Virus record (IMG/VR): IMGVR_UViG_3300029288_000151
Span: 1 to 64,000 of that record
Reading direction: 5' to 3' (one strand)
Length of the DNA stretch: 64,000 nucleotides
DNA from: a virus
Taxonomy: Duplodnaviria > Caudoviricetes
Part shown: one piece after another, positions 1 to 64,000 of the stretch
Numbering within the stretch: position 1 is the first letter of the stretch
How the letters are laid out: every line of letters begins with the position of its first letter
Program-made: the position numbers and the translations under genes
Notes under the pieces: generated by a model
What the model saw: only the letters and a program-made list of their open reading frames with translations
What the model was told of the DNA's origin: nothing
The model's database searches: none

Positions 1-208
1 CTTGCAGAAGACTTGCTCTTGATTCTTCTCCTATCAAAACAGAGTAGTCGTTTGTAGAAATAATAGGTAGATTAAGATTTGGATGGGTCTGCATATATTC
101 AGAAAGAGCTTCTTCTAGCTGATCTGCCGTAGGGATAACACCATCAAGGAGGAACTCTTTATGAAGTCTCTCTAAGATGTACTCTTTGTGCGCGCGGATA
201 ATAGACAT
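1..208 (-). CDS. Partial CDS (5' end; runs off the window), probable baseplate/tail structural protein
   Basis: Not in the ORF track. The ATG at 208 overlaps the TAA of the upstream gene (TAATG). The frame is open to base 1: MSIIRAHKEYILERLHKEFLLDGVIPTADQLEEALSEY... Confidence 0.75.
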   Translation of the reverse strand, partial: MSIIRAHKEYILERLHKEFLLDGVIPTADQLEEALSEYMQTHPNLNLPIISTNDYSVLIGEESRASLLQ

Positions 209-3200
209 TATACTTCTCCAATCATATCGGTAGTAATCGCTTTCAAGGCAAAGTCTTTGCAAATAGGAGAGAAGTACGGTTCTAGATCTTTTAGTGATTC
301 TTGTACACTATTATAATAACCATATCCCACTCTAACAAACTTTGGCCTTAAACTCGAAACACTTGTGTTCCCGATAAAACGCACACCAAAACTCGGCTTA
401 AGTTCAATAGTTTTTCCTTCCTCGTTTACTTCTTGAATATCTTCTTCTCGAACAAGTTCTGAAATATTATAGAAGGCACTGTACATACTTACTTTCGCTG
501 TTACTGTTCCCCCAAGAACAGCAGTAGCGAAATAAAGAGTTCCATTATCATAATCGACAGAATAGAATCCTCTTCGATCGATCCCTGTCGTTAGGTCCTC
601 ATACTCGTATTTAACAACATGTTCTCCAAGACCTATGTCTTCGCCATCGCTTACAACAACAGTAACTTCTCCAGTCTCTCTGTCGACGAACCAATCTCCA
701 TCCTCTGACAGAGAAGTCACGTCTGCATATTCTGTAACAAACTGGCAGTCTTTAATCTCTGCCGGATAGACAATAGATCTAGTAAAAGCCAAACTACCGA
801 TAATAGGCTTGCTGGTAGTTATATTGGGGATAGTAAATGTTTTTGTGCCATTGCTAGACTGAGAGGCTACTGTATAAGTAGCAACTTTTGTATTTGATAA
901 TTCCGTATACCCGTCAACATAGGGGACCTCAATCAGTTTTATATCTTCGGCAACGAGACCAGGAGTTGTTTTTATTGTTCCCGGAATAATCTTTTGTTTC
1001 CACCAGTCGTGGGCTTTAATATTTTCATCAGTGATCTGAACAGATTTATCTCCTGCAGAAACTGTTCTTGAAACATCAAATTGTTTTATCGCCGAGGGAG
1101 ATAAAGAAAGTCTTGTTAGGTCTATCTTGCCTGTGAACTTATCTTTATAGAAAGACCACTCAGAAGAGTCAAGAACTTTAAATTCTCTATATTTAAAATA
1201 AAACTCAACTCTGCTAATAGAAGTTATTTGATGCCCAAAATAGAACTTACCAGTACGAGGATTAAAGGTATACCGATTTGTCATTAAAGTAGTCCCATTA
1301 TAAAGCTCGGAACTACCATCAACAAAAGCAACATATCCGTCAACATGAGCTACAGCATCATCAGTATTATGGAATTGCCTTAGAGCGCTTGTCCCTGGTA
1401 AAGGAAGTCCTGTGGCAGGACTAAGCTCTTTCATAACGAAAGCAGATAAATCATATACTGGTGGCAACCAGCCAAAGTCAGCTTTTGAGACCATAGAGGA
1501 AAAGAGATATTTTGCAGTGTCTCTTAAGCCGCTTCCTAAAAGAGAAGGTGCTTTTGATTTATCCTTCTTCTTTAAAGAAGATAAGTTTATTGAGTAGTTA
1601 GGTTTATTCCTTTTGTTTATTGAAGAGTAAAAACCTGGTCTTCCCTTCTCTCCAATAGAAGTAACTTTTGTCTTTGATTGTGTAGCGATAGCAACATTCA
1701 AATTGTCTATAACCTTTCCTGCCGACAGGACAACCTTTTCATAAGTCCCGTCTGGTTCCACGATAGTACTTGTCTCATCTACATTCGCCAGTAAAGCAGT
1801 AGGAGTAACAACATACATGTTGCTATCGAAACCATCTGCTGCTTCAGAAAGATTCAAAAGCCAACTCTCTTCTCCCTTTTCTAAAGGAGGATTATCTCCA
1901 TCAAGACAGATCTGGATTCTCGCTCCTGCTCCAGGGATCTTCCCGTACTTGTCATCCCCACTAAGATGAACGAACTGTAACTCCATTCCATTATTATTGA
2001 GGAAATAAACTCGCGACGTTTCATCTAGAGAGGTAAGATCTGCTACGCTCTTTGAAGAGTAACCCCACTGTTCTCCATTAACAAACACTCGGATCTTATC
2101 TTCAAGATTTTTTATGCTCGACTTAAAGGGGAGTTTAAATCTAACTGTATCAGTAGAAGCATTGTCTACATTAAACTCAATGAACCCTAAGTCTATTAAC
2201 GGAGACTCTCCAATTACGTCTGCGCCAGAACGCCCTCTTGGACAGCTAAAACTTCCGTACAAAGGCAAAGAGATATCTATTGAGTCCTTTACCGGCTTAT
2301 TCTGTAAACTAATTTTAAATGGTGTTTGTCCAGGCAGAGAAGTAATCTCTGTCGTATATAACTTATCGCTCTTTAAAACAACATTCCCAGAGAAAGCCTC
2401 TGGATATCTTGTCATCGTAATCTTATGACGAAGACTCGTTATCTCTGTAGAGGTTTGCACTGATCCAGATTGAGAATTATTTATGTTTATAACCTCTGGA
2501 TAAGTAGAATAATCCCTTCCCTGTGGCTGGATTGCAAGCCAGGTTGCTCCGTCGTCGTGAGAGATCTCATGTTTTATATCTGCCAATGTCGAGACTTCTG
2601 TAGGATTCTCTGACGCCCAAATAGATACTTTTGTAATAGGATCGCCAACATCAATTAAAGAAGAGATAAGCTCTCCTTCTTTCTGGAACTTCCTTGAGTA
2701 GACATCGATGTCCCTAATACCAATCGCGTATCTAAGCAAAGAGACACCGCTAGAATTCTCTATCTCATAAGGAGAGTTCTGTTCAAAGACAAGATGAATA
2801 AATTTTGCCCTTCTCGGGAGGAAAGAGTAGAACCCTTCTCCACTATATTTGCTTGTCTTGCCAGACAGAGTAAAGACTTCCTCTTCTATCTCTGACATGA
2901 AATCGGAGATAGGAACTTCTTCTTTAATAGAGAAATATACAGCTCCATCCAGAGAGGTCTCTACCTTTGACAAAAAGACAGGAGTTGCCGTGCCAAACTG
3001 GAGAGGATTGATATGAATATGATTAATGATCGTTGCCTCTGATAAGACAAGAGTTAAATCAAGAATAAGAGTTGAAGAAGAGACGTCTTGAGAAACTCTT
3101 TCGTATTCAAACCAAGAGTCTGGCTGGCCATCGCCGATTACCTCTATCTTGTTATGGGGTAGTGCGTCTGCCTGTTGGTTATTCCCTGCTATGCCATTGC

Positions 3201-3789
3201 TTGCCGCATTAATTATATATTTACTGACAGACGCTTTTGTCGGCGAACCATCAAGAGGAAGAAGAATGACTCCTTCTTCCTGATTAAGCAGACATTCGGT
3301 CTTGCTTAAAAGACTAGAACCAATATCAAGATGGAGAGAGCTATTAAATCCATCACCAAAGAAAAATCCAATACCACTCGATGGGTTCGCATAAAGAGAA
3401 AAATCTCCAACCTTAGAAGCGACCTTCCTTTCTGTATCAAGAAGCTTTTCCCTAAGAGCAATAACAGTATTGAAGTTAGCACTAATTAACTTATCAATTT
3501 CTCCAGTCTCGGCGAAAAGAATTCTTAAGTCTTTGTCGATAGCAGAAAACAAAAGATTATAATCTACAGGGTCAGTGGGCATCCCCGCTACGATTGGACG
3601 AATTGTCCCAACAATAGAAGTACCAATTGACTCTAGGAAAGAAGAGACAATCTCATTGTAATATCCAGAAAGATCGTCTTCATAAGTATACTCATTATTC
3701 TGATAAAAAGTATTTAGCGGCTCAAGCATTACCTTTAGCCGCGCCTCAATCATTTCTGAAAACGGAGTAGATGTAAGTTTATTTATCAT
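208..3789 (-). CDS. Large baseplate/tail structural protein (wedge-like, beta-rich)
   Basis: ORF 208..3834. The start is more likely the ATG at 3789 (MINKLTSTPF), 11 nt after the stop of the upstream gene at 3800. The N-terminal helical segment resembles that of 3800..5872. Position lies within the baseplate cluster. Confidence 0.6.
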   Translation of the reverse strand: MINKLTSTPFSEMIEARLKVMLEPLNTFYQNNEYTYEDDLSGYYNEIVSSFLESIGTSIVGTIRPIVAGMPTDPVDYNLLFSAIDKDLRILFAETGEIDKLISANFNTVIALREKLLDTERKVASKVGDFSLYANPSSGIGFFFGDGFNSSLHLDIGSSLLSKTECLLNQEEGVILLPLDGSPTKASVSKYIINAASNGIAGNNQQADALPHNKIEVIGDGQPDSWFEYERVSQDVSSSTLILDLTLVLSEATIINHIHINPLQFGTATPVFLSKVETSLDGAVYFSIKEEVPISDFMSEIEEEVFTLSGKTSKYSGEGFYSFLPRRAKFIHLVFEQNSPYEIENSSGVSLLRYAIGIRDIDVYSRKFQKEGELISSLIDVGDPITKVSIWASENPTEVSTLADIKHEISHDDGATWLAIQPQGRDYSTYPEVININNSQSGSVQTSTEITSLRHKITMTRYPEAFSGNVVLKSDKLYTTEITSLPGQTPFKISLQNKPVKDSIDISLPLYGSFSCPRGRSGADVIGESPLIDLGFIEFNVDNASTDTVRFKLPFKSSIKNLEDKIRVFVNGEQWGYSSKSVADLTSLDETSRVYFLNNNGMELQFVHLSGDDKYGKIPGAGARIQICLDGDNPPLEKGEESWLLNLSEAADGFDSNMYVVTPTALLANVDETSTIVEPDGTYEKVVLSAGKVIDNLNVAIATQSKTKVTSIGEKGRPGFYSSINKRNKPNYSINLSSLKKKDKSKAPSLLGSGLRDTAKYLFSSMVSKADFGWLPPVYDLSAFVMKELSPATGLPLPGTSALRQFHNTDDAVAHVDGYVAFVDGSSELYNGTTLMTNRYTFNPRTGKFYFGHQITSISRVEFYFKYREFKVLDSSEWSFYKDKFTGKIDLTRLSLSPSAIKQFDVSRTVSAGDKSVQITDENIKAHDWWKQKIIPGTIKTTPGLVAEDIKLIEVPYVDGYTELSNTKVATYTVASQSSNGTKTFTIPNITTSKPIIGSLAFTRSIVYPAEIKDCQFVTEYADVTSLSEDGDWFVDRETGEVTVVVSDGEDIGLGEHVVKYEYEDLTTGIDRRGFYSVDYDNGTLYFATAVLGGTVTAKVSMYSAFYNISELVREEDIQEVNEEGKTIELKPSFGVRFIGNTSVSSLRPKFVRVGYGYYNSVQESLKDLEPYFSPICKDFALKAITTDMIGEV

Positions 3790-3799
3790 CTGTTTCTCT

Positions 3800-5872
3800 T
3801 TACTCGAAAGGAGCCATAAGCAACATATATTCACACACTTCTGGAGATAACGAAGAATAAGAAGAATTTTGTCTAAGAGTGATTTGTGTTGATAGCTTTG
3901 AAGTTATGGTCGCCGATACTGGATTCGGGACAAAGCAAAGCTTACTATCTTCTCCTATATAAACTGTTCTTGATGAATTCATATAGACAATACATTGATT
4001 ATCGTCTAGATCATTGTAGATATCTAGCTCGTCTTTCGTGCTTGTCCTAATCCGATAGTCTACAGTAAAGACATCTGTGCTTAATGGGTTCTTTACCTTA
4101 ATCCATAATTTCTGTGCTGGAAGATTCCAACTACTAAAATCATTCCATCCATCTGGCAAATAATTATACCATTCAAGATCGCCACCAGAGTCTTGAGAGA
4201 AGGAGATCATATACTCATCTACTCCATCTCCAAGCTCCATCGGCTCTCCATTCTTATAGACAGAGACAAGATTAAGAGACGAGTAGGTTCCATCAACGCC
4301 ATCGTTTGGAATAATTACCCGTGGGCAAAATCGAAGACAACCGCAGTCAGAAACAAGAGCATTGTCTTCGTGCCTAAACAAGGTTAATCTTTCTCTTATA
4401 ACTCTAATCTGATTGAGAAGAGGGCAAGAGAAGTAATCTGTTTCTACGCCACTAGTCAATGTCCGTTGTCTAACTATCTCATACTCAACAGAACCAGCAT
4501 TTGCGCCAGAACTAAAAGCCCCTACATTTGCCTCTGTTGCTTTAATAGAAACAATGCCAGGGTTTACGATCTCTGTTGGTTTAGATACATAGATTGAACT
4601 CGTGTTATAGAGCCCGTTACCAAACCAAATATTGTCTAGAGATAATTTATAAGCGATCTTGCTGATATGAGTTACGTTATCTTTTGGGACCCCACATGCT
4701 TGAGCAAGATCTGCTGATATTAAAATCTGGTTTGTTAGAGGAGCGATTGTTGTGTTCGTAAACTCGCTATCAGAGTCTTCAAGAAGATCGTAATAATCAA
4801 CGTTGTCCTTATGGAAGAAATCAACTTCCTTATAAGAGGAATGAGCAAATTTAATTATGACTTTCTTTGCAAAGAACTGCTCAAAATCTATTCTCCTCCA
4901 TCCCTCAACAGAGATACTATTGCTGGAAAAATCTTCGTCTTCTTCTAAAAGACTATCAGAGGAAGTGTTCGCAAACCGAGATAATAGATCTCTCTTAAAT
5001 CCATCTGCACCAATTCCCCACATCTCACTAACAGAGAAAGACTCTTCTGCGGCACCCTCCAGAATGCAATAATTTATATCTCTTCCGAAGCCAAGGTCAA
5101 ACTCAACGATAGTATTAACAGACTCAACTACAGTGTCCAGATAAACTGTTCTCGTCCAAAAAGTTCCTTTCGTGCCATCGATAAGATTTTTGATATCCGA
5201 ATAAGCATCTACGTTTAAATCGGTGGCATACGTTCCAGAGTCCGTTAGAAGTCTTGCCGACAGAGGAAGGATCTTTGGCTCATTGGACGTTGAAAGCATT
5301 AGCTTGTGCCCGTGTGGGGAGACATAAGCATCAGGAAGAACCTTTTCAGAAAGAAGCTGGCCTGTCCTATTATTAAAGAATAAGAGTTCTGCATCAGGAT
5401 TAGAACGATTAAGTCTTTGGTCTGCCGTTTGAGAAAATGAGTTTATGATAATACTTGTAAATTCATTATCTTTAGAAGTAAGGATTTCAAGTTTTTTGAT
5501 TAGATCTTCCTGCTCGTTTAATCCCTTTTCAATATCAGAGATGCTATTCATTATTAATGAATGCTGATCCTGTACGCGCTGGCCAATCTCGTCGATCTGA
5601 GAGAAGATAGCCTCTACGTCTCCTTTTGCTATTTGAAGCATTGTATTGTGCGCATCAGAACTACAGAGATAGTTTACGAGCGAACGTACTTGTCGGAACA
5701 AAGGAGAAGGAGAACCTGCATTGATTAGTTTAGTAAGGTTCTTAAGTTCTTTCTCATATTCACTAAGATCTCGAATTTCCCCATTCGCTTTTAACTCATC
5801 AAGGAGAAGAGAGATTTGCTTTGCCTGAACAGCAGGAAGAACCTTCATAATAGAGGTAAGATACTTTCCCAT
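3800..5872 (-). CDS. Baseplate/tail structural protein with discoidin (F5/8)-like segment
   Basis: 690 aa. The segment IKNLIDGTKGTFWTR resembles the start of F5/8-type domains. N-terminus is paralogous to the neighbouring gene. Confidence 0.55.
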   Translation of the reverse strand: MGKYLTSIMKVLPAVQAKQISLLLDELKANGEIRDLSEYEKELKNLTKLINAGSPSPLFRQVRSLVNYLCSSDAHNTMLQIAKGDVEAIFSQIDEIGQRVQDQHSLIMNSISDIEKGLNEQEDLIKKLEILTSKDNEFTSIIINSFSQTADQRLNRSNPDAELLFFNNRTGQLLSEKVLPDAYVSPHGHKLMLSTSNEPKILPLSARLLTDSGTYATDLNVDAYSDIKNLIDGTKGTFWTRTVYLDTVVESVNTIVEFDLGFGRDINYCILEGAAEESFSVSEMWGIGADGFKRDLLSRFANTSSDSLLEEDEDFSSNSISVEGWRRIDFEQFFAKKVIIKFAHSSYKEVDFFHKDNVDYYDLLEDSDSEFTNTTIAPLTNQILISADLAQACGVPKDNVTHISKIAYKLSLDNIWFGNGLYNTSSIYVSKPTEIVNPGIVSIKATEANVGAFSSGANAGSVEYEIVRQRTLTSGVETDYFSCPLLNQIRVIRERLTLFRHEDNALVSDCGCLRFCPRVIIPNDGVDGTYSSLNLVSVYKNGEPMELGDGVDEYMISFSQDSGGDLEWYNYLPDGWNDFSSWNLPAQKLWIKVKNPLSTDVFTVDYRIRTSTKDELDIYNDLDDNQCIVYMNSSRTVYIGEDSKLCFVPNPVSATITSKLSTQITLRQNSSYSSLSPEVCEYMLLMAPFE

Positions 5873-5873
5873 G

Positions 5874-6341
5874 TTAAACCAAAACTAACCCACGGAGACT
5901 ATTCTTTTTAGAGAAGACAACAAAAGGAACTCTCTTTCCTGAGATTGCGATAGTAAGCCATTGCCCGATCATACTTTTTGGGATTAACTTACTTATAGAA
6001 TATGAAGGAATTCTTCCTATGGAACAGATAATCCTTCTACTGGTTTTGTTTATATAAATTGTCTTATCTGTCATCGCTTCTGTTATCTCAACCTGTATGG
6101 CTCGGTAGACACGAATTGATTTTCTTTTACCAATCCCCACAACAACTTCAAATCGATCAAACTGATTCCATTTGCTGTCTCCATTAAAGAGGAGAGCGCC
6201 AGTAGAGCCATCTTCTTCAAGAAGAACTTTGTTGATCTCAGATAAACGACCTTCGCTCCAAGAAGCATTTCCTGAATCAATATCTTTATCGCGACCATAC
6301 TCTTGAGCGTGATCGCTAAAATATTTGATCCAGTATCCCAT
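5874..6341 (-). CDS. Hypothetical protein
   Basis: 155-aa ORF tightly packed in the operon. Confidence 0.7.
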   Translation of the reverse strand: MGYWIKYFSDHAQEYGRDKDIDSGNASWSEGRLSEINKVLLEEDGSTGALLFNGDSKWNQFDRFEVVVGIGKRKSIRVYRAIQVEITEAMTDKTIYINKTSRRIICSIGRIPSYSISKLIPKSMIGQWLTIAISGKRVPFVVFSKKNSLRGLVLV

Positions 6342-6346
6342 TATTA

Positions 6347-6676
6347 TTAGATAGAATCTCCAAGAGCCGGGAGATCCCCCATCTTCATATACAAGGGAGC
6401 ATCATCGCTTCCTGTATTCCATTTTACCCAAGTATAATTTCCGCTCGTAGATTCGTAATCGTCAAAAGAACCAGAAAGCTCAATTGAAGCTACGGTTCGG
6501 TCTGTGTCGTATTCGTTGCCATGAACAACAACCCGATCCAGGATTCTCTTTGGAGATACAAATCGAGGACCGCTTGTGGCAGTCCCTGCTCGCATCTCTG
6601 GTTCTAAATAAAGAGTATCGATTCGAATAGTTTGATCTGCATAATTCTTATATACTCTAACAACTTCGTAGCTCAT
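6347..6676 (-). CDS. Hypothetical (likely virion) protein
   Basis: 109-aa ORF with a GAGGAG RBS upstream. Confidence 0.7.
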   Translation of the reverse strand: MSYEVVRVYKNYADQTIRIDTLYLEPEMRAGTATSGPRFVSPKRILDRVVVHGNEYDTDRTVASIELSGSFDDYESTSGNYTWVKWNTGSDDAPLYMKMGDLPALGDSI

Positions 6677-6687
6677 TGCTTCTCCTC

Positions 6688-7221
6688 TTAGGAAGTATAA
6701 CTATATGCCATTACAAGCTGAATAAATCTATCCCCTGCTGCAGAAGCCGTATCAGGAACATCAAGACGAACCTTTACAAAAGCTTCACCCTCAACAGGGA
6801 TCTCGCCATCAGTTGCTGCTCCAGTCCCGACATTGTTTATTGCGTCATCCTGTAGCTCAATTCCACAGTTTGCATCGGCACCATAACCAGACCGGAAACA
6901 GTAGTAACTCCCAACAGGGAAGGAGTCGTCGTAATCTTGATTAAGATATAACCCTCCTCCACCATGAGACTCAGAACCACTATCATCTCCCCAACCAATT
7001 ACTTCTGTGTAATCAGCATCAGGGTCAGATCCCGAATAACCAGTTCCAGAATAGCGGACAAGATAGAAAGCACAATCTGTTATTGGAAAGTTAACAGCAT
7101 CGTGTCTGATATAAAGATCCTGTGCATCAGAAGTAGCGCCAGGAGAAATCTCCCCAACATCCTGGACATCAGAAAGCGACGTGCCGCCAGATTCTCCTGA
7201 TATTGTGATATTAACTGTCAT
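6688..7221 (-). CDS. Acidic beta-rich virion structural protein
   Basis: 177 aa, AGGAG RBS. Composition and layout resemble 62823..63269 (Ig-like sandwich suggested). Confidence 0.6.
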   Translation of the reverse strand: MTVNITISGESGGTSLSDVQDVGEISPGATSDAQDLYIRHDAVNFPITDCAFYLVRYSGTGYSGSDPDADYTEVIGWGDDSGSESHGGGGLYLNQDYDDSFPVGSYYCFRSGYGADANCGIELQDDAINNVGTGAATDGEIPVEGEAFVKVRLDVPDTASAAGDRFIQLVMAYSYTS

Positions 7222-7233
7222 ATTTACTCCTGG

Positions 7234-7422
7234 TTATTTTTCCCGAAACGTTTTATAAAAAGGTTCCTCATATGGACATTTTACTACTACAGTGATTCCG
7301 TTCGACAATTCCTTATGTTCTTCCACAGAACATTCTGAGTAACGAGCCTTGGCATGGTTTAAAATCGCACTTTCGCAAGCCACACAAAACAGCAGGAAAA
7401 ATAAAAGAATTACTTTATCCAT
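7234..7422 (-). CDS. Small predicted lipoprotein / signal-peptide protein
   Basis: 62 aa. N-terminus MDKVILLFFLLFCVAC has a Lys, a hydrophobic core and a lipobox-like VAC. Confidence 0.5.
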   Translation of the reverse strand: MDKVILLFFLLFCVACESAILNHAKARYSECSVEEHKELSNGITVVVKCPYEEPFYKTFREK

Positions 7423-9995
7423 TAAGCTCCTACGGCAAACTTAAAACTAATATTATTACCAAATGGTGGTTCTGGTGGATCGTCTTCCCTACTATATCCG
7501 CCCTCGACGCTTTCTAGGTCAGAATAACTACACCACCAAGAGTCGTACTTGTCATGGCATGTTACCCTCACATAGTATACCTTATCGTCATCTAGCCCGT
7601 CTAACACATAAGTATTTGTTTCGTAAATAGAATCTGTAACCCGTACTAGATTATGTTTTGTCCATGGGCCATTCAAAGACAAGGAATACCATATATCGTA
7701 AACAAATTCTATTCCCATAGAGGCCCAAGTAACTGTAATGCTTTCGTTTTCAGGAACAAGAGAAAGAATCTGTGGCTTATAACCATAATATCGGACAAGA
7801 GGAGTGATCCCCATCGGGATGTTATTCGCGATTACTTCGTTAATAAACTCCTGAGTATAGACACCAAGAAGAGAGGCAGGAAGCTTTATCACGGCAACTG
7901 CATTCCCTGGATACGGCTGGCCAGAGTATTTGAAGTTTTCATAATACCACTGGACCTCAGGATTCAGCGCCTTGGCTTCTTCGTATTTATCCTCTGGTAT
8001 CCCGCCGCCATTCTCTCTAGTGTCAATAACAGTTAAGTCCTGAATCCCATGAGGAGGATTGACTGTCATCTCTGCCAATATGAAGTATTGACGATAACAA
8101 GAAGGAGCATAAGGAGCGGAGAGACCAAAATAATCAACCTCTTCGGAGGGATCTCTAGTGCTCATTGTCGTATATTCATCGATAAAATTAACTAGTTCAA
8201 TACTATTAGGAGCCACTGGATCATAGATAATATCAATTCCAGAAGAGGGAAAACAGTCTACGTCTGTAGTCAGAGATAAGGAAGTGTCTGTTTTAGAGTC
8301 ATACTTTGCGTATCTCCAATGTAGACCATCGTTAATTCTTACCCATCCTATTGGCGGGAACAAAGAGGCATCTACAACAGAGACTAACGAACCATAAGAT
8401 ATAGTACAATCAGCGGAAAGAGTCGTGGAAGCCTTCCAATTATAATGGAGGCCAAGAACTCCTTCTATTGAATATGCATCATCGTCGCCAAGAATCGTAT
8501 CGTAATTTATATTAATGTTTCCATCAGAACCAATTTGGTTTGACTCTTCTATCAATCCAAGAGAATCAACCTTAAGCCAATGGGCGGAAACAGTTTGAGC
8601 AGAGTTTAAATTTATGATAGCCTGTGGGACAACATAGAGGACTCTGGTCTGTATATGCGCATCTGGATCAAACACAGGGTTCATGTTGAGAGAAGCAAGT
8701 TCTAGGGAAGTCTCCTCGTAATTATAAGTCGCATAGATCTCCCAATAATCTCTTAGCTGAAGATCTGTCTGGACAATTCCTTCCCTCTTATCGAAAGAGA
8801 CAAGATGATCAGAACTCCAGATAACGTAATCCCCGTCATCATTTACAACATCCTGTCCATGAATATTTTTATATCTTGTTTCTAATAGCAATGGATCTTC
8901 TGTAATCGCATATTGAGCTATGCTATCTTTCTCAATAACAAATCTAGGATAAATAAAATACCCAGCACTTCCTATCTTTCGGTGAGGAAGCTTAAACAAG
9001 TTGTCGGTAAACTTTGTACATAGAACACGATCAGTAAACTTATATGGGGCTATAGGATTAAAGGCTTGCGCCTCAAACTCTGGGATCTCATATAAATAAC
9101 TATACTGAGTTGGCGAACCATACCGCCAAGAGAAAGCTCCGTTCGTTATCCGAGGGAACCAAACAGATTCATCATCCGTATAGAGCGGGCCCTGAACAGA
9201 GATTCTGGCATCAGCAAGATACTTTACAGAGAAAGGTTGCCCTGTCGGGGGAACTCTAAGAGAGTAACTATTCCCAACTTTGTTAGCGATATAAGCATTA
9301 CACCAAGGGGCCAGATCAAGAGAGACATACCAGATATCATCTATTGTCGCTTCTGTATAAGCCTGCTCATTCTCAATAAGCTCAGTTACGGTTTCATTGC
9401 TCGCATTAGAGTATTGGACATAGTAAACTTCGTATTCGCCAGTTTCAAAGTCTATATAGTTCTCAAGAGAATTATAGACATGGACTTCAGTATAGACAGG
9501 AGGAACCGTAGGCATCCCAGTAGCTTCATCGTATTCTTGTTTGATTTCAATAAGATACTTATCGCCAGAGACCAAATCAAAATTCTTGTCAAAGATTTTA
9601 ATACTATCTAAATCTATTTCGGCTGGAAGGACATGTCTATAGTATAAAGGCAATGGGGCAGAGACAGTATCTACCACAAACTTTTGGGTCACTAGAATGT
9701 TCTTGTGTGCGATACCAACAGAATTTGTGTTCTCGTAATAAACTTCCGCGCCAGTACGAACGTGAGAGTTCGGATAGAGTCGATCTGACCTATCGCCAAT
9801 AGAAAGAGAATTGTCTGCTGTTATTGCTTGCGACCCAACATAAGATAAACTTATGTAGTCGGCCGGAGGATTCTCAAGATAAAGAATCTTAGCTATCCTC
9901 TTCTTGACGTTTTGGCGACAAAAGAACTCTACATATTTACCTGTCACATTTGTAACAGAATATGAAAAAGAAAGAGATGTAATTGATTCTGTCAT
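7422..9995 (-). CDS. Baseplate/tail protein with C-terminal fibronectin type III domain
   Basis: 857 aa. The C-terminal ITVTW...YDIWYS...YVLDGLDDDKVYYVRV matches the FN3 pattern (W, Y, L-x-x-L-x-x-x-x-x-Y). Confidence 0.65.
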   Translation of the reverse strand: MTESITSLSFSYSVTNVTGKYVEFFCRQNVKKRIAKILYLENPPADYISLSYVGSQAITADNSLSIGDRSDRLYPNSHVRTGAEVYYENTNSVGIAHKNILVTQKFVVDTVSAPLPLYYRHVLPAEIDLDSIKIFDKNFDLVSGDKYLIEIKQEYDEATGMPTVPPVYTEVHVYNSLENYIDFETGEYEVYYVQYSNASNETVTELIENEQAYTEATIDDIWYVSLDLAPWCNAYIANKVGNSYSLRVPPTGQPFSVKYLADARISVQGPLYTDDESVWFPRITNGAFSWRYGSPTQYSYLYEIPEFEAQAFNPIAPYKFTDRVLCTKFTDNLFKLPHRKIGSAGYFIYPRFVIEKDSIAQYAITEDPLLLETRYKNIHGQDVVNDDGDYVIWSSDHLVSFDKREGIVQTDLQLRDYWEIYATYNYEETSLELASLNMNPVFDPDAHIQTRVLYVVPQAIINLNSAQTVSAHWLKVDSLGLIEESNQIGSDGNININYDTILGDDDAYSIEGVLGLHYNWKASTTLSADCTISYGSLVSVVDASLFPPIGWVRINDGLHWRYAKYDSKTDTSLSLTTDVDCFPSSGIDIIYDPVAPNSIELVNFIDEYTTMSTRDPSEEVDYFGLSAPYAPSCYRQYFILAEMTVNPPHGIQDLTVIDTRENGGGIPEDKYEEAKALNPEVQWYYENFKYSGQPYPGNAVAVIKLPASLLGVYTQEFINEVIANNIPMGITPLVRYYGYKPQILSLVPENESITVTWASMGIEFVYDIWYSLSLNGPWTKHNLVRVTDSIYETNTYVLDGLDDDKVYYVRVTCHDKYDSWWCSYSDLESVEGGYSREDDPPEPPFGNNISFKFAVGA

Positions 9996-10003
9996 TTAAA
10001 AAA

Positions 10004-13000
10004 TTAAAAAGAAGAAATTAAAACTTTTACTACCTTATTCCCCTCCATACACAAAACGTAAGACACTTCAATCTTATCTGCGTCCTCAGGACAGACCCCA
10101 ATGTCCGCGAAACTAATAGCCGCCGCATCTAAAATTAATTGACCCGGAGCCGTTAAAGTTATATCATCAGCCGCTGTTAAAACAATATCATCTCCTGCTG
10201 TTAATGCAATACTATAATCACCAGAAAGAGCAAAATGTCCATGACTATCAAGAGTAATTCCTTGGGCAGAAGAACTTATTGTTACTCCTTGTACTCCGTC
10301 TAAAGAGATAGTCCCAATAGAAGAAGTCATTATAATATTGTAGGCTGTCGCTATCTCTAACCCACCGACAGTAGATGTTATTGATATTGCATTATAAGAA
10401 GTTAGAGAGAAAGAAGTTCCAAATTCTTTTCCTGCGTTTATCGTAACCGCATTAGCAGTAGACGTGATCGCCACTTCGCCCATGGCTGAGACGAACTCAA
10501 GACCGGCATAACCAGTTAACGAGACAGAGGAAAAGGAGGAGGCAAGAGCAATTTCCCCTAAGGTGGTGCCATGGATACCATATACCGCTCCTACTTGTAA
10601 TACGGCCCCAGTAGAAGAAGAACCTAACCCAGAAGTATCTCTCGTAGAAAACTGGAAATAACTACCACCTTCTGTCGTTGTCTGTGGAATATAATACATC
10701 CCAACTGGATACTGGTCAGCATCAACACCATTCATCCAGTCTTCACCAAGCTCATGCCAAGAAGTAGCTTTCCCGTCTCCTTGCTGAGAGAAGAAGATTG
10801 CATTCGAATAAACGTTAAAGAAGTCAGCACCAGCGATAGCAGGACTAATGAAATACTGATCAAATTCTTGCGCGGGAACAGTACAAACAGCAGCAGATCC
10901 TGTTTCTGATACCATTGAAGGGTTAGTAATCGTTACTAGTATGTGTGTCGCATCAACCCATGCTGGCTCTGCTGAGATTGCGAAAGTTCCATTATTAGCA
11001 GAATTAGTTGCGCCAGTTATAGTCACATTCCTGCCATTTTGGAAATAAGGACAATGTGTAGTTATAAGGATCTTCTGCGTTGCAGAATAAAATGTTGAGA
11101 CTGCATAAGAAGGAGTTGTTGCTATTGTCCCTGTAATATCTGCCGATAAACTATCTGCTCCATTGATGGCCGAAGAATTCCTAGAAGCAGCGCGGAATCT
11201 AAACTCTCTAATCTGATCTGGACTTAATCTATAGTCAAGCTCAGGAGTAATAATCAATGGGACATAATAATAATTAGCGTCCTGCCCTACAAAGGCAGGC
11301 GAATTTGAATACTCATGATCTGTATCTCTTATTGCTTCACAAAGCTTTATACAGTTAGCTTCCGAATTCCTGCCAAAATCAAACCCTAATGTTGCTCCAG
11401 CATAATCAGAAGAACTGTCCGCACCCCTAAGATAAAAAGACGAGAACTCCCATGGTTCATGAACAAGAGCCCCAAAAGCCAATACAGAGGGACCAGAAGT
11501 CGTAAAACAATTAAAAGGATTTACAATCCGATCGGCCGCGCTAGAAGTAGTCCAAGTATCAATCCCATAACCGCCATCAAACCGTAGATTTGAGCCAGAA
11601 GTCCAGCCAAAACATAACCCATAAGTAGACGTATAATTTCCTGAAACAGAAGTATGTCCAGAAGCGAAGGCATAGTCGTCTTCTCTCGAAAACCCAATGT
11701 CTCCGCGCATTGCATTACCAGTATTACCTTCGAGGTCATCTCCTAAATATCCAGAACGATGGAGATACTGCGGATGACAATTCGTACTATATAAGGATTC
11801 TCTAAAAGAGAACAACCCTGATGTATCTGTAGTATCTGTACTAACGAAACGGTCAACAAGCGCAGAATGCGAGAGCATCGGGGTATACATCAGATTTTTT
11901 CTGACAAAAGCGCCATCAGTCAGACCAACATGATGGTTATCTCTTACTACAGAGGAAAGGTAAGCAACCTGTTCGGCCAAACTAGACCCAGTAATTAGAA
12001 GACGATAACCAGAAGTATTCGTCTCATAAGGAACAACTATGTCTACTCCCGTCAATTGAGGGCAAACAACGTTGAGAGTATGCTCGTCTACATATTCAAA
12101 TTCAGTTAGTGCAACAATCGTCCCCGCAACATTGTTCCATAAATAACAGAATCCTTCAGGGATGATCTCCCCTGCACTAACTCCAAGCGTACTAGTGATA
12201 GAGTATGGAAGATGGTAATAACTTCCTATCCCCGCAATACCAGGATGATAAACATAATAAGTTTCATCTCCGCGAAGAACAGTCCCATAACTATCTTCTG
12301 CACTTGCATGACCAGGGGCAGAAGCAATTTGTGGCATATCAACACGATAGGTATAAGACCCACCAGAAGAAGAAACATAAGTTATACTAACCCCAGCCGT
12401 TGTCCCCTCTGACCACGAAGGGATAACATTCTGGTACGCCCACTGTGGCCCAGTGCCAAACATAGACAAATCTTCAATCTTAATATACGCCGTTGAAGAG
12501 AGAACAGAATATAAATAAATTATCCCTCCGGCATAATCTATAGAATAATCTCCGTCCTCGTTCATTTCAAAAGCATTTGTTTTGGAAGTACCGAAATCAG
12601 GATGGGGGGTATTCCCATCTTCTGCTGTAAAAAAAGTTACAGTACTAATAGAAAGGTTTTGAATAGCTGCGACTCCACTATCCGGAGCAACAACCGAGAG
12701 TCTCTTTATTAACGGAAAGCCAAGATTATAACAATTTCTTCCCGACGCAAGACGGATCCAGTAAGGATCATCCGTATCTTCGTTTAGTCCGCCGCCAATA
12801 GGAGAGACATAATCAGAGGGACCAATGATTCGAGCAAGACTTACTTGTGCTAATTTCTCTGGGCTAAGAGTGTAAGCCTCATCCTCTGTCGTGGTATGAA
12901 CTTGATAATCCCAAGGATCTCCAATAGCAAGAGTCACTCGATTAAGAGCAGCATCCTCAAGGTTTATCCATTTGGTAAGTTTTGTAGCGCTAGGCTGCTC

Positions 13001-13060
13001 GCCATTCTTAAAATCGAATACGATAGGGAAAACGTCTTGCATTCTATCTGAAGTGCTCAA
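10004..13060 (-). CDS. Tail fibre/spike-like protein
   Basis: 1018 aa, TTG start with AGGAGG RBS. The C-terminal ~170 aa are short Ser/Thr/Ala/Ile repeats (beta-helix-like). Contains the motif GRNVTITGATNSANNGTF seen in phage tail proteins. Confidence 0.55.
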   Translation of the reverse strand: MSTSDRMQDVFPIVFDFKNGEQPSATKLTKWINLEDAALNRVTLAIGDPWDYQVHTTTEDEAYTLSPEKLAQVSLARIIGPSDYVSPIGGGLNEDTDDPYWIRLASGRNCYNLGFPLIKRLSVVAPDSGVAAIQNLSISTVTFFTAEDGNTPHPDFGTSKTNAFEMNEDGDYSIDYAGGIIYLYSVLSSTAYIKIEDLSMFGTGPQWAYQNVIPSWSEGTTAGVSITYVSSSGGSYTYRVDMPQIASAPGHASAEDSYGTVLRGDETYYVYHPGIAGIGSYYHLPYSITSTLGVSAGEIIPEGFCYLWNNVAGTIVALTEFEYVDEHTLNVVCPQLTGVDIVVPYETNTSGYRLLITGSSLAEQVAYLSSVVRDNHHVGLTDGAFVRKNLMYTPMLSHSALVDRFVSTDTTDTSGLFSFRESLYSTNCHPQYLHRSGYLGDDLEGNTGNAMRGDIGFSREDDYAFASGHTSVSGNYTSTYGLCFGWTSGSNLRFDGGYGIDTWTTSSAADRIVNPFNCFTTSGPSVLAFGALVHEPWEFSSFYLRGADSSSDYAGATLGFDFGRNSEANCIKLCEAIRDTDHEYSNSPAFVGQDANYYYVPLIITPELDYRLSPDQIREFRFRAASRNSSAINGADSLSADITGTIATTPSYAVSTFYSATQKILITTHCPYFQNGRNVTITGATNSANNGTFAISAEPAWVDATHILVTITNPSMVSETGSAAVCTVPAQEFDQYFISPAIAGADFFNVYSNAIFFSQQGDGKATSWHELGEDWMNGVDADQYPVGMYYIPQTTTEGGSYFQFSTRDTSGLGSSSTGAVLQVGAVYGIHGTTLGEIALASSFSSVSLTGYAGLEFVSAMGEVAITSTANAVTINAGKEFGTSFSLTSYNAISITSTVGGLEIATAYNIIMTSSIGTISLDGVQGVTISSSAQGITLDSHGHFALSGDYSIALTAGDDIVLTAADDITLTAPGQLILDAAAISFADIGVCPEDADKIEVSYVLCMEGNKVVKVLISSF

Positions 13061-13069
13061 AGCAACCTC

Positions 13070-15343
13070 CTAAGAACCAACAGAGAATTTAAAAGAAATA
13101 CTGGATTCCATTATGCTAGCCCAATATCCAGTCTTCTGATAATCTTCAAAGAAATCGGCAACTCCATTATCGTTGGAATCTGTTATAAAGTCTATTATAT
13201 TATAAGGACCGCTTGTTGGGTTAATGCAAAGGAACGTTGCTCCATTCAATCCAGCAGCATAATTATTGTCGTCGCCCTGTGTTAACTTCCAGCCAAAGGG
13301 AATCTTGTATAACTGTTCTGTAACATATTCCCCAAGGAGATAACGAGGAAGCATAATCTTTGCTTTTATAGTATTACTATAAATTATTCTATTATAGTAT
13401 TCGCTCCAACAAGAAGCCTGGAACTCTATATACTTAGAAGAGACGACCCAATAAGCTCCAATGTCGTCAAAATACGGAGGATAAGCTGCTGGATAATATG
13501 GATTTGATGGCAGTAAAGCACCAGAGGGATACGTCAATTGACCGCCATTAGTATCGATAGATACTGGCCTAGTAGGGACATAAGCGCCTGAAGTCCCCAA
13601 TACTGGGTTGATTGCGTCGCTATCCCATTGATATATAACTACTTTTCTCCCATTGGGATGCGGGCTAATGGCCCATGATTCTAAATCATAAGTTTGAATC
13701 ATCTCTTCTTTCCAGCGTTCATAGTCTGCATCTGTCCCATAGGTCACCCAAGAAGGAGGCTCTGGTAAAAAGTCATCAAGATTAGTGGCTCCCAATAAAG
13801 GATCGTCTTTCAAAATTTTATATAAGTAAATATCATCGGCGACAGTAAGTCCTGCAGTGGTATTGTCTAGATATAGGGTGTCTCCATGAACACAAGATGC
13901 CGCAGTCGCATAATAACCCATTGAGTCTGCATCAACAGGAGGCTGGTAATAAGTATACGCTATCCCCTCTCCATTCGTAACAGAGTATGCTATGCCAATA
14001 GAGGATCCCCCTAAGAACCCAAGCGTTGATGGCTGGGAAGAGAAGGTTATCTCTACGTTTGGGACAACTGTGCCCGTCGCAGAAGTCACTGTAGCTTGTA
14101 ATGTTGCCCAATCAGCTCCAACATATATTGGCCCATAGACAAGAGGATTAATAAAAGGAATCGCTTCTTTTGCGATAGAAAGTTCTATCTTCGCAACCTC
14201 AATCTCTTCATGAGTTATACAAACAAACCCCTCATTAAGGGACTGGACAGTAGGACTTACATTAGCGTCCAGGGCATGGATCTGAGTAGACAGAGCTTCC
14301 TCTTCATATTCTACTCTTAATGTAACGTCGTAAGTAGCAACGATATAGTATCCATCCGTAGGGATCCCCGTTATAAGGCCGCCAAAGATAATTCGCCCAA
14401 GATCCTTATCCAGGAAATAATTAAAGGTTCCGCTTGGATCAGAGGTATAAGAGAAAAGCTCCCAGAATGTTTCTGTGCGAGTACACTCTGTCCATGTTTG
14501 GGTGCTCGTATCTACGGCATAAACCTTTATAGAACTTGTGACGACAGGGAATCTCTTTAAGAAGAATACTTGCCATTCAGTATAATCAGACACACCAAGA
14601 ATATCACCAGAACCCAAGTCTCCATAATAGGTTGGCTCAACTCCTATAGTATATGTGTAATCTGCATTCGCTCTTAAGGCGATCGTTCCGAAAGTACTAG
14701 TATCGACGACAAACTCTTTCTTCGTCGTATCGATATTGTCCCAAAGAATCTGTTTTCCTGCAGATGTTGTTGTATTAAGTTGTTCCCCGTCTTCCCATCT
14801 TCCCGTAAAGGAACCTACCTGGCTTAGCCTTACGTCATAACTGATAGCCTTGGTCTCAGGATCTCTTTTATAAGAAGCGGCTGTAATTGGCTTTCCTGGC
14901 TCTATGGAAGAATCCAATACCATATAATTGCGCCCATCGACATTAAGAGAAGGGTCTATGGTCTGAATCCTGCTATTGTCTCCATAATAAAAGTAATCGG
15001 TGCCATGTCTAAAATACCAACCATCATTGATTTCAGGGATCCAATGTCTTTCGTGATTAACAAAAAACTCATCAATATCAACGACTTCTAAGTCTACCTT
15101 AGTATCTCCAACTCCACTATCAAAGTATTCGGCCTCTTGTAGCTTCTGCCTAGAAGCATTTGCAAGCCTAGGCAAAGAAGGAAGAAGAAGATCGAACGGA
15201 CTAGCCCATCTCTTGATATCGTATTCCCAACCAGAGGGGATGTCTGTTAGGTGCTCAAACCCCACATAAGGGTCCGCTGTGGCGATTACATAAACCGTCT
15301 GAGAGGTAGAGAATCGAATGCTTTGTCTGGTTAGATTGCCCAC
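13070..15343 (-). CDS. Baseplate protein with Big_1 (invasin/intimin-type Ig) domain
   Basis: 757 aa, GTG start. ATLQATVTSATGTVVPNVEITF...TNGEGIAYT matches the Big_1 pattern. Confidence 0.6.
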   Translation of the reverse strand: MGNLTRQSIRFSTSQTVYVIATADPYVGFEHLTDIPSGWEYDIKRWASPFDLLLPSLPRLANASRQKLQEAEYFDSGVGDTKVDLEVVDIDEFFVNHERHWIPEINDGWYFRHGTDYFYYGDNSRIQTIDPSLNVDGRNYMVLDSSIEPGKPITAASYKRDPETKAISYDVRLSQVGSFTGRWEDGEQLNTTTSAGKQILWDNIDTTKKEFVVDTSTFGTIALRANADYTYTIGVEPTYYGDLGSGDILGVSDYTEWQVFFLKRFPVVTSSIKVYAVDTSTQTWTECTRTETFWELFSYTSDPSGTFNYFLDKDLGRIIFGGLITGIPTDGYYIVATYDVTLRVEYEEEALSTQIHALDANVSPTVQSLNEGFVCITHEEIEVAKIELSIAKEAIPFINPLVYGPIYVGADWATLQATVTSATGTVVPNVEITFSSQPSTLGFLGGSSIGIAYSVTNGEGIAYTYYQPPVDADSMGYYATAASCVHGDTLYLDNTTAGLTVADDIYLYKILKDDPLLGATNLDDFLPEPPSWVTYGTDADYERWKEEMIQTYDLESWAISPHPNGRKVVIYQWDSDAINPVLGTSGAYVPTRPVSIDTNGGQLTYPSGALLPSNPYYPAAYPPYFDDIGAYWVVSSKYIEFQASCWSEYYNRIIYSNTIKAKIMLPRYLLGEYVTEQLYKIPFGWKLTQGDDNNYAAGLNGATFLCINPTSGPYNIIDFITDSNDNGVADFFEDYQKTGYWASIMESSISFKFSVGS

Positions 15344-16315
15344 TTAAGCCCCCCAGAATACCTTTGTGTCTTTATAAAGCTGGTGGATAATCTCAGAACC
15401 TTCAGCATTAGGAAGAGCATTAACTTCTTCTCCAGACTCAAGAACTTCTTGCGCGAAAAGCTTTTTGGTAAAGTTTTCGTCTTGAAGACTATAAAGCTGA
15501 ACAAGAGAAGCATAAACCGTATAAGGAAACTCTCCATAGGTGTACCCAAAACGACCTGTGCCACTTGGAATATCATAAGAGACTAGATAACCATTATAGT
15601 AGTCAATTGAATATTCTCCCGGATTCTCTGGCTCTCCCGCGACCTCTGTTACAAAAACGTTCTTCTCAGAGAACCAAAAACTTCCTTCATGAGTTCTTGG
15701 CCGAGTGCCCCATTCTGTATCCTTAAGCCTTGTTTGCTGATCCGCCCATGCGACTTCTTGATCTTCTCTTCTGTGTGTATTCCCGCGAACGAGACAAGTG
15801 CTTAATAGGTTTGGTCGAACACCAGAAACAAGCGAAGCAGTAAAGTATTCAGAAGTATTGATTTCGTTAATCAAATCGCTAAGATAGTAACAATCAGTTC
15901 CTAAGTCATAGATGTTTATCGTCTTATCAATCTCATAGTCTTCAGACGAATTCCATTCTTTATAAAGAATGACCTCGCTTGCTAGAATATCAACTCTAGG
16001 ATTAGTAGCTAGTGGCTCTCCGTCACTACCTAAAACAAGATCAATTGTTATCGCTTTGAACTTGGAAAGGCCGAGTTCTCTAGCAAGATTATTAATAAAT
16101 CCTTCGTAAGTAGGAGACCCTCTATTGACAGTAACATCTAGCATGCGCTGACGGAAAGAAGCATTTCCCTCTTCCGGTAATCGATCTAAAGTGAGAAGAT
16201 CTCCATGCTCATCAAATCGATTAACAATGTTCTGTCGCTCAGGAACAAGCTCAACTTTGCCTACACTAGTTACAGTAAAAGCAAAACTTATTCCTGCAAT
16301 AGAATATTCACTCAT
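15344..16315 (-). CDS. Baseplate wedge subunit (P2 gpI-like N-terminal motif)
   Basis: LDRLPEEGNASFRQRML...GSPTYEGFINNL resembles the 'L-x-R-L-x-G-E-x-D-x-x-Y-R-x-R' motif of baseplate wedge proteins. Confidence 0.5.
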   Translation of the reverse strand: MSEYSIAGISFAFTVTSVGKVELVPERQNIVNRFDEHGDLLTLDRLPEEGNASFRQRMLDVTVNRGSPTYEGFINNLARELGLSKFKAITIDLVLGSDGEPLATNPRVDILASEVILYKEWNSSEDYEIDKTINIYDLGTDCYYLSDLINEINTSEYFTASLVSGVRPNLLSTCLVRGNTHRREDQEVAWADQQTRLKDTEWGTRPRTHEGSFWFSEKNVFVTEVAGEPENPGEYSIDYYNGYLVSYDIPSGTGRFGYTYGEFPYTVYASLVQLYSLQDENFTKKLFAQEVLESGEEVNALPNAEGSEIIHQLYKDTKVFWGA

Positions 16316-17946
16316 GGCTCAACCGTTATCCGGGGGTATTCTTCCCTGGTCCAAATTACTTTTTTGGCATAATCTGCAATAAAATAATCATGATACAAGA
16401 TAGCCTTCATCACCGAAGTCCCATTATAAAACCAAAGGTCTCCATCAGAATCTATTTTAATATCTCTACAGCCCTTTAGTTCGTCAGGTAGAACAAACTG
16501 TACTTCTGGCAAAACAGAGGGAACAAACAAAATAAGCTTTGCCTTGCGAGTAATATATGTATCGTCAAGTTCTTTATACTTTGTTTCAATTTCTAACGTA
16601 TAGGCTCCAAGTTCACTCATCGATATCTCTATACGTTGTTCGTCCCATGAAGTTTCTGGGCTCGTTATCCAGCCATCAGCCTCTGTTATCGGCCAAAGAG
16701 AACCGTCAAGACCAATATAATATTTTGATCCAGAGGGAGTATATAGGAGAAAACGGTAGCAAATCGGGATATTGCCAACGTCTAAAATTCTGGTCGTAAC
16801 CGTCGCTGTCTCCCCTCGGGAATAAATCCATTGAGAATCATCTGTCGTCAAGGCCATGCGGACATCAGCACTTTGATCTGCCGTATTCTCAAGCTCTGGA
16901 TAAGGAACATTCCTATCATAAACATATAAGCTATTGGCATCAATAAGATAAATTAGATCCGAATATGGCTTACACAGAAACGCCTCGGCTGTAATGTTCA
17001 GGCTGTCCTGGTCAAGAAGCTCAATAGCATAGTCTCTTCGGGTGTCGTCTAATCCCATGCGAATTAGTTCCATGTCCGCGTTAAGGAAGGAGCGGCCGAC
17101 TAATATGCTCCCGTAATCATTCTCCTCTAGTCCAAGGAACTGAATTCTATCTCCGCCATCTATTGGCACGGCAGTATTCCATTGGTCCACAATCGGATCT
17201 TCTGAAAACGGCAAACAAGAAATAACTACTTTTGCATTCCCGTCCACATGGCTAACGAAGACTTCCTCTACACTACTCCATTGATTTATAGTCTTGAACG
17301 TCCCATTGTAACGCAATGGTAAAGTCTCTGTTATGTACGTTCCCTTCCGCGAATAACCAATGATTGTGATTTTGGTAAAGTAATAGGTATCCTTAAACCT
17401 AGTTTTCCATATCGTATTACTCATCAAAGTCACATAGAGATGACCTTCTAAAACAAGCTCTTCTGGTTCTACCGAAGAGATCTCTGAAACAGTTGTTTCA
17501 CTTATGACATCGTCCCATATCTTTTGGACATCGCCATAGACAATTCTCGTTGGCAAACAATCGTAATAAAAAGTCTCAATATTATTGTCTTCGGCGATTG
17601 CTATCTCTGTAAGGACATCATTGATTTCTACACACACTGTTGGCGGAGCATAAACAATCGCTCCATCTACTGTTTCCGTCTCCCCAAACGAGAATCCGGC
17701 TGGAAGTTCTGAAGAATAAGCATGATCCATTAATAATGGATTGCAGTCTGACAAGTGCATATTCCGAGCTTCTTCGGCCAATTGCTGCTCTGTCTTCTGA
17801 ATCTCTAGCGCCCCTACGTTTATTATCTGTTGGGCGACAGAAACAGGGCAAGATCTCGCATGAGTCCATGGCGCAAATTGGTTCGCTATTCTTTGCGTAA
17901 TCCAACTGCGACGGTAACGACGAGATGGCCGATCTTCTAGTGTCAT
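16312..17946 (-). CDS. Baseplate structural protein
   Basis: 544-aa ORF between baseplate J and the wedge gene; ATGA overlaps at both ends. Confidence 0.55.
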   Translation of the reverse strand: MTLEDRPSRRYRRSWITQRIANQFAPWTHARSCPVSVAQQIINVGALEIQKTEQQLAEEARNMHLSDCNPLLMDHAYSSELPAGFSFGETETVDGAIVYAPPTVCVEINDVLTEIAIAEDNNIETFYYDCLPTRIVYGDVQKIWDDVISETTVSEISSVEPEELVLEGHLYVTLMSNTIWKTRFKDTYYFTKITIIGYSRKGTYITETLPLRYNGTFKTINQWSSVEEVFVSHVDGNAKVVISCLPFSEDPIVDQWNTAVPIDGGDRIQFLGLEENDYGSILVGRSFLNADMELIRMGLDDTRRDYAIELLDQDSLNITAEAFLCKPYSDLIYLIDANSLYVYDRNVPYPELENTADQSADVRMALTTDDSQWIYSRGETATVTTRILDVGNIPICYRFLLYTPSGSKYYIGLDGSLWPITEADGWITSPETSWDEQRIEISMSELGAYTLEIETKYKELDDTYITRKAKLILFVPSVLPEVQFVLPDELKGCRDIKIDSDGDLWFYNGTSVMKAILYHDYFIADYAKKVIWTREEYPRITVEP

Positions 17947-18167
17947 TCTTTCTCTTTGGGATAAACTATTGTTCCATCAGTATCGATATTAACATCTCCA
18001 TATTTAGTCATTAAACGGCCGAGGAGATCTTTCATATCGCTATCTAAGTTCTTGAACTTAGTCTCATTAATCTGGATTTCAAGTTTGGTTGCCTTAAGCC
18101 CCCACTGCAAAGCTCGAAGTTCCCACAACTCTGCTTCTGTAACCTTAACCGCTCTAGTTTCTTCCAT
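17943..18167 (-). CDS. Small coiled-coil hypothetical protein
   Basis: 74 aa, GGAG RBS, heptad-like L/I pattern. Confidence 0.65.
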   Translation of the reverse strand: MEETRAVKVTEAELWELRALQWGLKATKLEIQINETKFKNLDSDMKDLLGRLMTKYGDVNIDTDGTIVYPKEKE

Positions 18168-18179
18168 GAGAAATCTCCA

Positions 18180-19442
18180 TTATAGGAATTTAATACCCCT
18201 ATATCTAGTACTGGTTTCCAGCATAATTCTTTCATTGTATAAAGGTTCTACTACATCTCCAACGACAAGCGAGCGTCTAACACCAAAATCATTTGCTGCT
18301 GAACGATAAGCGTATACTTCTTCAAAGTATCCGGAGCGAGCGACGCCGATGGTTAGGATCTTTGAACTACAACGAGCAACCAATGAGGCTAGATCAGTAA
18401 GAGACAATGAAGCTCCAATCTCCATGGCGTTAAGACTGTTCTCGATCACTTGTCTAATAAGAGCATACCCTGCTGACTGTTGTGTCGAAGTAGTATCTGA
18501 CTTCCAATTAACAGCGATCTCAAACTCAAGACCTAATGGCTGAGGCGCAAGGACAAATGGTTTTGTGCCGAAAGCATTTACCTGCTCTACTACTGCCTGA
18601 ACTTGAGCGAGCATCCCTGGGCTGGTTGTCGAAGTAAGAGAACGGACGTAGAGCGAAAACGTTCCTGGTCCCTGCTCATAATTTACTTCTTTGATATTGG
18701 CCACGCCTGGTACACTGAGAGCAGCCAACCTAACCGCTAGCTTGTTCCCTCTTTCCCGCGCCTTAAAAGCATTCATAAGCCTGTAGCGGTAGGCTTCATC
18801 TGACTCTCTCTCTCGGCCATTGGAAATAGCATATCGGTTAGTGCACTTAAGAAGACTCTGGCTGGACAAGGCATAATTTGAGAAGTTGTGGACGGTAAGA
18901 ACACTACGAGGAACGTCTGAGACAGATCCTTCTACCCGAGCACGAATATTTCCATAAGCTAGAGACTGGTCTGCAGAACAGATAATATCTGTTAACAAAT
19001 CAAACTCTATCTTTGTTTGCTGATCTTCTGAATATACATAACCATAAGTTGGAGTCTCAAGCTCTATATCGGCCGTACTAATCACACTACCAGAAGAGAC
19101 AATAAAATCAAGACCACTATTGATATCTCCAAACGTTCCGCTGTCGACGTAAAAACAGAAATTATTACCATCAGTATCGGCAGTAGCATTGGTGGCATTG
19201 TATCGGGGAATATTGAGCATATCCCCAAAGAAATCCAGGAATCTTCCTTCGGCCCAACGGATGTATGCGTTTGCTAGATTCTCGTCAAACAAAGAATACT
19301 GGTTTGCCTGCTCTTTATAAACCGCATCAAGCAATAGCCGGGCCTTGGCTCCTGGAACCAACTGAGTAATATTACTATATTGTTTCAGGTGCTGAAGCCC
19401 ATCAGCCACCATATCGTCATAAGATCTTGAAAAGAATGGCAT
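18180..19442 (-). CDS. Baseplate J-like protein
   Basis: 420 aa. Hallmarks: WAEGRFLDFFGDMLNIPR, NGRERESDEAYRYR, AALSVPGV. Confidence 0.85.
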   Translation of the reverse strand: MPFFSRSYDDMVADGLQHLKQYSNITQLVPGAKARLLLDAVYKEQANQYSLFDENLANAYIRWAEGRFLDFFGDMLNIPRYNATNATADTDGNNFCFYVDSGTFGDINSGLDFIVSSGSVISTADIELETPTYGYVYSEDQQTKIEFDLLTDIICSADQSLAYGNIRARVEGSVSDVPRSVLTVHNFSNYALSSQSLLKCTNRYAISNGRERESDEAYRYRLMNAFKARERGNKLAVRLAALSVPGVANIKEVNYEQGPGTFSLYVRSLTSTTSPGMLAQVQAVVEQVNAFGTKPFVLAPQPLGLEFEIAVNWKSDTTSTQQSAGYALIRQVIENSLNAMEIGASLSLTDLASLVARCSSKILTIGVARSGYFEEVYAYRSAANDFGVRRSLVVGDVVEPLYNERIMLETSTRYRGIKFL

Positions 19443-19450
19443 TTGTTTCC

Positions 19451-19888
19451 TTACAGGATATGAAGATTGTCGTCTTGATAATTATAAACTATATCAATCT
19501 TCAATGAATTGCAGGTTCTATTCTCCGCCGTCGCCATCGTCTTTATCTTTAATCTATATAATATCGTCTTTTCGTCTAATGGCATATAAGAGATATCAAT
19601 ATCATTCGAAGCAAGAAGTCCATATTGAGCGAGAGCAGCAGTGATCTTAGCCTTCCCAGATTCAGCAGTAATCTTGTTATTTGGCTCGCCAACCAAGTCT
19701 GGTAAGTTTGCTCCAATATCAGGATAAACCTTCCAGTCCCCTTGAGAGCTTTGTATTCTTGTTCGGACTTCCTGGACTAAAGACCTTAAGGCGTCTGTCG
19801 ACGTATCAAGGAGATCGCCCTCGTTACCAAGAACAAAGTCTCCGTGGCGACCCCAATACAGATCTATCTTGTCGTAGTTTCTAGCCAA
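19451..19888 (-). CDS. gp25/W-like baseplate wedge protein (sheath initiator)
   Basis: LVQEVRTRIQSSQGDWKVYPDIGANL matches the gp25/DUF2634-type 'L-x-T-x-x-G-E/D-x-x-x-x-P-x-x-G' pattern. The probable start is TTG at 19888 (track gives 19906). Sits directly upstream of baseplate J. Confidence 0.75.
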   Translation of the reverse strand: MARNYDKIDLYWGRHGDFVLGNEGDLLDTSTDALRSLVQEVRTRIQSSQGDWKVYPDIGANLPDLVGEPNNKITAESGKAKITAALAQYGLLASNDIDISYMPLDEKTILYRLKIKTMATAENRTCNSLKIDIVYNYQDDNLHIL

Positions 19889-20219
19889 TTGCCACCAACA
19901 TCCCATATAGAGCGGCCATTTGAGCTGCTCCCTTCATAATGTTTTCGAGCGTTTTAATTGGTGGGTCTACGTTTAAAACAGCCTGAGGAGTACCCAAAGT
20001 AGACGGAATCATTAGGTTATAAGCATTATTCATCGTCCATAGCCCGGCCATCCTAATGTTCTGAGTCTGGCTCAAAAAGCTCATTGGCCCACTAAGGTAA
20101 GTACCAAGAGCATCACACATCAGATAGTTCTGCTTTGACCCATGGATACGAGCAACCTCATCTCCTACGACAATCCCAGCAGGAGAATTGATATTCGCTT
20201 TAAATGTTTTAGTCGGCAT
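19881..20219 (-). CDS. Putative central spike C-terminal/tip-associated protein
   Basis: 112 aa; lies between the OB-fold spike gene and the gp25-like gene. Confidence 0.4.
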   Translation of the reverse strand: MPTKTFKANINSPAGIVVGDEVARIHGSKQNYLMCDALGTYLSGPMSFLSQTQNIRMAGLWTMNNAYNLMIPSTLGTPQAVLNVDPPIKTLENIMKGAAQMAALYGMLVAIG

Positions 20220-20235
20220 AAAATCCTCGTATTAA

Positions 20236-20649
20236 TTATACAATTCGGAGACCACTAATCTCTACATCTGGCTCATAATTTAAAGTATCTACCTGTCTAT
20301 CTGCGACAATAACAGCTAACCCATTTCCAGTGACGCCCGTCTGAGTTTCTATCTTACAACGATAATTCCCAATTAGATCATCTAGACTTGAACCATAACA
20401 CATCGCGATCATCAACGGGTGATCCTGCAAAGGAATCCATTTTGATTCCTGACCAGTATCTTCATATCGAACTTTAACAAATGGCGTATTATCTGCTCCC
20501 CCACGCTTGCGAATTGCTGTAATTGTCCCATATCGGTAAGAGTGCTTTCTGTTTGATTGAGACGAAGCAGCCTGCTGCTCAGAACGTTTTCTGGAAACTC
20601 CACCTGGAGTCTGTGGCGAACCTGTTGCCGGAGCTGGATTATAACCCAT
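20236..20649 (-). CDS. Putative baseplate spike N-terminal OB-fold (gp5/gpV-like)
   Basis: RYGTITAI...VKVRYEDTGQESKWIPL matches the gpV/gp5 OB pattern (G-x-V...V-x-V...S-x-W-I-P). Confidence 0.55.
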   Translation of the reverse strand: MGYNPAPATGSPQTPGGVSRKRSEQQAASSQSNRKHSYRYGTITAIRKRGGADNTPFVKVRYEDTGQESKWIPLQDHPLMIAMCYGSSLDDLIGNYRCKIETQTGVTGNGLAVIVADRQVDTLNYEPDVEISGLRIV

Positions 20650-23600
20650 TAGAGATTGCCTCCTACGTTTGGATCCTGAGAGGCATTAAACCATCCGCCC
20701 GCAATGCTATCCAAAATATTCCAATTAATTGTAGCAAGGCTTTCTGAAATGTCTGTTCTGTCGTACCCATCTTCAAAATCTTCACTCCATTGCACCCATT
20801 GACCCCAAAGATTAGCAAAAGAAGATGAGTATTTACTTGCTGCAGCAATACTTGTAAACGGTTTGCCCCCAAAATATAGAGGATTCATTGTAACCGGATT
20901 CCCTGTCTGGCTATGATGCATCAAGAAGAAAGCACCAATCATCATTCCCGCTTTTCCCATTGCGTTCATTGTAGAATTTTTACCATATAGAACAGTGTCT
21001 TTCATTTTGTCAAACAAGGAGACCTGTGTTGCTTTCTGCCTCGCGGCATCAGAAGAAGAGAGCCATAACATTGATATAGTATTAAACATAGAATCAAACC
21101 ACCCTTTGGTAGCCCAATCGTTAGAGTCAACAACCATGTCTGGAGTTATGATAGAGATAAACCCTTCTTCTTGATTAAAGATATGAATAACCTGTTCAAC
21201 TTCTATTGGTCCATACATATCATTTACATTGTCCTGTAAACAGATTATGTCATAGGGCTTTATTGTCTCTTCGCCAATTAAGACAAGTTCTCCCTTATAT
21301 GAGTCTTTTAACCCCTCAATCAAAAGACCCTGAGCATACCTTTTCGCCATCATCTCAGTAATACAAGATGGATATACCGCTTCATATTTTCTAATCATAT
21401 GATCTGGAATATTATCATTTAGTTTCATCGTATAAGTTCCAGACTCTCCCATCTCCACCATTTCGGTATATTCCTTCGCCTCTCTTTCATTGCTAGTCTC
21501 ATCTTTCACATCTTCGTCATTTGAATAACGGACTTCAACAGCATTAAAGGTATTCTGTACCGAAGTTCTTATCTCATTCTTAAGAATATGGTATTCAGAA
21601 GTTGCCATAAAATAATTTCTGAATGGTCGGTATCTACCAAAGATTCTGCCAAGGTAGAAACCTAAAGACCTATTATCTATGTTGTTCCCACTAGTTATAA
21701 TAGCTTTATATAAATCTGGATTTATCTTACTAAGAGCTGCCAACTTTTGTTTGGTATTAGGATTGTTCATTATCTCTTTAAGATTTCCGGAAAGCTTACC
21801 ATAAGAAGAAATCTGATCTGTCCAAAGAGTAGAAATTATTGATTCTTGTATTGTACAAGCTCGGCTCCAATAGTTTTGTCCTTTAGGGCCAAAGAACATC
21901 GTCATTCTTGGCGAGTGCCCGTATGGAACAGCAAGAGAAACATATCCGGGATGGCGTAACTCATGCTCTTTAAAAATTTCCCAAGGAGTAATCATTAAAG
22001 GGCGATAAGCACAGGCATTATTCCAGACCCGGTCTCCCGCACCAGAATAAACCGTATAAGGAGGAGGGAAAATATTATCATCCTGAGGCTGGTTTAAAAA
22101 GTTATTTTTCTTGAGCATAACATTCATACTCGCTTGCGCCCAAGAATCAAGAGGATTCAGACTAAGCAAATCAGTGCCATAACCACCAGTTAACTGACTT
22201 CTAACTTCTGCTGGATTATATGTTGGATTGAAATCTTGTCTACCAAAGTGCATAACAAATGGCTGTATGATTGCCGCAGACAAAGCTTGCATAGAAGAAT
22301 AAAAGGTAACATCCTCTTCAAATGCCCCTACTGTGGACGCTTCAAGCTCTGCCCCGTATCCCTGACATAAGATTTCAAGAATCTTCCCATCTTCATTTGG
22401 CTCAATCTCAACAATCTGACCAAGAAAAACCGTTTCTAAAACTTCACTATCATTAGCATAGCCGAGGCGAATTTGTACCTTTACCCCATCCTGCAAGATC
22501 ATATTGGCAAAAGGATTCTCTCTGCTTGTCTCTGCAAAGAATCCAGTAGCGTCTTCTACTGCTTTTTCGTTAGCAAGTATCTGATCTTCTGTTTCTCCAA
22601 ATCTTTTGCGTAATAAAATTCCAGCGACATTCGTCATTCTAATGATAGCAAGATCGGCAGCTACTTTTCTTGATCTAATAACTCTAATCTCTTGGATAGA
22701 TGAGTAACTATAGAAGTCATCAAATGCTCTATAATTTTTAGTTCCCTGCTCACTGTCTTCGTCAATGAAATAGATTCTAAATGTCGGATAGGCACGGCGC
22801 ATAGAGATATCTTTCTTGCGCGAGCCGACAGAAAGTTCTGCGATAGAACGGGAAACAAGAGTGGCCGTATCAATCGTTGTGGCTGGAACAGAAGCAATTT
22901 TATTTAATGTTTGCTTTGTCTCTGCTATTTTTGATGTTATTTCTGCCGACGACGAAGACGCAATAATTTGGTTGTTATTCTCAGAAGTCCCTTGTAAATC
23001 TGACCGATCAGACTCTGCCTCGGGAATATTCCGTTCTCCATTTAATCCACGATCGGTCTCTAAACTATCTACATTCGGGCCGACAAGGAACTCTTTTGGA
23101 ACTTCTACGACTCCGTCCTTTGTAACCGTACCATAGACAGAAGCCTTTATGTTCTCAATAGCCTGTTTCTTGTCTTGAACACTAAGCTGAGATCGGATTC
23201 CTTTATCAAGATAGTTTGTAAGATAAGGACTCATAAGAATTGTAGTATTTAAAAACCCATCAAAAGCCTGTTCTTCTAGCGTTCCTTGTTTTGCCGACAA
23301 GACAGAATACTTACTTAACAAATCAGAAGGAGAAAAAGTAACTGATTTCCCGAACATCCCTGCTGCAAACTGAACAGTATCGTACATAAAACTATTTACT
23401 TGCTGCGCTCGAAGAGCAAACCCTAAATTTATCGTTGCTCCAAGATTATTAAAGACACTGTATTCTCCACCAGAAAGCCAATTAGAAAAACCATATTCAA
23501 TTCCAAATTGTTCATTCATATTTATTTTTGTTTCTCTAATTTTTGTCGCATTCACAGAAGCATAAGTTCCACCAAATAGAGAGTTATATATATAATTATC

Positions 23601-26600
23601 TATAGAAGCAGCTTCTTTCATTACGTGGATCTTTACATTGGCTTCTAGATTCTTTGGATCATTATATCCAGCAATCGTTGCGTCTTCCAGAGAATCGTCA
23701 TAGACATAGAACTCTGGTGTTAATGGAACATCAAGGCCAGGCATATCTGGCAGATATAGATCCATATAACACTCGCTCATCTGACCATGGACAACACTCA
23801 TCAAATACTTATAAACATCCTCTCCAAAATAGGACTTAAAGGAAGCGGAATCTCTTCCGGCATAAGCCATTGCCCTATCGGCAAGTTGACCAAGCTTGGT
23901 TAAAAGTTTTCTATATCTCTGAGAAGCTTCTCGGCTAGAAGCGTCATAGTTTCTATAGATCTCAAAACCTCGAACCTTCCCTTTGCCGACAATCTCTACT
24001 CCTGTTCCTCCAATCAGATTAATCGCTTCTTGCCCCAGCTCTTTGGCGATCTTTTGTTCCCATGTAGCAGCCTCGCCTTTAACTTTGACTGGCGTATTCA
24101 TCAAAGGAAATCCTTTAGAAATTTCCTTTACCTCTCTCGCTAGATCATTAGCAATTGATGACAACCAATCGGGGCACTTGGGATCTTTTAACTTAACAGA
24201 ATGCAGATCACTTGCCGTTCTCAGTTGAGAGTAGAACATCATTGACAACATCTTGTCCTGCATCTCTTTCGTCGCTTTATCGGCTATAGCAGGATTCAAC
24301 CAGTCTGTCGCAGTAGAAGCCGTAATCCCAATTAAAGTAGATGCTTTAGAAAGAGCAGTCGAATAATGATCTGCTGTTCTTACTAGATTTATATTGCCAG
24401 TGAGCACATTAAAGATCTGCTCTCCAGAAGAACCAATAGGATGTGCATCTAGATATTTTCTTATCGCCTCGTTTTCATCTGCTTTTAATAGAGACAATAA
24501 CCGTTTCCCGATCGCCATCTTGATCTTCCAGTCAATAGCGCCACGCTGATCAAGCTGTTCTTTCCGGATATCCTGCGCGACGAACTCAACAACGAAGTCG
24601 TATAAGTCTACTGACCCTTCTGTTGATTGTTCAGAAGTTTCGGAAATCACAATATTTTTTATCTTCGCCAAAGAGAAGATATTATTAATACTTGATGGTT
24701 GTTCGTTGTTCTGCCAACCAACCTGGATAGAACCAGAACCAAGGATATTGCTAAACGTTCTTGAGATGGCTTGTGTCTCTTCAACCATCCTCTTAAGATT
24801 CCGAATAGCAATACGTCCTTCTTCTCCGCCAGCTCTAAAGACAAGAGTTCCTGCTCTATTGCCAGCACCCAAGAATTGCCAAGCACAGCGGTCTTGACCA
24901 ATAAGCTTCATCTTGGCAAGACGATGACCAAAAGTAATTGTGGCGGCAGCAAGAGCAATATTGGGCATTGAATGGCTAGTATCCCCGCCAACGATAAGAG
25001 GATCTGGCACTTGCCAGAATACGTTTCTAACAGAAGGGTCTTCGGTATAAAGCTCCCACCCAGCAGCTCTCTGATTAGTTATCCACTCTGTCCGTTTCTC
25101 TACACTCCTTGTGTCCTTCTCCCTTCTTTGCTCTTCCTTTTCTATCTCTTGCTGAGCTTTGAAATCGTCAACAGTCTCTTCCTGTAAGTCTACTTGCTCG
25201 TCAGCCGTTTCTGTCATTGCAGAATCAGCTAATTCTTCTGAGCGAGAAGGAGCTGGTTTTGGCTGAACAGATTCTGCATTGATAGTAACGTCACTATCAC
25301 AGATTGCCCCATCGTTAGAGGAGAGGATCCTCACTCCGGGAGAGAGAACTGTTTTTGCTCCATGCGCGGATAAGTATAAGTTACCATAATAAATAACAGG
25401 AGGAACTCGTTTAGAGTATTCCTTGTCTATATCCTTATTCGCCAAAGTTAGTCCCGGTTCCGCAAAATCAGTATAACCTATGACGCTTGTAGTATATTCA
25501 GAACCTTTGTACCCTTTTGCAGTCTTATTTAATAACCTTACTTTCGCCGTTGGCATTGGGATTAAACCAGCAGCAAACCGATTGACAACGTTTCGAACAG
25601 ACGGGGGAAAATCGTTCCAGGTAGATTCTTGTGTCTTTTTCTTGTTCTTATCTCCATCAGACCACGCAGAAGGATCTTTCTTCTTCCAGGCAGTACGGTT
25701 GAGAGGTTCTGAATAAGCCACCAAGAAGCGTCCAAACCTTGAGCCTCCAACACACATAAACCTTTGGAACATCGCCCAAAGCATCCAAGCATATTCGCTT
25801 GTTCTTCTACTCGCTTTACTTTCTGTCCATGACCGTGTTTCTCCAGCACAAAGACGTGCCATCATAAATCGATCATAATCGGTTATCCAATAAGAAGGAT
25901 GAGTCCCTCCTGTAAAACGACCTTGTTTTAAAGTTCCACCGGCACTAGCAGTAGTCGAAAAATCCTGTGAAGCATATTTTTCTGCAGCAGTAGGAGCTTC
26001 TGCCCCAGGAGTCTGACCAGAACCAGAAGTCTTATTTCTCGCATCGAAGAACGGAGGAATGGCCTTAAAACTTGTATCCGAACGGAAGAAGTCTTTCGCA
26101 CTTCCAGCTCCAGCATAAGCCTCTGGAGATGTTGGGTTTATATACTTGAATCTGACCCAAGAGAAAGAGAGGAAGTCATCATTGTGTTCCCCACAGAGAG
26201 GCATCAGGCTTTCTAGATGGTCGGCGTAGTACATCCAAGTTTGAGAATACATTGGATATACTACCGGCGTATTTATGCCATTAATTACTGAATCTAGTTG
26301 CGCTGCACTGGCCGCCTTAGCGAAAATACTTGCCGAGTAATCCTGAGTCTCATAAGTATTAAAACCTGTTGCTTTTACCGTGGACTCGTCATTGTCTTTA
26401 ACATCTTCTTCCCCAGCCGTTGGCTCTTCTACTGGCACTGGTAATTTGGCGTTATACCAAAAATGCTTTGAGAATGGGGCATAGTTAAAAGACGCTAACT
26501 GTAGATCAAGATATACCGTACCGGGCTGATCTGCGCTTACGCGCATAGCTCCAGTATAGAGGACAAAGATCATATTAGCATCAGATGACGGACAAAGAGA

Positions 26601-26993
26601 TTCTCTGACTTTATTGTTTTCTATAAATACAAAAGGGTGATGGATAAGCTCTGCTATAAGTCTACGAAGGACAACGGTCTGTTCTGATCCTTCCTTGAAC
26701 GCCAAAGTAAAATTAACGAATCCTACCTCTTGCCCTTTCGCTTCTACAACAGGAGAAGATGTTCTGAGCGTCTCTGCAACGAACACATCTGAAACATTAT
26801 TGATTTTAATTGATGTGGCCGGGACACTATCAAAAACTATGTCGTTGATTACAAGGAAATCTGACGGCAGCTTCCTAACGGATTCACGCGCCGAATATTC
26901 GACTTCTTCTCCTGAGTTCTTAAACGCAATGATCTTCTCAATCTCTGCGTTTTGAACTGCTCTTTGCTGGTAATCGTTTGTAGTCTTGGCCAT
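20649..26993 (-). CDS. Large baseplate hub protein (gp27-like C-terminal region) with putative cell-wall hydrolase insert
   Basis: 2114 aa. The C-terminal LQDGVKVQIRLGY...VFLGQIVEI...EILCQGYGAEL is a hub/late-control-D pattern. The internal MMARLCAGET...WAMFQR resembles SleB/Hydrolase_2. Confidence 0.6.
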   Translation of the reverse strand: MAKTTNDYQQRAVQNAEIEKIIAFKNSGEEVEYSARESVRKLPSDFLVINDIVFDSVPATSIKINNVSDVFVAETLRTSSPVVEAKGQEVGFVNFTLAFKEGSEQTVVLRRLIAELIHHPFVFIENNKVRESLCPSSDANMIFVLYTGAMRVSADQPGTVYLDLQLASFNYAPFSKHFWYNAKLPVPVEEPTAGEEDVKDNDESTVKATGFNTYETQDYSASIFAKAASAAQLDSVINGINTPVVYPMYSQTWMYYADHLESLMPLCGEHNDDFLSFSWVRFKYINPTSPEAYAGAGSAKDFFRSDTSFKAIPPFFDARNKTSGSGQTPGAEAPTAAEKYASQDFSTTASAGGTLKQGRFTGGTHPSYWITDYDRFMMARLCAGETRSWTESKASRRTSEYAWMLWAMFQRFMCVGGSRFGRFLVAYSEPLNRTAWKKKDPSAWSDGDKNKKKTQESTWNDFPPSVRNVVNRFAAGLIPMPTAKVRLLNKTAKGYKGSEYTTSVIGYTDFAEPGLTLANKDIDKEYSKRVPPVIYYGNLYLSAHGAKTVLSPGVRILSSNDGAICDSDVTINAESVQPKPAPSRSEELADSAMTETADEQVDLQEETVDDFKAQQEIEKEEQRREKDTRSVEKRTEWITNQRAAGWELYTEDPSVRNVFWQVPDPLIVGGDTSHSMPNIALAAATITFGHRLAKMKLIGQDRCAWQFLGAGNRAGTLVFRAGGEEGRIAIRNLKRMVEETQAISRTFSNILGSGSIQVGWQNNEQPSSINNIFSLAKIKNIVISETSEQSTEGSVDLYDFVVEFVAQDIRKEQLDQRGAIDWKIKMAIGKRLLSLLKADENEAIRKYLDAHPIGSSGEQIFNVLTGNINLVRTADHYSTALSKASTLIGITASTATDWLNPAIADKATKEMQDKMLSMMFYSQLRTASDLHSVKLKDPKCPDWLSSIANDLAREVKEISKGFPLMNTPVKVKGEAATWEQKIAKELGQEAINLIGGTGVEIVGKGKVRGFEIYRNYDASSREASQRYRKLLTKLGQLADRAMAYAGRDSASFKSYFGEDVYKYLMSVVHGQMSECYMDLYLPDMPGLDVPLTPEFYVYDDSLEDATIAGYNDPKNLEANVKIHVMKEAASIDNYIYNSLFGGTYASVNATKIRETKINMNEQFGIEYGFSNWLSGGEYSVFNNLGATINLGFALRAQQVNSFMYDTVQFAAGMFGKSVTFSPSDLLSKYSVLSAKQGTLEEQAFDGFLNTTILMSPYLTNYLDKGIRSQLSVQDKKQAIENIKASVYGTVTKDGVVEVPKEFLVGPNVDSLETDRGLNGERNIPEAESDRSDLQGTSENNNQIIASSSSAEITSKIAETKQTLNKIASVPATTIDTATLVSRSIAELSVGSRKKDISMRRAYPTFRIYFIDEDSEQGTKNYRAFDDFYSYSSIQEIRVIRSRKVAADLAIIRMTNVAGILLRKRFGETEDQILANEKAVEDATGFFAETSRENPFANMILQDGVKVQIRLGYANDSEVLETVFLGQIVEIEPNEDGKILEILCQGYGAELEASTVGAFEEDVTFYSSMQALSAAIIQPFVMHFGRQDFNPTYNPAEVRSQLTGGYGTDLLSLNPLDSWAQASMNVMLKKNNFLNQPQDDNIFPPPYTVYSGAGDRVWNNACAYRPLMITPWEIFKEHELRHPGYVSLAVPYGHSPRMTMFFGPKGQNYWSRACTIQESIISTLWTDQISSYGKLSGNLKEIMNNPNTKQKLAALSKINPDLYKAIITSGNNIDNRSLGFYLGRIFGRYRPFRNYFMATSEYHILKNEIRTSVQNTFNAVEVRYSNDEDVKDETSNEREAKEYTEMVEMGESGTYTMKLNDNIPDHMIRKYEAVYPSCITEMMAKRYAQGLLIEGLKDSYKGELVLIGEETIKPYDIICLQDNVNDMYGPIEVEQVIHIFNQEEGFISIITPDMVVDSNDWATKGWFDSMFNTISMLWLSSSDAARQKATQVSLFDKMKDTVLYGKNSTMNAMGKAGMMIGAFFLMHHSQTGNPVTMNPLYFGGKPFTSIAAASKYSSSFANLWGQWVQWSEDFEDGYDRTDISESLATINWNILDSIAGGWFNASQDPNVGGNL

Positions 26994-26995
26994 AA

Positions 26996-29900
26996 TTACA
27001 TCTGTTCGTGAATTTTGTTAGCGAGCATACGAGGATCCATAGCCGAACGATTATCGTTAACATGCATCCGAGCATTAACACTAGAAGAATTCATAGAAGA
27101 AGCATACCTCATTGCCCCATTATAATCCTTATCCAAATCACGAGAGTCATAACTGCCAGTCATTCTTGAAGAAGGGAGAGAATAGGTTCTAGGACTTCGT
27201 TGTATCCTGGCCTTTGGAATCGACATTCCCGGTCCAGAGGGAGGCATGGAATTCATCATGTCCACATTATGGCCACCAGCAGGGCCTTCCTTGTTTGGAT
27301 TTTTAAGAGAACCAGAGACAGCTGGCGCAGACATCATTATAGCAGCCCCAGCTAAAGCCCCCAAAACCAAAGGCTTTTTAGCTCGGGACATAACCGAAGC
27401 TACTTGTGAGGCTTTATTGGTTAATCCTTTTATCCTTCTAGAAGCCATAGATAAGATGTTTCCTTCTCCTTCCTCAATACCACGAACCATTCTTTGTCCT
27501 ACGTCAAGACTCAGTCCTTCCCTAGAGAAAGCAAGATGTTCAGCCATCCTTTCCCTGGTCAGCTGGCGGCTTCCTTTGCTAGCGGCGGCAAGCTCATGTG
27601 ACAACTCAACTTCTCTCTGAGACGCACGCAATGCCTCAACAGAAGTTCTGGCTGCTTTAGTAGGACTGTAATCTAAAGAATAGGACTTCCCCTTTAGCTC
27701 AGTAGATAGCTCTCTGCCTTCTCCAAAGACATCTCTAAAAACACCAGCAAGGGCATCTTCGTCTGCCGTCTCAACCGCCGCGCCAAGACGCTTATAAAGG
27801 TCTGCCCCAGCAACCATACCGTGCTTGGCATTGATACTGGCCCTTTCTTCTATGTGCCAGAACATAGCAGCAAGCTCGTTATAGTGCTCTGGTTTATTAG
27901 CGGAAACTGCTAACTTCATCTTTTGTAATGCAATATTCGTTTCTCCAGCAGCCATCTTCCCATAGGCAGCAGTCCGAGCTTCTGCCTGTTCAGCAGCCAA
28001 TCCTCGGAGAGTAGCGCCTGGAACTTCTTTCTCTTTGATTGCCCGATCAAGCATATAATGGTTAGCTAAATACTTATTATAGTTCTCCTGTATCTCATTA
28101 GTAGTAAGCCGACTTACCCTACTCTCTAAATCTTTATTCTTAATGAAGGAGGCAGTAAGCATATCTTTGTCATAGTCAGCCTTCATCCCCACGTCTTGAG
28201 AAAGGTCAGTCAATACATCGCCAACCATTCCCATCTCTCGCGGAGTATAGATCATATAATCCTTGGCTTCTCTCATCATTCGGAAACGAGAAGCCTGAAT
28301 GCTTTCTGGCGATACATGAGGATGTCTACCAAGCATTCCTCCAATATCTTCTCCAGCGACAAACCTTTCTCTCATGGCTCGAAGGCCTTCTTGGTCTGCG
28401 GCAGAAGATCTCTCAATAAGCTCGTCAAACATTTCTTCGCCAGTTCTACGAGAGATTCCAGCTGCTCCTCCCATCCTCTCTGTCATCTCTTGGGACATCC
28501 TCTCCGCCGTAAGCTGTCGGGTCCCATAAACACGAGAGGATGCACTACTAAGATTGGCGTATTCACGGAAACCAACATCTCTTAGATTCTTTGCTGCCGC
28601 CTCTATACTTTCTGTCTCTCCTCCTGCAGCCGCCTGTAACTCTCCGAAAGCCTTGGACAATTCAGACTGGAATACTTCTCCCTTGGCAGAGACAGGAAGC
28701 ATAGCCGACATTTCAGACATACCAGGTCGATATATTCTAGAGGCTCCTCCGAAGGCCTCGACTCCTTTCCCTAAATCAAGCCACTGGCCAGCCTCTCCTA
28801 CTGGCCCGGCCTTATTAATAGCAACAGCTTCTGGACCCAAGAGTGCTTCCAGTTTACCTGGCCCCATGCCAACAAGAGACTCCTGCATCCTTTGGGCTGC
28901 CAGAAGACCCTTTGGTTTCTCAAACCTGGTAACGATATCGGCGGCTAAATCTGAACCAAGTGTTGCGTCTCCTGCATAACTTTTCTGTGCCAACAAACGG
29001 ATGCCTGCTGGGTCCATCTTCATACGTCCACCGGCACCTCCTTCCATCGGGAGGTCACCAAGGAACATACTTTCAAGGCCATAGACACCTTTTGATCCAG
29101 AGATCATTTTTGTCTCAGCCTCAGATAACAATCCTTCTTCTGCCATCCTGGCTAATTGTGCCTGGGGGATCATGCCAAAGATAGAAGGAGCATGCTCTTC
29201 TCCCATAAGACCAAGTATCCTTGCCCCGCCAACAATCCTCTTCTGCAAAATGTATTGAAGTTCTTCTGTAGAAACCTGGCCAGCAGAAGCAGCTGCCTCG
29301 TTAAGACCAAGATAGTTGACTTGGTTCGATAAGAATCCTCTTGCCGCCGGAGAAGCTTTTCTCCAAACATCTGCTTTATTAATATCAAAATTATCTAGTC
29401 CCTCTGCCGCGAACAAAGACATTGCTGACATCTGCTGTGCAAACAAAGCATACGGTGTTTTTGCTAGCCGCTCGGCGCTCATAAAAGCATTAACTGTGTT
29501 CCCGCCAATTGCTGTCTTGGCCCCCGCCGCCACTGCACCAATCATCTCATTGATTACTCTTTGATCTTGTGCCTTCATCATGTTCTTGGTGGCATCGCCA
29601 AACATCTTACCAATCATGCCTTCTTGCATGCGGTATTTCTCTCGCAGGTAAACGGCGACAACATCTTTCTTTACCGGACGAGCACCAATTATTTCCTGCG
29701 TTATCCCCTCTACCCCTCCACCACGAACGGCTCTACCTTCTGCACCAATACCAATCATCTGACCTTGATTAAGAGGGACAGGAGAAGATAATTTTATTGA
29801 TTGTCCAATTTGAAGACCATTGCGATTTGCTTCGATTACTTCTTGGACAGCCTGGTTTATATCAAGTCCCGGCGCATAACGGATCTGCTTTGACACAACA

Positions 29901-31465
29901 CGCTCAAACTCCATTGTTCCAGAAACTTTTGTAGAAATTAGTCCCATCTCTTTGGCAAGCGCTTCTCTTGCTGCCGCAGACTCGAAACCTCCGGCTCCTG
30001 GTTTCGCATAGAAGGTTAGTAATTGAGGAGCGACATGGGCTTCGCGACCAGAAAAAGATAAAGCTTTCTGTGTTTCGTTTGATGCCCAATCACCAAGTTC
30101 TGTCTCTATCCCCATTAGCCGATTGTATTCTGGCCCAACGAAAGGTCTTTCTAACCGATGCATGTATTTCCCTAAAGAGCCAGAAAACCTAAATCGATCG
30201 CCAGAAGCAAGAGCTTTCGCTTCTGCAGAAAGGCCCCACTCTTCTCTAAGGAATCTCAATGGCATTTGGCTGGTTGGGAACATCTCTCCAAGAGCATTTC
30301 CATAAAGCATCCGACGAACATCTTGTCGGTACAGAGTTCCAGAACCAATCGCTCCTTGGCTTGTCCCACCAAACAACCCAGAAGCCAACGCCTCGTCTAA
30401 GACATCAGGAGTCATATTCTTTCCAGAATACACAGACTGAAGAGGGATTAGCTTCCTCTTGGCAAGTCCACCAGAAGTCAGGAACTCTTCTGGGTGTTGC
30501 CAAATTGCTAATCTTTTCCCAGCTTCATTCGCATTCAGATTATCTATTAGTCGTGCATTGGTATTGATAACAGCATGTTTCGCCGAACGGGCTTTGTCTT
30601 TCTCGGCACGGAGAGCAGACAAGTAAGACTCAGCATATCCTATCGCCTCTAACCCTTTCGTGCTCCCTCTGGAGAGGTCATAGCCTTTGCGCAAAACATA
30701 TCGCTGTTCAAAGTTTTTACCTAGTGGCAAGATATCTGTTTCGCCCAATGGCAAGTCTATCCTTGCAGAAGAACCCTTAACGTTAGTCCTCATCATTCTA
30801 ACGCCACCAACAGAGACAAGAGACGACTTGCCGATACTCTTCTCTCCAAGGATCTCTTTTAAAGAGGCCTGAATCTTTTCGTAAGCTGCTCTCTCTCCGC
30901 TACTTAAACTTCTAAGATCCACTCTGTCTGGCCGGGACGGGAGGATTGCCTGAGAAATTATTGTGGCTCCAAACTCCTTATTGTAAACATTGCCTCTTGT
31001 TATCTTCTCTATCTCTTTCTCAAACAGATTCGCGTTCCCACCATAAGCTCCAATTGTTTTAGCTGCTTGTCCATATGCTTCTAATGGAGTACTAGAGTTA
31101 GCCAAAATTCCCTGAAAGGCAGCATAGGCTTGTTTGTGGGCCGTCGGTTTATTCCCGGCCATTATGGATTCGTATGCCGCACGAGCGATGTCGTGCTTCA
31201 TCTCTCCATGATTAGCAGAACCAGTAATCATATTCCCAAAGTATTCTAACGGGCGGATCTCCGAAGTAACTGCTGGCTCTACAAGGGAACCTAACTCTCT
31301 TACTCTTTTCGCCGCTGAAGTATAATCATAGAGTGGTCTTTTAACCGCAGTTGCAAGATCCTGCCAGTGGTTGCGCATGCCAATACCGAACCCTATTATT
31401 GGCGCGGCAGCAGCACTAGCACCCCATAGACTTGATCTTTCTTCTATATCTTGGTAGGTCGCCAA
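26996..31465 (-). CDS. Putative single-polypeptide two-barrel (beta/beta'-like) RNA polymerase, probably virion-associated
   Basis: 1489 aa, TTG start. Ordered matches to E. coli RpoB/RpoC motifs: [11 protein letters not shown]~[36 protein letters not shown]~[33 protein letters not shown]~[21 protein letters not shown]~[25 protein letters not shown]~NRAPTLHRLGIQA; ADYDKD~ADFDGD. Confidence 0.8.
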   Translation of the reverse strand: [1489 protein letters not shown]

Positions 31466-31466
31466 A

Positions 31467-34400
31467 TTAATTTCCTAATACCTGATATGATTGATCAACA
31501 AGACCTTGTCTTCTATCGTTTATAACAATATCCAATCTGCTTCCAATATTAGCATTTATCTTACTATTCCGGATAGTTCCTCGATCGCTAGATCGAATAA
31601 ATCTACCGAAAGCATACAGATTGTTAAGAGACTGTCCTTCGTCAACCATAGATTGTTTTAGATTGTCTGCACTTTCAAGCCGCGAAACAACGTCAGAATT
31701 TATATACGGCTTCCTGGACAGCGACTGCATCCTATCTTGCCAGAGATCGAAATCATGATTGTCCGAATTATGGACAACACCACAAATTGTTGTATAGAAA
31801 TGAGGCTCCCCCATGTCAAAATCATACAGAATAGGATCATTAATAATAATTTTCTTTTTGTTAACACCGAACCAAAAATACTTTTCAAGTTCATCAGAGA
31901 TAGCACAAGTTTCTAAATAATCTTGTTGTCTTACTTCTTTGCATAACAAGAAAGCAATCTTTGCAATATGATCCCCAATATTAATTCTAAATGCAGGACT
32001 TGTGCTCTTATAAGAAGAGGATGGCCTCACTTTTATAAATTGGAGCCGAGATCGTATCCCTAAACTGTTTAGCAGATTCCACCCCTGTCTACCAAGTGTC
32101 TCTGAACTAGTTTGGATAGATATGTTTTTAGGCAGAGATAAACATTTCCTCTTATCAACAAAACCATCACCAAAGAACCAAGATCTTAAAAAATATAAGA
32201 TTGTCTCTTTGGGTAGTTTAAAAAAGTCTTCTGTTAATGTCTTGGTTGTCGCTTTGTCTCCTGTACAAAATAATTTAACAACAGAAGCTGCAATAGCACT
32301 ATGCACCCTCACAAGAAGCGCATCGGCTCCATTTGGATCGGGAGAAATTGTTGTGTTCGCATTAAACATTCTTTTTGCATATCTAGAAATTTCTTCAGCC
32401 TCTTCTGTTTCTTTTGAGGACAAACTAAAAATAACTGTTTTAAGACGTCCTCCTTTTGTTTTTGCACAATACCCTTCTGCAACATACCATCCTAGAAAAC
32501 TTCCGAAAGAGGCATCTAGTTTAAGCATCCTCTGATGTTTTTTGCCTTTAATCCCATAGGAGAAGATCTCCTCGTCATATTTTACTGCATTACTTTTTAC
32601 TAATGGCAATAAATCAATTTCTTCTTTTGACTCTTCGAAAAACAGTTTAGGATAAATCATTTTGTCTCTTGGTCTAATCTTGTCTACTGGTATTTTAATT
32701 AATCTATATTCTTTTAAATACTGTCGAACGATAGGAACGATATGATTTCCTGTGATGACAATGGAAGCATCAAACATCCCTGAATTTTTCAACTTGTATG
32801 TATTGTTGTCGTTCTTGTGCATAAAAATTTCTTTAACTCCGGTGAGATACCCGTCCGAATTTATTAACTTTTCCCCAGCACGAATATCTTTCGCAAATCT
32901 AACAACGCCCACTCCAGATAATATTTTAGAGTCTCCAGAAATACAACCTTCCATCTGTAAATACTTAGCTTCTATGTCTTTCAAATCGACTGATGGTGAC
33001 CAGGCTACCCACGAAGGATCGGGAAGCGAACGAGTAGCGAAATACTCTTTAAGCTTCTTCTGTCTTAGCCAATCGGCAAAAGACATCTTGCCGCCAGTTT
33101 CGCTAAGCCATTGTTCTTCCTGCTCTTTGTCGTAACTTAGTCCTTCAGACTTTCTGCCTCTTATGATCTCTGAGATCATCTGGACGTCTTCGTTCGTAGC
33201 TCTCTGAGCATCTATCTTAGCTCTAATCGCAGCAGCCTTTTCTGTTATCCATCGGGAGGCGTAGATCCTTTGCTCGTCGCGCGGGACAAGAGAAAGAATT
33301 TGAGCCCGCTCTTCCTCTGTCTTTGCATCAGAGAAAGCCGAATAGAAATCTCTTTCGTTCCGGGGGAGAGCCCTCATTGCATTTGTTGGATTAGCAAACG
33401 GATCTACCCCGAACAGAGTTTGATCCATTTGGCGCTCATAGGCGCCTGCCTCTTTATATCTTCCCTCTTCCATAGCCTCATCGCGAAGCTTTTGGGATTT
33501 CACATATTGAAGTATGTCAAAATATTCTTGGACAGATCTCTTCTTCTGTATATATTCAGGGATCTCCTCGTCACCAAGACCAGCCTCTGTCATCTCCTTT
33601 GCTGGCAGCAAGAAGTTCTCAATCGGTCGATCCCAGAAAGCGGAACCTGTTCCAATGGCTTCTTCTGCGACGTAGGTCTCAATAGCAGAACGTTTTCTAA
33701 TAAGTTTTGCCGCAGGACTAATAGGAGTTAAATACTCAAGCGGCGTTTCCACTGCTCTAGACGCCCATTCCCATGCCGCACCAGCAGCGCGCTCTCTCGA
33801 CTCGTAGCGCAACTGTTCAAATTCATCTTTAAGTTCCGTACTTTCGGCGATCCCTTCTTCTGCGAAAAGACTTCCTAAGTCCCGATCTCCTATCATGGGA
33901 ACGCCACGAATAGTGCCGCCTACTCCCATGTTCCACATCCGAGATTCCATGGTCGGAACAGCCAAATCTATTTTCCTACCTTGGAGAATCTCTCTTGCTT
34001 GTTCTTCAGACTTAGAAGAAAGCATAGCCCCTATGCCTTCTGCGTTTATTACCGCCCGCCCGAACTCTTCTGTCGTAAATTTACTTGGAGAGATTACGTC
34101 CTTAACGGTGACAGGGATTGTCTCTAATAGGTCTTCGTCAAAGCGGTACTCATCAAACTCACGTCGCGTCTTCCTCTGCCGAACCTGTTCCCTGATTGTC
34201 TGGATCATCATCTGTTGATTTTCAGGCAAGGAATCACGGCTCGCCATGGCCCTCTTTAAAGTAGAGTCGTATTCGGGACTCCAGGGAGCAATATCAGCGA
34301 GGATCTTTAAGCGATAAGCAAGAGGATAATCTTCTGGATCTAAACCTTCGACTTCAGGATTTAACGCCGCGAACCCCGAGCCCGGCATCCGGATCTCTGC

Positions 34401-37400
34401 TTCTGAAATATCAGCGAAAGGATTACCTTTTCTTACGTCAATAAAATAATCTCTTGGCAGCCAGGAAGCCATCTCTGCTTCAAGAGGATTATATTCGTCA
34501 AGATATGATCTGGTATGAGGAATAAATCTTCTCACGGGCTCCGACATCGTAGCAGCCCCGCCGAGATTAAGATGCTTCCAAAGCCAATATTCTCCTCCAG
34601 TTTCCTTCCCCATCGTACCAACGGTCTGAAGGTTCTGGAACAATTCCTCTCTGCCGGTAATACCTTTCTGTAATACGCTCGAAGCATAACCCATCAAACC
34701 AACCGCTTCTCTGCGTCTATACAGAAGCTCGTTGAATAATTGAGTTCCTTCTTCGGGCAATACAGGAGCGCCGGGACCTAGCCCTCCTAAGGAGTAATCT
34801 GGCTCTGTCTCTGCTGGTCTTGGGCCAGGATGATGGACATACTCTCCATTACCCAACATCCACTCATCCGGACGTACGAACTTTCTTGGTTTGAGAAGTC
34901 TCCCCGCTGTGGCTGCGATAAGCGGCCCAACAAAGGGAACGTCCTCTCCCCAAGTCCCTGTGAGCGGCGAGGGACGATCATATTGATGAGTCATTTCGTA
35001 GTGATACTTCCAGTCATCACTGCCGAACAAAGCTTTTAACGGATGTAAAAGCGGATCGTATTCCCAGCGTTCGCTTTCCTCTCCATAGATACCTTTCTGA
35101 TAGGCTCTGGTCCTTAGTCTCTCAAGCGAGTGCTTCCTGTAGTACTCAATAGATGAATTATGGAGGGTTATCCCTGTAGAAAGGAAACTATTGCCTTCCT
35201 CGACTTGTATGTCCCAAACTTCTCCTTCGTAATGTATTATTTCTATCTTATCAATCTTTAACAACCATCCGTTCGATATCTTTATTTTCCTAACACTCGA
35301 ATAGTTAGCCTCGTGCTTCCCTGGTTTTGGATCTTTCATTAGGGAATACAATCGTTCTGCATCAAATCCAGAAATTGTAAGCTCATATGCCCTGTGTATC
35401 TTTTCCCCATTTGGAACAGCAGCAACAAGCCTACTGTTAGAACTAGATCCTATTCCTTTAGAGGCCATCAACATTTGAATCTGTTTAAGCAACACCGGAG
35501 TAGAAAGACCGATATTGCAACTACAGGCATATGGCTTTGGAGAACCGTCTCCATTAACAAAAGCCTCTAAAAAACCATTAATAAATTCTTCTGACGCATT
35601 GAGAAGGATAGGATTTAATTGTTTGTCCCCTTTCCTTGCTGTTCCAGGACATAAGGAAGACAAGATGTGTTTTAATACTGTACTATAACTATCAATAATA
35701 ATTCCGTTAGAATCTCCTTGAGGATCAATCCTATATGTGCAATTAAATTTATTTAATAACCTAAAAATATCATTGTGATATTTTGTCTCATTTTTGTGAA
35801 AAGAAAATGAGACTGTGCCATTATCTTTGTCAATATTTCCTTCTGCCGCGTAATACCCAATAAGGCTTCCAAAATCATAATCTAACTCTATCTCTTCTGG
35901 CCAAGTATCAATCAATCTATACCCTGCAAATACCGCAGTTCTTGTCTTCTTCCTTAGGTCGCTCAATCTATTTCTAATATACTTTACAGAAACACTGAAT
36001 TGGCGAATAATTTCGTTCTGTCTCTCTCTTCTGACAACACTTCTCCGCGGCAACATTCCCCATTCGACAATTTGGTCATCAAGTATTTGTTGGTCATCTT
36101 TGGCCAAGGCGCAATTATTTGCTTTCACATAAACATTTCCTCTATAAATTTTATATCCATCTTTCGGCAAACAATCTATAACCTTTATTGTTACAATGGA
36201 TTTACTAAAAGCCAACTCTGGGATAAAAAGACAATGATTCGTTGTTAGTTCACTAGCAGGAATCCAATTTAGCCGAATAGACTTCTCTTCTCCCTGATTA
36301 TATTCTGACAAGTCATAAGCTAAAACCTCATGATTCGCAGTGACTTTTGTTGTGTCTGTTCTGTCCCAAGGAGAATAAATCTTAAAAACTTCTTCGCTTA
36401 CCCTCCTGCTAGCAATATTCAAAACAGTAGTCCGTTTCCCTTTATAATTAATTACTTGATCTCCAATTTGAATTTTACAAATTGGTTTGATTGTCCCATC
36501 TGCCATTAATATGGTTGAATCACTCGTCAAGCAACCTTCATACTTGCTTGATCTTCCCGCTTCCCACCAGCGTCCTTTCCTGATAGCAACATCTTTCTCG
36601 CCAGAATAAACAGCTTCTAGCTCTTCCGGGTTTTCTTTGGAACCTAATAGATTAAGTCCCGGAATTGCTGCCATAAAATTACCAGACAGGAGAGACAGGC
36701 CACTAGATAATGCTGTCCAGGCAGCAAGTCCGCCAATCGCACCGGCAAGAGTTGGGCTCTTTACCCCGGCCAAAGCTTTCCCAATAAATGGGATATCTTT
36801 TACGCGACGTCCAACTTTGCTGGCCCAAGAGGAAGCAAAAGACTCTTCTCTACTAACACGGAGAGAGTTAAAGATCTCATTGAATGCCTTACCTTTGTTG
36901 GTATATTTTTCTTTAGCCGCCGCATATAGCAAACCACCATATCTTCCAGTGCCAGCCATCAGTCCGCCAACGCCAGCAAAACCTAAAGCAGATTGCCACG
37001 AAACAAGACCAGGAGTTACCTGATCCTGCCGCCGGAGAGATTCGCCCAGACCTATCTTCTCAGAGATAGAAGCCCTAGTGACGTCAACGTCCGCTAGCGT
37101 CCTTCCTATCCCATAGAAGAAACCCTGATCGAACTTAGGAGCAAGCGAAGAATAAAGACCAAGAGCAGCACCAGCCACAAGCCCTTTCCTTGAGAAAGGT
37201 ACAGACTTGGTCGCTCTAAAAGCAACTCCTCCAATAGCAGCCCCAAGTCCAGTCCCTACGAGAGGAGCTAACGGAGAACCTGAAGATCTTAAATAATCAT
37301 AATATTCAAGCCCTTTCCATGCGCCGCCAAGGAGAAGACCCTTCTTGATATACCGGCCGATCATCTGGCTCGAAGTGCCAGGCTCGATACCAATCTTGTT

Positions 37401-38237
37401 GAGGATAGGAATCCTGGAGAGAGCATTCCCAAGAACAGGGATTTCGAAAGGCTTGCTTAAAAGATTGTTTAACCGACCAACAGTACTTGCCGCCCTTGCC
37501 CTGAAGAAATTGGCAACAAGTTCCATCTGGGCAAATAACTTCTGGGTGCTTTCTTTAAGACTTACCCTTGCACCAAGAATATTTAACTCAGGACGTAATT
37601 TCGTTATAAGTGGAATCCTTGGTTCTTTCTGAGCCAAAGGATCCCAATTCCTATAAGGAAGCCCTTTCTTGAATTCTTCAAATGGGATATCAGGTGCTAT
37701 ACGGGCCCAGGATGCCCTCAGAGCCCCTTCTTTAAGAGAGACATTGCTCCCTAGCTCCATCCCTTGAACTCGGGCGTAGTAGTCCGCTATGGCCGCTCCA
37801 CGCTGTGTTCCAGAAGCAACTTGCATAGAGTAGCCGACAAGATTACCAGATTGGTCTCTTACCTGGCCAAGAATAGACCCCGTTCTGTAGATATTCGCTC
37901 TAGTTACTTCGGGACCAAGAGCATTCCGCAGATATTCACTGAAGACATTGTTGCCCTTGAGGAGATCACTTGTAAGCTCTACCCGTCTCCAGGACTCTAA
38001 TGGGGATAGGGTTTCAGACAGGCGGAAGGTCTTGAAGATTGCTCCGGGAGTCGCTTCTTCAAACGAACGGATCCCCTGGATATAATGATCCCAAAGCCTC
38101 TTCTGGCCGATTGGGACAAAACCACTCGCTGCGAATGCCGCTGTGGCGGCGCCAACACCAAGAAGATTAGACGGGTCCTCTCCTGGGATTACAGGCTGTG
38201 TGCCGGTTGCCGTAATTGGGGGTTGCTGTATTGGCAA
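31467..38237 (-). CDS. Tape-measure-like protein containing two inteins (about 1404 aa after splicing)
   Basis: 2256 aa, TTG start. Follows the tail chaperones. Has several Gly/Ala-rich hydrophobic segments and two C...HN/S intein blocks. Confidence 0.75.
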   Translation of the reverse strand: MPIQQPPITATGTQPVIPGEDPSNLLGVGAATAAFAASGFVPIGQKRLWDHYIQGIRSFEEATPGAIFKTFRLSETLSPLESWRRVELTSDLLKGNNVFSEYLRNALGPEVTRANIYRTGSILGQVRDQSGNLVGYSMQVASGTQRGAAIADYYARVQGMELGSNVSLKEGALRASWARIAPDIPFEEFKKGLPYRNWDPLAQKEPRIPLITKLRPELNILGARVSLKESTQKLFAQMELVANFFRARAASTVGRLNNLLSKPFEIPVLGNALSRIPILNKIGIEPGTSSQMIGRYIKKGLLLGGAWKGLEYYDYLRSSGSPLAPLVGTGLGAAIGGVAFRATKSVPFSRKGLVAGAALGLYSSLAPKFDQGFFYGIGRTLADVDVTRASISEKIGLGESLRRQDQVTPGLVSWQSALGFAGVGGLMAGTGRYGGLLYAAAKEKYTNKGKAFNEIFNSLRVSREESFASSWASKVGRRVKDIPFIGKALAGVKSPTLAGAIGGLAAWTALSSGLSLLSGNFMAAIPGLNLLGSKENPEELEAVYSGEKDVAIRKGRWWEAGRSSKYEGCLTSDSTILMADGTIKPICKIQIGDQVINYKGKRTTVLNIASRRVSEEVFKIYSPWDRTDTTKVTANHEVLAYDLSEYNQGEEKSIRLNWIPASELTTNHCLFIPELAFSKSIVTIKVIDCLPKDGYKIYRGNVYVKANNCALAKDDQQILDDQIVEWGMLPRRSVVRRERQNEIIRQFSVSVKYIRNRLSDLRKKTRTAVFAGYRLIDTWPEEIELDYDFGSLIGYYAAEGNIDKDNGTVSFSFHKNETKYHNDIFRLLNKFNCTYRIDPQGDSNGIIIDSYSTVLKHILSSLCPGTARKGDKQLNPILLNASEEFINGFLEAFVNGDGSPKPYACSCNIGLSTPVLLKQIQMLMASKGIGSSSNSRLVAAVPNGEKIHRAYELTISGFDAERLYSLMKDPKPGKHEANYSSVRKIKISNGWLLKIDKIEIIHYEGEVWDIQVEEGNSFLSTGITLHNSSIEYYRKHSLERLRTRAYQKGIYGEESERWEYDPLLHPLKALFGSDDWKYHYEMTHQYDRPSPLTGTWGEDVPFVGPLIAATAGRLLKPRKFVRPDEWMLGNGEYVHHPGPRPAETEPDYSLGGLGPGAPVLPEEGTQLFNELLYRRREAVGLMGYASSVLQKGITGREELFQNLQTVGTMGKETGGEYWLWKHLNLGGAATMSEPVRRFIPHTRSYLDEYNPLEAEMASWLPRDYFIDVRKGNPFADISEAEIRMPGSGFAALNPEVEGLDPEDYPLAYRLKILADIAPWSPEYDSTLKRAMASRDSLPENQQMMIQTIREQVRQRKTRREFDEYRFDEDLLETIPVTVKDVISPSKFTTEEFGRAVINAEGIGAMLSSKSEEQAREILQGRKIDLAVPTMESRMWNMGVGGTIRGVPMIGDRDLGSLFAEEGIAESTELKDEFEQLRYESRERAAGAAWEWASRAVETPLEYLTPISPAAKLIRKRSAIETYVAEEAIGTGSAFWDRPIENFLLPAKEMTEAGLGDEEIPEYIQKKRSVQEYFDILQYVKSQKLRDEAMEEGRYKEAGAYERQMDQTLFGVDPFANPTNAMRALPRNERDFYSAFSDAKTEEERAQILSLVPRDEQRIYASRWITEKAAAIRAKIDAQRATNEDVQMISEIIRGRKSEGLSYDKEQEEQWLSETGGKMSFADWLRQKKLKEYFATRSLPDPSWVAWSPSVDLKDIEAKYLQMEGCISGDSKILSGVGVVRFAKDIRAGEKLINSDGYLTGVKEIFMHKNDNNTYKLKNSGMFDASIVITGNHIVPIVRQYLKEYRLIKIPVDKIRPRDKMIYPKLFFEESKEEIDLLPLVKSNAVKYDEEIFSYGIKGKKHQRMLKLDASFGSFLGWYVAEGYCAKTKGGRLKTVIFSLSSKETEEAEEISRYAKRMFNANTTISPDPNGADALLVRVHSAIAASVVKLFCTGDKATTKTLTEDFFKLPKETILYFLRSWFFGDGFVDKRKCLSLPKNISIQTSSETLGRQGWNLLNSLGIRSRLQFIKVRPSSSYKSTSPAFRINIGDHIAKIAFLLCKEVRQQDYLETCAISDELEKYFWFGVNKKKIIINDPILYDFDMGEPHFYTTICGVVHNSDNHDFDLWQDRMQSLSRKPYINSDVVSRLESADNLKQSMVDEGQSLNNLYAFGRFIRSSDRGTIRNSKINANIGSRLDIVINDRRQGLVDQSYQVLGN
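31767..32945 (-). mobile_element. Intein 2 in tape-measure-like gene (393 aa, LAGLIDADG endonuclease)
   Basis: MEG|CISGDSKIL...CGVVHN|SDNH; LAGLIDADG-like blocks FLGWYVAEG and SWFFGDG; AT-rich. Confidence 0.93.
35157..36533 (-). mobile_element. Intein 1 in tape-measure-like gene (459 aa, LAGLIDADG endonuclease)
   Basis: YEG|CLTSDSTIL...GITLHN|SSIE; block B TANHEV; blocks LIGYYAAEG and AFVNGDG; AT-rich. Confidence 0.93.
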
Positions 38238-38250
38238 CTAGGATCACGTC

Positions 38251-38919
38251 CTATTTTCTGACAGCCATCTTTCTCTTCAAGTCCATCAACTTTTGCATTC
38301 GGTCTGGATCATTCTTGAGATTGCCCTTCATCTCATTGAGATCCCTCATGTCTCTTTTCGCCATATTTACTAGATCATCTGCGCTCTCTGTTTTCTTTGT
38401 GCTCGCTGTATTCGTAAATTCATATGGATTCGGAATCATTCCAGTCTCTAACATCATGGCTTCGGCCTGGGCAAAAACATTAATGAGTTCTTGATAACTT
38501 AAATCATTAATAGTTTCAAACGTATAGCCACTGAAGACAGAACAGATAATCCTCTTCATCATTGTCGTTGGAGAATTGACTGTCCCGCGACAGATATCCA
38601 GGAACTCTAATGTATATTTTACCTTATCGGAGCCAATACCCGACAAGTAAAGGATCAGCTCTGCCACGGAATGAATGATCCCGGCAGGAATCTCTATGTC
38701 TTCAAATGCCCGAATCTCACTGACAACGCACTCTCTAAAGATTTCTTCGCGGATAAGGGCCTTGACTCCAAGGCCGGAAGAGAGCATCAGGGCAGCGGCA
38801 TAATCTTCGGCTCTTTTGTTACCCGGCAATTTGAACGGGACTTCGCCCCATTCACCAAATTGGACAATGAAGAGCTTGCCTTTGCCCTTCTGCGACGAAA
38901 GCTGAAGGACACTTTCCAT
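38251..38919 (-). CDS. Tail assembly chaperone-like protein 2
   Basis: Immediately upstream of the tape measure; paralogous to 38926..39501 (RECVV...IPAGIIHSVAELI). Confidence 0.6.
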   Translation of the reverse strand: MESVLQLSSQKGKGKLFIVQFGEWGEVPFKLPGNKRAEDYAAALMLSSGLGVKALIREEIFRECVVSEIRAFEDIEIPAGIIHSVAELILYLSGIGSDKVKYTLEFLDICRGTVNSPTTMMKRIICSVFSGYTFETINDLSYQELINVFAQAEAMMLETGMIPNPYEFTNTASTKKTESADDLVNMAKRDMRDLNEMKGNLKNDPDRMQKLMDLKRKMAVRK

Positions 38920-38925
38920 AATTGA

Positions 38926-39501
38926 TTACAGCTTGATTGTGCGCGCGGCCAACACCTGAGGTTCGATGAACAGACTGCAAGTGCGGATCTGAGCAGCCAG
39001 AGTTGGAATTGCTCCTGCTGGCAAAGAAGCTTTCTGAACCGGACTATAATTCGGGTACAGAAGACACCTCTCAACGATCATGTCCTCTACCTGGTCTTCT
39101 CTGACATCTTCTGCTAAAGAAGTAAGCAACTTGATCCACTCTTGCCTGCGAATGTAACGATAACAATAAATCACATCATAGATTTCAACAACGAATACAC
39201 TGCCGAAATTCTGCTTCCACACGGCTAGTTGCTGGAGGTTGGGTGCGTTCGCATCATATTTCTTTATCAGGGCGGCGACCTCTTCGAGCCTCTTCTGTGG
39301 ATCGCTCGACAAAGCCGGAATCTCTTCCTGGCCTTCCTGTCCTGGCCCAGCTTCTTGCTCAGGTTCTCCAGGGACAAACCCCGCTTCCTCCATAGCAGCC
39401 ATCTCCGCCTCGACATCGATCTTGTCAGGGGCACCAAATCCTGCGGCAGCTAATGCGGCTGGCGAATTAAACTTCTTGGGCGTTACCTTTGGGTTAACCA
39501 T
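38926..39501 (-). CDS. Tail assembly chaperone-like protein 1
   Basis: Lies between tube genes and tape measure; WKQNFGSVF...YRYIRRQEW...ERCLLYP...LPAGAIPTLAAQI; GGAGG RBS. Confidence 0.65.
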   Translation of the reverse strand: MVNPKVTPKKFNSPAALAAAGFGAPDKIDVEAEMAAMEEAGFVPGEPEQEAGPGQEGQEEIPALSSDPQKRLEEVAALIKKYDANAPNLQQLAVWKQNFGSVFVVEIYDVIYCYRYIRRQEWIKLLTSLAEDVREDQVEDMIVERCLLYPNYSPVQKASLPAGAIPTLAAQIRTCSLFIEPQVLAARTIKL

Positions 39502-39523
39502 AACTTATTACCTCCGATTTAGG

Positions 39524-40348
39524 TTACGAACGATTTCGTGCAATGAAATCATAGTTCTCGATGATTACATCTTCAGACACTGTTATCTGCTTTGACTCTC
39601 CTACAAAATGGACGTCAAGCAATTTCTGTATAGAGTGGTTGACTCCATTAGGAGCCCCCATATCTCCATATGTAATCCATATATCAATGGCGGGGTACTG
39701 GTCAAGTCTGCGATGTCGCAAAGACATCTCTTCTGTTATTTCATATTCCGATTCTGATAGGTTTCTAGAAAACAAAGACGATCTTGTTACCGCATTATTC
39801 CTTTCGGAACCGTACCAGATTGCGTCTTCAAACTTTTCGGCATAATTCTCAAAATCTCTATCAGTGAGGGCATTTATCTGCCGAGCCACCTGAGAGGCCG
39901 TCAAAAGACCACTCTTCATATCGCCCATCGCCTGCTCGACATTCCTCGTCGCAATTCGATTCTTTTCAGCTTTCTTGGAGGCAGACATCAAATCAGTCAC
40001 AGAAGCTTCGTTCGCGCCGGGCATATCCTGATTATAAGAAGGAGACACCGCGCCACCCTTACAGGCTCTATTGTAGTAATCCTTGATTGCAGAGATCAGG
40101 TAACCGGATTCCTTAAAATTTATTCCAAGGCTGCCAGAGATGAAGATGTTCCCGGCCGCAACAAATTTCCAATAAGGAGAACCATAACCAAATACAGGAA
40201 CCTTTTGCTGATTCAGGTTATAAGAGATCCATACGGCGGTATCAATTATGATGTCCCCGACCATAACCTGTACCTGTGCGCCGTTATAGTAATCATTCTC
40301 ATAAACGACTAGTCCAGCGCCAGGAGAGATTTGTTCTAAGTTATCCAT
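39524..40348 (-). CDS. Tail tube-fold paralogue 3 (tube initiator/baseplate-tube junction-like)
   Basis: YYNGAQVQV...ISYNLNQQKVPVFGYGS...ISGSL...DQYPAID aligns with the tube protein. Confidence 0.65.
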   Translation of the reverse strand: MDNLEQISPGAGLVVYENDYYNGAQVQVMVGDIIIDTAVWISYNLNQQKVPVFGYGSPYWKFVAAGNIFISGSLGINFKESGYLISAIKDYYNRACKGGAVSPSYNQDMPGANEASVTDLMSASKKAEKNRIATRNVEQAMGDMKSGLLTASQVARQINALTDRDFENYAEKFEDAIWYGSERNNAVTRSSLFSRNLSESEYEITEEMSLRHRRLDQYPAIDIWITYGDMGAPNGVNHSIQKLLDVHFVGESKQITVSEDVIIENYDFIARNRS

Positions 40349-41230
40349 TTAAATATATGGGTTCCTACGTTTGGCCGTAGCATCTTTCTGTAGTTCTTCC
40401 CAACGAAGCTGAGAAGCAGTCCTTGGTTTGAATTTATCAGTTAGGACTCCATTATTAACGTCCGTCGCCCTAGACAGACTATCTCTGATTGGATCTATAT
40501 CTCTAGCAACGAACTGCATTGTAGACTCAGAAAAGAGATCTTCGATTGAGAAGGTCGTTCCCTCACTCACAAACTCAAGTCCCCAAACAGTAAGGTATGA
40601 AGTATTCCCATACTCATTGGCAAATACCATCGTCACATCAAGTGGTGGCAACTGGTCTGGAAGCATAGTGGTGTCGTGGTAAAAATCATAATCTCTGCCA
40701 ACTTGACCTGTGCTATAGGGATTCAGTCCAGCAGTAAGTAACTCTTGGAGAACGTGCTTGTGAAAGACGGTGAAGATAAGCGTCCCTGCAATTGTTCTAG
40801 AACAGCGGACGAAAGATCTTGGGTAAACAGCCCCAAGGCACCTTACTGGAGTCTTGGGGCGGAAGACAGACAAAGACATAGTCTGGGCTTCAATCAAAAC
40901 TTTCGTCATTACCGCGCCGGAAGAAGAAGCAATGGCTTCCTGGATATTAGATATCTTGGTTGTTATTACTCCTTGCAGCTCTTTTATCTGCTGCGCGCGA
41001 GAAGGAGAAACCCTAAAGTCATAATATTCTTGATCAAGTTCTGTTAATCGATTCTTTAAGTTCTGTATCTCTAATTGTCCATTCGTGTTATTGATCGGGA
41101 TGTGGACCACGATCTTGGCATCACAGCCACTATAACTGCCGGATAAGAAAGGAGAACCAACCGGACTTCTCGTCCCATTGTCATAGGCACTATTTCCAGT
41201 CAGAGGATTTTGAGTGTTTGTGGCTATCAT
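40349..41230 (-). CDS. Tail tube-fold paralogue 2 with coiled-coil insertion
   Basis: SYSGCDAK...SLSVFRPKTPVRCLG...RTIAGTLIF...DQLPPLDV...ANEYG aligns with the tube protein. Confidence 0.7.
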   Translation of the reverse strand: MIATNTQNPLTGNSAYDNGTRSPVGSPFLSGSYSGCDAKIVVHIPINNTNGQLEIQNLKNRLTELDQEYYDFRVSPSRAQQIKELQGVITTKISNIQEAIASSSGAVMTKVLIEAQTMSLSVFRPKTPVRCLGAVYPRSFVRCSRTIAGTLIFTVFHKHVLQELLTAGLNPYSTGQVGRDYDFYHDTTMLPDQLPPLDVTMVFANEYGNTSYLTVWGLEFVSEGTTFSIEDLFSESTMQFVARDIDPIRDSLSRATDVNNGVLTDKFKPRTASQLRWEELQKDATAKRRNPYI

Positions 41231-41269
41231 GCTCTTCCTAGCGAAGAGGAGGTGTTTATAAACAAATGT

Positions 41270-41929
41270 TTATAGAGGCTGCGAAATCATACCGGTCGTA
41301 AGATTTATGTTCGCCTCATATCGCCAAGGAACGATTCCATGAGCGAGGAAAGTGTAGCTATGTTCTGATACGATGTCATCAATGCTGACGCCGTAACCAG
41401 AGTTCATAAGCTCGACACCAAGAATCTGCATGGAGGCTACTGCCCCATACTCGTTGGCCGCTGCCAGAACAACATCAAACGGAGGGATCTGGTCAACATA
41501 CCAAGGATGAGCAAGTTCTTGATCGCTCCAAACGGTTGTCAGTTCGCTTTCCTGTAACTGGGCAGGAAGACCAGCTGCGTTTCCGCTTCCGGTACCAGCG
41601 ACTGCCGCCGTAGGATTTGTCACGTTGGTTGTCAGAGCATAGTCTGGCCTCAGATCGTCGGTGTCCGACAGGAACCGAAGATTCTTAAGCTCGTCAAGCA
41701 GGGGCTCGCTATCGAACTGGATGAATACCAGACTTCCTGCGATCCCTCGTTTGCCTCTAGCAACAGCTCGCATATCGGCACTGCCCATTGTGTAGATGGG
41801 CGCCTTTTCGCGAGTGACGCTGTAGCTAATGCCCTGAAGCGTACCAATCGTTTTCGAACCAAAAACAGCCTTAATGTCTACACCCGAAAAGCTGTTGTGG
41901 CCTCTAGTGAATTCGCTTTGAATTGCCAT
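41270..41929 (-). CDS. Major tail tube protein
   Basis: 219 aa, directly after the sheath, strong GAGGAGG RBS, biased codons; SFSGVDIK...ISYSVTREKAPIYTMG...RGIAGSLVF. Confidence 0.8.
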   Translation of the reverse strand: MAIQSEFTRGHNSFSGVDIKAVFGSKTIGTLQGISYSVTREKAPIYTMGSADMRAVARGKRGIAGSLVFIQFDSEPLLDELKNLRFLSDTDDLRPDYALTTNVTNPTAAVAGTGSGNAAGLPAQLQESELTTVWSDQELAHPWYVDQIPPFDVVLAAANEYGAVASMQILGVELMNSGYGVSIDDIVSEHSYTFLAHGIVPWRYEANINLTTGMISQPL

Positions 41930-41951
41930 TAAGAAACAACCTCCTCGCTAC

Positions 41952-43874
41952 TTATTCCTTTGCGAGCGAAATGCTCACATTGATTTCTCGCAGTTCGAAG
42001 GCGGGTACCAGAGTAAGCGCCACATCCGCTTTCCCGGCAACACGCATGTCCGGAGTCTGATAGATTTCGAACTCGCGATATGCAGTCAAGAACCCTGCTT
42101 TCTTCGCACGAAGCAGGACACCATCAACAGCCGAATGCATTGCGCTGCGCTGAGCATCCGAGGTCCCTTCGCCGATGAACGGGTCAAGAACTTCACGGAC
42201 TGCATCAATAACGTTCTTCACGATACGGATCGTGCTCAAACGCTTATAGTCTGAACCAGGCAGAGATGCCGTTGGGGCATCAGCGATTACAACTCCCTGC
42301 GGCTTCTCGCGAAGAGCAACGTACCCGCGCTTCGCAAGGAGGTCCAGTTTCCGAACGCCGATCTTGTAGTACAGCTGCACACCAACAACCGACTTGTTCG
42401 TTGGGGCACTGGAAGGAGACAGCGAGTAATACATACCGGCATAACTCGGGGCATAGGTCCCGATGTAACCCGCGCCGCCTGCAACATAATCATTGCGGAG
42501 AACCGGCCAGTCAACAACAACACTCAGGAACTTCCCGAGGTCGATTGGCTGATCGTTATCATCTGTTGCCTCTTCGTCTCCATCAAGCCATTCTGTCGTA
42601 GTGGCGATAAACCCGCCACCGTAAACACCACTGCGGTAACCATAAGAGCCAGCCATGTAGCGGTTACCAAGGAGCCCAGAACCGTTATCCGAAGCGGAGT
42701 CAACGGTATAAGCACCAGTGACGTTATTGACAGTATAGGTTGGCTCTTCGCCAAGCCATGCTGCCATATCGGCAAGGCTAGGAGAATTGAACGGACGGAC
42801 ACCGATTACGCCAGTAGCATCAACGTTATTGGTGCTGTAGTCGAACATGAAGTATCCGAGCTGATGAGCAAAATTGACCTGGTGCCAATCTGCACTTGTA
42901 ATGGCCGTACCGTCGATCTTGGTTGTTGCCGAAGCAGAACCAATGCCAGCCGGGAAGATGTCTGCTGTAGCATTCCCTGCGCCAGCAACCGTCTGGAACT
43001 TCCACCACCAGTAGTAAACTCCCTGATACTCTTCCATATAAGCGAGACCGAGAGAGTCAACACTTGTCCCTGGAGTATTGTCGCCGTAATCCGGATAAGA
43101 GTTAGCCCCATTATCCGAGTATGGCCGATCAGAACCGTTCCCCTCGTCAGTGAGGTTTAGGTCATCCATGTAGACATCCATCGGAATACAGATATCGAAT
43201 TCGTATTCTGCGAGGAGTTTATAGGCCCGGTAAAGCTTCTCGTACATTTCCATTCTGGAAAGGTTGAGCCCATCCGTCCCAGCCGTATAAGAATAATCAC
43301 TCGTCGCCGGAGTAAGATCGATGATGTCTTCCAGAACTACTGGAGTCGATGCTGTTCCGATATCATCCCAAGAACCAGTCGCCCGATAACCAGAAACAGT
43401 AACATCAAAAGTATTGATCGGAGCCGTCTTGTCGTTGTCGTACACAACTGAATCATCTTCTGTGTTGTATACAACCAAACGATCCGTTGTGTCGTCGTAG
43501 TAAACAGAGTACGCCGCCCCGGCAGTATCGTCCTGATCCGAGGTCTCAATTGTATAACCAGTGCCAAGAGTGGCCTGGCCGCCAATACCAGAAACGATTG
43601 CAGACGTTGCTCCAATTCGGAACAGAATTACGTCTTTAGCTCCAGCCTTTTTAACCTCATAAAGGCCGCGAACCAGAGTGCCATCTGTGCTGAAAGTAGT
43701 CCGAGCGAGATGGGTTGACCGTACGTAATACGGAGTCTCTCCTGGTCCCGAAGAAGCGGTTCCAATGATGAGAATACCCTTTGTCGAATCCAAACTTTCC
43801 GGCGCGAGATTACCGTCGTTCTTTAGAACCTTTACCCCCGGAAGATATTCAAGCTTTGGAATCCCTGTGGACAT
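41952..43874 (-). CDS. Tail sheath protein
   Basis: 640 aa. N-terminus LPGVKV; C-terminus LSTIRIVKNVIDAVREVLDPFIGE...VALTLVPAFELREINVSI is typical of sheaths. AGGAGG RBS. Confidence 0.92.
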   Translation of the reverse strand: MSTGIPKLEYLPGVKVLKNDGNLAPESLDSTKGILIIGTASSGPGETPYYVRSTHLARTTFSTDGTLVRGLYEVKKAGAKDVILFRIGATSAIVSGIGGQATLGTGYTIETSDQDDTAGAAYSVYYDDTTDRLVVYNTEDDSVVYDNDKTAPINTFDVTVSGYRATGSWDDIGTASTPVVLEDIIDLTPATSDYSYTAGTDGLNLSRMEMYEKLYRAYKLLAEYEFDICIPMDVYMDDLNLTDEGNGSDRPYSDNGANSYPDYGDNTPGTSVDSLGLAYMEEYQGVYYWWWKFQTVAGAGNATADIFPAGIGSASATTKIDGTAITSADWHQVNFAHQLGYFMFDYSTNNVDATGVIGVRPFNSPSLADMAAWLGEEPTYTVNNVTGAYTVDSASDNGSGLLGNRYMAGSYGYRSGVYGGGFIATTTEWLDGDEEATDDNDQPIDLGKFLSVVVDWPVLRNDYVAGGAGYIGTYAPSYAGMYYSLSPSSAPTNKSVVGVQLYYKIGVRKLDLLAKRGYVALREKPQGVVIADAPTASLPGSDYKRLSTIRIVKNVIDAVREVLDPFIGEGTSDAQRSAMHSAVDGVLLRAKKAGFLTAYREFEIYQTPDMRVAGKADVALTLVPAFELREINVSISLAKE

Positions 43875-43887
43875 TTATAACCTCCTA

Positions 43888-44592
43888 TTAATCCGTCTCT
43901 TCTGAAGTCACATTGACATTAAGAGAGATCTCTTTCAGTTCCTGTGAGGAGAGATGAGCAGTGTCTTCTGACCGCACATAATAGATCAATGGATAACTTG
44001 TTATATCCAACCCATCGATCTTTGTTCTATCTCTATTCCCCATTCCTTCCTCAATCACTAAAAATCCTTTCGCCTTAAAATACCAATTATATGAGTCCAT
44101 TAACTTTGAGAACCAAAGCGCCCTTTTCCTGGCCTGCTTATTGGTTCTCGCATAAACGCGAAACTTAATATAATTATCGTACATTTTGCCCATAGTTACC
44201 AACTTTTCACCAATATGCTCTGGATGGTCTACAATGCTTCTTATATGGGCGCGTACCTCTTTATGTCCAGGAGCCCCCGTCGATCCTTTACTATACAGCC
44301 CAGGAGTTCTTGAATGAATCTCAAAGGTTATAGTCTCTGTGTCTAGTTTCTCCGGGGGATCTTCCTCTACAAACATAACTACTTTATCGTCCGCAATTCC
44401 CTCTGTCTTCTGCTTTGAAAATATCGCAGCATGAACAAGGGGGAAAAACTCATTCAGGTCGCGGGCGAGAGGTTTTCTCTGATCCTGATTTATCTGTTGC
44501 GACATCTGATTGATATAAATCTCAACGATATCATGCGAAGTTTCCGCACTGAGATCAGGAAGAGTATTCATATTGTCAGTGTGTGTCACCAC
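43888..44592 (-). CDS. Putative tail terminator/completion protein
   Basis: 234 aa directly upstream of the sheath; IKFRVYARTNKQA...WF..LM pattern. Confidence 0.5.
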   Translation of the reverse strand: MVTHTDNMNTLPDLSAETSHDIVEIYINQMSQQINQDQRKPLARDLNEFFPLVHAAIFSKQKTEGIADDKVVMFVEEDPPEKLDTETITFEIHSRTPGLYSKGSTGAPGHKEVRAHIRSIVDHPEHIGEKLVTMGKMYDNYIKFRVYARTNKQARKRALWFSKLMDSYNWYFKAKGFLVIEEGMGNRDRTKIDGLDITSYPLIYYVRSEDTAHLSSQELKEISLNVNVTSEETD

Positions 44593-44602
44593 TAAATAAA
44601 TC

Positions 44603-45157
44603 CTATGGTATCATCGGTCTGTTCGTTCTAGAATTCACACCATACCAAACAGACCATTGCCTCTCTTCTTGCGTCTTGCAACGCCAATATTCGATCCTTC
44701 CATTGTCGGATCGAAACGCCTCGGCTTTCAATATCTTATATAGATATTCTCTTTGAACTGGGGCGGCAGGATTGCCATCTACATCTAATTTGACTTGGAC
44801 GATATAATCTTCGTCCCTCAGTTCTTCCGAATACTTTATGTAAAAGTTCAATTCTCCCGTGGGAGTACGCGAACTCTCATCCTTATAATACACTATTCTA
44901 TATTCGTCCCAAAGAAAGCCCATCCCCTGGCACGGCCTACAAAGGAAGTCTTTCTCAGCTTCATCAGAAACATTCTTCTTGCACTCGCAAACGACTCTCT
45001 TGTCACTATCATCGCGCCGCATTTCGCGGTACAAACCTACTCTACCTTTAGCGATCTCGTCGAAAGCGCCAAATAAGGTTCCCTGTAACTCCGCTCTCAG
45101 ATCGATCTCTTTAGGAGTACTCGTTGTAGAAGAATAATAAACAGGAGAACGAGGCAT
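44603..45157 (-). CDS. Putative head closure/stopper protein with Cys cluster
   Basis: CECKK...CRPCQGMG Zn-site-like motif; position in the neck cluster. Confidence 0.5.
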   Translation of the reverse strand: MPRSPVYYSSTTSTPKEIDLRAELQGTLFGAFDEIAKGRVGLYREMRRDDSDKRVVCECKKNVSDEAEKDFLCRPCQGMGFLWDEYRIVYYKDESSRTPTGELNFYIKYSEELRDEDYIVQVKLDVDGNPAAPVQREYLYKILKAEAFRSDNGRIEYWRCKTQEERQWSVWYGVNSRTNRPMIP

Positions 45158-45159
45158 GG

Positions 45160-46221
45160 TTAATCACTGCCTCTACTTCTAAAAGTCCTTAGCCTGCGCC
45201 TTGGAGCTTTGTATTTAGAAGTATTGGCGGCTGAAGTTCCACTATTACTGAAGATTCCAGAAGTTGGCTCCCATTGTCTGCCGACTGATATTACATCGGC
45301 TGCCCAAGCTCCTTTAACTGAATAACCAGGTCTTAGACTTGTTTCTGGCGTTACGCCTCCACCATTCTGAAGAGCGACTTGCCATCTGGCCACACAGTCC
45401 TGGAGCCGATTAAGCTGATCTGAAAGTCTGTTGTAGCCGCCGCCACGGGAAACAGAGAGATCAGCTAGCGTCTTAGACATCCGATCAGACAGACCAGAGT
45501 CTCCCATAAGCCCTTGAACCAACATTGATTCGGCAAGACAAGTTGTGTATTCGCGCCGAGCACTCTTGAAATAATCCTCGTTTACGTACCCAATTGAAGA
45601 GAAGAAGTCGTTTACTTCTGCCTGTAGACTCGCTTCAAGGATGGCTAAATAAATAGTCTCATCTGGCACATCTGTGACCATGGCTCCAAGATCAAGTCTT
45701 ATCCGCCGCAAAGAAGAGTAAAGGGGGTCATATGTCGTAGTGAAGTAATAGAAGACTTCATCACCAAGAGTAGAACCATCTGTGGCCGCGATGTTCTCAG
45801 ATAGGGTCAAGTATACGATATTATTATCATAAAGCTGCGTCGTCCCTACAGACCCACCGCCGACAATAGTAAAAGAGAACGTCGAATCTAGCTCTTCTAA
45901 ATCTACTGTCCCCTCCCAACGATCAAATCCGGCTCCAAGTTCAGAGTCCTCTGGGATCAGGAAAGTAAACGTATATTTGCCTGCAGATTCTCTGACCGCC
46001 AGACGCAGAGGATCTGCGTATGGACCTTCTCCGCCACTAGTTAGGGAGACATTATAGACCCAAGCGTCGTCAGTAGTTACATCAGGATCTTCTGGGTCTT
46101 TGCCAGGCGGGTAGACCGAAATCAATAGGTCAGAAGGATCTGTATAACTTAGATTCGCATCTAAGAAATGGGCAGAGAGGACAATATTAGAGCCACGCAA
46201 AGCTGAGTGTCTTCCTGACAT
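45160..46221 (-). CDS. Putative head-tail adaptor with N-terminal beta-sandwich
   Basis: C-terminal half RIRLDLG...DETIYLAILEAS...ARREYTTC...SKTLADLSVS resembles adaptor proteins. Residues ~130-163 resemble the last strands of a Big_5 domain. Confidence 0.5.
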   Translation of the reverse strand: MSGRHSALRGSNIVLSAHFLDANLSYTDPSDLLISVYPPGKDPEDPDVTTDDAWVYNVSLTSGGEGPYADPLRLAVRESAGKYTFTFLIPEDSELGAGFDRWEGTVDLEELDSTFSFTIVGGGSVGTTQLYDNNIVYLTLSENIAATDGSTLGDEVFYYFTTTYDPLYSSLRRIRLDLGAMVTDVPDETIYLAILEASLQAEVNDFFSSIGYVNEDYFKSARREYTTCLAESMLVQGLMGDSGLSDRMSKTLADLSVSRGGGYNRLSDQLNRLQDCVARWQVALQNGGGVTPETSLRPGYSVKGAWAADVISVGRQWEPTSGIFSNSGTSAANTSKYKAPRRRLRTFRSRGSD

Positions 46222-46236
46222 TTTTCCTCTTTAAGC

Positions 46237-46710
46237 CTAGTCGCCCGGTATTATTTTGGGCCGCGCAAGCGCTATGTCTTCTAATTTATTTACTAACTCT
46301 CCCATTGTACCATCTTCTTGATGCTGATTAGAAACCTCGTCCCATACAGCATCGGCGACATCACGGACAACTAATTCTTCTTGAGCAATGTAGGTATTTG
46401 TGGCATCAGAGAGAGAATACTCAACCAAATATTGTCCTGATTCTAATTCTTCCGGTTCCCAAAAATATCTCCATGTCGTTCCGCTAATCAAGGACAGCGC
46501 CGTTGGCTCTAAGTCAACAACGTCATCCCCTTCCTCGTCTACATGGTAAACTCTTACAGTGGCCCCAGTAAAACCCGTAGCTCCAGTGTCGCCAGTGTCT
46601 CCACGAAGGCCAGTGGGACCTGTGGCCCCTTGGCTTCCAGTAGCACCAGTCGGGCCAATTGGCCCAGTCGCTCCTGTTGGAGCAGGACCAAATTTAGAGA
46701 CTATTGCCAT
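46237..46710 (-). CDS. Collagen-like (G-X-T) repeat protein fused to a small beta-domain
   Basis: About 13 Gly-X-Y triplets, mostly with Thr in Y, followed by VRVY...WRYFWEP...GQYLVEY, which is paralogous to 46714..47085. Confidence 0.8.
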
Positions 46711-46713
46711 CTG

Positions 46714-47085
46714 TTAAAAGTTATTCCTTCTAATTAAAATCCTAAAAATCCTTTCAAAATCAGCAGCTAAGTCTTCCTCTGTTAAATCGTCTCTTACGAT
46801 TATGTCTTCAGAAGTCCGACTTTCTTTCGCGTCTTCATCAACAAGGTAGTATTCGGCGACATACTCCCCAACAGCTAATGAGACTGGCTCCCATAAGTAT
46901 CTCCAAACGTTTGCTTCCTCTACTTGCGTCAATGCTGTAGCGGCTAAACTCTCAATTTCTACTCCTGTCATTAAAGAATAAACTCGAACCGTGCCACTAA
47001 CAATGTTTGTTTTTGGGGTGCCGTCAACATCAGAGACATAAGTCTGCAGAACAACAAAATCTGGATCTGGAGATAATATAAGCAT
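46714..47085 (-). CDS. Small beta-sandwich virion protein
   Basis: 123 aa; VRVY...WRYLWEP...GEYVAEY. Confidence 0.65.
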   Translation of the reverse strand: MLILSPDPDFVVLQTYVSDVDGTPKTNIVSGTVRVYSLMTGVEIESLAATALTQVEEANVWRYLWEPVSLAVGEYVAEYYLVDEDAKESRTSEDIIVRDDLTEEDLAADFERIFRILIRRNNF

Positions 47086-47112
47086 ATCCTATTATACCGT
47101 AAAGATTATATT

Positions 47113-47418
47113 TTATGCGCGAGTGCGCCCACGCACCAGCAGGATGTAATCATCTGTTGACTTGTAATTGGAATCCCATTTTGCGCCATCCCAATTAAAT
47201 CTCTCAATCCTTTGTATTTTGACCAAATCACTAAATCTTAACCGAACCATTTTCTCGTTATATGTCCTCAAATGAGACGGATCTTTAAAACTTGGCACAG
47301 AGAAAACAACATCAGAATTAGGAGGTAGCCGCATCAGCAAAGCTCGATCGTCTAAATGTTCGAGAGCTTCCAATATTACATAAGTGTCGTAGCCATAAAG
47401 ATCTTTTGCAAAAACGTC
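47113..47418 (-). pseudogene. C-terminal remnant of a class I SAM-dependent methyltransferase-like gene
   Basis: The frame is open from 47430 and reads DVFAKDLYGYDTYVILEALEHLDDRALL...VVFSVP, a typical post-motif-I MTase segment (D-x-V-x-x-x-E-x-L-E-H-L; FSVP). The N-terminal SAM-binding GxG part is missing. Confidence 0.6.
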
Positions 47419-47651
47419 TCGCCTGTACAGTTAGACAACGAGAAATTGCGAGCAGCAGCATAATCATCAATCCATGGGAATTTATAAATTTTTGCGCCAA
47501 ACTCAGCAGCAATTTCCATGCTTCGATCTGGTGGATCTTCTGGCAAACTAGTATCAACAACGATTAGTTCGTCTGCGCCCACAACAGACTTTAGGGCGGC
47601 AGCCAGGCATGACTCTTCTCCGCGAACAATCATACTTATATTTAACTTCAT
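47376..47651 (-). pseudogene. Truncated GT2-family glycosyltransferase (N-terminal ~78 aa only)
   Basis: KLNISMIVRGEESCL...DELIVVDT...WIDDYAAARNFSLSNCTGE is a classic GT2 N-terminus. The sequence breaks just before the expected WILxLDADE (DXD) motif. Confidence 0.8.
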
Positions 47652-47755
47652 CTATCTGCCTTGGCCTTAAGTTATCTTAAATAAACGGGACCCACGAGGA
47701 AAGTCTAAAACTGCCCTGCGTAAAATGCAAGCAGGAACACATCCATGTCAGCACG

Positions 47756-48913
47756 TCACGTCAACTCATACGCATCGACAATCACATACGTGTCCTGCGC
47801 TACATGCTCCGCATTACCGCCAATCAATAGATAATTGTACCCGGTCGCTGATAAATAAGCGGTTGCCTTGTTGATCGTTCGCAACGTAAGCCATGTTTGC
47901 CCGTCCATGGACACCTGCTCCGTTAAGGTTCCGACCGATGGCGTTGCGCCGTCCGTGTCCGTAATCCGCATCCAAAGCGGTGTTTTGAACCAATTTGTCA
48001 TCATAGCTGCTTCCGGCCCGCCGGAGGTTTGGTTGGCCATATCGAAATAGCGTAGACCCCAACTGTCTCGACTGTCATATTGAAAAATGCTCAGCCGTGC
48101 GCTTGCCCCTGTGGCCCCCTTCCATCCAATGCAACCAGACTTGTACTGCGCATTTAACGTTAAAATTCGCATCCGTACCGTCAGCGTATAGGCGGAGGTC
48201 GGAACCGGTAGGATCAGATGCCGCACATTCAACGATGTCGATGCTGGGACGTATAAAGTTACCGACGATCCCGTCTGCGTCAGCGTCGATCCTCCCTGGT
48301 TGTCCCACGCCCAACCATCTGCCAGGAACGCGGTCAAGTTCACACCCGTTCCTGTGGATGCCAATCCCGCCGCTTGGCTGAATGTACACAGTGAACTTCC
48401 CAACGTCGCCGCTCCTGCATTGGTGATCTCCATGGCACCCGCATCTGCACTTACCCCCAGAACTGTACCGAGCCCAGGCGTCGTTGGGATCGCCCCGTCC
48501 ACGTAGTTCTTCGTCGCGGCGTCCTGCGCCCCACTCGGGTCTACCACATCCGTGATGCGCTTCGTCCCTGCGCTATTCCCAGCAGTCAGTACTGCCGCCA
48601 AAGCCGGAGTCGTAGGCATTGCAGAGTCCACGTAGTTCTTCGTCGCGGCGTCCTGCGCCCCACTCGGGTCTACCACATCCGTGATGCGCTTCGTCCCTGC
48701 GCTATTCCCAGCAGTCAGTACTGCCGCCAAAGCCGGAGTCGTAGGCATTGCAGAGTCCACGTAGTTCTTGGTCGCTGCGCTCTGCGCTGTTGTTGGGTCT
48801 GCGATATTCTCAATCTCAAGCGCGCCGCCATCATTGCCGGTAGTTAATACTTGACTTAGCGTCCCAACTCCTCCGCTAGGAGTCACTGTCCCAAATTTGG
48901 CTTCTGCTGTCAT
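47756..48913 (-). CDS. Fibre-like adhesin with neck/stalk repeats and a C-terminal lectin-like beta-sandwich
   Basis: Repeated RITDVVDPSGAQDAATKNYVD motif typical of trimeric fibre necks; GC-richer than its flanks. Confidence 0.65.
   Translation of the reverse strand: MTAEAKFGTVTPSGGVGTLSQVLTTGNDGGALEIENIADPTTAQSAATKNYVDSAMPTTPALAAVLTAGNSAGTKRITDVVDPSGAQDAATKNYVDSAMPTTPALAAVLTAGNSAGTKRITDVVDPSGAQDAATKNYVDGAIPTTPGLGTVLGVSADAGAMEITNAGAATLGSSLCTFSQAAGLASTGTGVNLTAFLADGWAWDNQGGSTLTQTGSSVTLYVPASTSLNVRHLILPVPTSAYTLTVRMRILTLNAQYKSGCIGWKGATGASARLSIFQYDSRDSWGLRYFDMANQTSGGPEAAMMTNWFKTPLWMRITDTDGATPSVGTLTEQVSMDGQTWLTLRTINKATAYLSATGYNYLLIGGNAEHVAQDTYVIVDAYELT
48497..48769. repeat. Perfect tandem duplication of a 129-bp unit (43 aa)
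   Basis: Units 48497-48625 and 48626-48754 are identical, followed by a further 15 bp (gtccacgtagttctt). Confidence 0.97.
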
Positions 48914-48915
48914 AT

Positions 48916-49998
48916 TTAGATTTGTATCGTTAGAGTATCGCCATCAACAGACAATACTTTAGTCAGCGTCCCGGCCGCAGTAAAAGCATCAGAATCGCCA
49001 TTTACTGCTTCCGCCCATAACTGTACCGTCTCGTCTGTAATCGTACTGGCGTCCAGTGCCTTGTTAAATTTAATAACAATCTCCGTGAATTCAGAAGTTG
49101 TTATATTCGCCGTCATGTTTTTGGGCGTCACAGAGACAACCTGGAGACCCCCCTCTCCGTCTTCAACTAAGGCATCAATCCCTGTCGCCGAGGAAGAAGA
49201 AGTCGGGGTAACGATTGCCCCGCTGCCGGTTGTAAAAGACCATTCATAGTTGGCCGCCAGAGTATAGTTTGGCATCACTACGACATGGAAAGTATCTCCC
49301 GTAGTAAACGCGCCGTCCGGATCACACTCTAGCCAAATACCGTCTTCTATCTCTCTGCGCCCGGTAGTAGTAACCCCGTAAGATACATTGAGCGGATCAT
49401 TGTCATCATACCAAAGATACTCGGCTGTCCCTGTGGCCCCGCCACTGGTAATCTCAAGAGTATAACCTCTCGTAATTGTTCCGGTATACCCGCCACCAAA
49501 AGTCAGTCTCCCGCTACCAGAGACAGACAGAAGCTCTGTATCAAAGACCGTCCTGGTTTTAATTCCCGGCTTGTAGTCGTCGTCTGTTACTTCGTCTCCG
49601 GCCAGAATAACCCTGTATACTACACCAGGAGCCAGTGGCTTAGACGGCGTAAAGATCGCTTTCGTCTTGAACAGTGTGCCATCGCCAGTATAGTCAGTTA
49701 TCTCTGTGGTCCCGCCAGAAACATCTAGATGCTCAAAAGAAATTACTCCTTCTACATACCCATCAAAGTAAGGCGAATTGAATAATTGCTCGTCAATAGC
49801 ACCTTCTGAATCTTCTGGCTCGAAATCAGGACCAAAGACGAAATTTGTAGAAGGGCCGACAAGAACGAAAGTACCCGTATTTATTGTGGTTTCGTCCATC
49901 TCTTGGTCGAACATAACCCATACGCGATCTCCTAATGGTATCCCCTGCGCCGATGGCGCTGGGTAAACATCAAGAATTGACGGTGTCGAATTCGCCAT
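48916..49998 (-). CDS. Ig-like (Big_5/SbsA-type) domain protein, second domain apparently truncated
   Basis: ILDVYPAPSAQGIPLGDRVWVMFDQEMD...TPSKPLAPGVVYRVIL...FTT and VVSVTPKN...IVIKFNKALDASTI. Confidence 0.7.
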   Translation of the reverse strand: MANSTPSILDVYPAPSAQGIPLGDRVWVMFDQEMDETTINTGTFVLVGPSTNFVFGPDFEPEDSEGAIDEQLFNSPYFDGYVEGVISFEHLDVSGGTTEITDYTGDGTLFKTKAIFTPSKPLAPGVVYRVILAGDEVTDDDYKPGIKTRTVFDTELLSVSGSGRLTFGGGYTGTITRGYTLEITSGGATGTAEYLWYDDNDPLNVSYGVTTTGRREIEDGIWLECDPDGAFTTGDTFHVVVMPNYTLAANYEWSFTTGSGAIVTPTSSSSATGIDALVEDGEGGLQVVSVTPKNMTANITTSEFTEIVIKFNKALDASTITDETVQLWAEAVNGDSDAFTAAGTLTKVLSVDGDTLTIQI

Positions 49999-50000
49999 TA

Positions 50001-50168
50001 TTATTCCTTTATTTCGTTTTGGTCGCCAAATATCGTCTCGAAACTTTCCACGGTAATGTCCTGAACTGTTTTCTCTTCGTCTTCCTCAATATCAAGTTCA
50101 ACTCCATCTATTACAAGCTTTTTCTGCTTAATTGCACGAGCCCTGTCTAAATAAACAAGCTCTCCCAT
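50001..50168 (-). CDS. Small acidic hypothetical protein (55 aa), missing from the ORF track
   Basis: AGGAG RBS then ATG at 50168: MGELVYLDRARAIKQKKLVIDGVELDIEEDEEKTVQDITVESFETIFGDQNEIKE; fills the gap exactly. Confidence 0.7.
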   Translation of the reverse strand: MGELVYLDRARAIKQKKLVIDGVELDIEEDEEKTVQDITVESFETIFGDQNEIKE

Positions 50169-50170
50169 CT

Positions 50171-50719
50171 CTATTCTCCTGACGGCGGGATTGAAATGAA
50201 TTTGTCTTCTAAAACCCGAAGAATACCATCCCGATTCTTCCCTGCCTTCTCAGCCTCAATGCAGGCATATACAAACTTTCTAGTCGCGAACGACTGATCC
50301 ATCGCTTTGATTGTTTTGCGAATCGTATTCCCATTGCGCACCATAAGGGCCCCAGCACGCTCCAGATCCTCTTCTGTTGGCGTCAAGTCCTCTACCTTGA
50401 TAGGAGGAGGCTCGGGCACACAAACAAGCTCTGGAAGGTCTTCTGGCTCCGTAACCGATTCAAAATCAGGAATCCCCTGCGCCGGTACAATCTCTGGCGT
50501 GTCATTTGGTTCTTCTATCTTGAAATCAGAGCATGGCTCAGTAGTCTCTTTTATAAAAATCACGCCAAGGGAATGATATTTATCAATACTTCTTTTGGTG
50601 ACATCAGACAAAGTATCGTAGTCAAAAACCTCTGTCTGCTTATTGTGCGGCCCCAGTTTAATATTATTAAAAAACCAAAACGCACCCTTCTTGGCGATGA
50701 AAATTCTCACTGGTCTCAT
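50171..50719 (-). CDS. Hypothetical protein downstream of the major capsid protein
   Basis: 182 aa, GAGG RBS, Pro/Glu-rich linker. Confidence 0.7.
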   Translation of the reverse strand: MRPVRIFIAKKGAFWFFNNIKLGPHNKQTEVFDYDTLSDVTKRSIDKYHSLGVIFIKETTEPCSDFKIEEPNDTPEIVPAQGIPDFESVTEPEDLPELVCVPEPPPIKVEDLTPTEEDLERAGALMVRNGNTIRKTIKAMDQSFATRKFVYACIEAEKAGKNRDGILRVLEDKFISIPPSGE

Positions 50720-50755
50720 TGATTTACCTCGTTCGCCATTAATATGGCAGCCAAT

Positions 50756-50790
50756 AAAATAAAAGGGACTGGACCCTAAGATCCTGTCCC
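50756..50790 (-). terminator. Rho-independent terminator after the major capsid gene
   Basis: Minus strand GGGACAGGATC-TTAG-GGTCCAGTCCC (11-bp stem, one mismatch, one G-U) followed by TTTTATTTT. Confidence 0.85.
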
Positions 50791-50827
50791 TCTTATTCTA
50801 CTTGATTAAGCTGCTATATTACAAGTT

Positions 50828-52096
50828 TTACAGGCCGGAGATTGCGGTGGACTGATCAAGAGCCGCAAGGCTCGCGATCGTGGGTTGCACCGGCAGAGCA
50901 ATCTGGTTCGCGGTGATTGCGACGTTCTTCAGAACGCCAACACCGAGACCGTCATTGTAGATGCCGATTGCATAACGCTCGCGCAGCTTGATCTTGATGA
51001 TGTCAACCGACTTGTCTTCCCACTGATCCATCATAACGTCTTCCTCGACGATGAGAGCGCCAAGGTTACGGCTATCAAAGATCATGATGTCGCAAACGTT
51101 GCGTTCCGGATCATAAGGAACGAACGGGCTGACGAGAACACGCAGCGGATGCGGGAAGTAACTCGGAATCGTAGCTGGCGAATTGAGATTCTGGTCGAGT
51201 TCCCCAACTGTAGTCGCCGTGTCGCCACCAACGCTGCCACCTGGGGTGTATGACTTACCCGAACTCATCCCAAGACCACCCTGGCTGGCATTATCCCATG
51301 GACGGCCAGTCTTCGGCATGGTGTGCGGCTGGAACCAGGAACCATTACCAGTGTTCTTCACAATGGTCTGGAGTAGTGGGTCAGCAAGCCACATTGACCA
51401 CGCGAGCGGGTGAAGCAGGATTGTGTCCGGAATAAATCCCTGCATCATAATGAAAGCGTATGCCTGAAGCAGATCTTCCATCCGGCAAGAACCATTTGCC
51501 GTACCAGCAAGACCGCGACCCGAGCAAGTCCCGTAAACGGAAGTTGTCGGGTTGATATTGTCGAACAGACGAACGCCGAGAGAAGCAATGGTATTCATGC
51601 CCTTTACTTCCTTGTGGCGGTCGAGAGCCCGACGAGCAGCGCGAAGGTGCAGATTGATTACATCAAACTGCGAATGCTTCTTCATCTCTTCCGAGATTTT
51701 GAAAGCAAGACCCGTCTTCCCGACCGTTACGGTCATCGTTCCGGGAGAGATGTTCAGGGTCTGCTCTGGATAGGCCATCCCTTCAGCAAGATCCATCGCG
51801 TACATGGCGCCAATTGCCGGGAAAGTAATCCGGGCACCGGCTTCATAACCGATACGATCGAGAATGTTCGGGATGACGAGCATAGGCTCGACGGGCTCAC
51901 GGATAACTTCCTCAATTGTCTTGGGAAGCCAAGCGCGAGCGTTTGGAACCGCGAGCATATCATTGAAGGAGAGCTTCTCCCCAATTACAGAGTTAATGCC
52001 ATTGTTCATCCAGGTGTCGCGGAAGAGAGCATACGACTTCTTCTCGTCGCCATCCTTCAGCGCAAAGGCAGTGTCATAATTAATTCTAGTCGGCAT
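50828..52096 (-). CDS. Major capsid protein (HK97-fold)
   Basis: 422 aa; follows protease and decoration genes; KTGLAFKISEEM...LRAARRALDRHKE...PDTILLHP pattern; AGGAGG RBS; strong codon bias; followed by a terminator. Confidence 0.9.
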   Translation of the reverse strand: MPTRINYDTAFALKDGDEKKSYALFRDTWMNNGINSVIGEKLSFNDMLAVPNARAWLPKTIEEVIREPVEPMLVIPNILDRIGYEAGARITFPAIGAMYAMDLAEGMAYPEQTLNISPGTMTVTVGKTGLAFKISEEMKKHSQFDVINLHLRAARRALDRHKEVKGMNTIASLGVRLFDNINPTTSVYGTCSGRGLAGTANGSCRMEDLLQAYAFIMMQGFIPDTILLHPLAWSMWLADPLLQTIVKNTGNGSWFQPHTMPKTGRPWDNASQGGLGMSSGKSYTPGGSVGGDTATTVGELDQNLNSPATIPSYFPHPLRVLVSPFVPYDPERNVCDIMIFDSRNLGALIVEEDVMMDQWEDKSVDIIKIKLRERYAIGIYNDGLGVGVLKNVAITANQIALPVQPTIASLAALDQSTAISGL

Positions 52097-52114
52097 ATCT
52101 CGAAACCTCCTGTC

Positions 52115-53494
52115 TTATCGGTGAATCAGGTTCACAATAAGTAGCTTGTCAGCCGAGTTTGTATATGTTAGCTGATCACTGCGACCGCCAGTCGCTGAAC
52201 CTGGAGTGCGCATATTTGCAGCAGTCTGTCCCTCGTAAGCCGTACGAACGCGATCGAGATAATCACGGGGATTAGTGATGACGTTCAGGACCTGGCCGAC
52301 GATACCATTCTGGTAATTCATTACGGCCTGCTCAAGCTGCAGAGAAATATCTGCGTCTGTGCCATCACCGTAATCCGGATCTGCCGAGTAAGCTGCCCCA
52401 GCAGCGGTATAACCTTCCGCAGTTCCGATGTCCAGCGTCGCCTTGATCAGGTTGCTGTCTTCGTTGTAAGTGAGGAAGTCGCCGAGATTGAGATTGCCAG
52501 TAGCACAGAAATAACTGGAAACGCGAGAGTTACCGGTAGCAACTGCATCTTCGTACTGGTAGTAAGTCATCGTTGCCGCGACTGACCACGGAGAAGGAAT
52601 TGCATTGCCATCGGCCTCATAAAGGAACAGAACGCCAGCGTCTGCATCGAGGTAGTAATCGCCAGCAGCGCCAATCGCTTCGATTGAGCCCTTCTGAGCC
52701 ACAAGACCCCCTGTTACGCTGGGCGTGAACGGAGTCTCTGCTGTAATCGCAGCAACCGGGAACTTCTCGAACACATAAGCTACAACATCGTCGCCAGCTG
52801 CTACAGTCTCGGCATAGCGAGTCGTTGCAGCAAGACTTGTTGAACTGAACCAACCGCCAGTACCAAACACAATTGCGGTATCAGCGATGGCCCCATCCAT
52901 AGTCTCTGTGGTCGTTACTGCCGGGAGAAGCGGGACAATACCTACGTAGTCACAAGTTATAGCAACGAGTTCCTGTGGCTTGAAGTTGTTGTAGGTGAAT
53001 GTCGCCGGGTTGCGGACATCCGAGCCTGCCGCCTGGTAATAGTTGTAAGAAGCGAACCCGATCGGCTTCGAAACGAAGTCCATTGCCCGCTCAGAAGCCG
53101 TAATCAGGCCACGGAGACGCAGAGCAGCGGTTACCTCAGCTTCGCTGTAACTGGTCGAACCATCGGTCGCATAAGCGACACCCGTGGTCAGATCGATAGT
53201 GCCAGCATCATAGTCATCGGCAGTGTAAGTAATTGGGGTTGTGGCCCCAACATAAAAACGCTTCCGATAACCAGCAAGGCAAAGATCGCCATTGCGGTCA
53301 ACCGAAACTACCTTGCCCGAAGAGACAACGAACCATGCCTCAAGCTCATTCTCGTAACGAGCGACGGGTAACCACTGAGCGACTTGTGCCTCGAAGTGCG
53401 GACGGACAGACTCCGAGTACTCCCAATTGGGAGTGATTCGCCCCATGTGGTCATAAAACTTATGGTTTGGGGTATACCCTCTATTAATAGTCAT
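52115..53494 (-). CDS. Capsid decoration/cement-like protein
   Basis: 459 aa between protease and capsid genes, AGGAGG RBS, same codon bias as the capsid gene. Confidence 0.6.
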   Translation of the reverse strand: MTINRGYTPNHKFYDHMGRITPNWEYSESVRPHFEAQVAQWLPVARYENELEAWFVVSSGKVVSVDRNGDLCLAGYRKRFYVGATTPITYTADDYDAGTIDLTTGVAYATDGSTSYSEAEVTAALRLRGLITASERAMDFVSKPIGFASYNYYQAAGSDVRNPATFTYNNFKPQELVAITCDYVGIVPLLPAVTTTETMDGAIADTAIVFGTGGWFSSTSLAATTRYAETVAAGDDVVAYVFEKFPVAAITAETPFTPSVTGGLVAQKGSIEAIGAAGDYYLDADAGVLFLYEADGNAIPSPWSVAATMTYYQYEDAVATGNSRVSSYFCATGNLNLGDFLTYNEDSNLIKATLDIGTAEGYTAAGAAYSADPDYGDGTDADISLQLEQAVMNYQNGIVGQVLNVITNPRDYLDRVRTAYEGQTAANMRTPGSATGGRSDQLTYTNSADKLLIVNLIHR

Positions 53495-53519
53495 TTATAA
53501 CCTCCTGACTTTCCTAATC

Positions 53520-56500
53520 CTACTCGCAGGTAATCTTTGTCTGCGAGACAATCATATCCCAAGTAATCTGTTCGCCAAGAACGCCATTTCTCCTCATGCG
53601 GTCGAAAAGCAAAGCCGCTCTATTTTCTTCTTTATCCTGAAGGAATTCTCTCATTCTATTAACAAGTTCAAAATCAGTTTTTGACAAGCTTACCTTCTGG
53701 TCGTTATCTTTATCCGTCTTAATCGTGGGATCGTCAACCATTCCTTCGGGCTCTCTTGCAATCCCACTAGTCATTTTATCAATAATCTTACCAAAGTCCA
53801 CACTGTCAACAAAAGTTTTATAAATTATATCGAAATCTTTTGAATCTGTGAACTCGGCCTTTGCCTTGTCAAGACTGTCCTGTTTCCCAGTGGCCAGAGA
53901 GAGAAGAGCCGCATATTCTGTCTTTACACGACGCAGTTCCTGCCCTATCGTCACGCACTCGTCGATAAGAATCTTATGCGAAGAGAACTCGTGCCGAAGC
54001 TCGTCGCGCAGGACAGAAACAGTGTCCTGAGAGCTAATAAGCTCCTTCTTCGCTTTGTCTTCTGCCTCTTTCGCTTCCGTTGCAGCCTTGAGACTGGAAA
54101 CACACTCAGAGCACTCGCGCTTTACAGTAAGCTTGCGCTCAATCATGGTCGTTTCCACATCGGCAAACAGAGCCCGAAGCTCATCGTCTGTCAGGTCCTT
54201 CGGCTGTTTAACGGAATCAGTTGCGGGAGCAATAGGATCGGGCTGTGTATTTGGAGCCGAATCACTGGAACCCGAAGAGCAACCAAGAGCCTTCGCCTTG
54301 CGTGCTACACAAGCAAGAATGCTCGTCTTGTTCCCCGGCCCCTTATAGCGGCCAATCAGGCGGCGAGCCGCTGTTACGTGAGAATTATGGACGAAGACCC
54401 CATTAGAGAGGGCAAAGTTATTAGTCCCTTCTACTTCAATGTCATAAACATCTTCTTTTGTGTCAAGTTTCTCGACGCTCATAACCTTATGGTTATAAAA
54501 ATCTGCCTGCGTTAGGCTCTTGTCGTTAAGACGAGTTTTCAACCAAGCAAGAGAGATCTGCCCTTCTTGCCATTTATTTAGTATGGATTCTCGTGTTTCT
54601 TTAATTGTCGTCAGATTAAGGGTTAACTTATCAGTCTCGAATCCTGCTTTTTGGAACCATTTCTTTATCGTGAATCTGTCTATCTTATATTTGTCTTGTA
54701 GACTTGAGAAATTCGGATTTTCAAGATAATCACAATACATCTTCTCAAGATCTTGCCCAAAAGCTGCGGCAAAATAATCTTCTACAAGAGTTTTCGCTAA
54801 TTCAGTTGGATGTTTGAATTCAGACAGATCCGCTTCATTAAGCCATCTTCTTATTGTAGAAGTTTCGACCTGTAGTCTCTCTGCAAGAAATTTTACTTCT
54901 ACCCCAAGTTCCTTTGCAAAATAAATATCAACAAGACTAAGCCCAGAATTACCAATCTCCTCTTCTGGCCTGTTCCAATCGTAAGTCCTTTTCCCTTTCG
55001 AAATCGCATCGGAATGAGCAACAGAAAGAGCTTCATCCCCCAGAATGTGAGCCATCCTATTCTTCATGAAGTTAGAACGAGCACGAACCTCTTCTATAGT
55101 CCGTGTTCTTTTGTCTTTATTCCCTGCGTCATGCAGTTTATGTAGTTTGCTATGATCTGCGCGAGAAATATATTCGAGGTTTTTTGGATCGTTGTTCTGT
55201 TTGTTCTCGTCGATATGATGAATTAGCTCTTCTTTCTTTGGAACCTGTCCAATGTCCTCGCGAGCGACCATGTGATGGGTGTATTCCCAATATTTGTACC
55301 ATGGCTGGTATATCTTCTCATAAACAGCAGCTTGCCCAAACATTTCACTATCTTTGATATACAGAGGCATCAAAGACTGTTGCTCTTTAAGAGCAGAAGC
55401 CTCTACATATTCGAAGTCCCTTGTAAGAAATGGATGGTTTGGTGTACAGATAACAGTTTCGCTGTTGTCGAGAGTCACTTTAACGACATCTGCGGATACC
55501 TTCGCCTTCCATGCCGCAGTTACCTGTGCAGGGACAACTGCTTTCTGTCCCAGACTGAAGCTGTAGACCCAAACCTCTTGGCCTTCGTTCACTCTGCGAA
55601 CAAGTTCCTGCATTTCTACTTCTTCGCCATTAAGCAATTTTATTTTCTGTTGGCCAGAAATACAACAATCCGGGACAGGGAACGATCTACCCGGCCCACA
55701 GAAGGTCTTTTCTCCCAACTTGTTGCGCTGCTCAGAAGAAAGTTTGGCATCTTTCAGAGTTTCTTCTGATAAGATTCCATCCTTCGCCATGGCCGCCAAC
55801 TCAACCTCCATCTGAGCATAGACCTCTTCTGCATCTATTGTCTGCCCCTGTGTCTCAAAATCTTCCAGGGCGTAAACAATATACGTTTTCTCGTCAATCT
55901 CCGCTTCGTCCTGCCCAAGATATTTCCCATCTTCCTGTTTTAACGCCATAATTTTCTTGGCGAAATCAGCAAGGACAGAATCTTCTGCTTCTGGACGAGC
56001 TTCTTTAATGACTTCAAAAACTTTGCTTTCGTCGTCGTTTAGCTCAATGGGGGCACCATCTTTGATCTCAATAATCATTCCTGTTGCCTCCTCTGAATCC
56101 CGAACTTCCCAAATCATCTGTGTCGGGAAAATCTCTTTATGAACCGGATCTTCTTCTTTAACAGAATCGTAAGCGAACCCTTCCACTTCTACTGTAGTAA
56201 AAGGATCTGCATCAAAATTAACCAGGCTAAGCTCCTTGAAAAACATATTGCCGGGGATCAGATTAGCCTTTCTCTCAACTTCAGTGTCCTCGTCTTTGTA
56301 CGTCTTCCCTGGAATATGTGAGCACATGCCGTCTTCTGGATCGAGCCAGTCTGCAAAACAAATGCTACAGAAAGCATGATCTGACCCAAAACCTACAGAT
56401 ACAGCATCAAACAGGCCAGACTCCATCTGCTCGATCGTAGTCGGATCAATAATATCGGCACCGACTTTGACGTAGCCGAGTCCGCGCCATCCATCCGCCA

Positions 56501-56906
56501 GAACGGCTTTGCTTCTTAAGAAGGAGGCCATTGCCCGAACTTGCTTTTTGATTGGAGTCGCTTGATCTATTAAAGCAAGAACATTTGGGTCCCCAACCAG
56601 ATCTTGAGGGACCGTGTCTATATATTGGGCGGAAACGACTTTGCCAACCGGATCTGCATCTGGGTTATGATGCTTGAGGATCGGCGCACGCTTTCCCTTT
56701 GTGAAACTATCCGCGCCAATCCGCATCATGCTTGGCAAGTATGCCCGCTCATTCTTATTGGAAATCGCAGAATGAGTTGCCTCAAAATACGTACGAAGTC
56801 GCCTTTTGCCGTTAAGAGAAGCGGAATCCTTGAATGTCTTCCACTGCTCTTCTGTCGGGTTTACAATCTTATAACAATCTCGGAAAGATATAATTTTATT
56901 ACTCAT
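53520..56906 (-). CDS. Prohead protease/scaffold with intein (about 701 aa after splicing)
   Basis: Protease motifs EATH, PILKHH, AVSVG, CSIC...CSHIPG, ELSLVN; C-terminal coiled-coil scaffold-like region. Confidence 0.85.
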   Translation of the reverse strand: MSNKIISFRDCYKIVNPTEEQWKTFKDSASLNGKRRLRTYFEATHSAISNKNERAYLPSMMRIGADSFTKGKRAPILKHHNPDADPVGKVVSAQYIDTVPQDLVGDPNVLALIDQATPIKKQVRAMASFLRSKAVLADGWRGLGYVKVGADIIDPTTIEQMESGLFDAVSVGFGSDHAFCSICFADWLDPEDGMCSHIPGKTYKDEDTEVERKANLIPGNMFFKELSLVNFDADPFTTVEVEGFAYDSVKEEDPVHKEIFPTQMIWEVRDSEEATGMIIEIKDGAPIELNDDESKVFEVIKEARPEAEDSVLADFAKKIMALKQEDGKYLGQDEAEIDEKTYIVYALEDFETQGQTIDAEEVYAQMEVELAAMAKDGILSEETLKDAKLSSEQRNKLGEKTFCGPGRSFPVPDCCISGQQKIKLLNGEEVEMQELVRRVNEGQEVWVYSFSLGQKAVVPAQVTAAWKAKVSADVVKVTLDNSETVICTPNHPFLTRDFEYVEASALKEQQSLMPLYIKDSEMFGQAAVYEKIYQPWYKYWEYTHHMVAREDIGQVPKKEELIHHIDENKQNNDPKNLEYISRADHSKLHKLHDAGNKDKRTRTIEEVRARSNFMKNRMAHILGDEALSVAHSDAISKGKRTYDWNRPEEEIGNSGLSLVDIYFAKELGVEVKFLAERLQVETSTIRRWLNEADLSEFKHPTELAKTLVEDYFAAAFGQDLEKMYCDYLENPNFSSLQDKYKIDRFTIKKWFQKAGFETDKLTLNLTTIKETRESILNKWQEGQISLAWLKTRLNDKSLTQADFYNHKVMSVEKLDTKEDVYDIEVEGTNNFALSNGVFVHNSHVTAARRLIGRYKGPGNKTSILACVARKAKALGCSSGSSDSAPNTQPDPIAPATDSVKQPKDLTDDELRALFADVETTMIERKLTVKRECSECVSSLKAATEAKEAEDKAKKELISSQDTVSVLRDELRHEFSSHKILIDECVTIGQELRRVKTEYAALLSLATGKQDSLDKAKAEFTDSKDFDIIYKTFVDSVDFGKIIDKMTSGIAREPEGMVDDPTIKTDKDNDQKVSLSKTDFELVNRMREFLQDKEENRAALLFDRMRRNGVLGEQITWDMIVSQTKITCE
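54384..55664 (-). mobile_element. Intein (427 aa) with HNH homing endonuclease
   Basis: PDC|CISGQQKIK...CTPNHPF...NGVFVHN|SHV; internal YTHHMVA...IHHIDENKQNNDPKNLEYISRADHSKLH is an HNH motif. Confidence 0.93.
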
Positions 56907-56923
56907 CTAACCAAAGTCTCCCA

Positions 56924-59900
56924 TTAATTGCGCGTTAGTCTACAATTGCACTCTGGATGTAGAGGAGGCAATTCTTCGTAGATTATAGCATCACCAGTTT
57001 TCCACCGCAAAGTGGATTTGCTACAGATTTCACAAGGTTGCGAATCTGAGCAAAGGAGAGAGATCTCTTCTGCCCCTTGTGCCTTATATCCGTCAGCTAA
57101 TCCTGCGTTATAAGCACGTCTTATTTCGCCTTCGTCAATCATCTTGGCCCGATGAGCCAAAACCTTGAAGATGATACTGGCGGCTTCCGCATCTACGACA
57201 GAGAGTTCCTTGACTCCTACCAGATTGCTCTCTACCTGTTCGAAAACGTAATCACGGAGTTTATTTGTGAATCTGGTTACGTGCCGCTCTATCTTCGCGT
57301 CTGTTGGAGCAAGATTTATCTCATAATATGGTTTACTAGTGTCATTGATTCCAATTCGATAAGCCCGCTTGGCATGATCAACAAGTTTGTTCCTGCCAGT
57401 TTCAAAAGCAATACCAAATACTATTTTCGCTGTTTCTTTGTCCCATCCGCCGTTAGAGACCATGCCTCTTACGTCTTTCTCAAGGTCGTAAAGAACCGTC
57501 GACAGGGGCGGCCTTTGGGCAAAAATAGAATTAAGCTCAGAAGTAGCTCTGGCATCGTAACTGTCATAACAGTCTTTGTTTAGCTTAGCTGAAGACCTAG
57601 TCCCGTGTTGATTTCGCGGCTTGTTCTTATTAGCCGCCGAACCAGACGCCTTAGCCGGTCTAGCCACAGGCTTCGCTGTCTTTGCTACCTTCTTAGCCGC
57701 AAGTTCTTCTTTCCTATGTTGTTCTGCTACTTCTGTCTCTTCCTCTATATCTCCCTCTGTAACAGAGGTCGCATTAGAACGAGCAACAGCTTTGGATTCG
57801 GCCGACCATGGCTCGTCCAAGCTTTGCATCAAAACTTTGGGCTCTTCGATCTGCCGCCAATAAGAGTTAAGCCAGTCCTCTTCTGTGAAAGGCTCTTTTC
57901 CAATCGCGTCTCGTGCCTCATCATGAGACAATAGATTCTGCATATACATCTGCGAGCAATGATTCTCAAGAGCTTGTTTGACTTCGTTATCAATCTCTTT
58001 AAAAACCAGATAGACCTGATTCTCTTCGTCATCAAGAGATTCTTCCGGGAAGGTACTCTCTCTAAGAAGCTCTTTGATTACAAAAGTGTTTATAAAATCC
58101 TCAAAGATCCGCTGCTCTGACTTGGTCCTGTCAATAAGATTTCTCGACAATGTTTGCGCGGTCGAGTTCCCCTGGATACTAATCTTCCCATTCCGTCGCA
58201 CAACTAATGTATGGTTTTGTGTCTCAAAACACCAGACTTTGTCTCTATAAAAGATCTTCTCAATCTGAGAAGTTCTAACTTCTACCGCCGCTTTAGGGTG
58301 GAAATTAACTCGCCCAACTCCTTGATGAGCAGGACCAAGAGCCGATCTCCATCCTATTCTCAGAGCTAACTCTTGGACATTATCTAATAATTCTTTACTA
58401 CTAGAATAGTAACAAAATCCCTTTCTGTTTTCTCTAGAATCAAAGGATCCATCACCTAAAACCAGCGCGTTTAGTAAAATTTTTAGTTGCCGGGCAGACA
58501 GAGACAAAAATTCTCGGGGTATCTTTTTGTTGTCACTATAAGTTCCAACACTATCTGCTAAATATACCCATAACGATTTACAATTAATCCAAAATCTTGA
58601 GCATTCATCACCATCAACAGAAATATATTCGTTAAATTTAAAAGGCAGCCTCTCAAGCAAAGACCGTATTTTAACTACTTTCCCCAGATTTACTCTGTTG
58701 CTCTGGGAAATAGAAAGCGCCCATTTCCCTTCGACTTTCGCTAAAGTACCCTCACTGATAAAATAACCCAGGAACTCTAACCAGTCATCCATATTAATAT
58801 TATTAAACGGGCCTAGATTTTCATGGTTTGTAATCCTCTTGTCGTAATCAATCTGAGGAAGGTTAAAATTTATTCGTTCGATATTTTTAGTCTCAGAAGA
58901 AGAGGTTAGCAGACAGAACTTTTTGACCCGAATATCCCCAACTTCCCTAAATTCCCAAACAGGAGCTTTTTTGTATTTATAATTGCCATAATATAGTTTA
59001 TGGTTCGGAGTTATACATAAATCAATATGACGATTTTTTACCTTGTGTAATTCCCCTTCATAATCAAATAGAAGCAGTCCGTCTTTCGGCTCCTGAAACT
59101 CAAGCTGCTGACTATCCCTGTTAATAGTCGCGACTAAATCATTTTCAGAGTATTCCCAATAATATTTCCAACCATGATCAGTAAGTATTTGCGTATCTTT
59201 ATCAAAACACCTATTGGCAGATCCGCCTTCTCCCATGTCGACATTGCTTACACCAAGGCCAGAGAACACTCTCTGTTTAAAATGCTCAAGAACATCTTTT
59301 GGGTCAAGAGCTTTTCCCTCAGAACCCTTAACCTCGATCTCGTGCCTTTCTGGTGTGACCCAAAGACCATCCGACGGCATACTAGCCAGTTCTCTTTGAA
59401 CTAACTCTATCTCTGTAGTCCCATCTGGGAACGTCATTGCCGGATTTTTCTCTGTGCCGACTTTATAATGGAAGAGGGGGAATAAATATTGATAGTAAAG
59501 TAATTCAATATTTTCTTCTATCCTGCGCAGCGCACGGATATCATCTTTTATTGGAACAGTGATTGGAGTTCCAACGGAAAACCCGTCTCTCTTGTCAAAG
59601 TAGAAATGAATTACATCCTCCGGATTAAACTCTACTTCTTCTTTTCCCCAAACACTTTGTCTGTATTTTAATATCCTGCCATATTCATCTCTCTTGAAAC
59701 GAATCGTTTCTGCCGGAGCAATGAAATACCCAGCCACAGGATCGAATGTTTGTCCATTCAGTTTGTATGATTTACCACCAGAAGCTTTCTTATCCCGCTT
59801 CTTAACCCAAAATGCATTATGCAAAGCGATAAGAGACCCGACCGTACGCTGGAACAAAATCTTTATTGGGATGCCGGTGGCGGCCTCTATCTGTTGGAAA

Positions 59901-60223
59901 CGCCTACGAACATAAGAGACCCTTGTTGGGTTTTGACCAACAAACTCGTATCCTTCTTTCATAAAGAGCGCTTCTCTCACAGCAAACGCTCTGCGCACGT
60001 ACGCCTCAACGTCAATTATTCGGCCAACTTCTGCCAAGTCCCATTCGGGCGCTTCCCACATCGCGCTAACGACACGACTTCTGCCCATGTTGTGAGTGTA
60101 AGCTTTAACGGGCGACGGGATAATAACAGGAGTAACCGCTTCCTTCTTTGGCAAGAAACCAGAGGTCTCATCTTCCTTATATTTTACTCTTGCAAGAGGA
60201 CGCTCTGTTGTCTCATCCGCCAT
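56924..60223 (-). CDS. Portal protein with intein and C-terminal MuF-like domain (about 751 aa after splicing)
   Basis: Portal motifs EDVIHFYFDKRDGFSVGTP and RVFSGLGV; C-terminal RRAYNAG...CEIC...PPLHPECNC resembles Phage_Mu_F. Confidence 0.85.
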   Translation of the reverse strand: MADETTERPLARVKYKEDETSGFLPKKEAVTPVIIPSPVKAYTHNMGRSRVVSAMWEAPEWDLAEVGRIIDVEAYVRRAFAVREALFMKEGYEFVGQNPTRVSYVRRRFQQIEAATGIPIKILFQRTVGSLIALHNAFWVKKRDKKASGGKSYKLNGQTFDPVAGYFIAPAETIRFKRDEYGRILKYRQSVWGKEEVEFNPEDVIHFYFDKRDGFSVGTPITVPIKDDIRALRRIEENIELLYYQYLFPLFHYKVGTEKNPAMTFPDGTTEIELVQRELASMPSDGLWVTPERHEIEVKGSEGKALDPKDVLEHFKQRVFSGLGVSNVDMGEGGSANRCFDKDTQILTDHGWKYYWEYSENDLVATINRDSQQLEFQEPKDGLLLFDYEGELHKVKNRHIDLCITPNHKLYYGNYKYKKAPVWEFREVGDIRVKKFCLLTSSSETKNIERINFNLPQIDYDKRITNHENLGPFNNINMDDWLEFLGYFISEGTLAKVEGKWALSISQSNRVNLGKVVKIRSLLERLPFKFNEYISVDGDECSRFWINCKSLWVYLADSVGTYSDNKKIPREFLSLSARQLKILLNALVLGDGSFDSRENRKGFCYYSSSKELLDNVQELALRIGWRSALGPAHQGVGRVNFHPKAAVEVRTSQIEKIFYRDKVWCFETQNHTLVVRRNGKISIQGNSTAQTLSRNLIDRTKSEQRIFEDFINTFVIKELLRESTFPEESLDDEENQVYLVFKEIDNEVKQALENHCSQMYMQNLLSHDEARDAIGKEPFTEEDWLNSYWRQIEEPKVLMQSLDEPWSAESKAVARSNATSVTEGDIEEETEVAEQHRKEELAAKKVAKTAKPVARPAKASGSAANKNKPRNQHGTRSSAKLNKDCYDSYDARATSELNSIFAQRPPLSTVLYDLEKDVRGMVSNGGWDKETAKIVFGIAFETGRNKLVDHAKRAYRIGINDTSKPYYEINLAPTDAKIERHVTRFTNKLRDYVFEQVESNLVGVKELSVVDAEAASIIFKVLAHRAKMIDEGEIRRAYNAGLADGYKAQGAEEISLLCSDSQPCEICSKSTLRWKTGDAIIYEELPPLHPECNCRLTRN
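58166..59209 (-). mobile_element. Intein in portal (348 aa, LAGLIDADG endonuclease)
   Basis: ANR|CFDKDTQIL...ITPNHKL...VVRRNGKISIQGN|STAQ; blocks FLGYFISEG and ALVLGDG; penultimate residue is Gly rather than His. Confidence 0.93.
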
Positions 60224-62108
60224 TGGTGCTCCTCTTCTCGAAATCTGCTATCCACTCTCTGACCTTACTAAGATCTTGCGCGCTGACTTCTTTTAAACAG
60301 TCTTTTATAATAATACCTGATTCTGAAGTTTTTTGCGCGCCCGATCCAGTGCCAGTGGAAATTGGCTGTGCTGTCGCTTCGCTTGTAGAAATAGTATCTC
60401 CAGATCCATCCTGACTTTCGTTCGGCGTTGCTGTGGCCGCGACCAATTTGAAAGAACCATCTGGTAATGCCGTAAAAGTATAACCAGTTTTTCCGCTTAA
60501 CTGTTTTTCGAGTATATAGCGCAATTGCTCTTCGTCAAAATTTGTGTCAGTCCCACATTTTAGTCCGTTCTTGACGATCGCCGACAACAAAGCCTCAATC
60601 ATGAATATCAATTGGATGATATTTGTCTTGAGCATCGTCTGCCCCATCTTATTGCTCATCCAACCGAAATCAGTTCCAAGGAGATCGTAGATCAGCTGTG
60701 TTGCCCAATCGAACCAATCTTGGACATATGCTATTGCAGCCTGAATAATATTCCGTACTTGAATAATCGGGTCGATTATCGCACCCGCGTCCATGTAGTA
60801 TTGATCGGCTGGTTTCGGGATCTTTTGATCCTCGGGCGGGTAATTGACGCTAGAAAAACTTGCAGCCCCAGTCTTCTCTGATGTCGGGATGTTGTTTGGA
60901 CTCCATCTTGTCCCGTCTCCGGCAATGGGCCGTGGCCTTGGTGGAATCTGATTCTCAGCTTGCCATCTGCGAGCCTTTATCTCGTCCCATACAGCCTGCC
61001 TTTCTTGCCGCTCCATGTAAGTATCGCCATAGCCATTCTCTATTTGGTCAAGGGCATAAGCTATCTCTTCGTCTGGAACATGCGGCGGTTCTGGGTTATA
61101 GCGCTCGTAATCAGGAGTATTGAATAGCTCTGCCCCGGCAAAACTTGCTTCAAACGGATTATAAGGATTGCCTTCGTATCCCGTGCCAGCGGCCACTGAT
61201 CCCTCTGATCTGGCGTGAGAGAAAAGCCCGCTATCTCCAAGGGCGTTCGGCCCCGCAACACCTACATGATAATTAAGATTCATCTGACTCTCTGAGAATG
61301 GCAGCTTGAATTGCTGGGCGATATAGAGAGTCTGATTTATGTGATCAACGACACAGATGATTGGAGCAATGATCATCTGAATCCACTTATCAAGCCATTC
61401 TCCTAAAGCCTCAAGGAACGGGCTTAAGATTGGACCAATAAGTTCTATTATCAAGTCGAGATTAAGAGAAAAGTCTAAATTGAGCTTTGCTAAGTATTGA
61501 CTCAAAGTTGCCAACAAGGCAAGGAGGTCCTGTGGGCAGAGATGAGACAACATCTCAAGAAGCTTACAGATATTAATGTTATAGCCGGGGTTCTTTAAAA
61601 GATCCATCAGCTTATCGAGCAAATCAAAACGAAGCTTTATGTTTAGAAGATGGATCTCAAGCAGATTGCCATTGGGTAAAAGCTGTGCGCCATCGAACAA
61701 CCGACCAAGGCAAGGGATACATTCTACTATTGCAGAAGAAACATTACCAATAGATGGGTTGGTTACCAGCTCACCCCAATCAATGTCCCGTTCTCTCCCT
61801 TTAAGCCCGGCCATAAAACCCTCAGGACTACTCATTGAGTTCTGCCAATAGTTTATCTTCTGTTGCCCTTCTTGGGCCGCAACAATAGCAGACGGATCTG
61901 TCGGCGCTAAAGTAGATTGGGAGTTCTGTAATCCTGGGTAATAGCTTAGTTGCTCTCGCGTTCTTTCTGCGAAATTTCTAGTTGAATAAGCGTCCCGATA
62001 ATGGGAGGCATAAGCGTAATCCTCTTCTCTGTATTGAGCAGACTGGGTCTCAAAATGCCTTACAATTAATTGGTGATCCCCAGGGAAAACGCTGAAATCA
62101 TCACTCAT
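60213..62108 (-). CDS. Hypothetical 631-aa protein upstream of portal
   Basis: Long ORF overlapping the portal start; Cys motifs (CIPC, LCP, IC); amphipathic helical stretches. Confidence 0.75.
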   Translation of the reverse strand: MSDDFSVFPGDHQLIVRHFETQSAQYREEDYAYASHYRDAYSTRNFAERTREQLSYYPGLQNSQSTLAPTDPSAIVAAQEGQQKINYWQNSMSSPEGFMAGLKGRERDIDWGELVTNPSIGNVSSAIVECIPCLGRLFDGAQLLPNGNLLEIHLLNIKLRFDLLDKLMDLLKNPGYNINICKLLEMLSHLCPQDLLALLATLSQYLAKLNLDFSLNLDLIIELIGPILSPFLEALGEWLDKWIQMIIAPIICVVDHINQTLYIAQQFKLPFSESQMNLNYHVGVAGPNALGDSGLFSHARSEGSVAAGTGYEGNPYNPFEASFAGAELFNTPDYERYNPEPPHVPDEEIAYALDQIENGYGDTYMERQERQAVWDEIKARRWQAENQIPPRPRPIAGDGTRWSPNNIPTSEKTGAASFSSVNYPPEDQKIPKPADQYYMDAGAIIDPIIQVRNIIQAAIAYVQDWFDWATQLIYDLLGTDFGWMSNKMGQTMLKTNIIQLIFMIEALLSAIVKNGLKCGTDTNFDEEQLRYILEKQLSGKTGYTFTALPDGSFKLVAATATPNESQDGSGDTISTSEATAQPISTGTGSGAQKTSESGIIIKDCLKEVSAQDLSKVREWIADFEKRSTNGG

Positions 62109-62110
62109 AA

Positions 62111-62404
62111 TTAACCTGTCACCATATCCAGTACGCCACCGGCTTTGCTAGCCGCCTCGTACGCAGCTTTCTTGGCCTGTGTAATAGAATCACTCCCGCC
62201 TTGGACCACAACATGAGTCACTGGGCCGGATTGAGAAGTAGGGCCGCCTGTAGTATTCACAAGCATGTTGCCGACCGCATGAACAAGTTTACAATCGGCT
62301 TTGCCCATGAAATCCTTCATAATTAGAGGAAATAATTTAGCATAAGCAAGCTTCGCTGCAACTTTATCGAATGTCGCTGGATTCAAAGGATTCAAGGGGG
62401 CCAT
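62111..62404 (-). CDS. Hypothetical protein
   Basis: 97 aa, GGAGG RBS. Confidence 0.7.
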   Translation of the reverse strand: MAPLNPLNPATFDKVAAKLAYAKLFPLIMKDFMGKADCKLVHAVGNMLVNTTGGPTSQSGPVTHVVVQGGSDSITQAKKAAYEAASKAGGVLDMVTG

Positions 62405-62406
62405 TA

Positions 62407-62823
62407 TTATTTACCTCCAAGAGTGGGGACTCCTGAATTATTCTCTGCCGCCATCTTCTTTATAACTTCTCTGTACATATCAAAAGTAATCTCTGATATG
62501 TCGCGCTTGAACACCCTTCGGGCCGCCTCAAGAACACGGATATCTTTCTCTGGATCAATAGGCACTGAAACGTTCTTACACTTAGTCTCAAGCTCTTTAC
62601 AAAGAGCATCGCATTTCTTTATCACTTCGGCATATCCATCTAATACCTCTTGTGATTTCCTCAAACGTTTTTCTAAATCCGTTTCCCCTTCAACAGCGTC
62701 CTTCTCAAGGTAAGGCAAGATAAGCTCACTTGGATTTGGCGGAGTCCATGTGGACTTCGAGGTCATCTCCAATAAGCGCCTGTCTTTGTCTGAAAAGAAC
62801 TTCTGTTTGAAGTTGTTGTCCAT
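62407..62823 (-). CDS. Hypothetical protein
   Basis: 138 aa, TAATG overlap with the upstream gene. Confidence 0.7.
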   Translation of the reverse strand: MDNNFKQKFFSDKDRRLLEMTSKSTWTPPNPSELILPYLEKDAVEGETDLEKRLRKSQEVLDGYAEVIKKCDALCKELETKCKNVSVPIDPEKDIRVLEAARRVFKRDISEITFDMYREVIKKMAAENNSGVPTLGGK

Positions 62824-63269
62824 TAGACCGCATTCTCCGTAAATTCTACTTTTATCTTAATATTGGTCTTTGTCTGAGCGTCTGTATTCGGCGGACAAGT
62901 TATAAGATACCAAAAAGGATAATACGTTGTAGTATCAGAGGTGCCACTTTCCCCGATGTCGTCCATCGAGATTTCGTTGCCCCAATCAAGAGAATCCCAG
63001 AAAGAACCAGTTGGTTCCGTGTCCCCCGGATAAAGCTTAACGCCCCATCCTGTTTCGTCATAAATAGTATCATCGAGACCGCCAGTCTCTACGCTATCTA
63101 CTGATTTTACAACAATAGTCGAATACCATAACAACACATCATCGTTTTTCAAAAACAGCTGCACAGAAGACGTATCTCCTGCCTTGCCTTCGTGTGTCGT
63201 CGATACAGGGGCCGTGCTCGTAACTTCAACGAACTCGTCGTCTTCTTTATAATAAAGCTTAATCGCCAT
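62823..63269 (-). CDS. Acidic beta-rich (Ig-like) structural protein
   Basis: 148 aa, AGGAG RBS; ends with a NIKIKVEFTE strand. Confidence 0.6.
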   Translation of the reverse strand: MAIKLYYKEDDEFVEVTSTAPVSTTHEGKAGDTSSVQLFLKNDDVLLWYSTIVVKSVDSVETGGLDDTIYDETGWGVKLYPGDTEPTGSFWDSLDWGNEISMDDIGESGTSDTTTYYPFWYLITCPPNTDAQTKTNIKIKVEFTENAV

Positions 63270-63277
63270 TTGGTCTC

Positions 63278-64000
63278 CTAAATGTTACTCCGGATTCCCA
63301 GCCTGCCGCGCTTTTTCTTTCTAAGTCGTTGCTGCCTTTTCTCTTCTTCTATCCCTTCCATATCATATTCCCAGCCAGGACGAGAAGAACCAACCATCTG
63401 ATTTGGGCTGACCCTGGCTGGCAGATGAGCACCGAATAATTCCATCGCAGGACTTTCTAATTTGGTTTGTAGATTTGTCCTATTATCTCCCAAATCTCTA
63501 GATCTATTAGACTCTACGTTATTTGAGACTTTCTGTCTAGGGCTCAAAGATGACAAAGCAGCCACAATTGGATCACTTTGTTTCATCCATCCAAATTCTA
63601 TATAAAATCCTACAATCGCCAAATTTAAAGCATCAAGTTTATGATCTTTGACGCGCCCATCAAGCCCACCATAAACTGGCGTTCCAGTTGGAGAAATCCT
63701 TTCTATGATGTAGTTGCGAATCTGTTTTTCCAATTCTTTGTCCGCCGAAGAAATTCTCATCCTGTCTTGCTCAAAAGCTCTGATGGAGGCATTAACCATA
63801 AACGGTTTAGCTGGGACTTTCCTCTCTTCACGAGTAACAGGATCTTTAGACAGGATAGACGCTCCAGAATCGTATTTCCTGAGGATATCTAACAGTCTAG
63901 CAGTATCAGGATCTCCGCCTTTCCTACGTTCCTCGTAACTCATTTTCCTGAGCAGCTCATAATTTGAACTACCATTACCACTATCTGCATAAATAATAGA
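63278..64000 (-). CDS. terL: Terminase large subunit, C-terminal nuclease part (5' end beyond the window)
   Basis: The frame stays open past the track start (63943) to the window edge: SIIYADSGNGSSNYELLRK (RNase H-like YxDxGxG). Also has KDHKLDALNLA (DH-x-LDA acidic motif). Located upstream of portal. Confidence 0.8.
   Translation of the reverse strand, partial: SIIYADSGNGSSNYELLRKMSYEERRKGGDPDTARLLDILRKYDSGASILSKDPVTREERKVPAKPFMVNASIRAFEQDRMRISSADKELEKQIRNYIIERISPTGTPVYGGLDGRVKDHKLDALNLAIVGFYIEFGWMKQSDPIVAALSSLSPRQKVSNNVESNRSRDLGDNRTNLQTKLESPAMELFGAHLPARVSPNQMVGSSRPGWEYDMEGIEEEKRQQRLRKKKRGRLGIRSNI

What the first reader, a model, noticed from the sequence alone, without database searches (positions are those of the whole stretch)
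26996..38237. RNAP gene sits between tape measure and hub and has tape-measure-like hydrophobic ends: possible tail-delivered transcription system
Seen: the gene order is chaperones, tape measure, putative RNAP, hub, spike, all in one late operon. The tape measure and RNAP genes both start with TTG and are separated by 1 nt. The RNAP core is bracketed by Gly/Ala-rich hydrophobic segments (WGASAAAAPIIGFGIG at the N-terminus; KPLVLGALAGAAIMMSAPA near the C-terminus) resembling those of the tape measure. Its length (1489 aa) is close to that of the spliced tape measure (~1404 aa). Established: N4 and crAss-like podoviruses eject virion RNAPs, and phiKZ-like phages package multisubunit RNAPs in the head. 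Inference: this myovirus may store an RNAP, possibly unfolded, in or at the tail lumen as a co-tape-measure, inject it ahead of the DNA, and tether it to the membrane. I do not know of this arrangement being characterised.
Basis: inference. Interest (0 to 1): 0.8.

Follow-up and report, generated by a model that had tools for sequence, protein, structure and literature searches.

The report
RNA polymerase in myovirus tail slot
A 1489-residue gene among the tail genes of an uncultured giant contractile-tailed phage very probably encodes a one-chain relative of the cell's own RNA polymerase; the phage probably carries it in the particle and injects it to start transcription, as shown so far only for an unrelated Thermus phage.

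Summary
On the minus strand the order is sheath, three tube paralogues, two chaperonin homologues, a 2256-aa two-intein gene, a 1489-aa gene, then the hub. Both large genes start at TTG and lie 1 nt apart.

The 1489-aa protein matches no Pfam, PHROG or PDB sequence. Its roughly 89 metagenomic relatives keep K620, K627, R1047, P1049 and D1097/D1099/D1101. The AlphaFold model (pLDDT 89.5, pTM 0.91) matches RNA polymerase beta-like subunits in its first half and beta-prime-like subunits in its second. Over its whole length it matches QDE-1 and RDR2. It is a single-chain two-barrel RNA polymerase.

All 16 related loci inspected (17 fetched) and Acinetobacter phage ME3 (gp036) share the gene order. 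The C-terminal membrane helix and tail motif match gp146 of Bacillus phage 0305phi8-36, a mass-spectrometry-confirmed virion protein annotated as tape measure. Virion carriage and injection are therefore likely but untested.

Two corrections:
- The neighbour called "tape measure" is a gp145 homologue with a compact predicted fold.
- Thermus phage P23-45 gp96 (2024) is a characterised precedent.

This scan has noted the same kind of gene in at least 47 other genomes. Verdict: new variant of a known kind.

The parts
26996..31465 (-). 1489-aa single-chain two-barrel RNA polymerase gene (P0001). It occupies the slot of 0305phi8-36 gp146 and ME3 gp036.
27386..30793 (-). Modelled polymerase core, aa 225-1360. 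First half is beta/Rpb2-like, second half beta-prime/Rpb1-like.
   Evidence: AF2 pLDDT 89.5, pTM 0.91. VIA Z 9.4-12.2 to RNA polymerases. Foldseek reported 104 PDB hits at E<=1e-3, and all 49 listed rows are RNA polymerase transcription-complex entries.
29567..29797 (-). Beta-like double-psi barrel, about aa 557-633. Carries K620 (29606-29608) and K627 (29585-29587).
   Evidence: K620 invariant and K627 in at least 90% of 57 sequences. Strands at model residues 333-409.
28145..28345 (-). Beta-prime-like double-psi barrel, about aa 1041-1107. Carries R1047-x-P1049 (28319-28327) and the DYDKD triad (28163-28177).
   Evidence: R1047, P1049, D1097, D1099 and D1101 invariant in 57 and in 67 sequences. 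DPBB matches at model residues 755-900.
31376..31429 (-). N-terminal Gly/Ala-rich hydrophobic patch of P0001, aa 13-30.
27311..27373 (-). C-terminal transmembrane-like helix of P0001, aa 1365-1385.
   Evidence: Aligns with the TM segments of ME3 gp036 and 0305phi8-36 gp146.
26999..27064 (-). Conserved C-terminal tail motif, ..V-N-D-N-R-S-x-x-D-P..L-A-N-K-I-H...
   Evidence: Matches the C-terminus of gp146. A similar I-x-I-x-D-x-R-x-x-L ends the gp145-like protein (weak).
31467..38237 (-). 2256-aa gp145-like virion protein (P0002) with a 1404-aa extein.
35157..36533 (-). Intein 1 of P0002, aa 569-1027, with a LAGLIDADG/Hint domain.
31767..32945 (-). Intein 2 of P0002, aa 1765-2157, with a LAGLIDADG domain.
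20649..26993 (-). 2114-aa baseplate hub, homologue of ME3 gp037. Positional counterpart of 0305phi8-36 gp147, the T4 gp27-like hub.
38251..39501 (-). Two tail-chaperonin homologues, 38926-39501 and 38251-38919.
   Evidence: BLASTP to ME3 gp033 and to 0305phi8-36 gp143/gp144
39524..41929 (-). Three tail-tube paralogues, homologues of 0305phi8-36 gp140-142.
41952..43874 (-). Tail sheath.
18180..19906 (-). Baseplate wedge genes (W-like and J-like).

Best explanation
Shown. ORF 26996-31465 encodes a single-chain two-barrel (double-psi beta-barrel) RNA polymerase. A beta-like barrel carrying two lysines is followed by a beta-prime-like barrel carrying RxP and a DxDxD magnesium site. The gene is a fixed member of the tail module in a lineage of large myoviruses related to Acinetobacter phage ME3 and Bacillus phage 0305phi8-36. 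It always lies after the two tail chaperonins and the gp145-like protein and before the hub. The core is framed by an N-terminal hydrophobic patch, a C-terminal membrane helix and a conserved C-terminal tail. The C-terminal helix and tail are shared with 0305phi8-36 gp146, a virion protein annotated as tape measure.

Inferred. The protein is made late, built into the tail interior or tail tip through its terminal modules, and expelled through the tube on sheath contraction together with the gp145-like protein. Its hydrophobic segments anchor it at the membrane entry site. There it transcribes the first phage genes as the DNA enters, independently of host polymerase. This is the mechanism proposed for Thermus phage P23-45 gp96.

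Marked limit. The predicted core is a compact protein of about 125 kDa. My own estimate, not computed here, is that it could not pass a tail tube of about 4 nm while folded. Tail-lumen storage would therefore need an unfolded or extended state.
For: Catalytic residues. K620, R1047, P1049, D1097, D1099 and D1101 are invariant, and K627 is kept in at least 90%, across 57 sequences that fall to about 16% identity. R, P and the three Asp are also invariant in the 67-row alignment. Every member has DxDxD.

Fold. The AF2 model has pLDDT 89.5 and pTM 0.91. All 49 Foldseek PDB rows listed are RNA polymerase transcription complexes, nearly all chain D or A, the usual beta-prime/Rpb1 chain. VIA-align gives these matches:
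- model 1-640 to beta/Rpb2-like chains, Z 10-12.2;
- model 643-1124 to beta-prime/Rpb1-like chains, Z 10-11.5;
- whole length to RDR2 (Z 12.0, 480 aa), QDE-1 (Z 10.5, 510 aa), P74-26 gp62 (Z 9.4) and P23-45 gp96 (Z 7.3).

Synteny. The gene order is identical in 12 loci and in the 4 loci inspected of 5 fetched for a subfamily at about 20% identity. ME3 has the same order.

ME3 gp036. It has SREP...GGDHDQDQ, matches the family profile and matches the model in BFVD.

Link to a virion protein. The C-terminal TM and tail match 0305phi8-36 gp146, which is a virion protein by mass spectrometry.

No second polymerase found. A complete relative (197.7 kb) shows no PF05183, PF00940, PF00623, gp99 homologue or second family hit.

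Precedent. P23-45 gp96.
Against: - No experiment exists for any family member. Virion presence is inferred from a weak C-terminal match to gp146 (hmmsearch domain E 1e-5 against only five sequences; hhalign probability 18%) and from position.
- gp146 of 0305phi8-36 and its Moorella phage homologue have no DxDxD. The shared slot therefore does not always hold a polymerase.
- A folded core of this size conflicts with simple storage in the tube lumen.
- No repeated promoter-like 12-mer was found in the complete relative.
- The Gly of DFDGD is Lys here, and the R-to-D spacing is 50 aa against 35 in E. coli beta-prime. Activity is not guaranteed.
Confidence: 0.62

Rival explanations
1. It is an active RNA polymerase and a virion protein, but it is carried in the head or in a baseplate or neck cavity as an ejection protein, as in N4 and crAss-like phages. 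It is not in the tail lumen. Its place in the tail operon reflects only late co-expression.
For: The predicted core is compact and globular and, by my estimate, too large for a tube lumen if folded. crAss-like phages also encode their virion polymerase next to tail genes (PMC10770324 discussion).
Against: The position immediately after the tail chaperonins and before the hub is strictly conserved. The C-terminal module is shared with the protein annotated as tape measure in 0305phi8-36. Protein-language-model look-alikes are tape-measure clusters, though weakly at 0.88-0.90.
Confidence: 0.2
2. It is an active polymerase that is not packaged: a late-expressed non-virion enzyme serving late transcription or replication priming. 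Its membrane segments would have another role.
For: There is no direct virion evidence for this family. Two-barrel enzymes also include RNA-dependent polymerases, and QDE-1 and RDR2 are among the best whole-length structural matches.
Against: An enzyme needed for gene expression would not normally be encoded only inside the latest structural operon with translational coupling; the flanking gaps are 1-2 nt. The positional counterpart in 0305phi8-36 is in virions. The terminal hydrophobic and TM modules are unexplained by a soluble cytoplasmic enzyme.
Confidence: 0.08
3. It is chiefly a structural tail protein, a tape measure or tail-tip plug, that keeps a relic polymerase fold without catalysis.
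For: It occupies the slot of the protein annotated as tape measure. Family length is narrow, median 1466 aa. The protein evolves fast, about 30% identity where neighbours keep 45-66%. The catalytic loop lacks the usual Gly.
Against: Both barrels keep all catalytic residues invariant down to about 16% identity, which indicates selection on chemistry. The predicted fold is a full polymerase core, not a coiled coil.
Confidence: 0.07

Closest known systems
Thermus phage P23-45 gp96 (also P74-26, G20c, TSP4): tape-measure-fused virion two-barrel RNA polymerase (PMC10770324; PDB 8H2M/8H2N)
   Same: A two-barrel polymerase with a DxDxD site, encoded in the tape-measure position of the tail module and associated with membrane segments. 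It was proposed to be ejected through the tail and to transcribe the first genes at the entry pore. The structural match is Z 7.3 over 327 aa.
   Different: gp96 belongs to a siphovirus. It is one 5002-aa chain with the polymerase at the N-terminus of a long tape measure that also carries a metallopeptidase. Here the phage is a myovirus. The polymerase is a separate 1489-aa protein with short terminal modules, no peptidase, and a large conserved partner protein upstream. Structurally it is closer to RDR2, QDE-1 and P74-26 gp62 than to gp96. No second (non-virion) polymerase was found in a complete relative.
0305phi8-36 gp146 ('hypothetical tape measure protein') and Acinetobacter phage ME3 gp036 ('hypothetical protein')
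   Same: The same slot between the gp145/gp035 homologue and the hub. The C-terminal TM helix and tail motif are shared. ME3 gp036 also has the lysine barrel, REP...DHDQD and a matching predicted fold.
   Different: gp146 is 2537 aa, has no DxDxD and shows no detectable polymerase core. 0305phi8-36 instead has a separate QDE-1-like polymerase, gp99. ME3 gp036 has never been annotated as a polymerase; the 2021 jumbo-phage survey lists two-barrel enzymes only for its group 1, 0305phi8-36 and phage c-st.
QDE-1 / RDR2 / YonO-type single-chain two-barrel polymerases (Pfam PF05183)
   Same: One chain with the beta-like barrel before the beta-prime-like barrel. These are the best whole-length structural matches: RDR2 at Z 12.0 over 480 aa and QDE-1 at Z 10.5 over 510 aa.
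   Different: There is no sequence match to PF05183. The protein is larger, has membrane-associated termini and lies in a tail module.
crAss-like phage virion polymerase (phi14:2 gp66) and N4 virion polymerase
   Same: Virion-carried, injected polymerases that start infection. crAss gp66 is also two-barrel, with a non-Gly catalytic loop (DFDID).
   Different: Both belong to podoviruses, and the protein is carried in the head or muzzle. The N4 enzyme has the unrelated T7-like fold. gp66 did not appear among the 50 best VIA matches, so that comparison is inconclusive.

Membership tests
Two-barrel (DPBB) RNA polymerase superfamily | Beta-prime-type barrel with a DxDxD metal-binding triad preceded by RxP | tested here: met
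   R1047, P1049, D1097, D1099 and D1101 are invariant in the 57- and 67-sequence alignments. All members have DxDxD.
Two-barrel (DPBB) RNA polymerase superfamily | Beta-type barrel supplying two basic residues to the active site | tested here: met
   K620 is invariant and K627 is kept in at least 90%. Both lie on strands of the first barrel in the model.
Two-barrel (DPBB) RNA polymerase superfamily | Overall fold of the polymerase core | tested here: met
   AF2 pTM 0.91. All 49 listed Foldseek PDB rows are RNA polymerase complexes. VIA Z 9.4-12.2 to 17 RNA polymerases, with the model's two halves matching beta-like and beta-prime-like subunits separately.
Two-barrel (DPBB) RNA polymerase superfamily | Template-dependent RNA synthesis | not testable with these tools
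   Needs biochemistry.
Tape-measure-fused virion RNA polymerase (P23-45 gp96 type) | Polymerase covalently fused to a long tape measure with TM and metallopeptidase domains | tested here: not met
   It is a separate 1489-aa ORF with one TM helix and no peptidase domain. No longer fused forms were found, which is weak evidence.
Tape-measure-fused virion RNA polymerase (P23-45 gp96 type) | Presence in virions | not testable with these tools
   Only indirect: the positional counterpart gp146 of 0305phi8-36 is a virion protein by mass spectrometry.
Tape-measure-fused virion RNA polymerase (P23-45 gp96 type) | Specific structural kinship to gp96 | tested here: inconclusive
   Z 7.3 over 327 aa, lower than to RDR2, QDE-1 and P74-26 gp62.
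Phage tail tape measure protein | Encoded between the tail chaperones and the hub | tested here: met
   It is the second gene after the chaperonin homologues and lies directly before the hub. It occupies the slot of 0305phi8-36 gp146.
Phage tail tape measure protein | Sequence match to tape-measure families (e.g. PF10145, PF20155) or tail PHROGs | tested here: not met
   No Pfam or PHROG hit. Only weak language-model look-alikes at 0.88-0.90.
Phage tail tape measure protein | Length proportional to tail length | not testable with these tools
   No virion images exist for this lineage. Family length is narrow, 1253-1584 aa with median 1466.
RdRP / QDE-1 / YonO family (PF05183) | Match to the Pfam model | tested here: not met
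   No hit at E<=0.1. There is none in the record or in complete relatives either.

The most novel reading that the evidence does not exclude
In this myovirus lineage the protein in the tape-measure slot is itself the phage's only RNA polymerase. It would be stored extended in the contractile tail's tube together with the gp145-like protein, fired through the envelope, refolded at the membrane, and would make the whole early programme independent of host polymerase. The slot would then be a cargo position whose middle part can be exchanged: a polymerase in the ME3-like clade, and something else in 0305phi8-36, which keeps a separate polymerase (gp99).
Probability: 0.3. Interest if true: 0.8.

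Novelty: new variant of a known kind. Interest (0 to 1): 0.62.

Why it matters
Tail-associated delivery of a cellular-type RNA polymerase has been shown experimentally in only one small group of Thermus siphoviruses.

This family extends the principle to a widespread lineage of large contractile-tailed phages. It has about 89 clusters at 50% identity and no annotation in Pfam or PHROGs. The architecture also differs: a separate protein, with a conserved partner.

The family includes a cultured phage, Acinetobacter phage ME3 (gp036, annotated 'hypothetical'). Virion proteomics, rifampicin tests and cryo-EM are therefore directly possible.

It also raises two questions:
- How does a protein of about 125 kDa pass through a tail tube?
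- Which protein measures the tail in the 0305phi8-36 lineage?

It supplies a very diverged polymerase core for studies of polymerase evolution.

Tried and rejected
- Pfam, PHROG and PDB sequence searches with the protein and with a 57-sequence profile gave nothing relevant.
- tblastn of the protein against 50,697 phage records found no match.
- A word-indexed search found only one relative. The exhaustive HMMER search was needed.
- The hypothesis that the upstream protein holds the beta-like half of a split polymerase was rejected. Both barrels lie in the 1489-aa protein, and the upstream protein's model shows no polymerase match.
- A second, non-virion polymerase was sought in a complete relative and in ME3 with PF05183, PF00940, PF00623, 0305phi8-36 gp99, the family profile and the RxP...DxDxD pattern. 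None was found.
- A 798-aa ME3 protein that matches the model weakly in BFVD has no acidic triad.
- No exact 12-mer occurs six or more times in the complete relative, so no obvious phage-specific promoter was found.
- Longer fused forms were not found (weak evidence).
- Paralogy of the N-termini of the two large proteins was not supported (hhalign E 0.023). The C-terminal motif similarity is weak (E 0.0016).
- The two chaperonin homologues are not detectably similar to each other.
- Single-protein locus searches for distant family members failed. An alignment of that subfamily worked.

Full report
What is there

The window is part of a 74.7-kb IMG/VR virus record judged 39% complete. Genes run on the minus strand. 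From 43874 down to 18180 the order is:
- tail sheath (41952-43874);
- three tail-tube paralogues (39524-41929);
- two small ORFs (38251-39501);
- a 2256-aa ORF (31467-38237);
- a 1489-aa ORF (26996-31465);
- a 2114-aa hub (20649-26993);
- two small ORFs (19881-20649);
- baseplate wedge genes (18180-19906).

Both large ORFs begin at TTG with an AGGA about 10 nt upstream. They are 1 nt apart, and the hub follows after 2 nt. The 2256-aa protein carries two inteins with Hint/LAGLIDADG domains at aa 569-1027 and aa 1765-2157, which leaves a 1404-aa extein.

Relatives and gene-by-gene correspondence

The sheath places the phage with the jumbo myoviruses Acinetobacter phage ME3 and Bacillus phage 0305phi8-36. 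The module is collinear with 0305phi8-36 gp139-gp147 and ME3 gp029-gp037. The correspondences are:
- tube paralogues match gp140-142;
- the small ORFs match the 'tail chaperonin' genes gp143/gp144 and ME3 gp033;
- the intein-bearing protein matches gp145 and ME3 gp035, 'virion structural protein', found in 0305phi8-36 virions by mass spectrometry;
- the hub matches ME3 gp037.

The 1489-aa gene therefore sits in the slot of ME3 gp036 ('hypothetical') and of 0305phi8-36 gp146. [quoted passage not shown]

The 1489-aa protein is a two-barrel RNA polymerase

It has no Pfam, PHROG or PDB sequence match. An exhaustive HMMER search of 1.84 billion representatives found 89 relatives, mostly 1430-1580 aa long.

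In a 57-sequence alignment that falls to about 16% identity, ten columns are invariant. Six of them are K620, R1047, P1049, D1097, D1099 and D1101, and K627 is nearly invariant. The same R, P and three Asp stay invariant with 67 sequences. Every member has DxDxD, in forms such as DFDKD, DYDGD, DKDAD and DTDGD. This is the signature of the beta-prime barrel (NRxP...NADFDGD) and of the paired lysines of the beta barrel.

An AlphaFold model of aa 225-1360 built on this alignment is confident, with pLDDT 89.5 and pTM 0.91. Foldseek against the PDB gave 104 hits at E<=1e-3. All 49 listed rows are RNA polymerase transcription complexes, nearly all chain D or A. The Foldseek-independent aligner gave these matches:
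- model 1-640 to beta/Rpb2-like chains: phiKZ non-virion polymerase Z 12.2, vaccinia Rpo132 Z 12.1, Pol I A135 Z 11.9;
- model 643-1124 to beta-prime/Rpb1-like chains: human Pol I Z 11.5, M. tuberculosis beta-prime Z 10.0;
- whole length to single-chain enzymes: RDR2 Z 12.0 over 480 aa, QDE-1 Z 10.5 over 510 aa, P74-26 gp62 Z 9.4, P23-45 gp96 Z 7.3.

Isolated double-psi barrels match model 755-900.

The pattern RxP(25-60)DxDxD in ORFs of 350 aa or more is unique to this gene in the window, in a complete relative and in ME3. I take the polymerase identity as very likely (about 0.9). Activity itself is untested. The loop has Lys where cellular enzymes have Gly, and the R-to-D spacing is 50 aa against 35.

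Is it a fixed part of the tail module?

Yes. Twelve IMG/VR loci with relatives at about 30% identity all show the same order: sheath, tube x3, chaperonins, gp145-like, polymerase, hub, wedge. So do the four loci inspected, of five fetched, for a subfamily at about 20% identity with a DKDAD loop. ME3 gp036 has SREP...GGDHDQDQ, matches the family profile at the lysine barrel and at the C-terminus, and its BFVD models match my model at E 1e-6 to 1e-5.

Terminal modules and the link to a virion protein

Across the family the core has no membrane-like segment (1 of 57 sequences). An N-terminal hydrophobic patch (33 of 57) and a TM-like helix about 120 aa from the end (40 of 57) are common. The last roughly 20 residues carry a conserved motif..I-x-I-R-D-D-R-S-x-L-D-P..L-A-x-K-I...

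The family profile matches the last 150 aa or so of 0305phi8-36 gp146, including the TM helix and the ..N-I-S-D-D-R-S.. tail. The support is modest: hmmsearch domain E 1e-5 against five sequences, and hhalign E 0.0013 at probability 18%. This is the same short C-terminal stretch that Hardies et al. found conserved among gp146 homologues.

The gp145-like protein ends with a similar I-x-I-x-D-x-R-x-x-L (hhalign E 0.0016). That is suggestive of a shared docking signal, no more. Language-model look-alikes of the protein are 'tape measure' clusters at 0.88-0.90, a weak lead.

The neighbour is not a typical tape measure

The gp145-like family is much better conserved than the polymerase, at about 50% identity against about 30% in the same genomes. 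It has many invariant Trp, Gly, Pro and Arg residues, and inteins often occupy it.

An intein-free relative (aa 191-1390) folds with pLDDT 83 and pTM 0.79. The first 330 or so model residues are long helices. The closer homologues align with the window protein's hydrophobic segments (extein aa 25-44 and 322-340) at roughly the same positions. The rest is compact, with a staphylococcal-nuclease-like OB domain at model 712-822 (Z 9.0, rmsd 2.3, 99 aa). Foldseek supports this only weakly, at E 0.01. Nothing resembles a known tape measure.

Which of the two slot proteins sets tail length cannot be decided here. Both scale by a similar factor between ME3 and 0305phi8-36: 1263 to 1930 aa and 1603 to 2537 aa.

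The slot does not always hold a polymerase

0305phi8-36 gp146 and its Moorella phage MTATph1 homologue, which is interrupted by a transposase, have no DxDxD and no detectable core. 0305phi8-36 has instead a separate QDE-1-like polymerase, gp99, near the genome end.

Conversely, ME3 has no gp99 homologue and no second RxP...DxDxD ORF. A complete 197.7-kb relative with terminal repeats has neither of these, and also shows no T7-like polymerase, no canonical beta-prime domain and no second family hit. This complementary pattern fits a polymerase either carried in the tail slot or encoded as an early gene. It rests on few genomes.

How it most likely works

Shown: an intact two-barrel polymerase core with membrane-type termini, encoded in a translationally coupled late tail operon, in the slot of a known virion protein.

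Inferred: it is incorporated into the tail interior or tip through its termini, expelled on contraction with the gp145-like protein, anchored at the inner membrane, and transcribes the first genes as DNA enters. This is the model proposed for P23-45 gp96.

The main difficulty is size. A folded core of about 125 kDa would not, by my estimate, fit a tube lumen. So either it is stored extended or it sits elsewhere in the particle (rival 1).

What is known, and novelty

Chaban et al. 2024 (PMC10770324) showed that P23-45 gp96, a 5002-aa tape measure, carries an active virion two-barrel polymerase at its N-terminus.

Their survey table of viral two-barrel polymerases has no Acinetobacter phage entry. 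The 2021 jumbo-phage survey lists such enzymes only for its group 1, 0305phi8-36 and phage c-st. I found no paper that calls ME3 gp036 or this family a polymerase.

The present case differs from gp96 in several ways: the host virus is a myovirus, the polymerase is a separate 1489-aa protein, it has a conserved partner protein, it is structurally closer to RDR2 and QDE-1, and no second polymerase is apparent. I class it as a new variant of a known kind.

This scan has already noted the same kind of gene many times: 56 findings in at least 47 other genomes, with follow-ups reaching similar verdicts. The finding is real but not unique to this window.

Noticed in passing
window 31467-38237; relatives: The gp145-like protein is an intein hotspot. 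There are two inteins here, and relatives range from about 1390 aa (intein-free) through about 1770 and 2165-2256 aa to 2610 aa (L013). Site 1 lies in the invariant motif GRWWE-x-GRS-x-x-YEG.
   Followed up: partly
L008:5808-9980 (model residues 712-822 of aa 191-1390); equivalent region of window 31467-38237: The gp145-like virion protein contains a staphylococcal-nuclease/OB-like domain (VIA Z 9.0, rmsd 2.3, 99 aa; Foldseek E 0.01) inside an otherwise unmatched, confidently predicted fold.
   Followed up: partly
window 56924-60223 and 53520-56906: The portal ORF (1099 aa) and the next ORF (1128 aa) carry inserted segments. These hit intein-bearing or HNH PHROGs (thymidylate synthase, ribonucleotide reductase, HNH endonuclease), which suggests further inteins or homing endonucleases in structural genes.
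   Followed up: no
L046:1225-6258 (Microcystis phage MaMV-DC ORF65, 1677 aa): This protein matches the polymerase model in BFVD (E 2e-5) and has QRTP...(about 40 aa)...EGDADGDQ. It is a probable cryptic two-barrel polymerase annotated 'hypothetical', and it lies outside the tail module.
   Followed up: partly
BFVD hit A0A8S5SD80_1: The best viral structural match (E 1e-11, TM 0.40 over 1257 columns) is a 'Minor tail protein' of an uncultured siphovirus, ctnpt50. This hints at further tail-protein polymerases in other phage groups.
   Followed up: no
L047:11070-18426 (Moorella phage MTATph1): The gp146 homologue appears split by a transposase insertion (CDS0028). The downstream fragment (CDS0031) ends with the I-Q-D-N-S-type tail motif.
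   Followed up: partly
ME3 record 224453-226849 (minus strand): A 798-aa ORF near the right genome end, presumably the 798-aa BFVD entry A0A172Q0S6 (matched by length only), matches the polymerase model weakly (E 8e-4). It has no acidic triad, and its nature is unclear.
   Followed up: partly
loci L003-L014 versus window: The polymerase evolves faster (about 30% identity) than its neighbours in the same genomes: tube 1 about 66%, sheath about 55%, gp145-like about 50%, hub 31-47%.
   Followed up: partly
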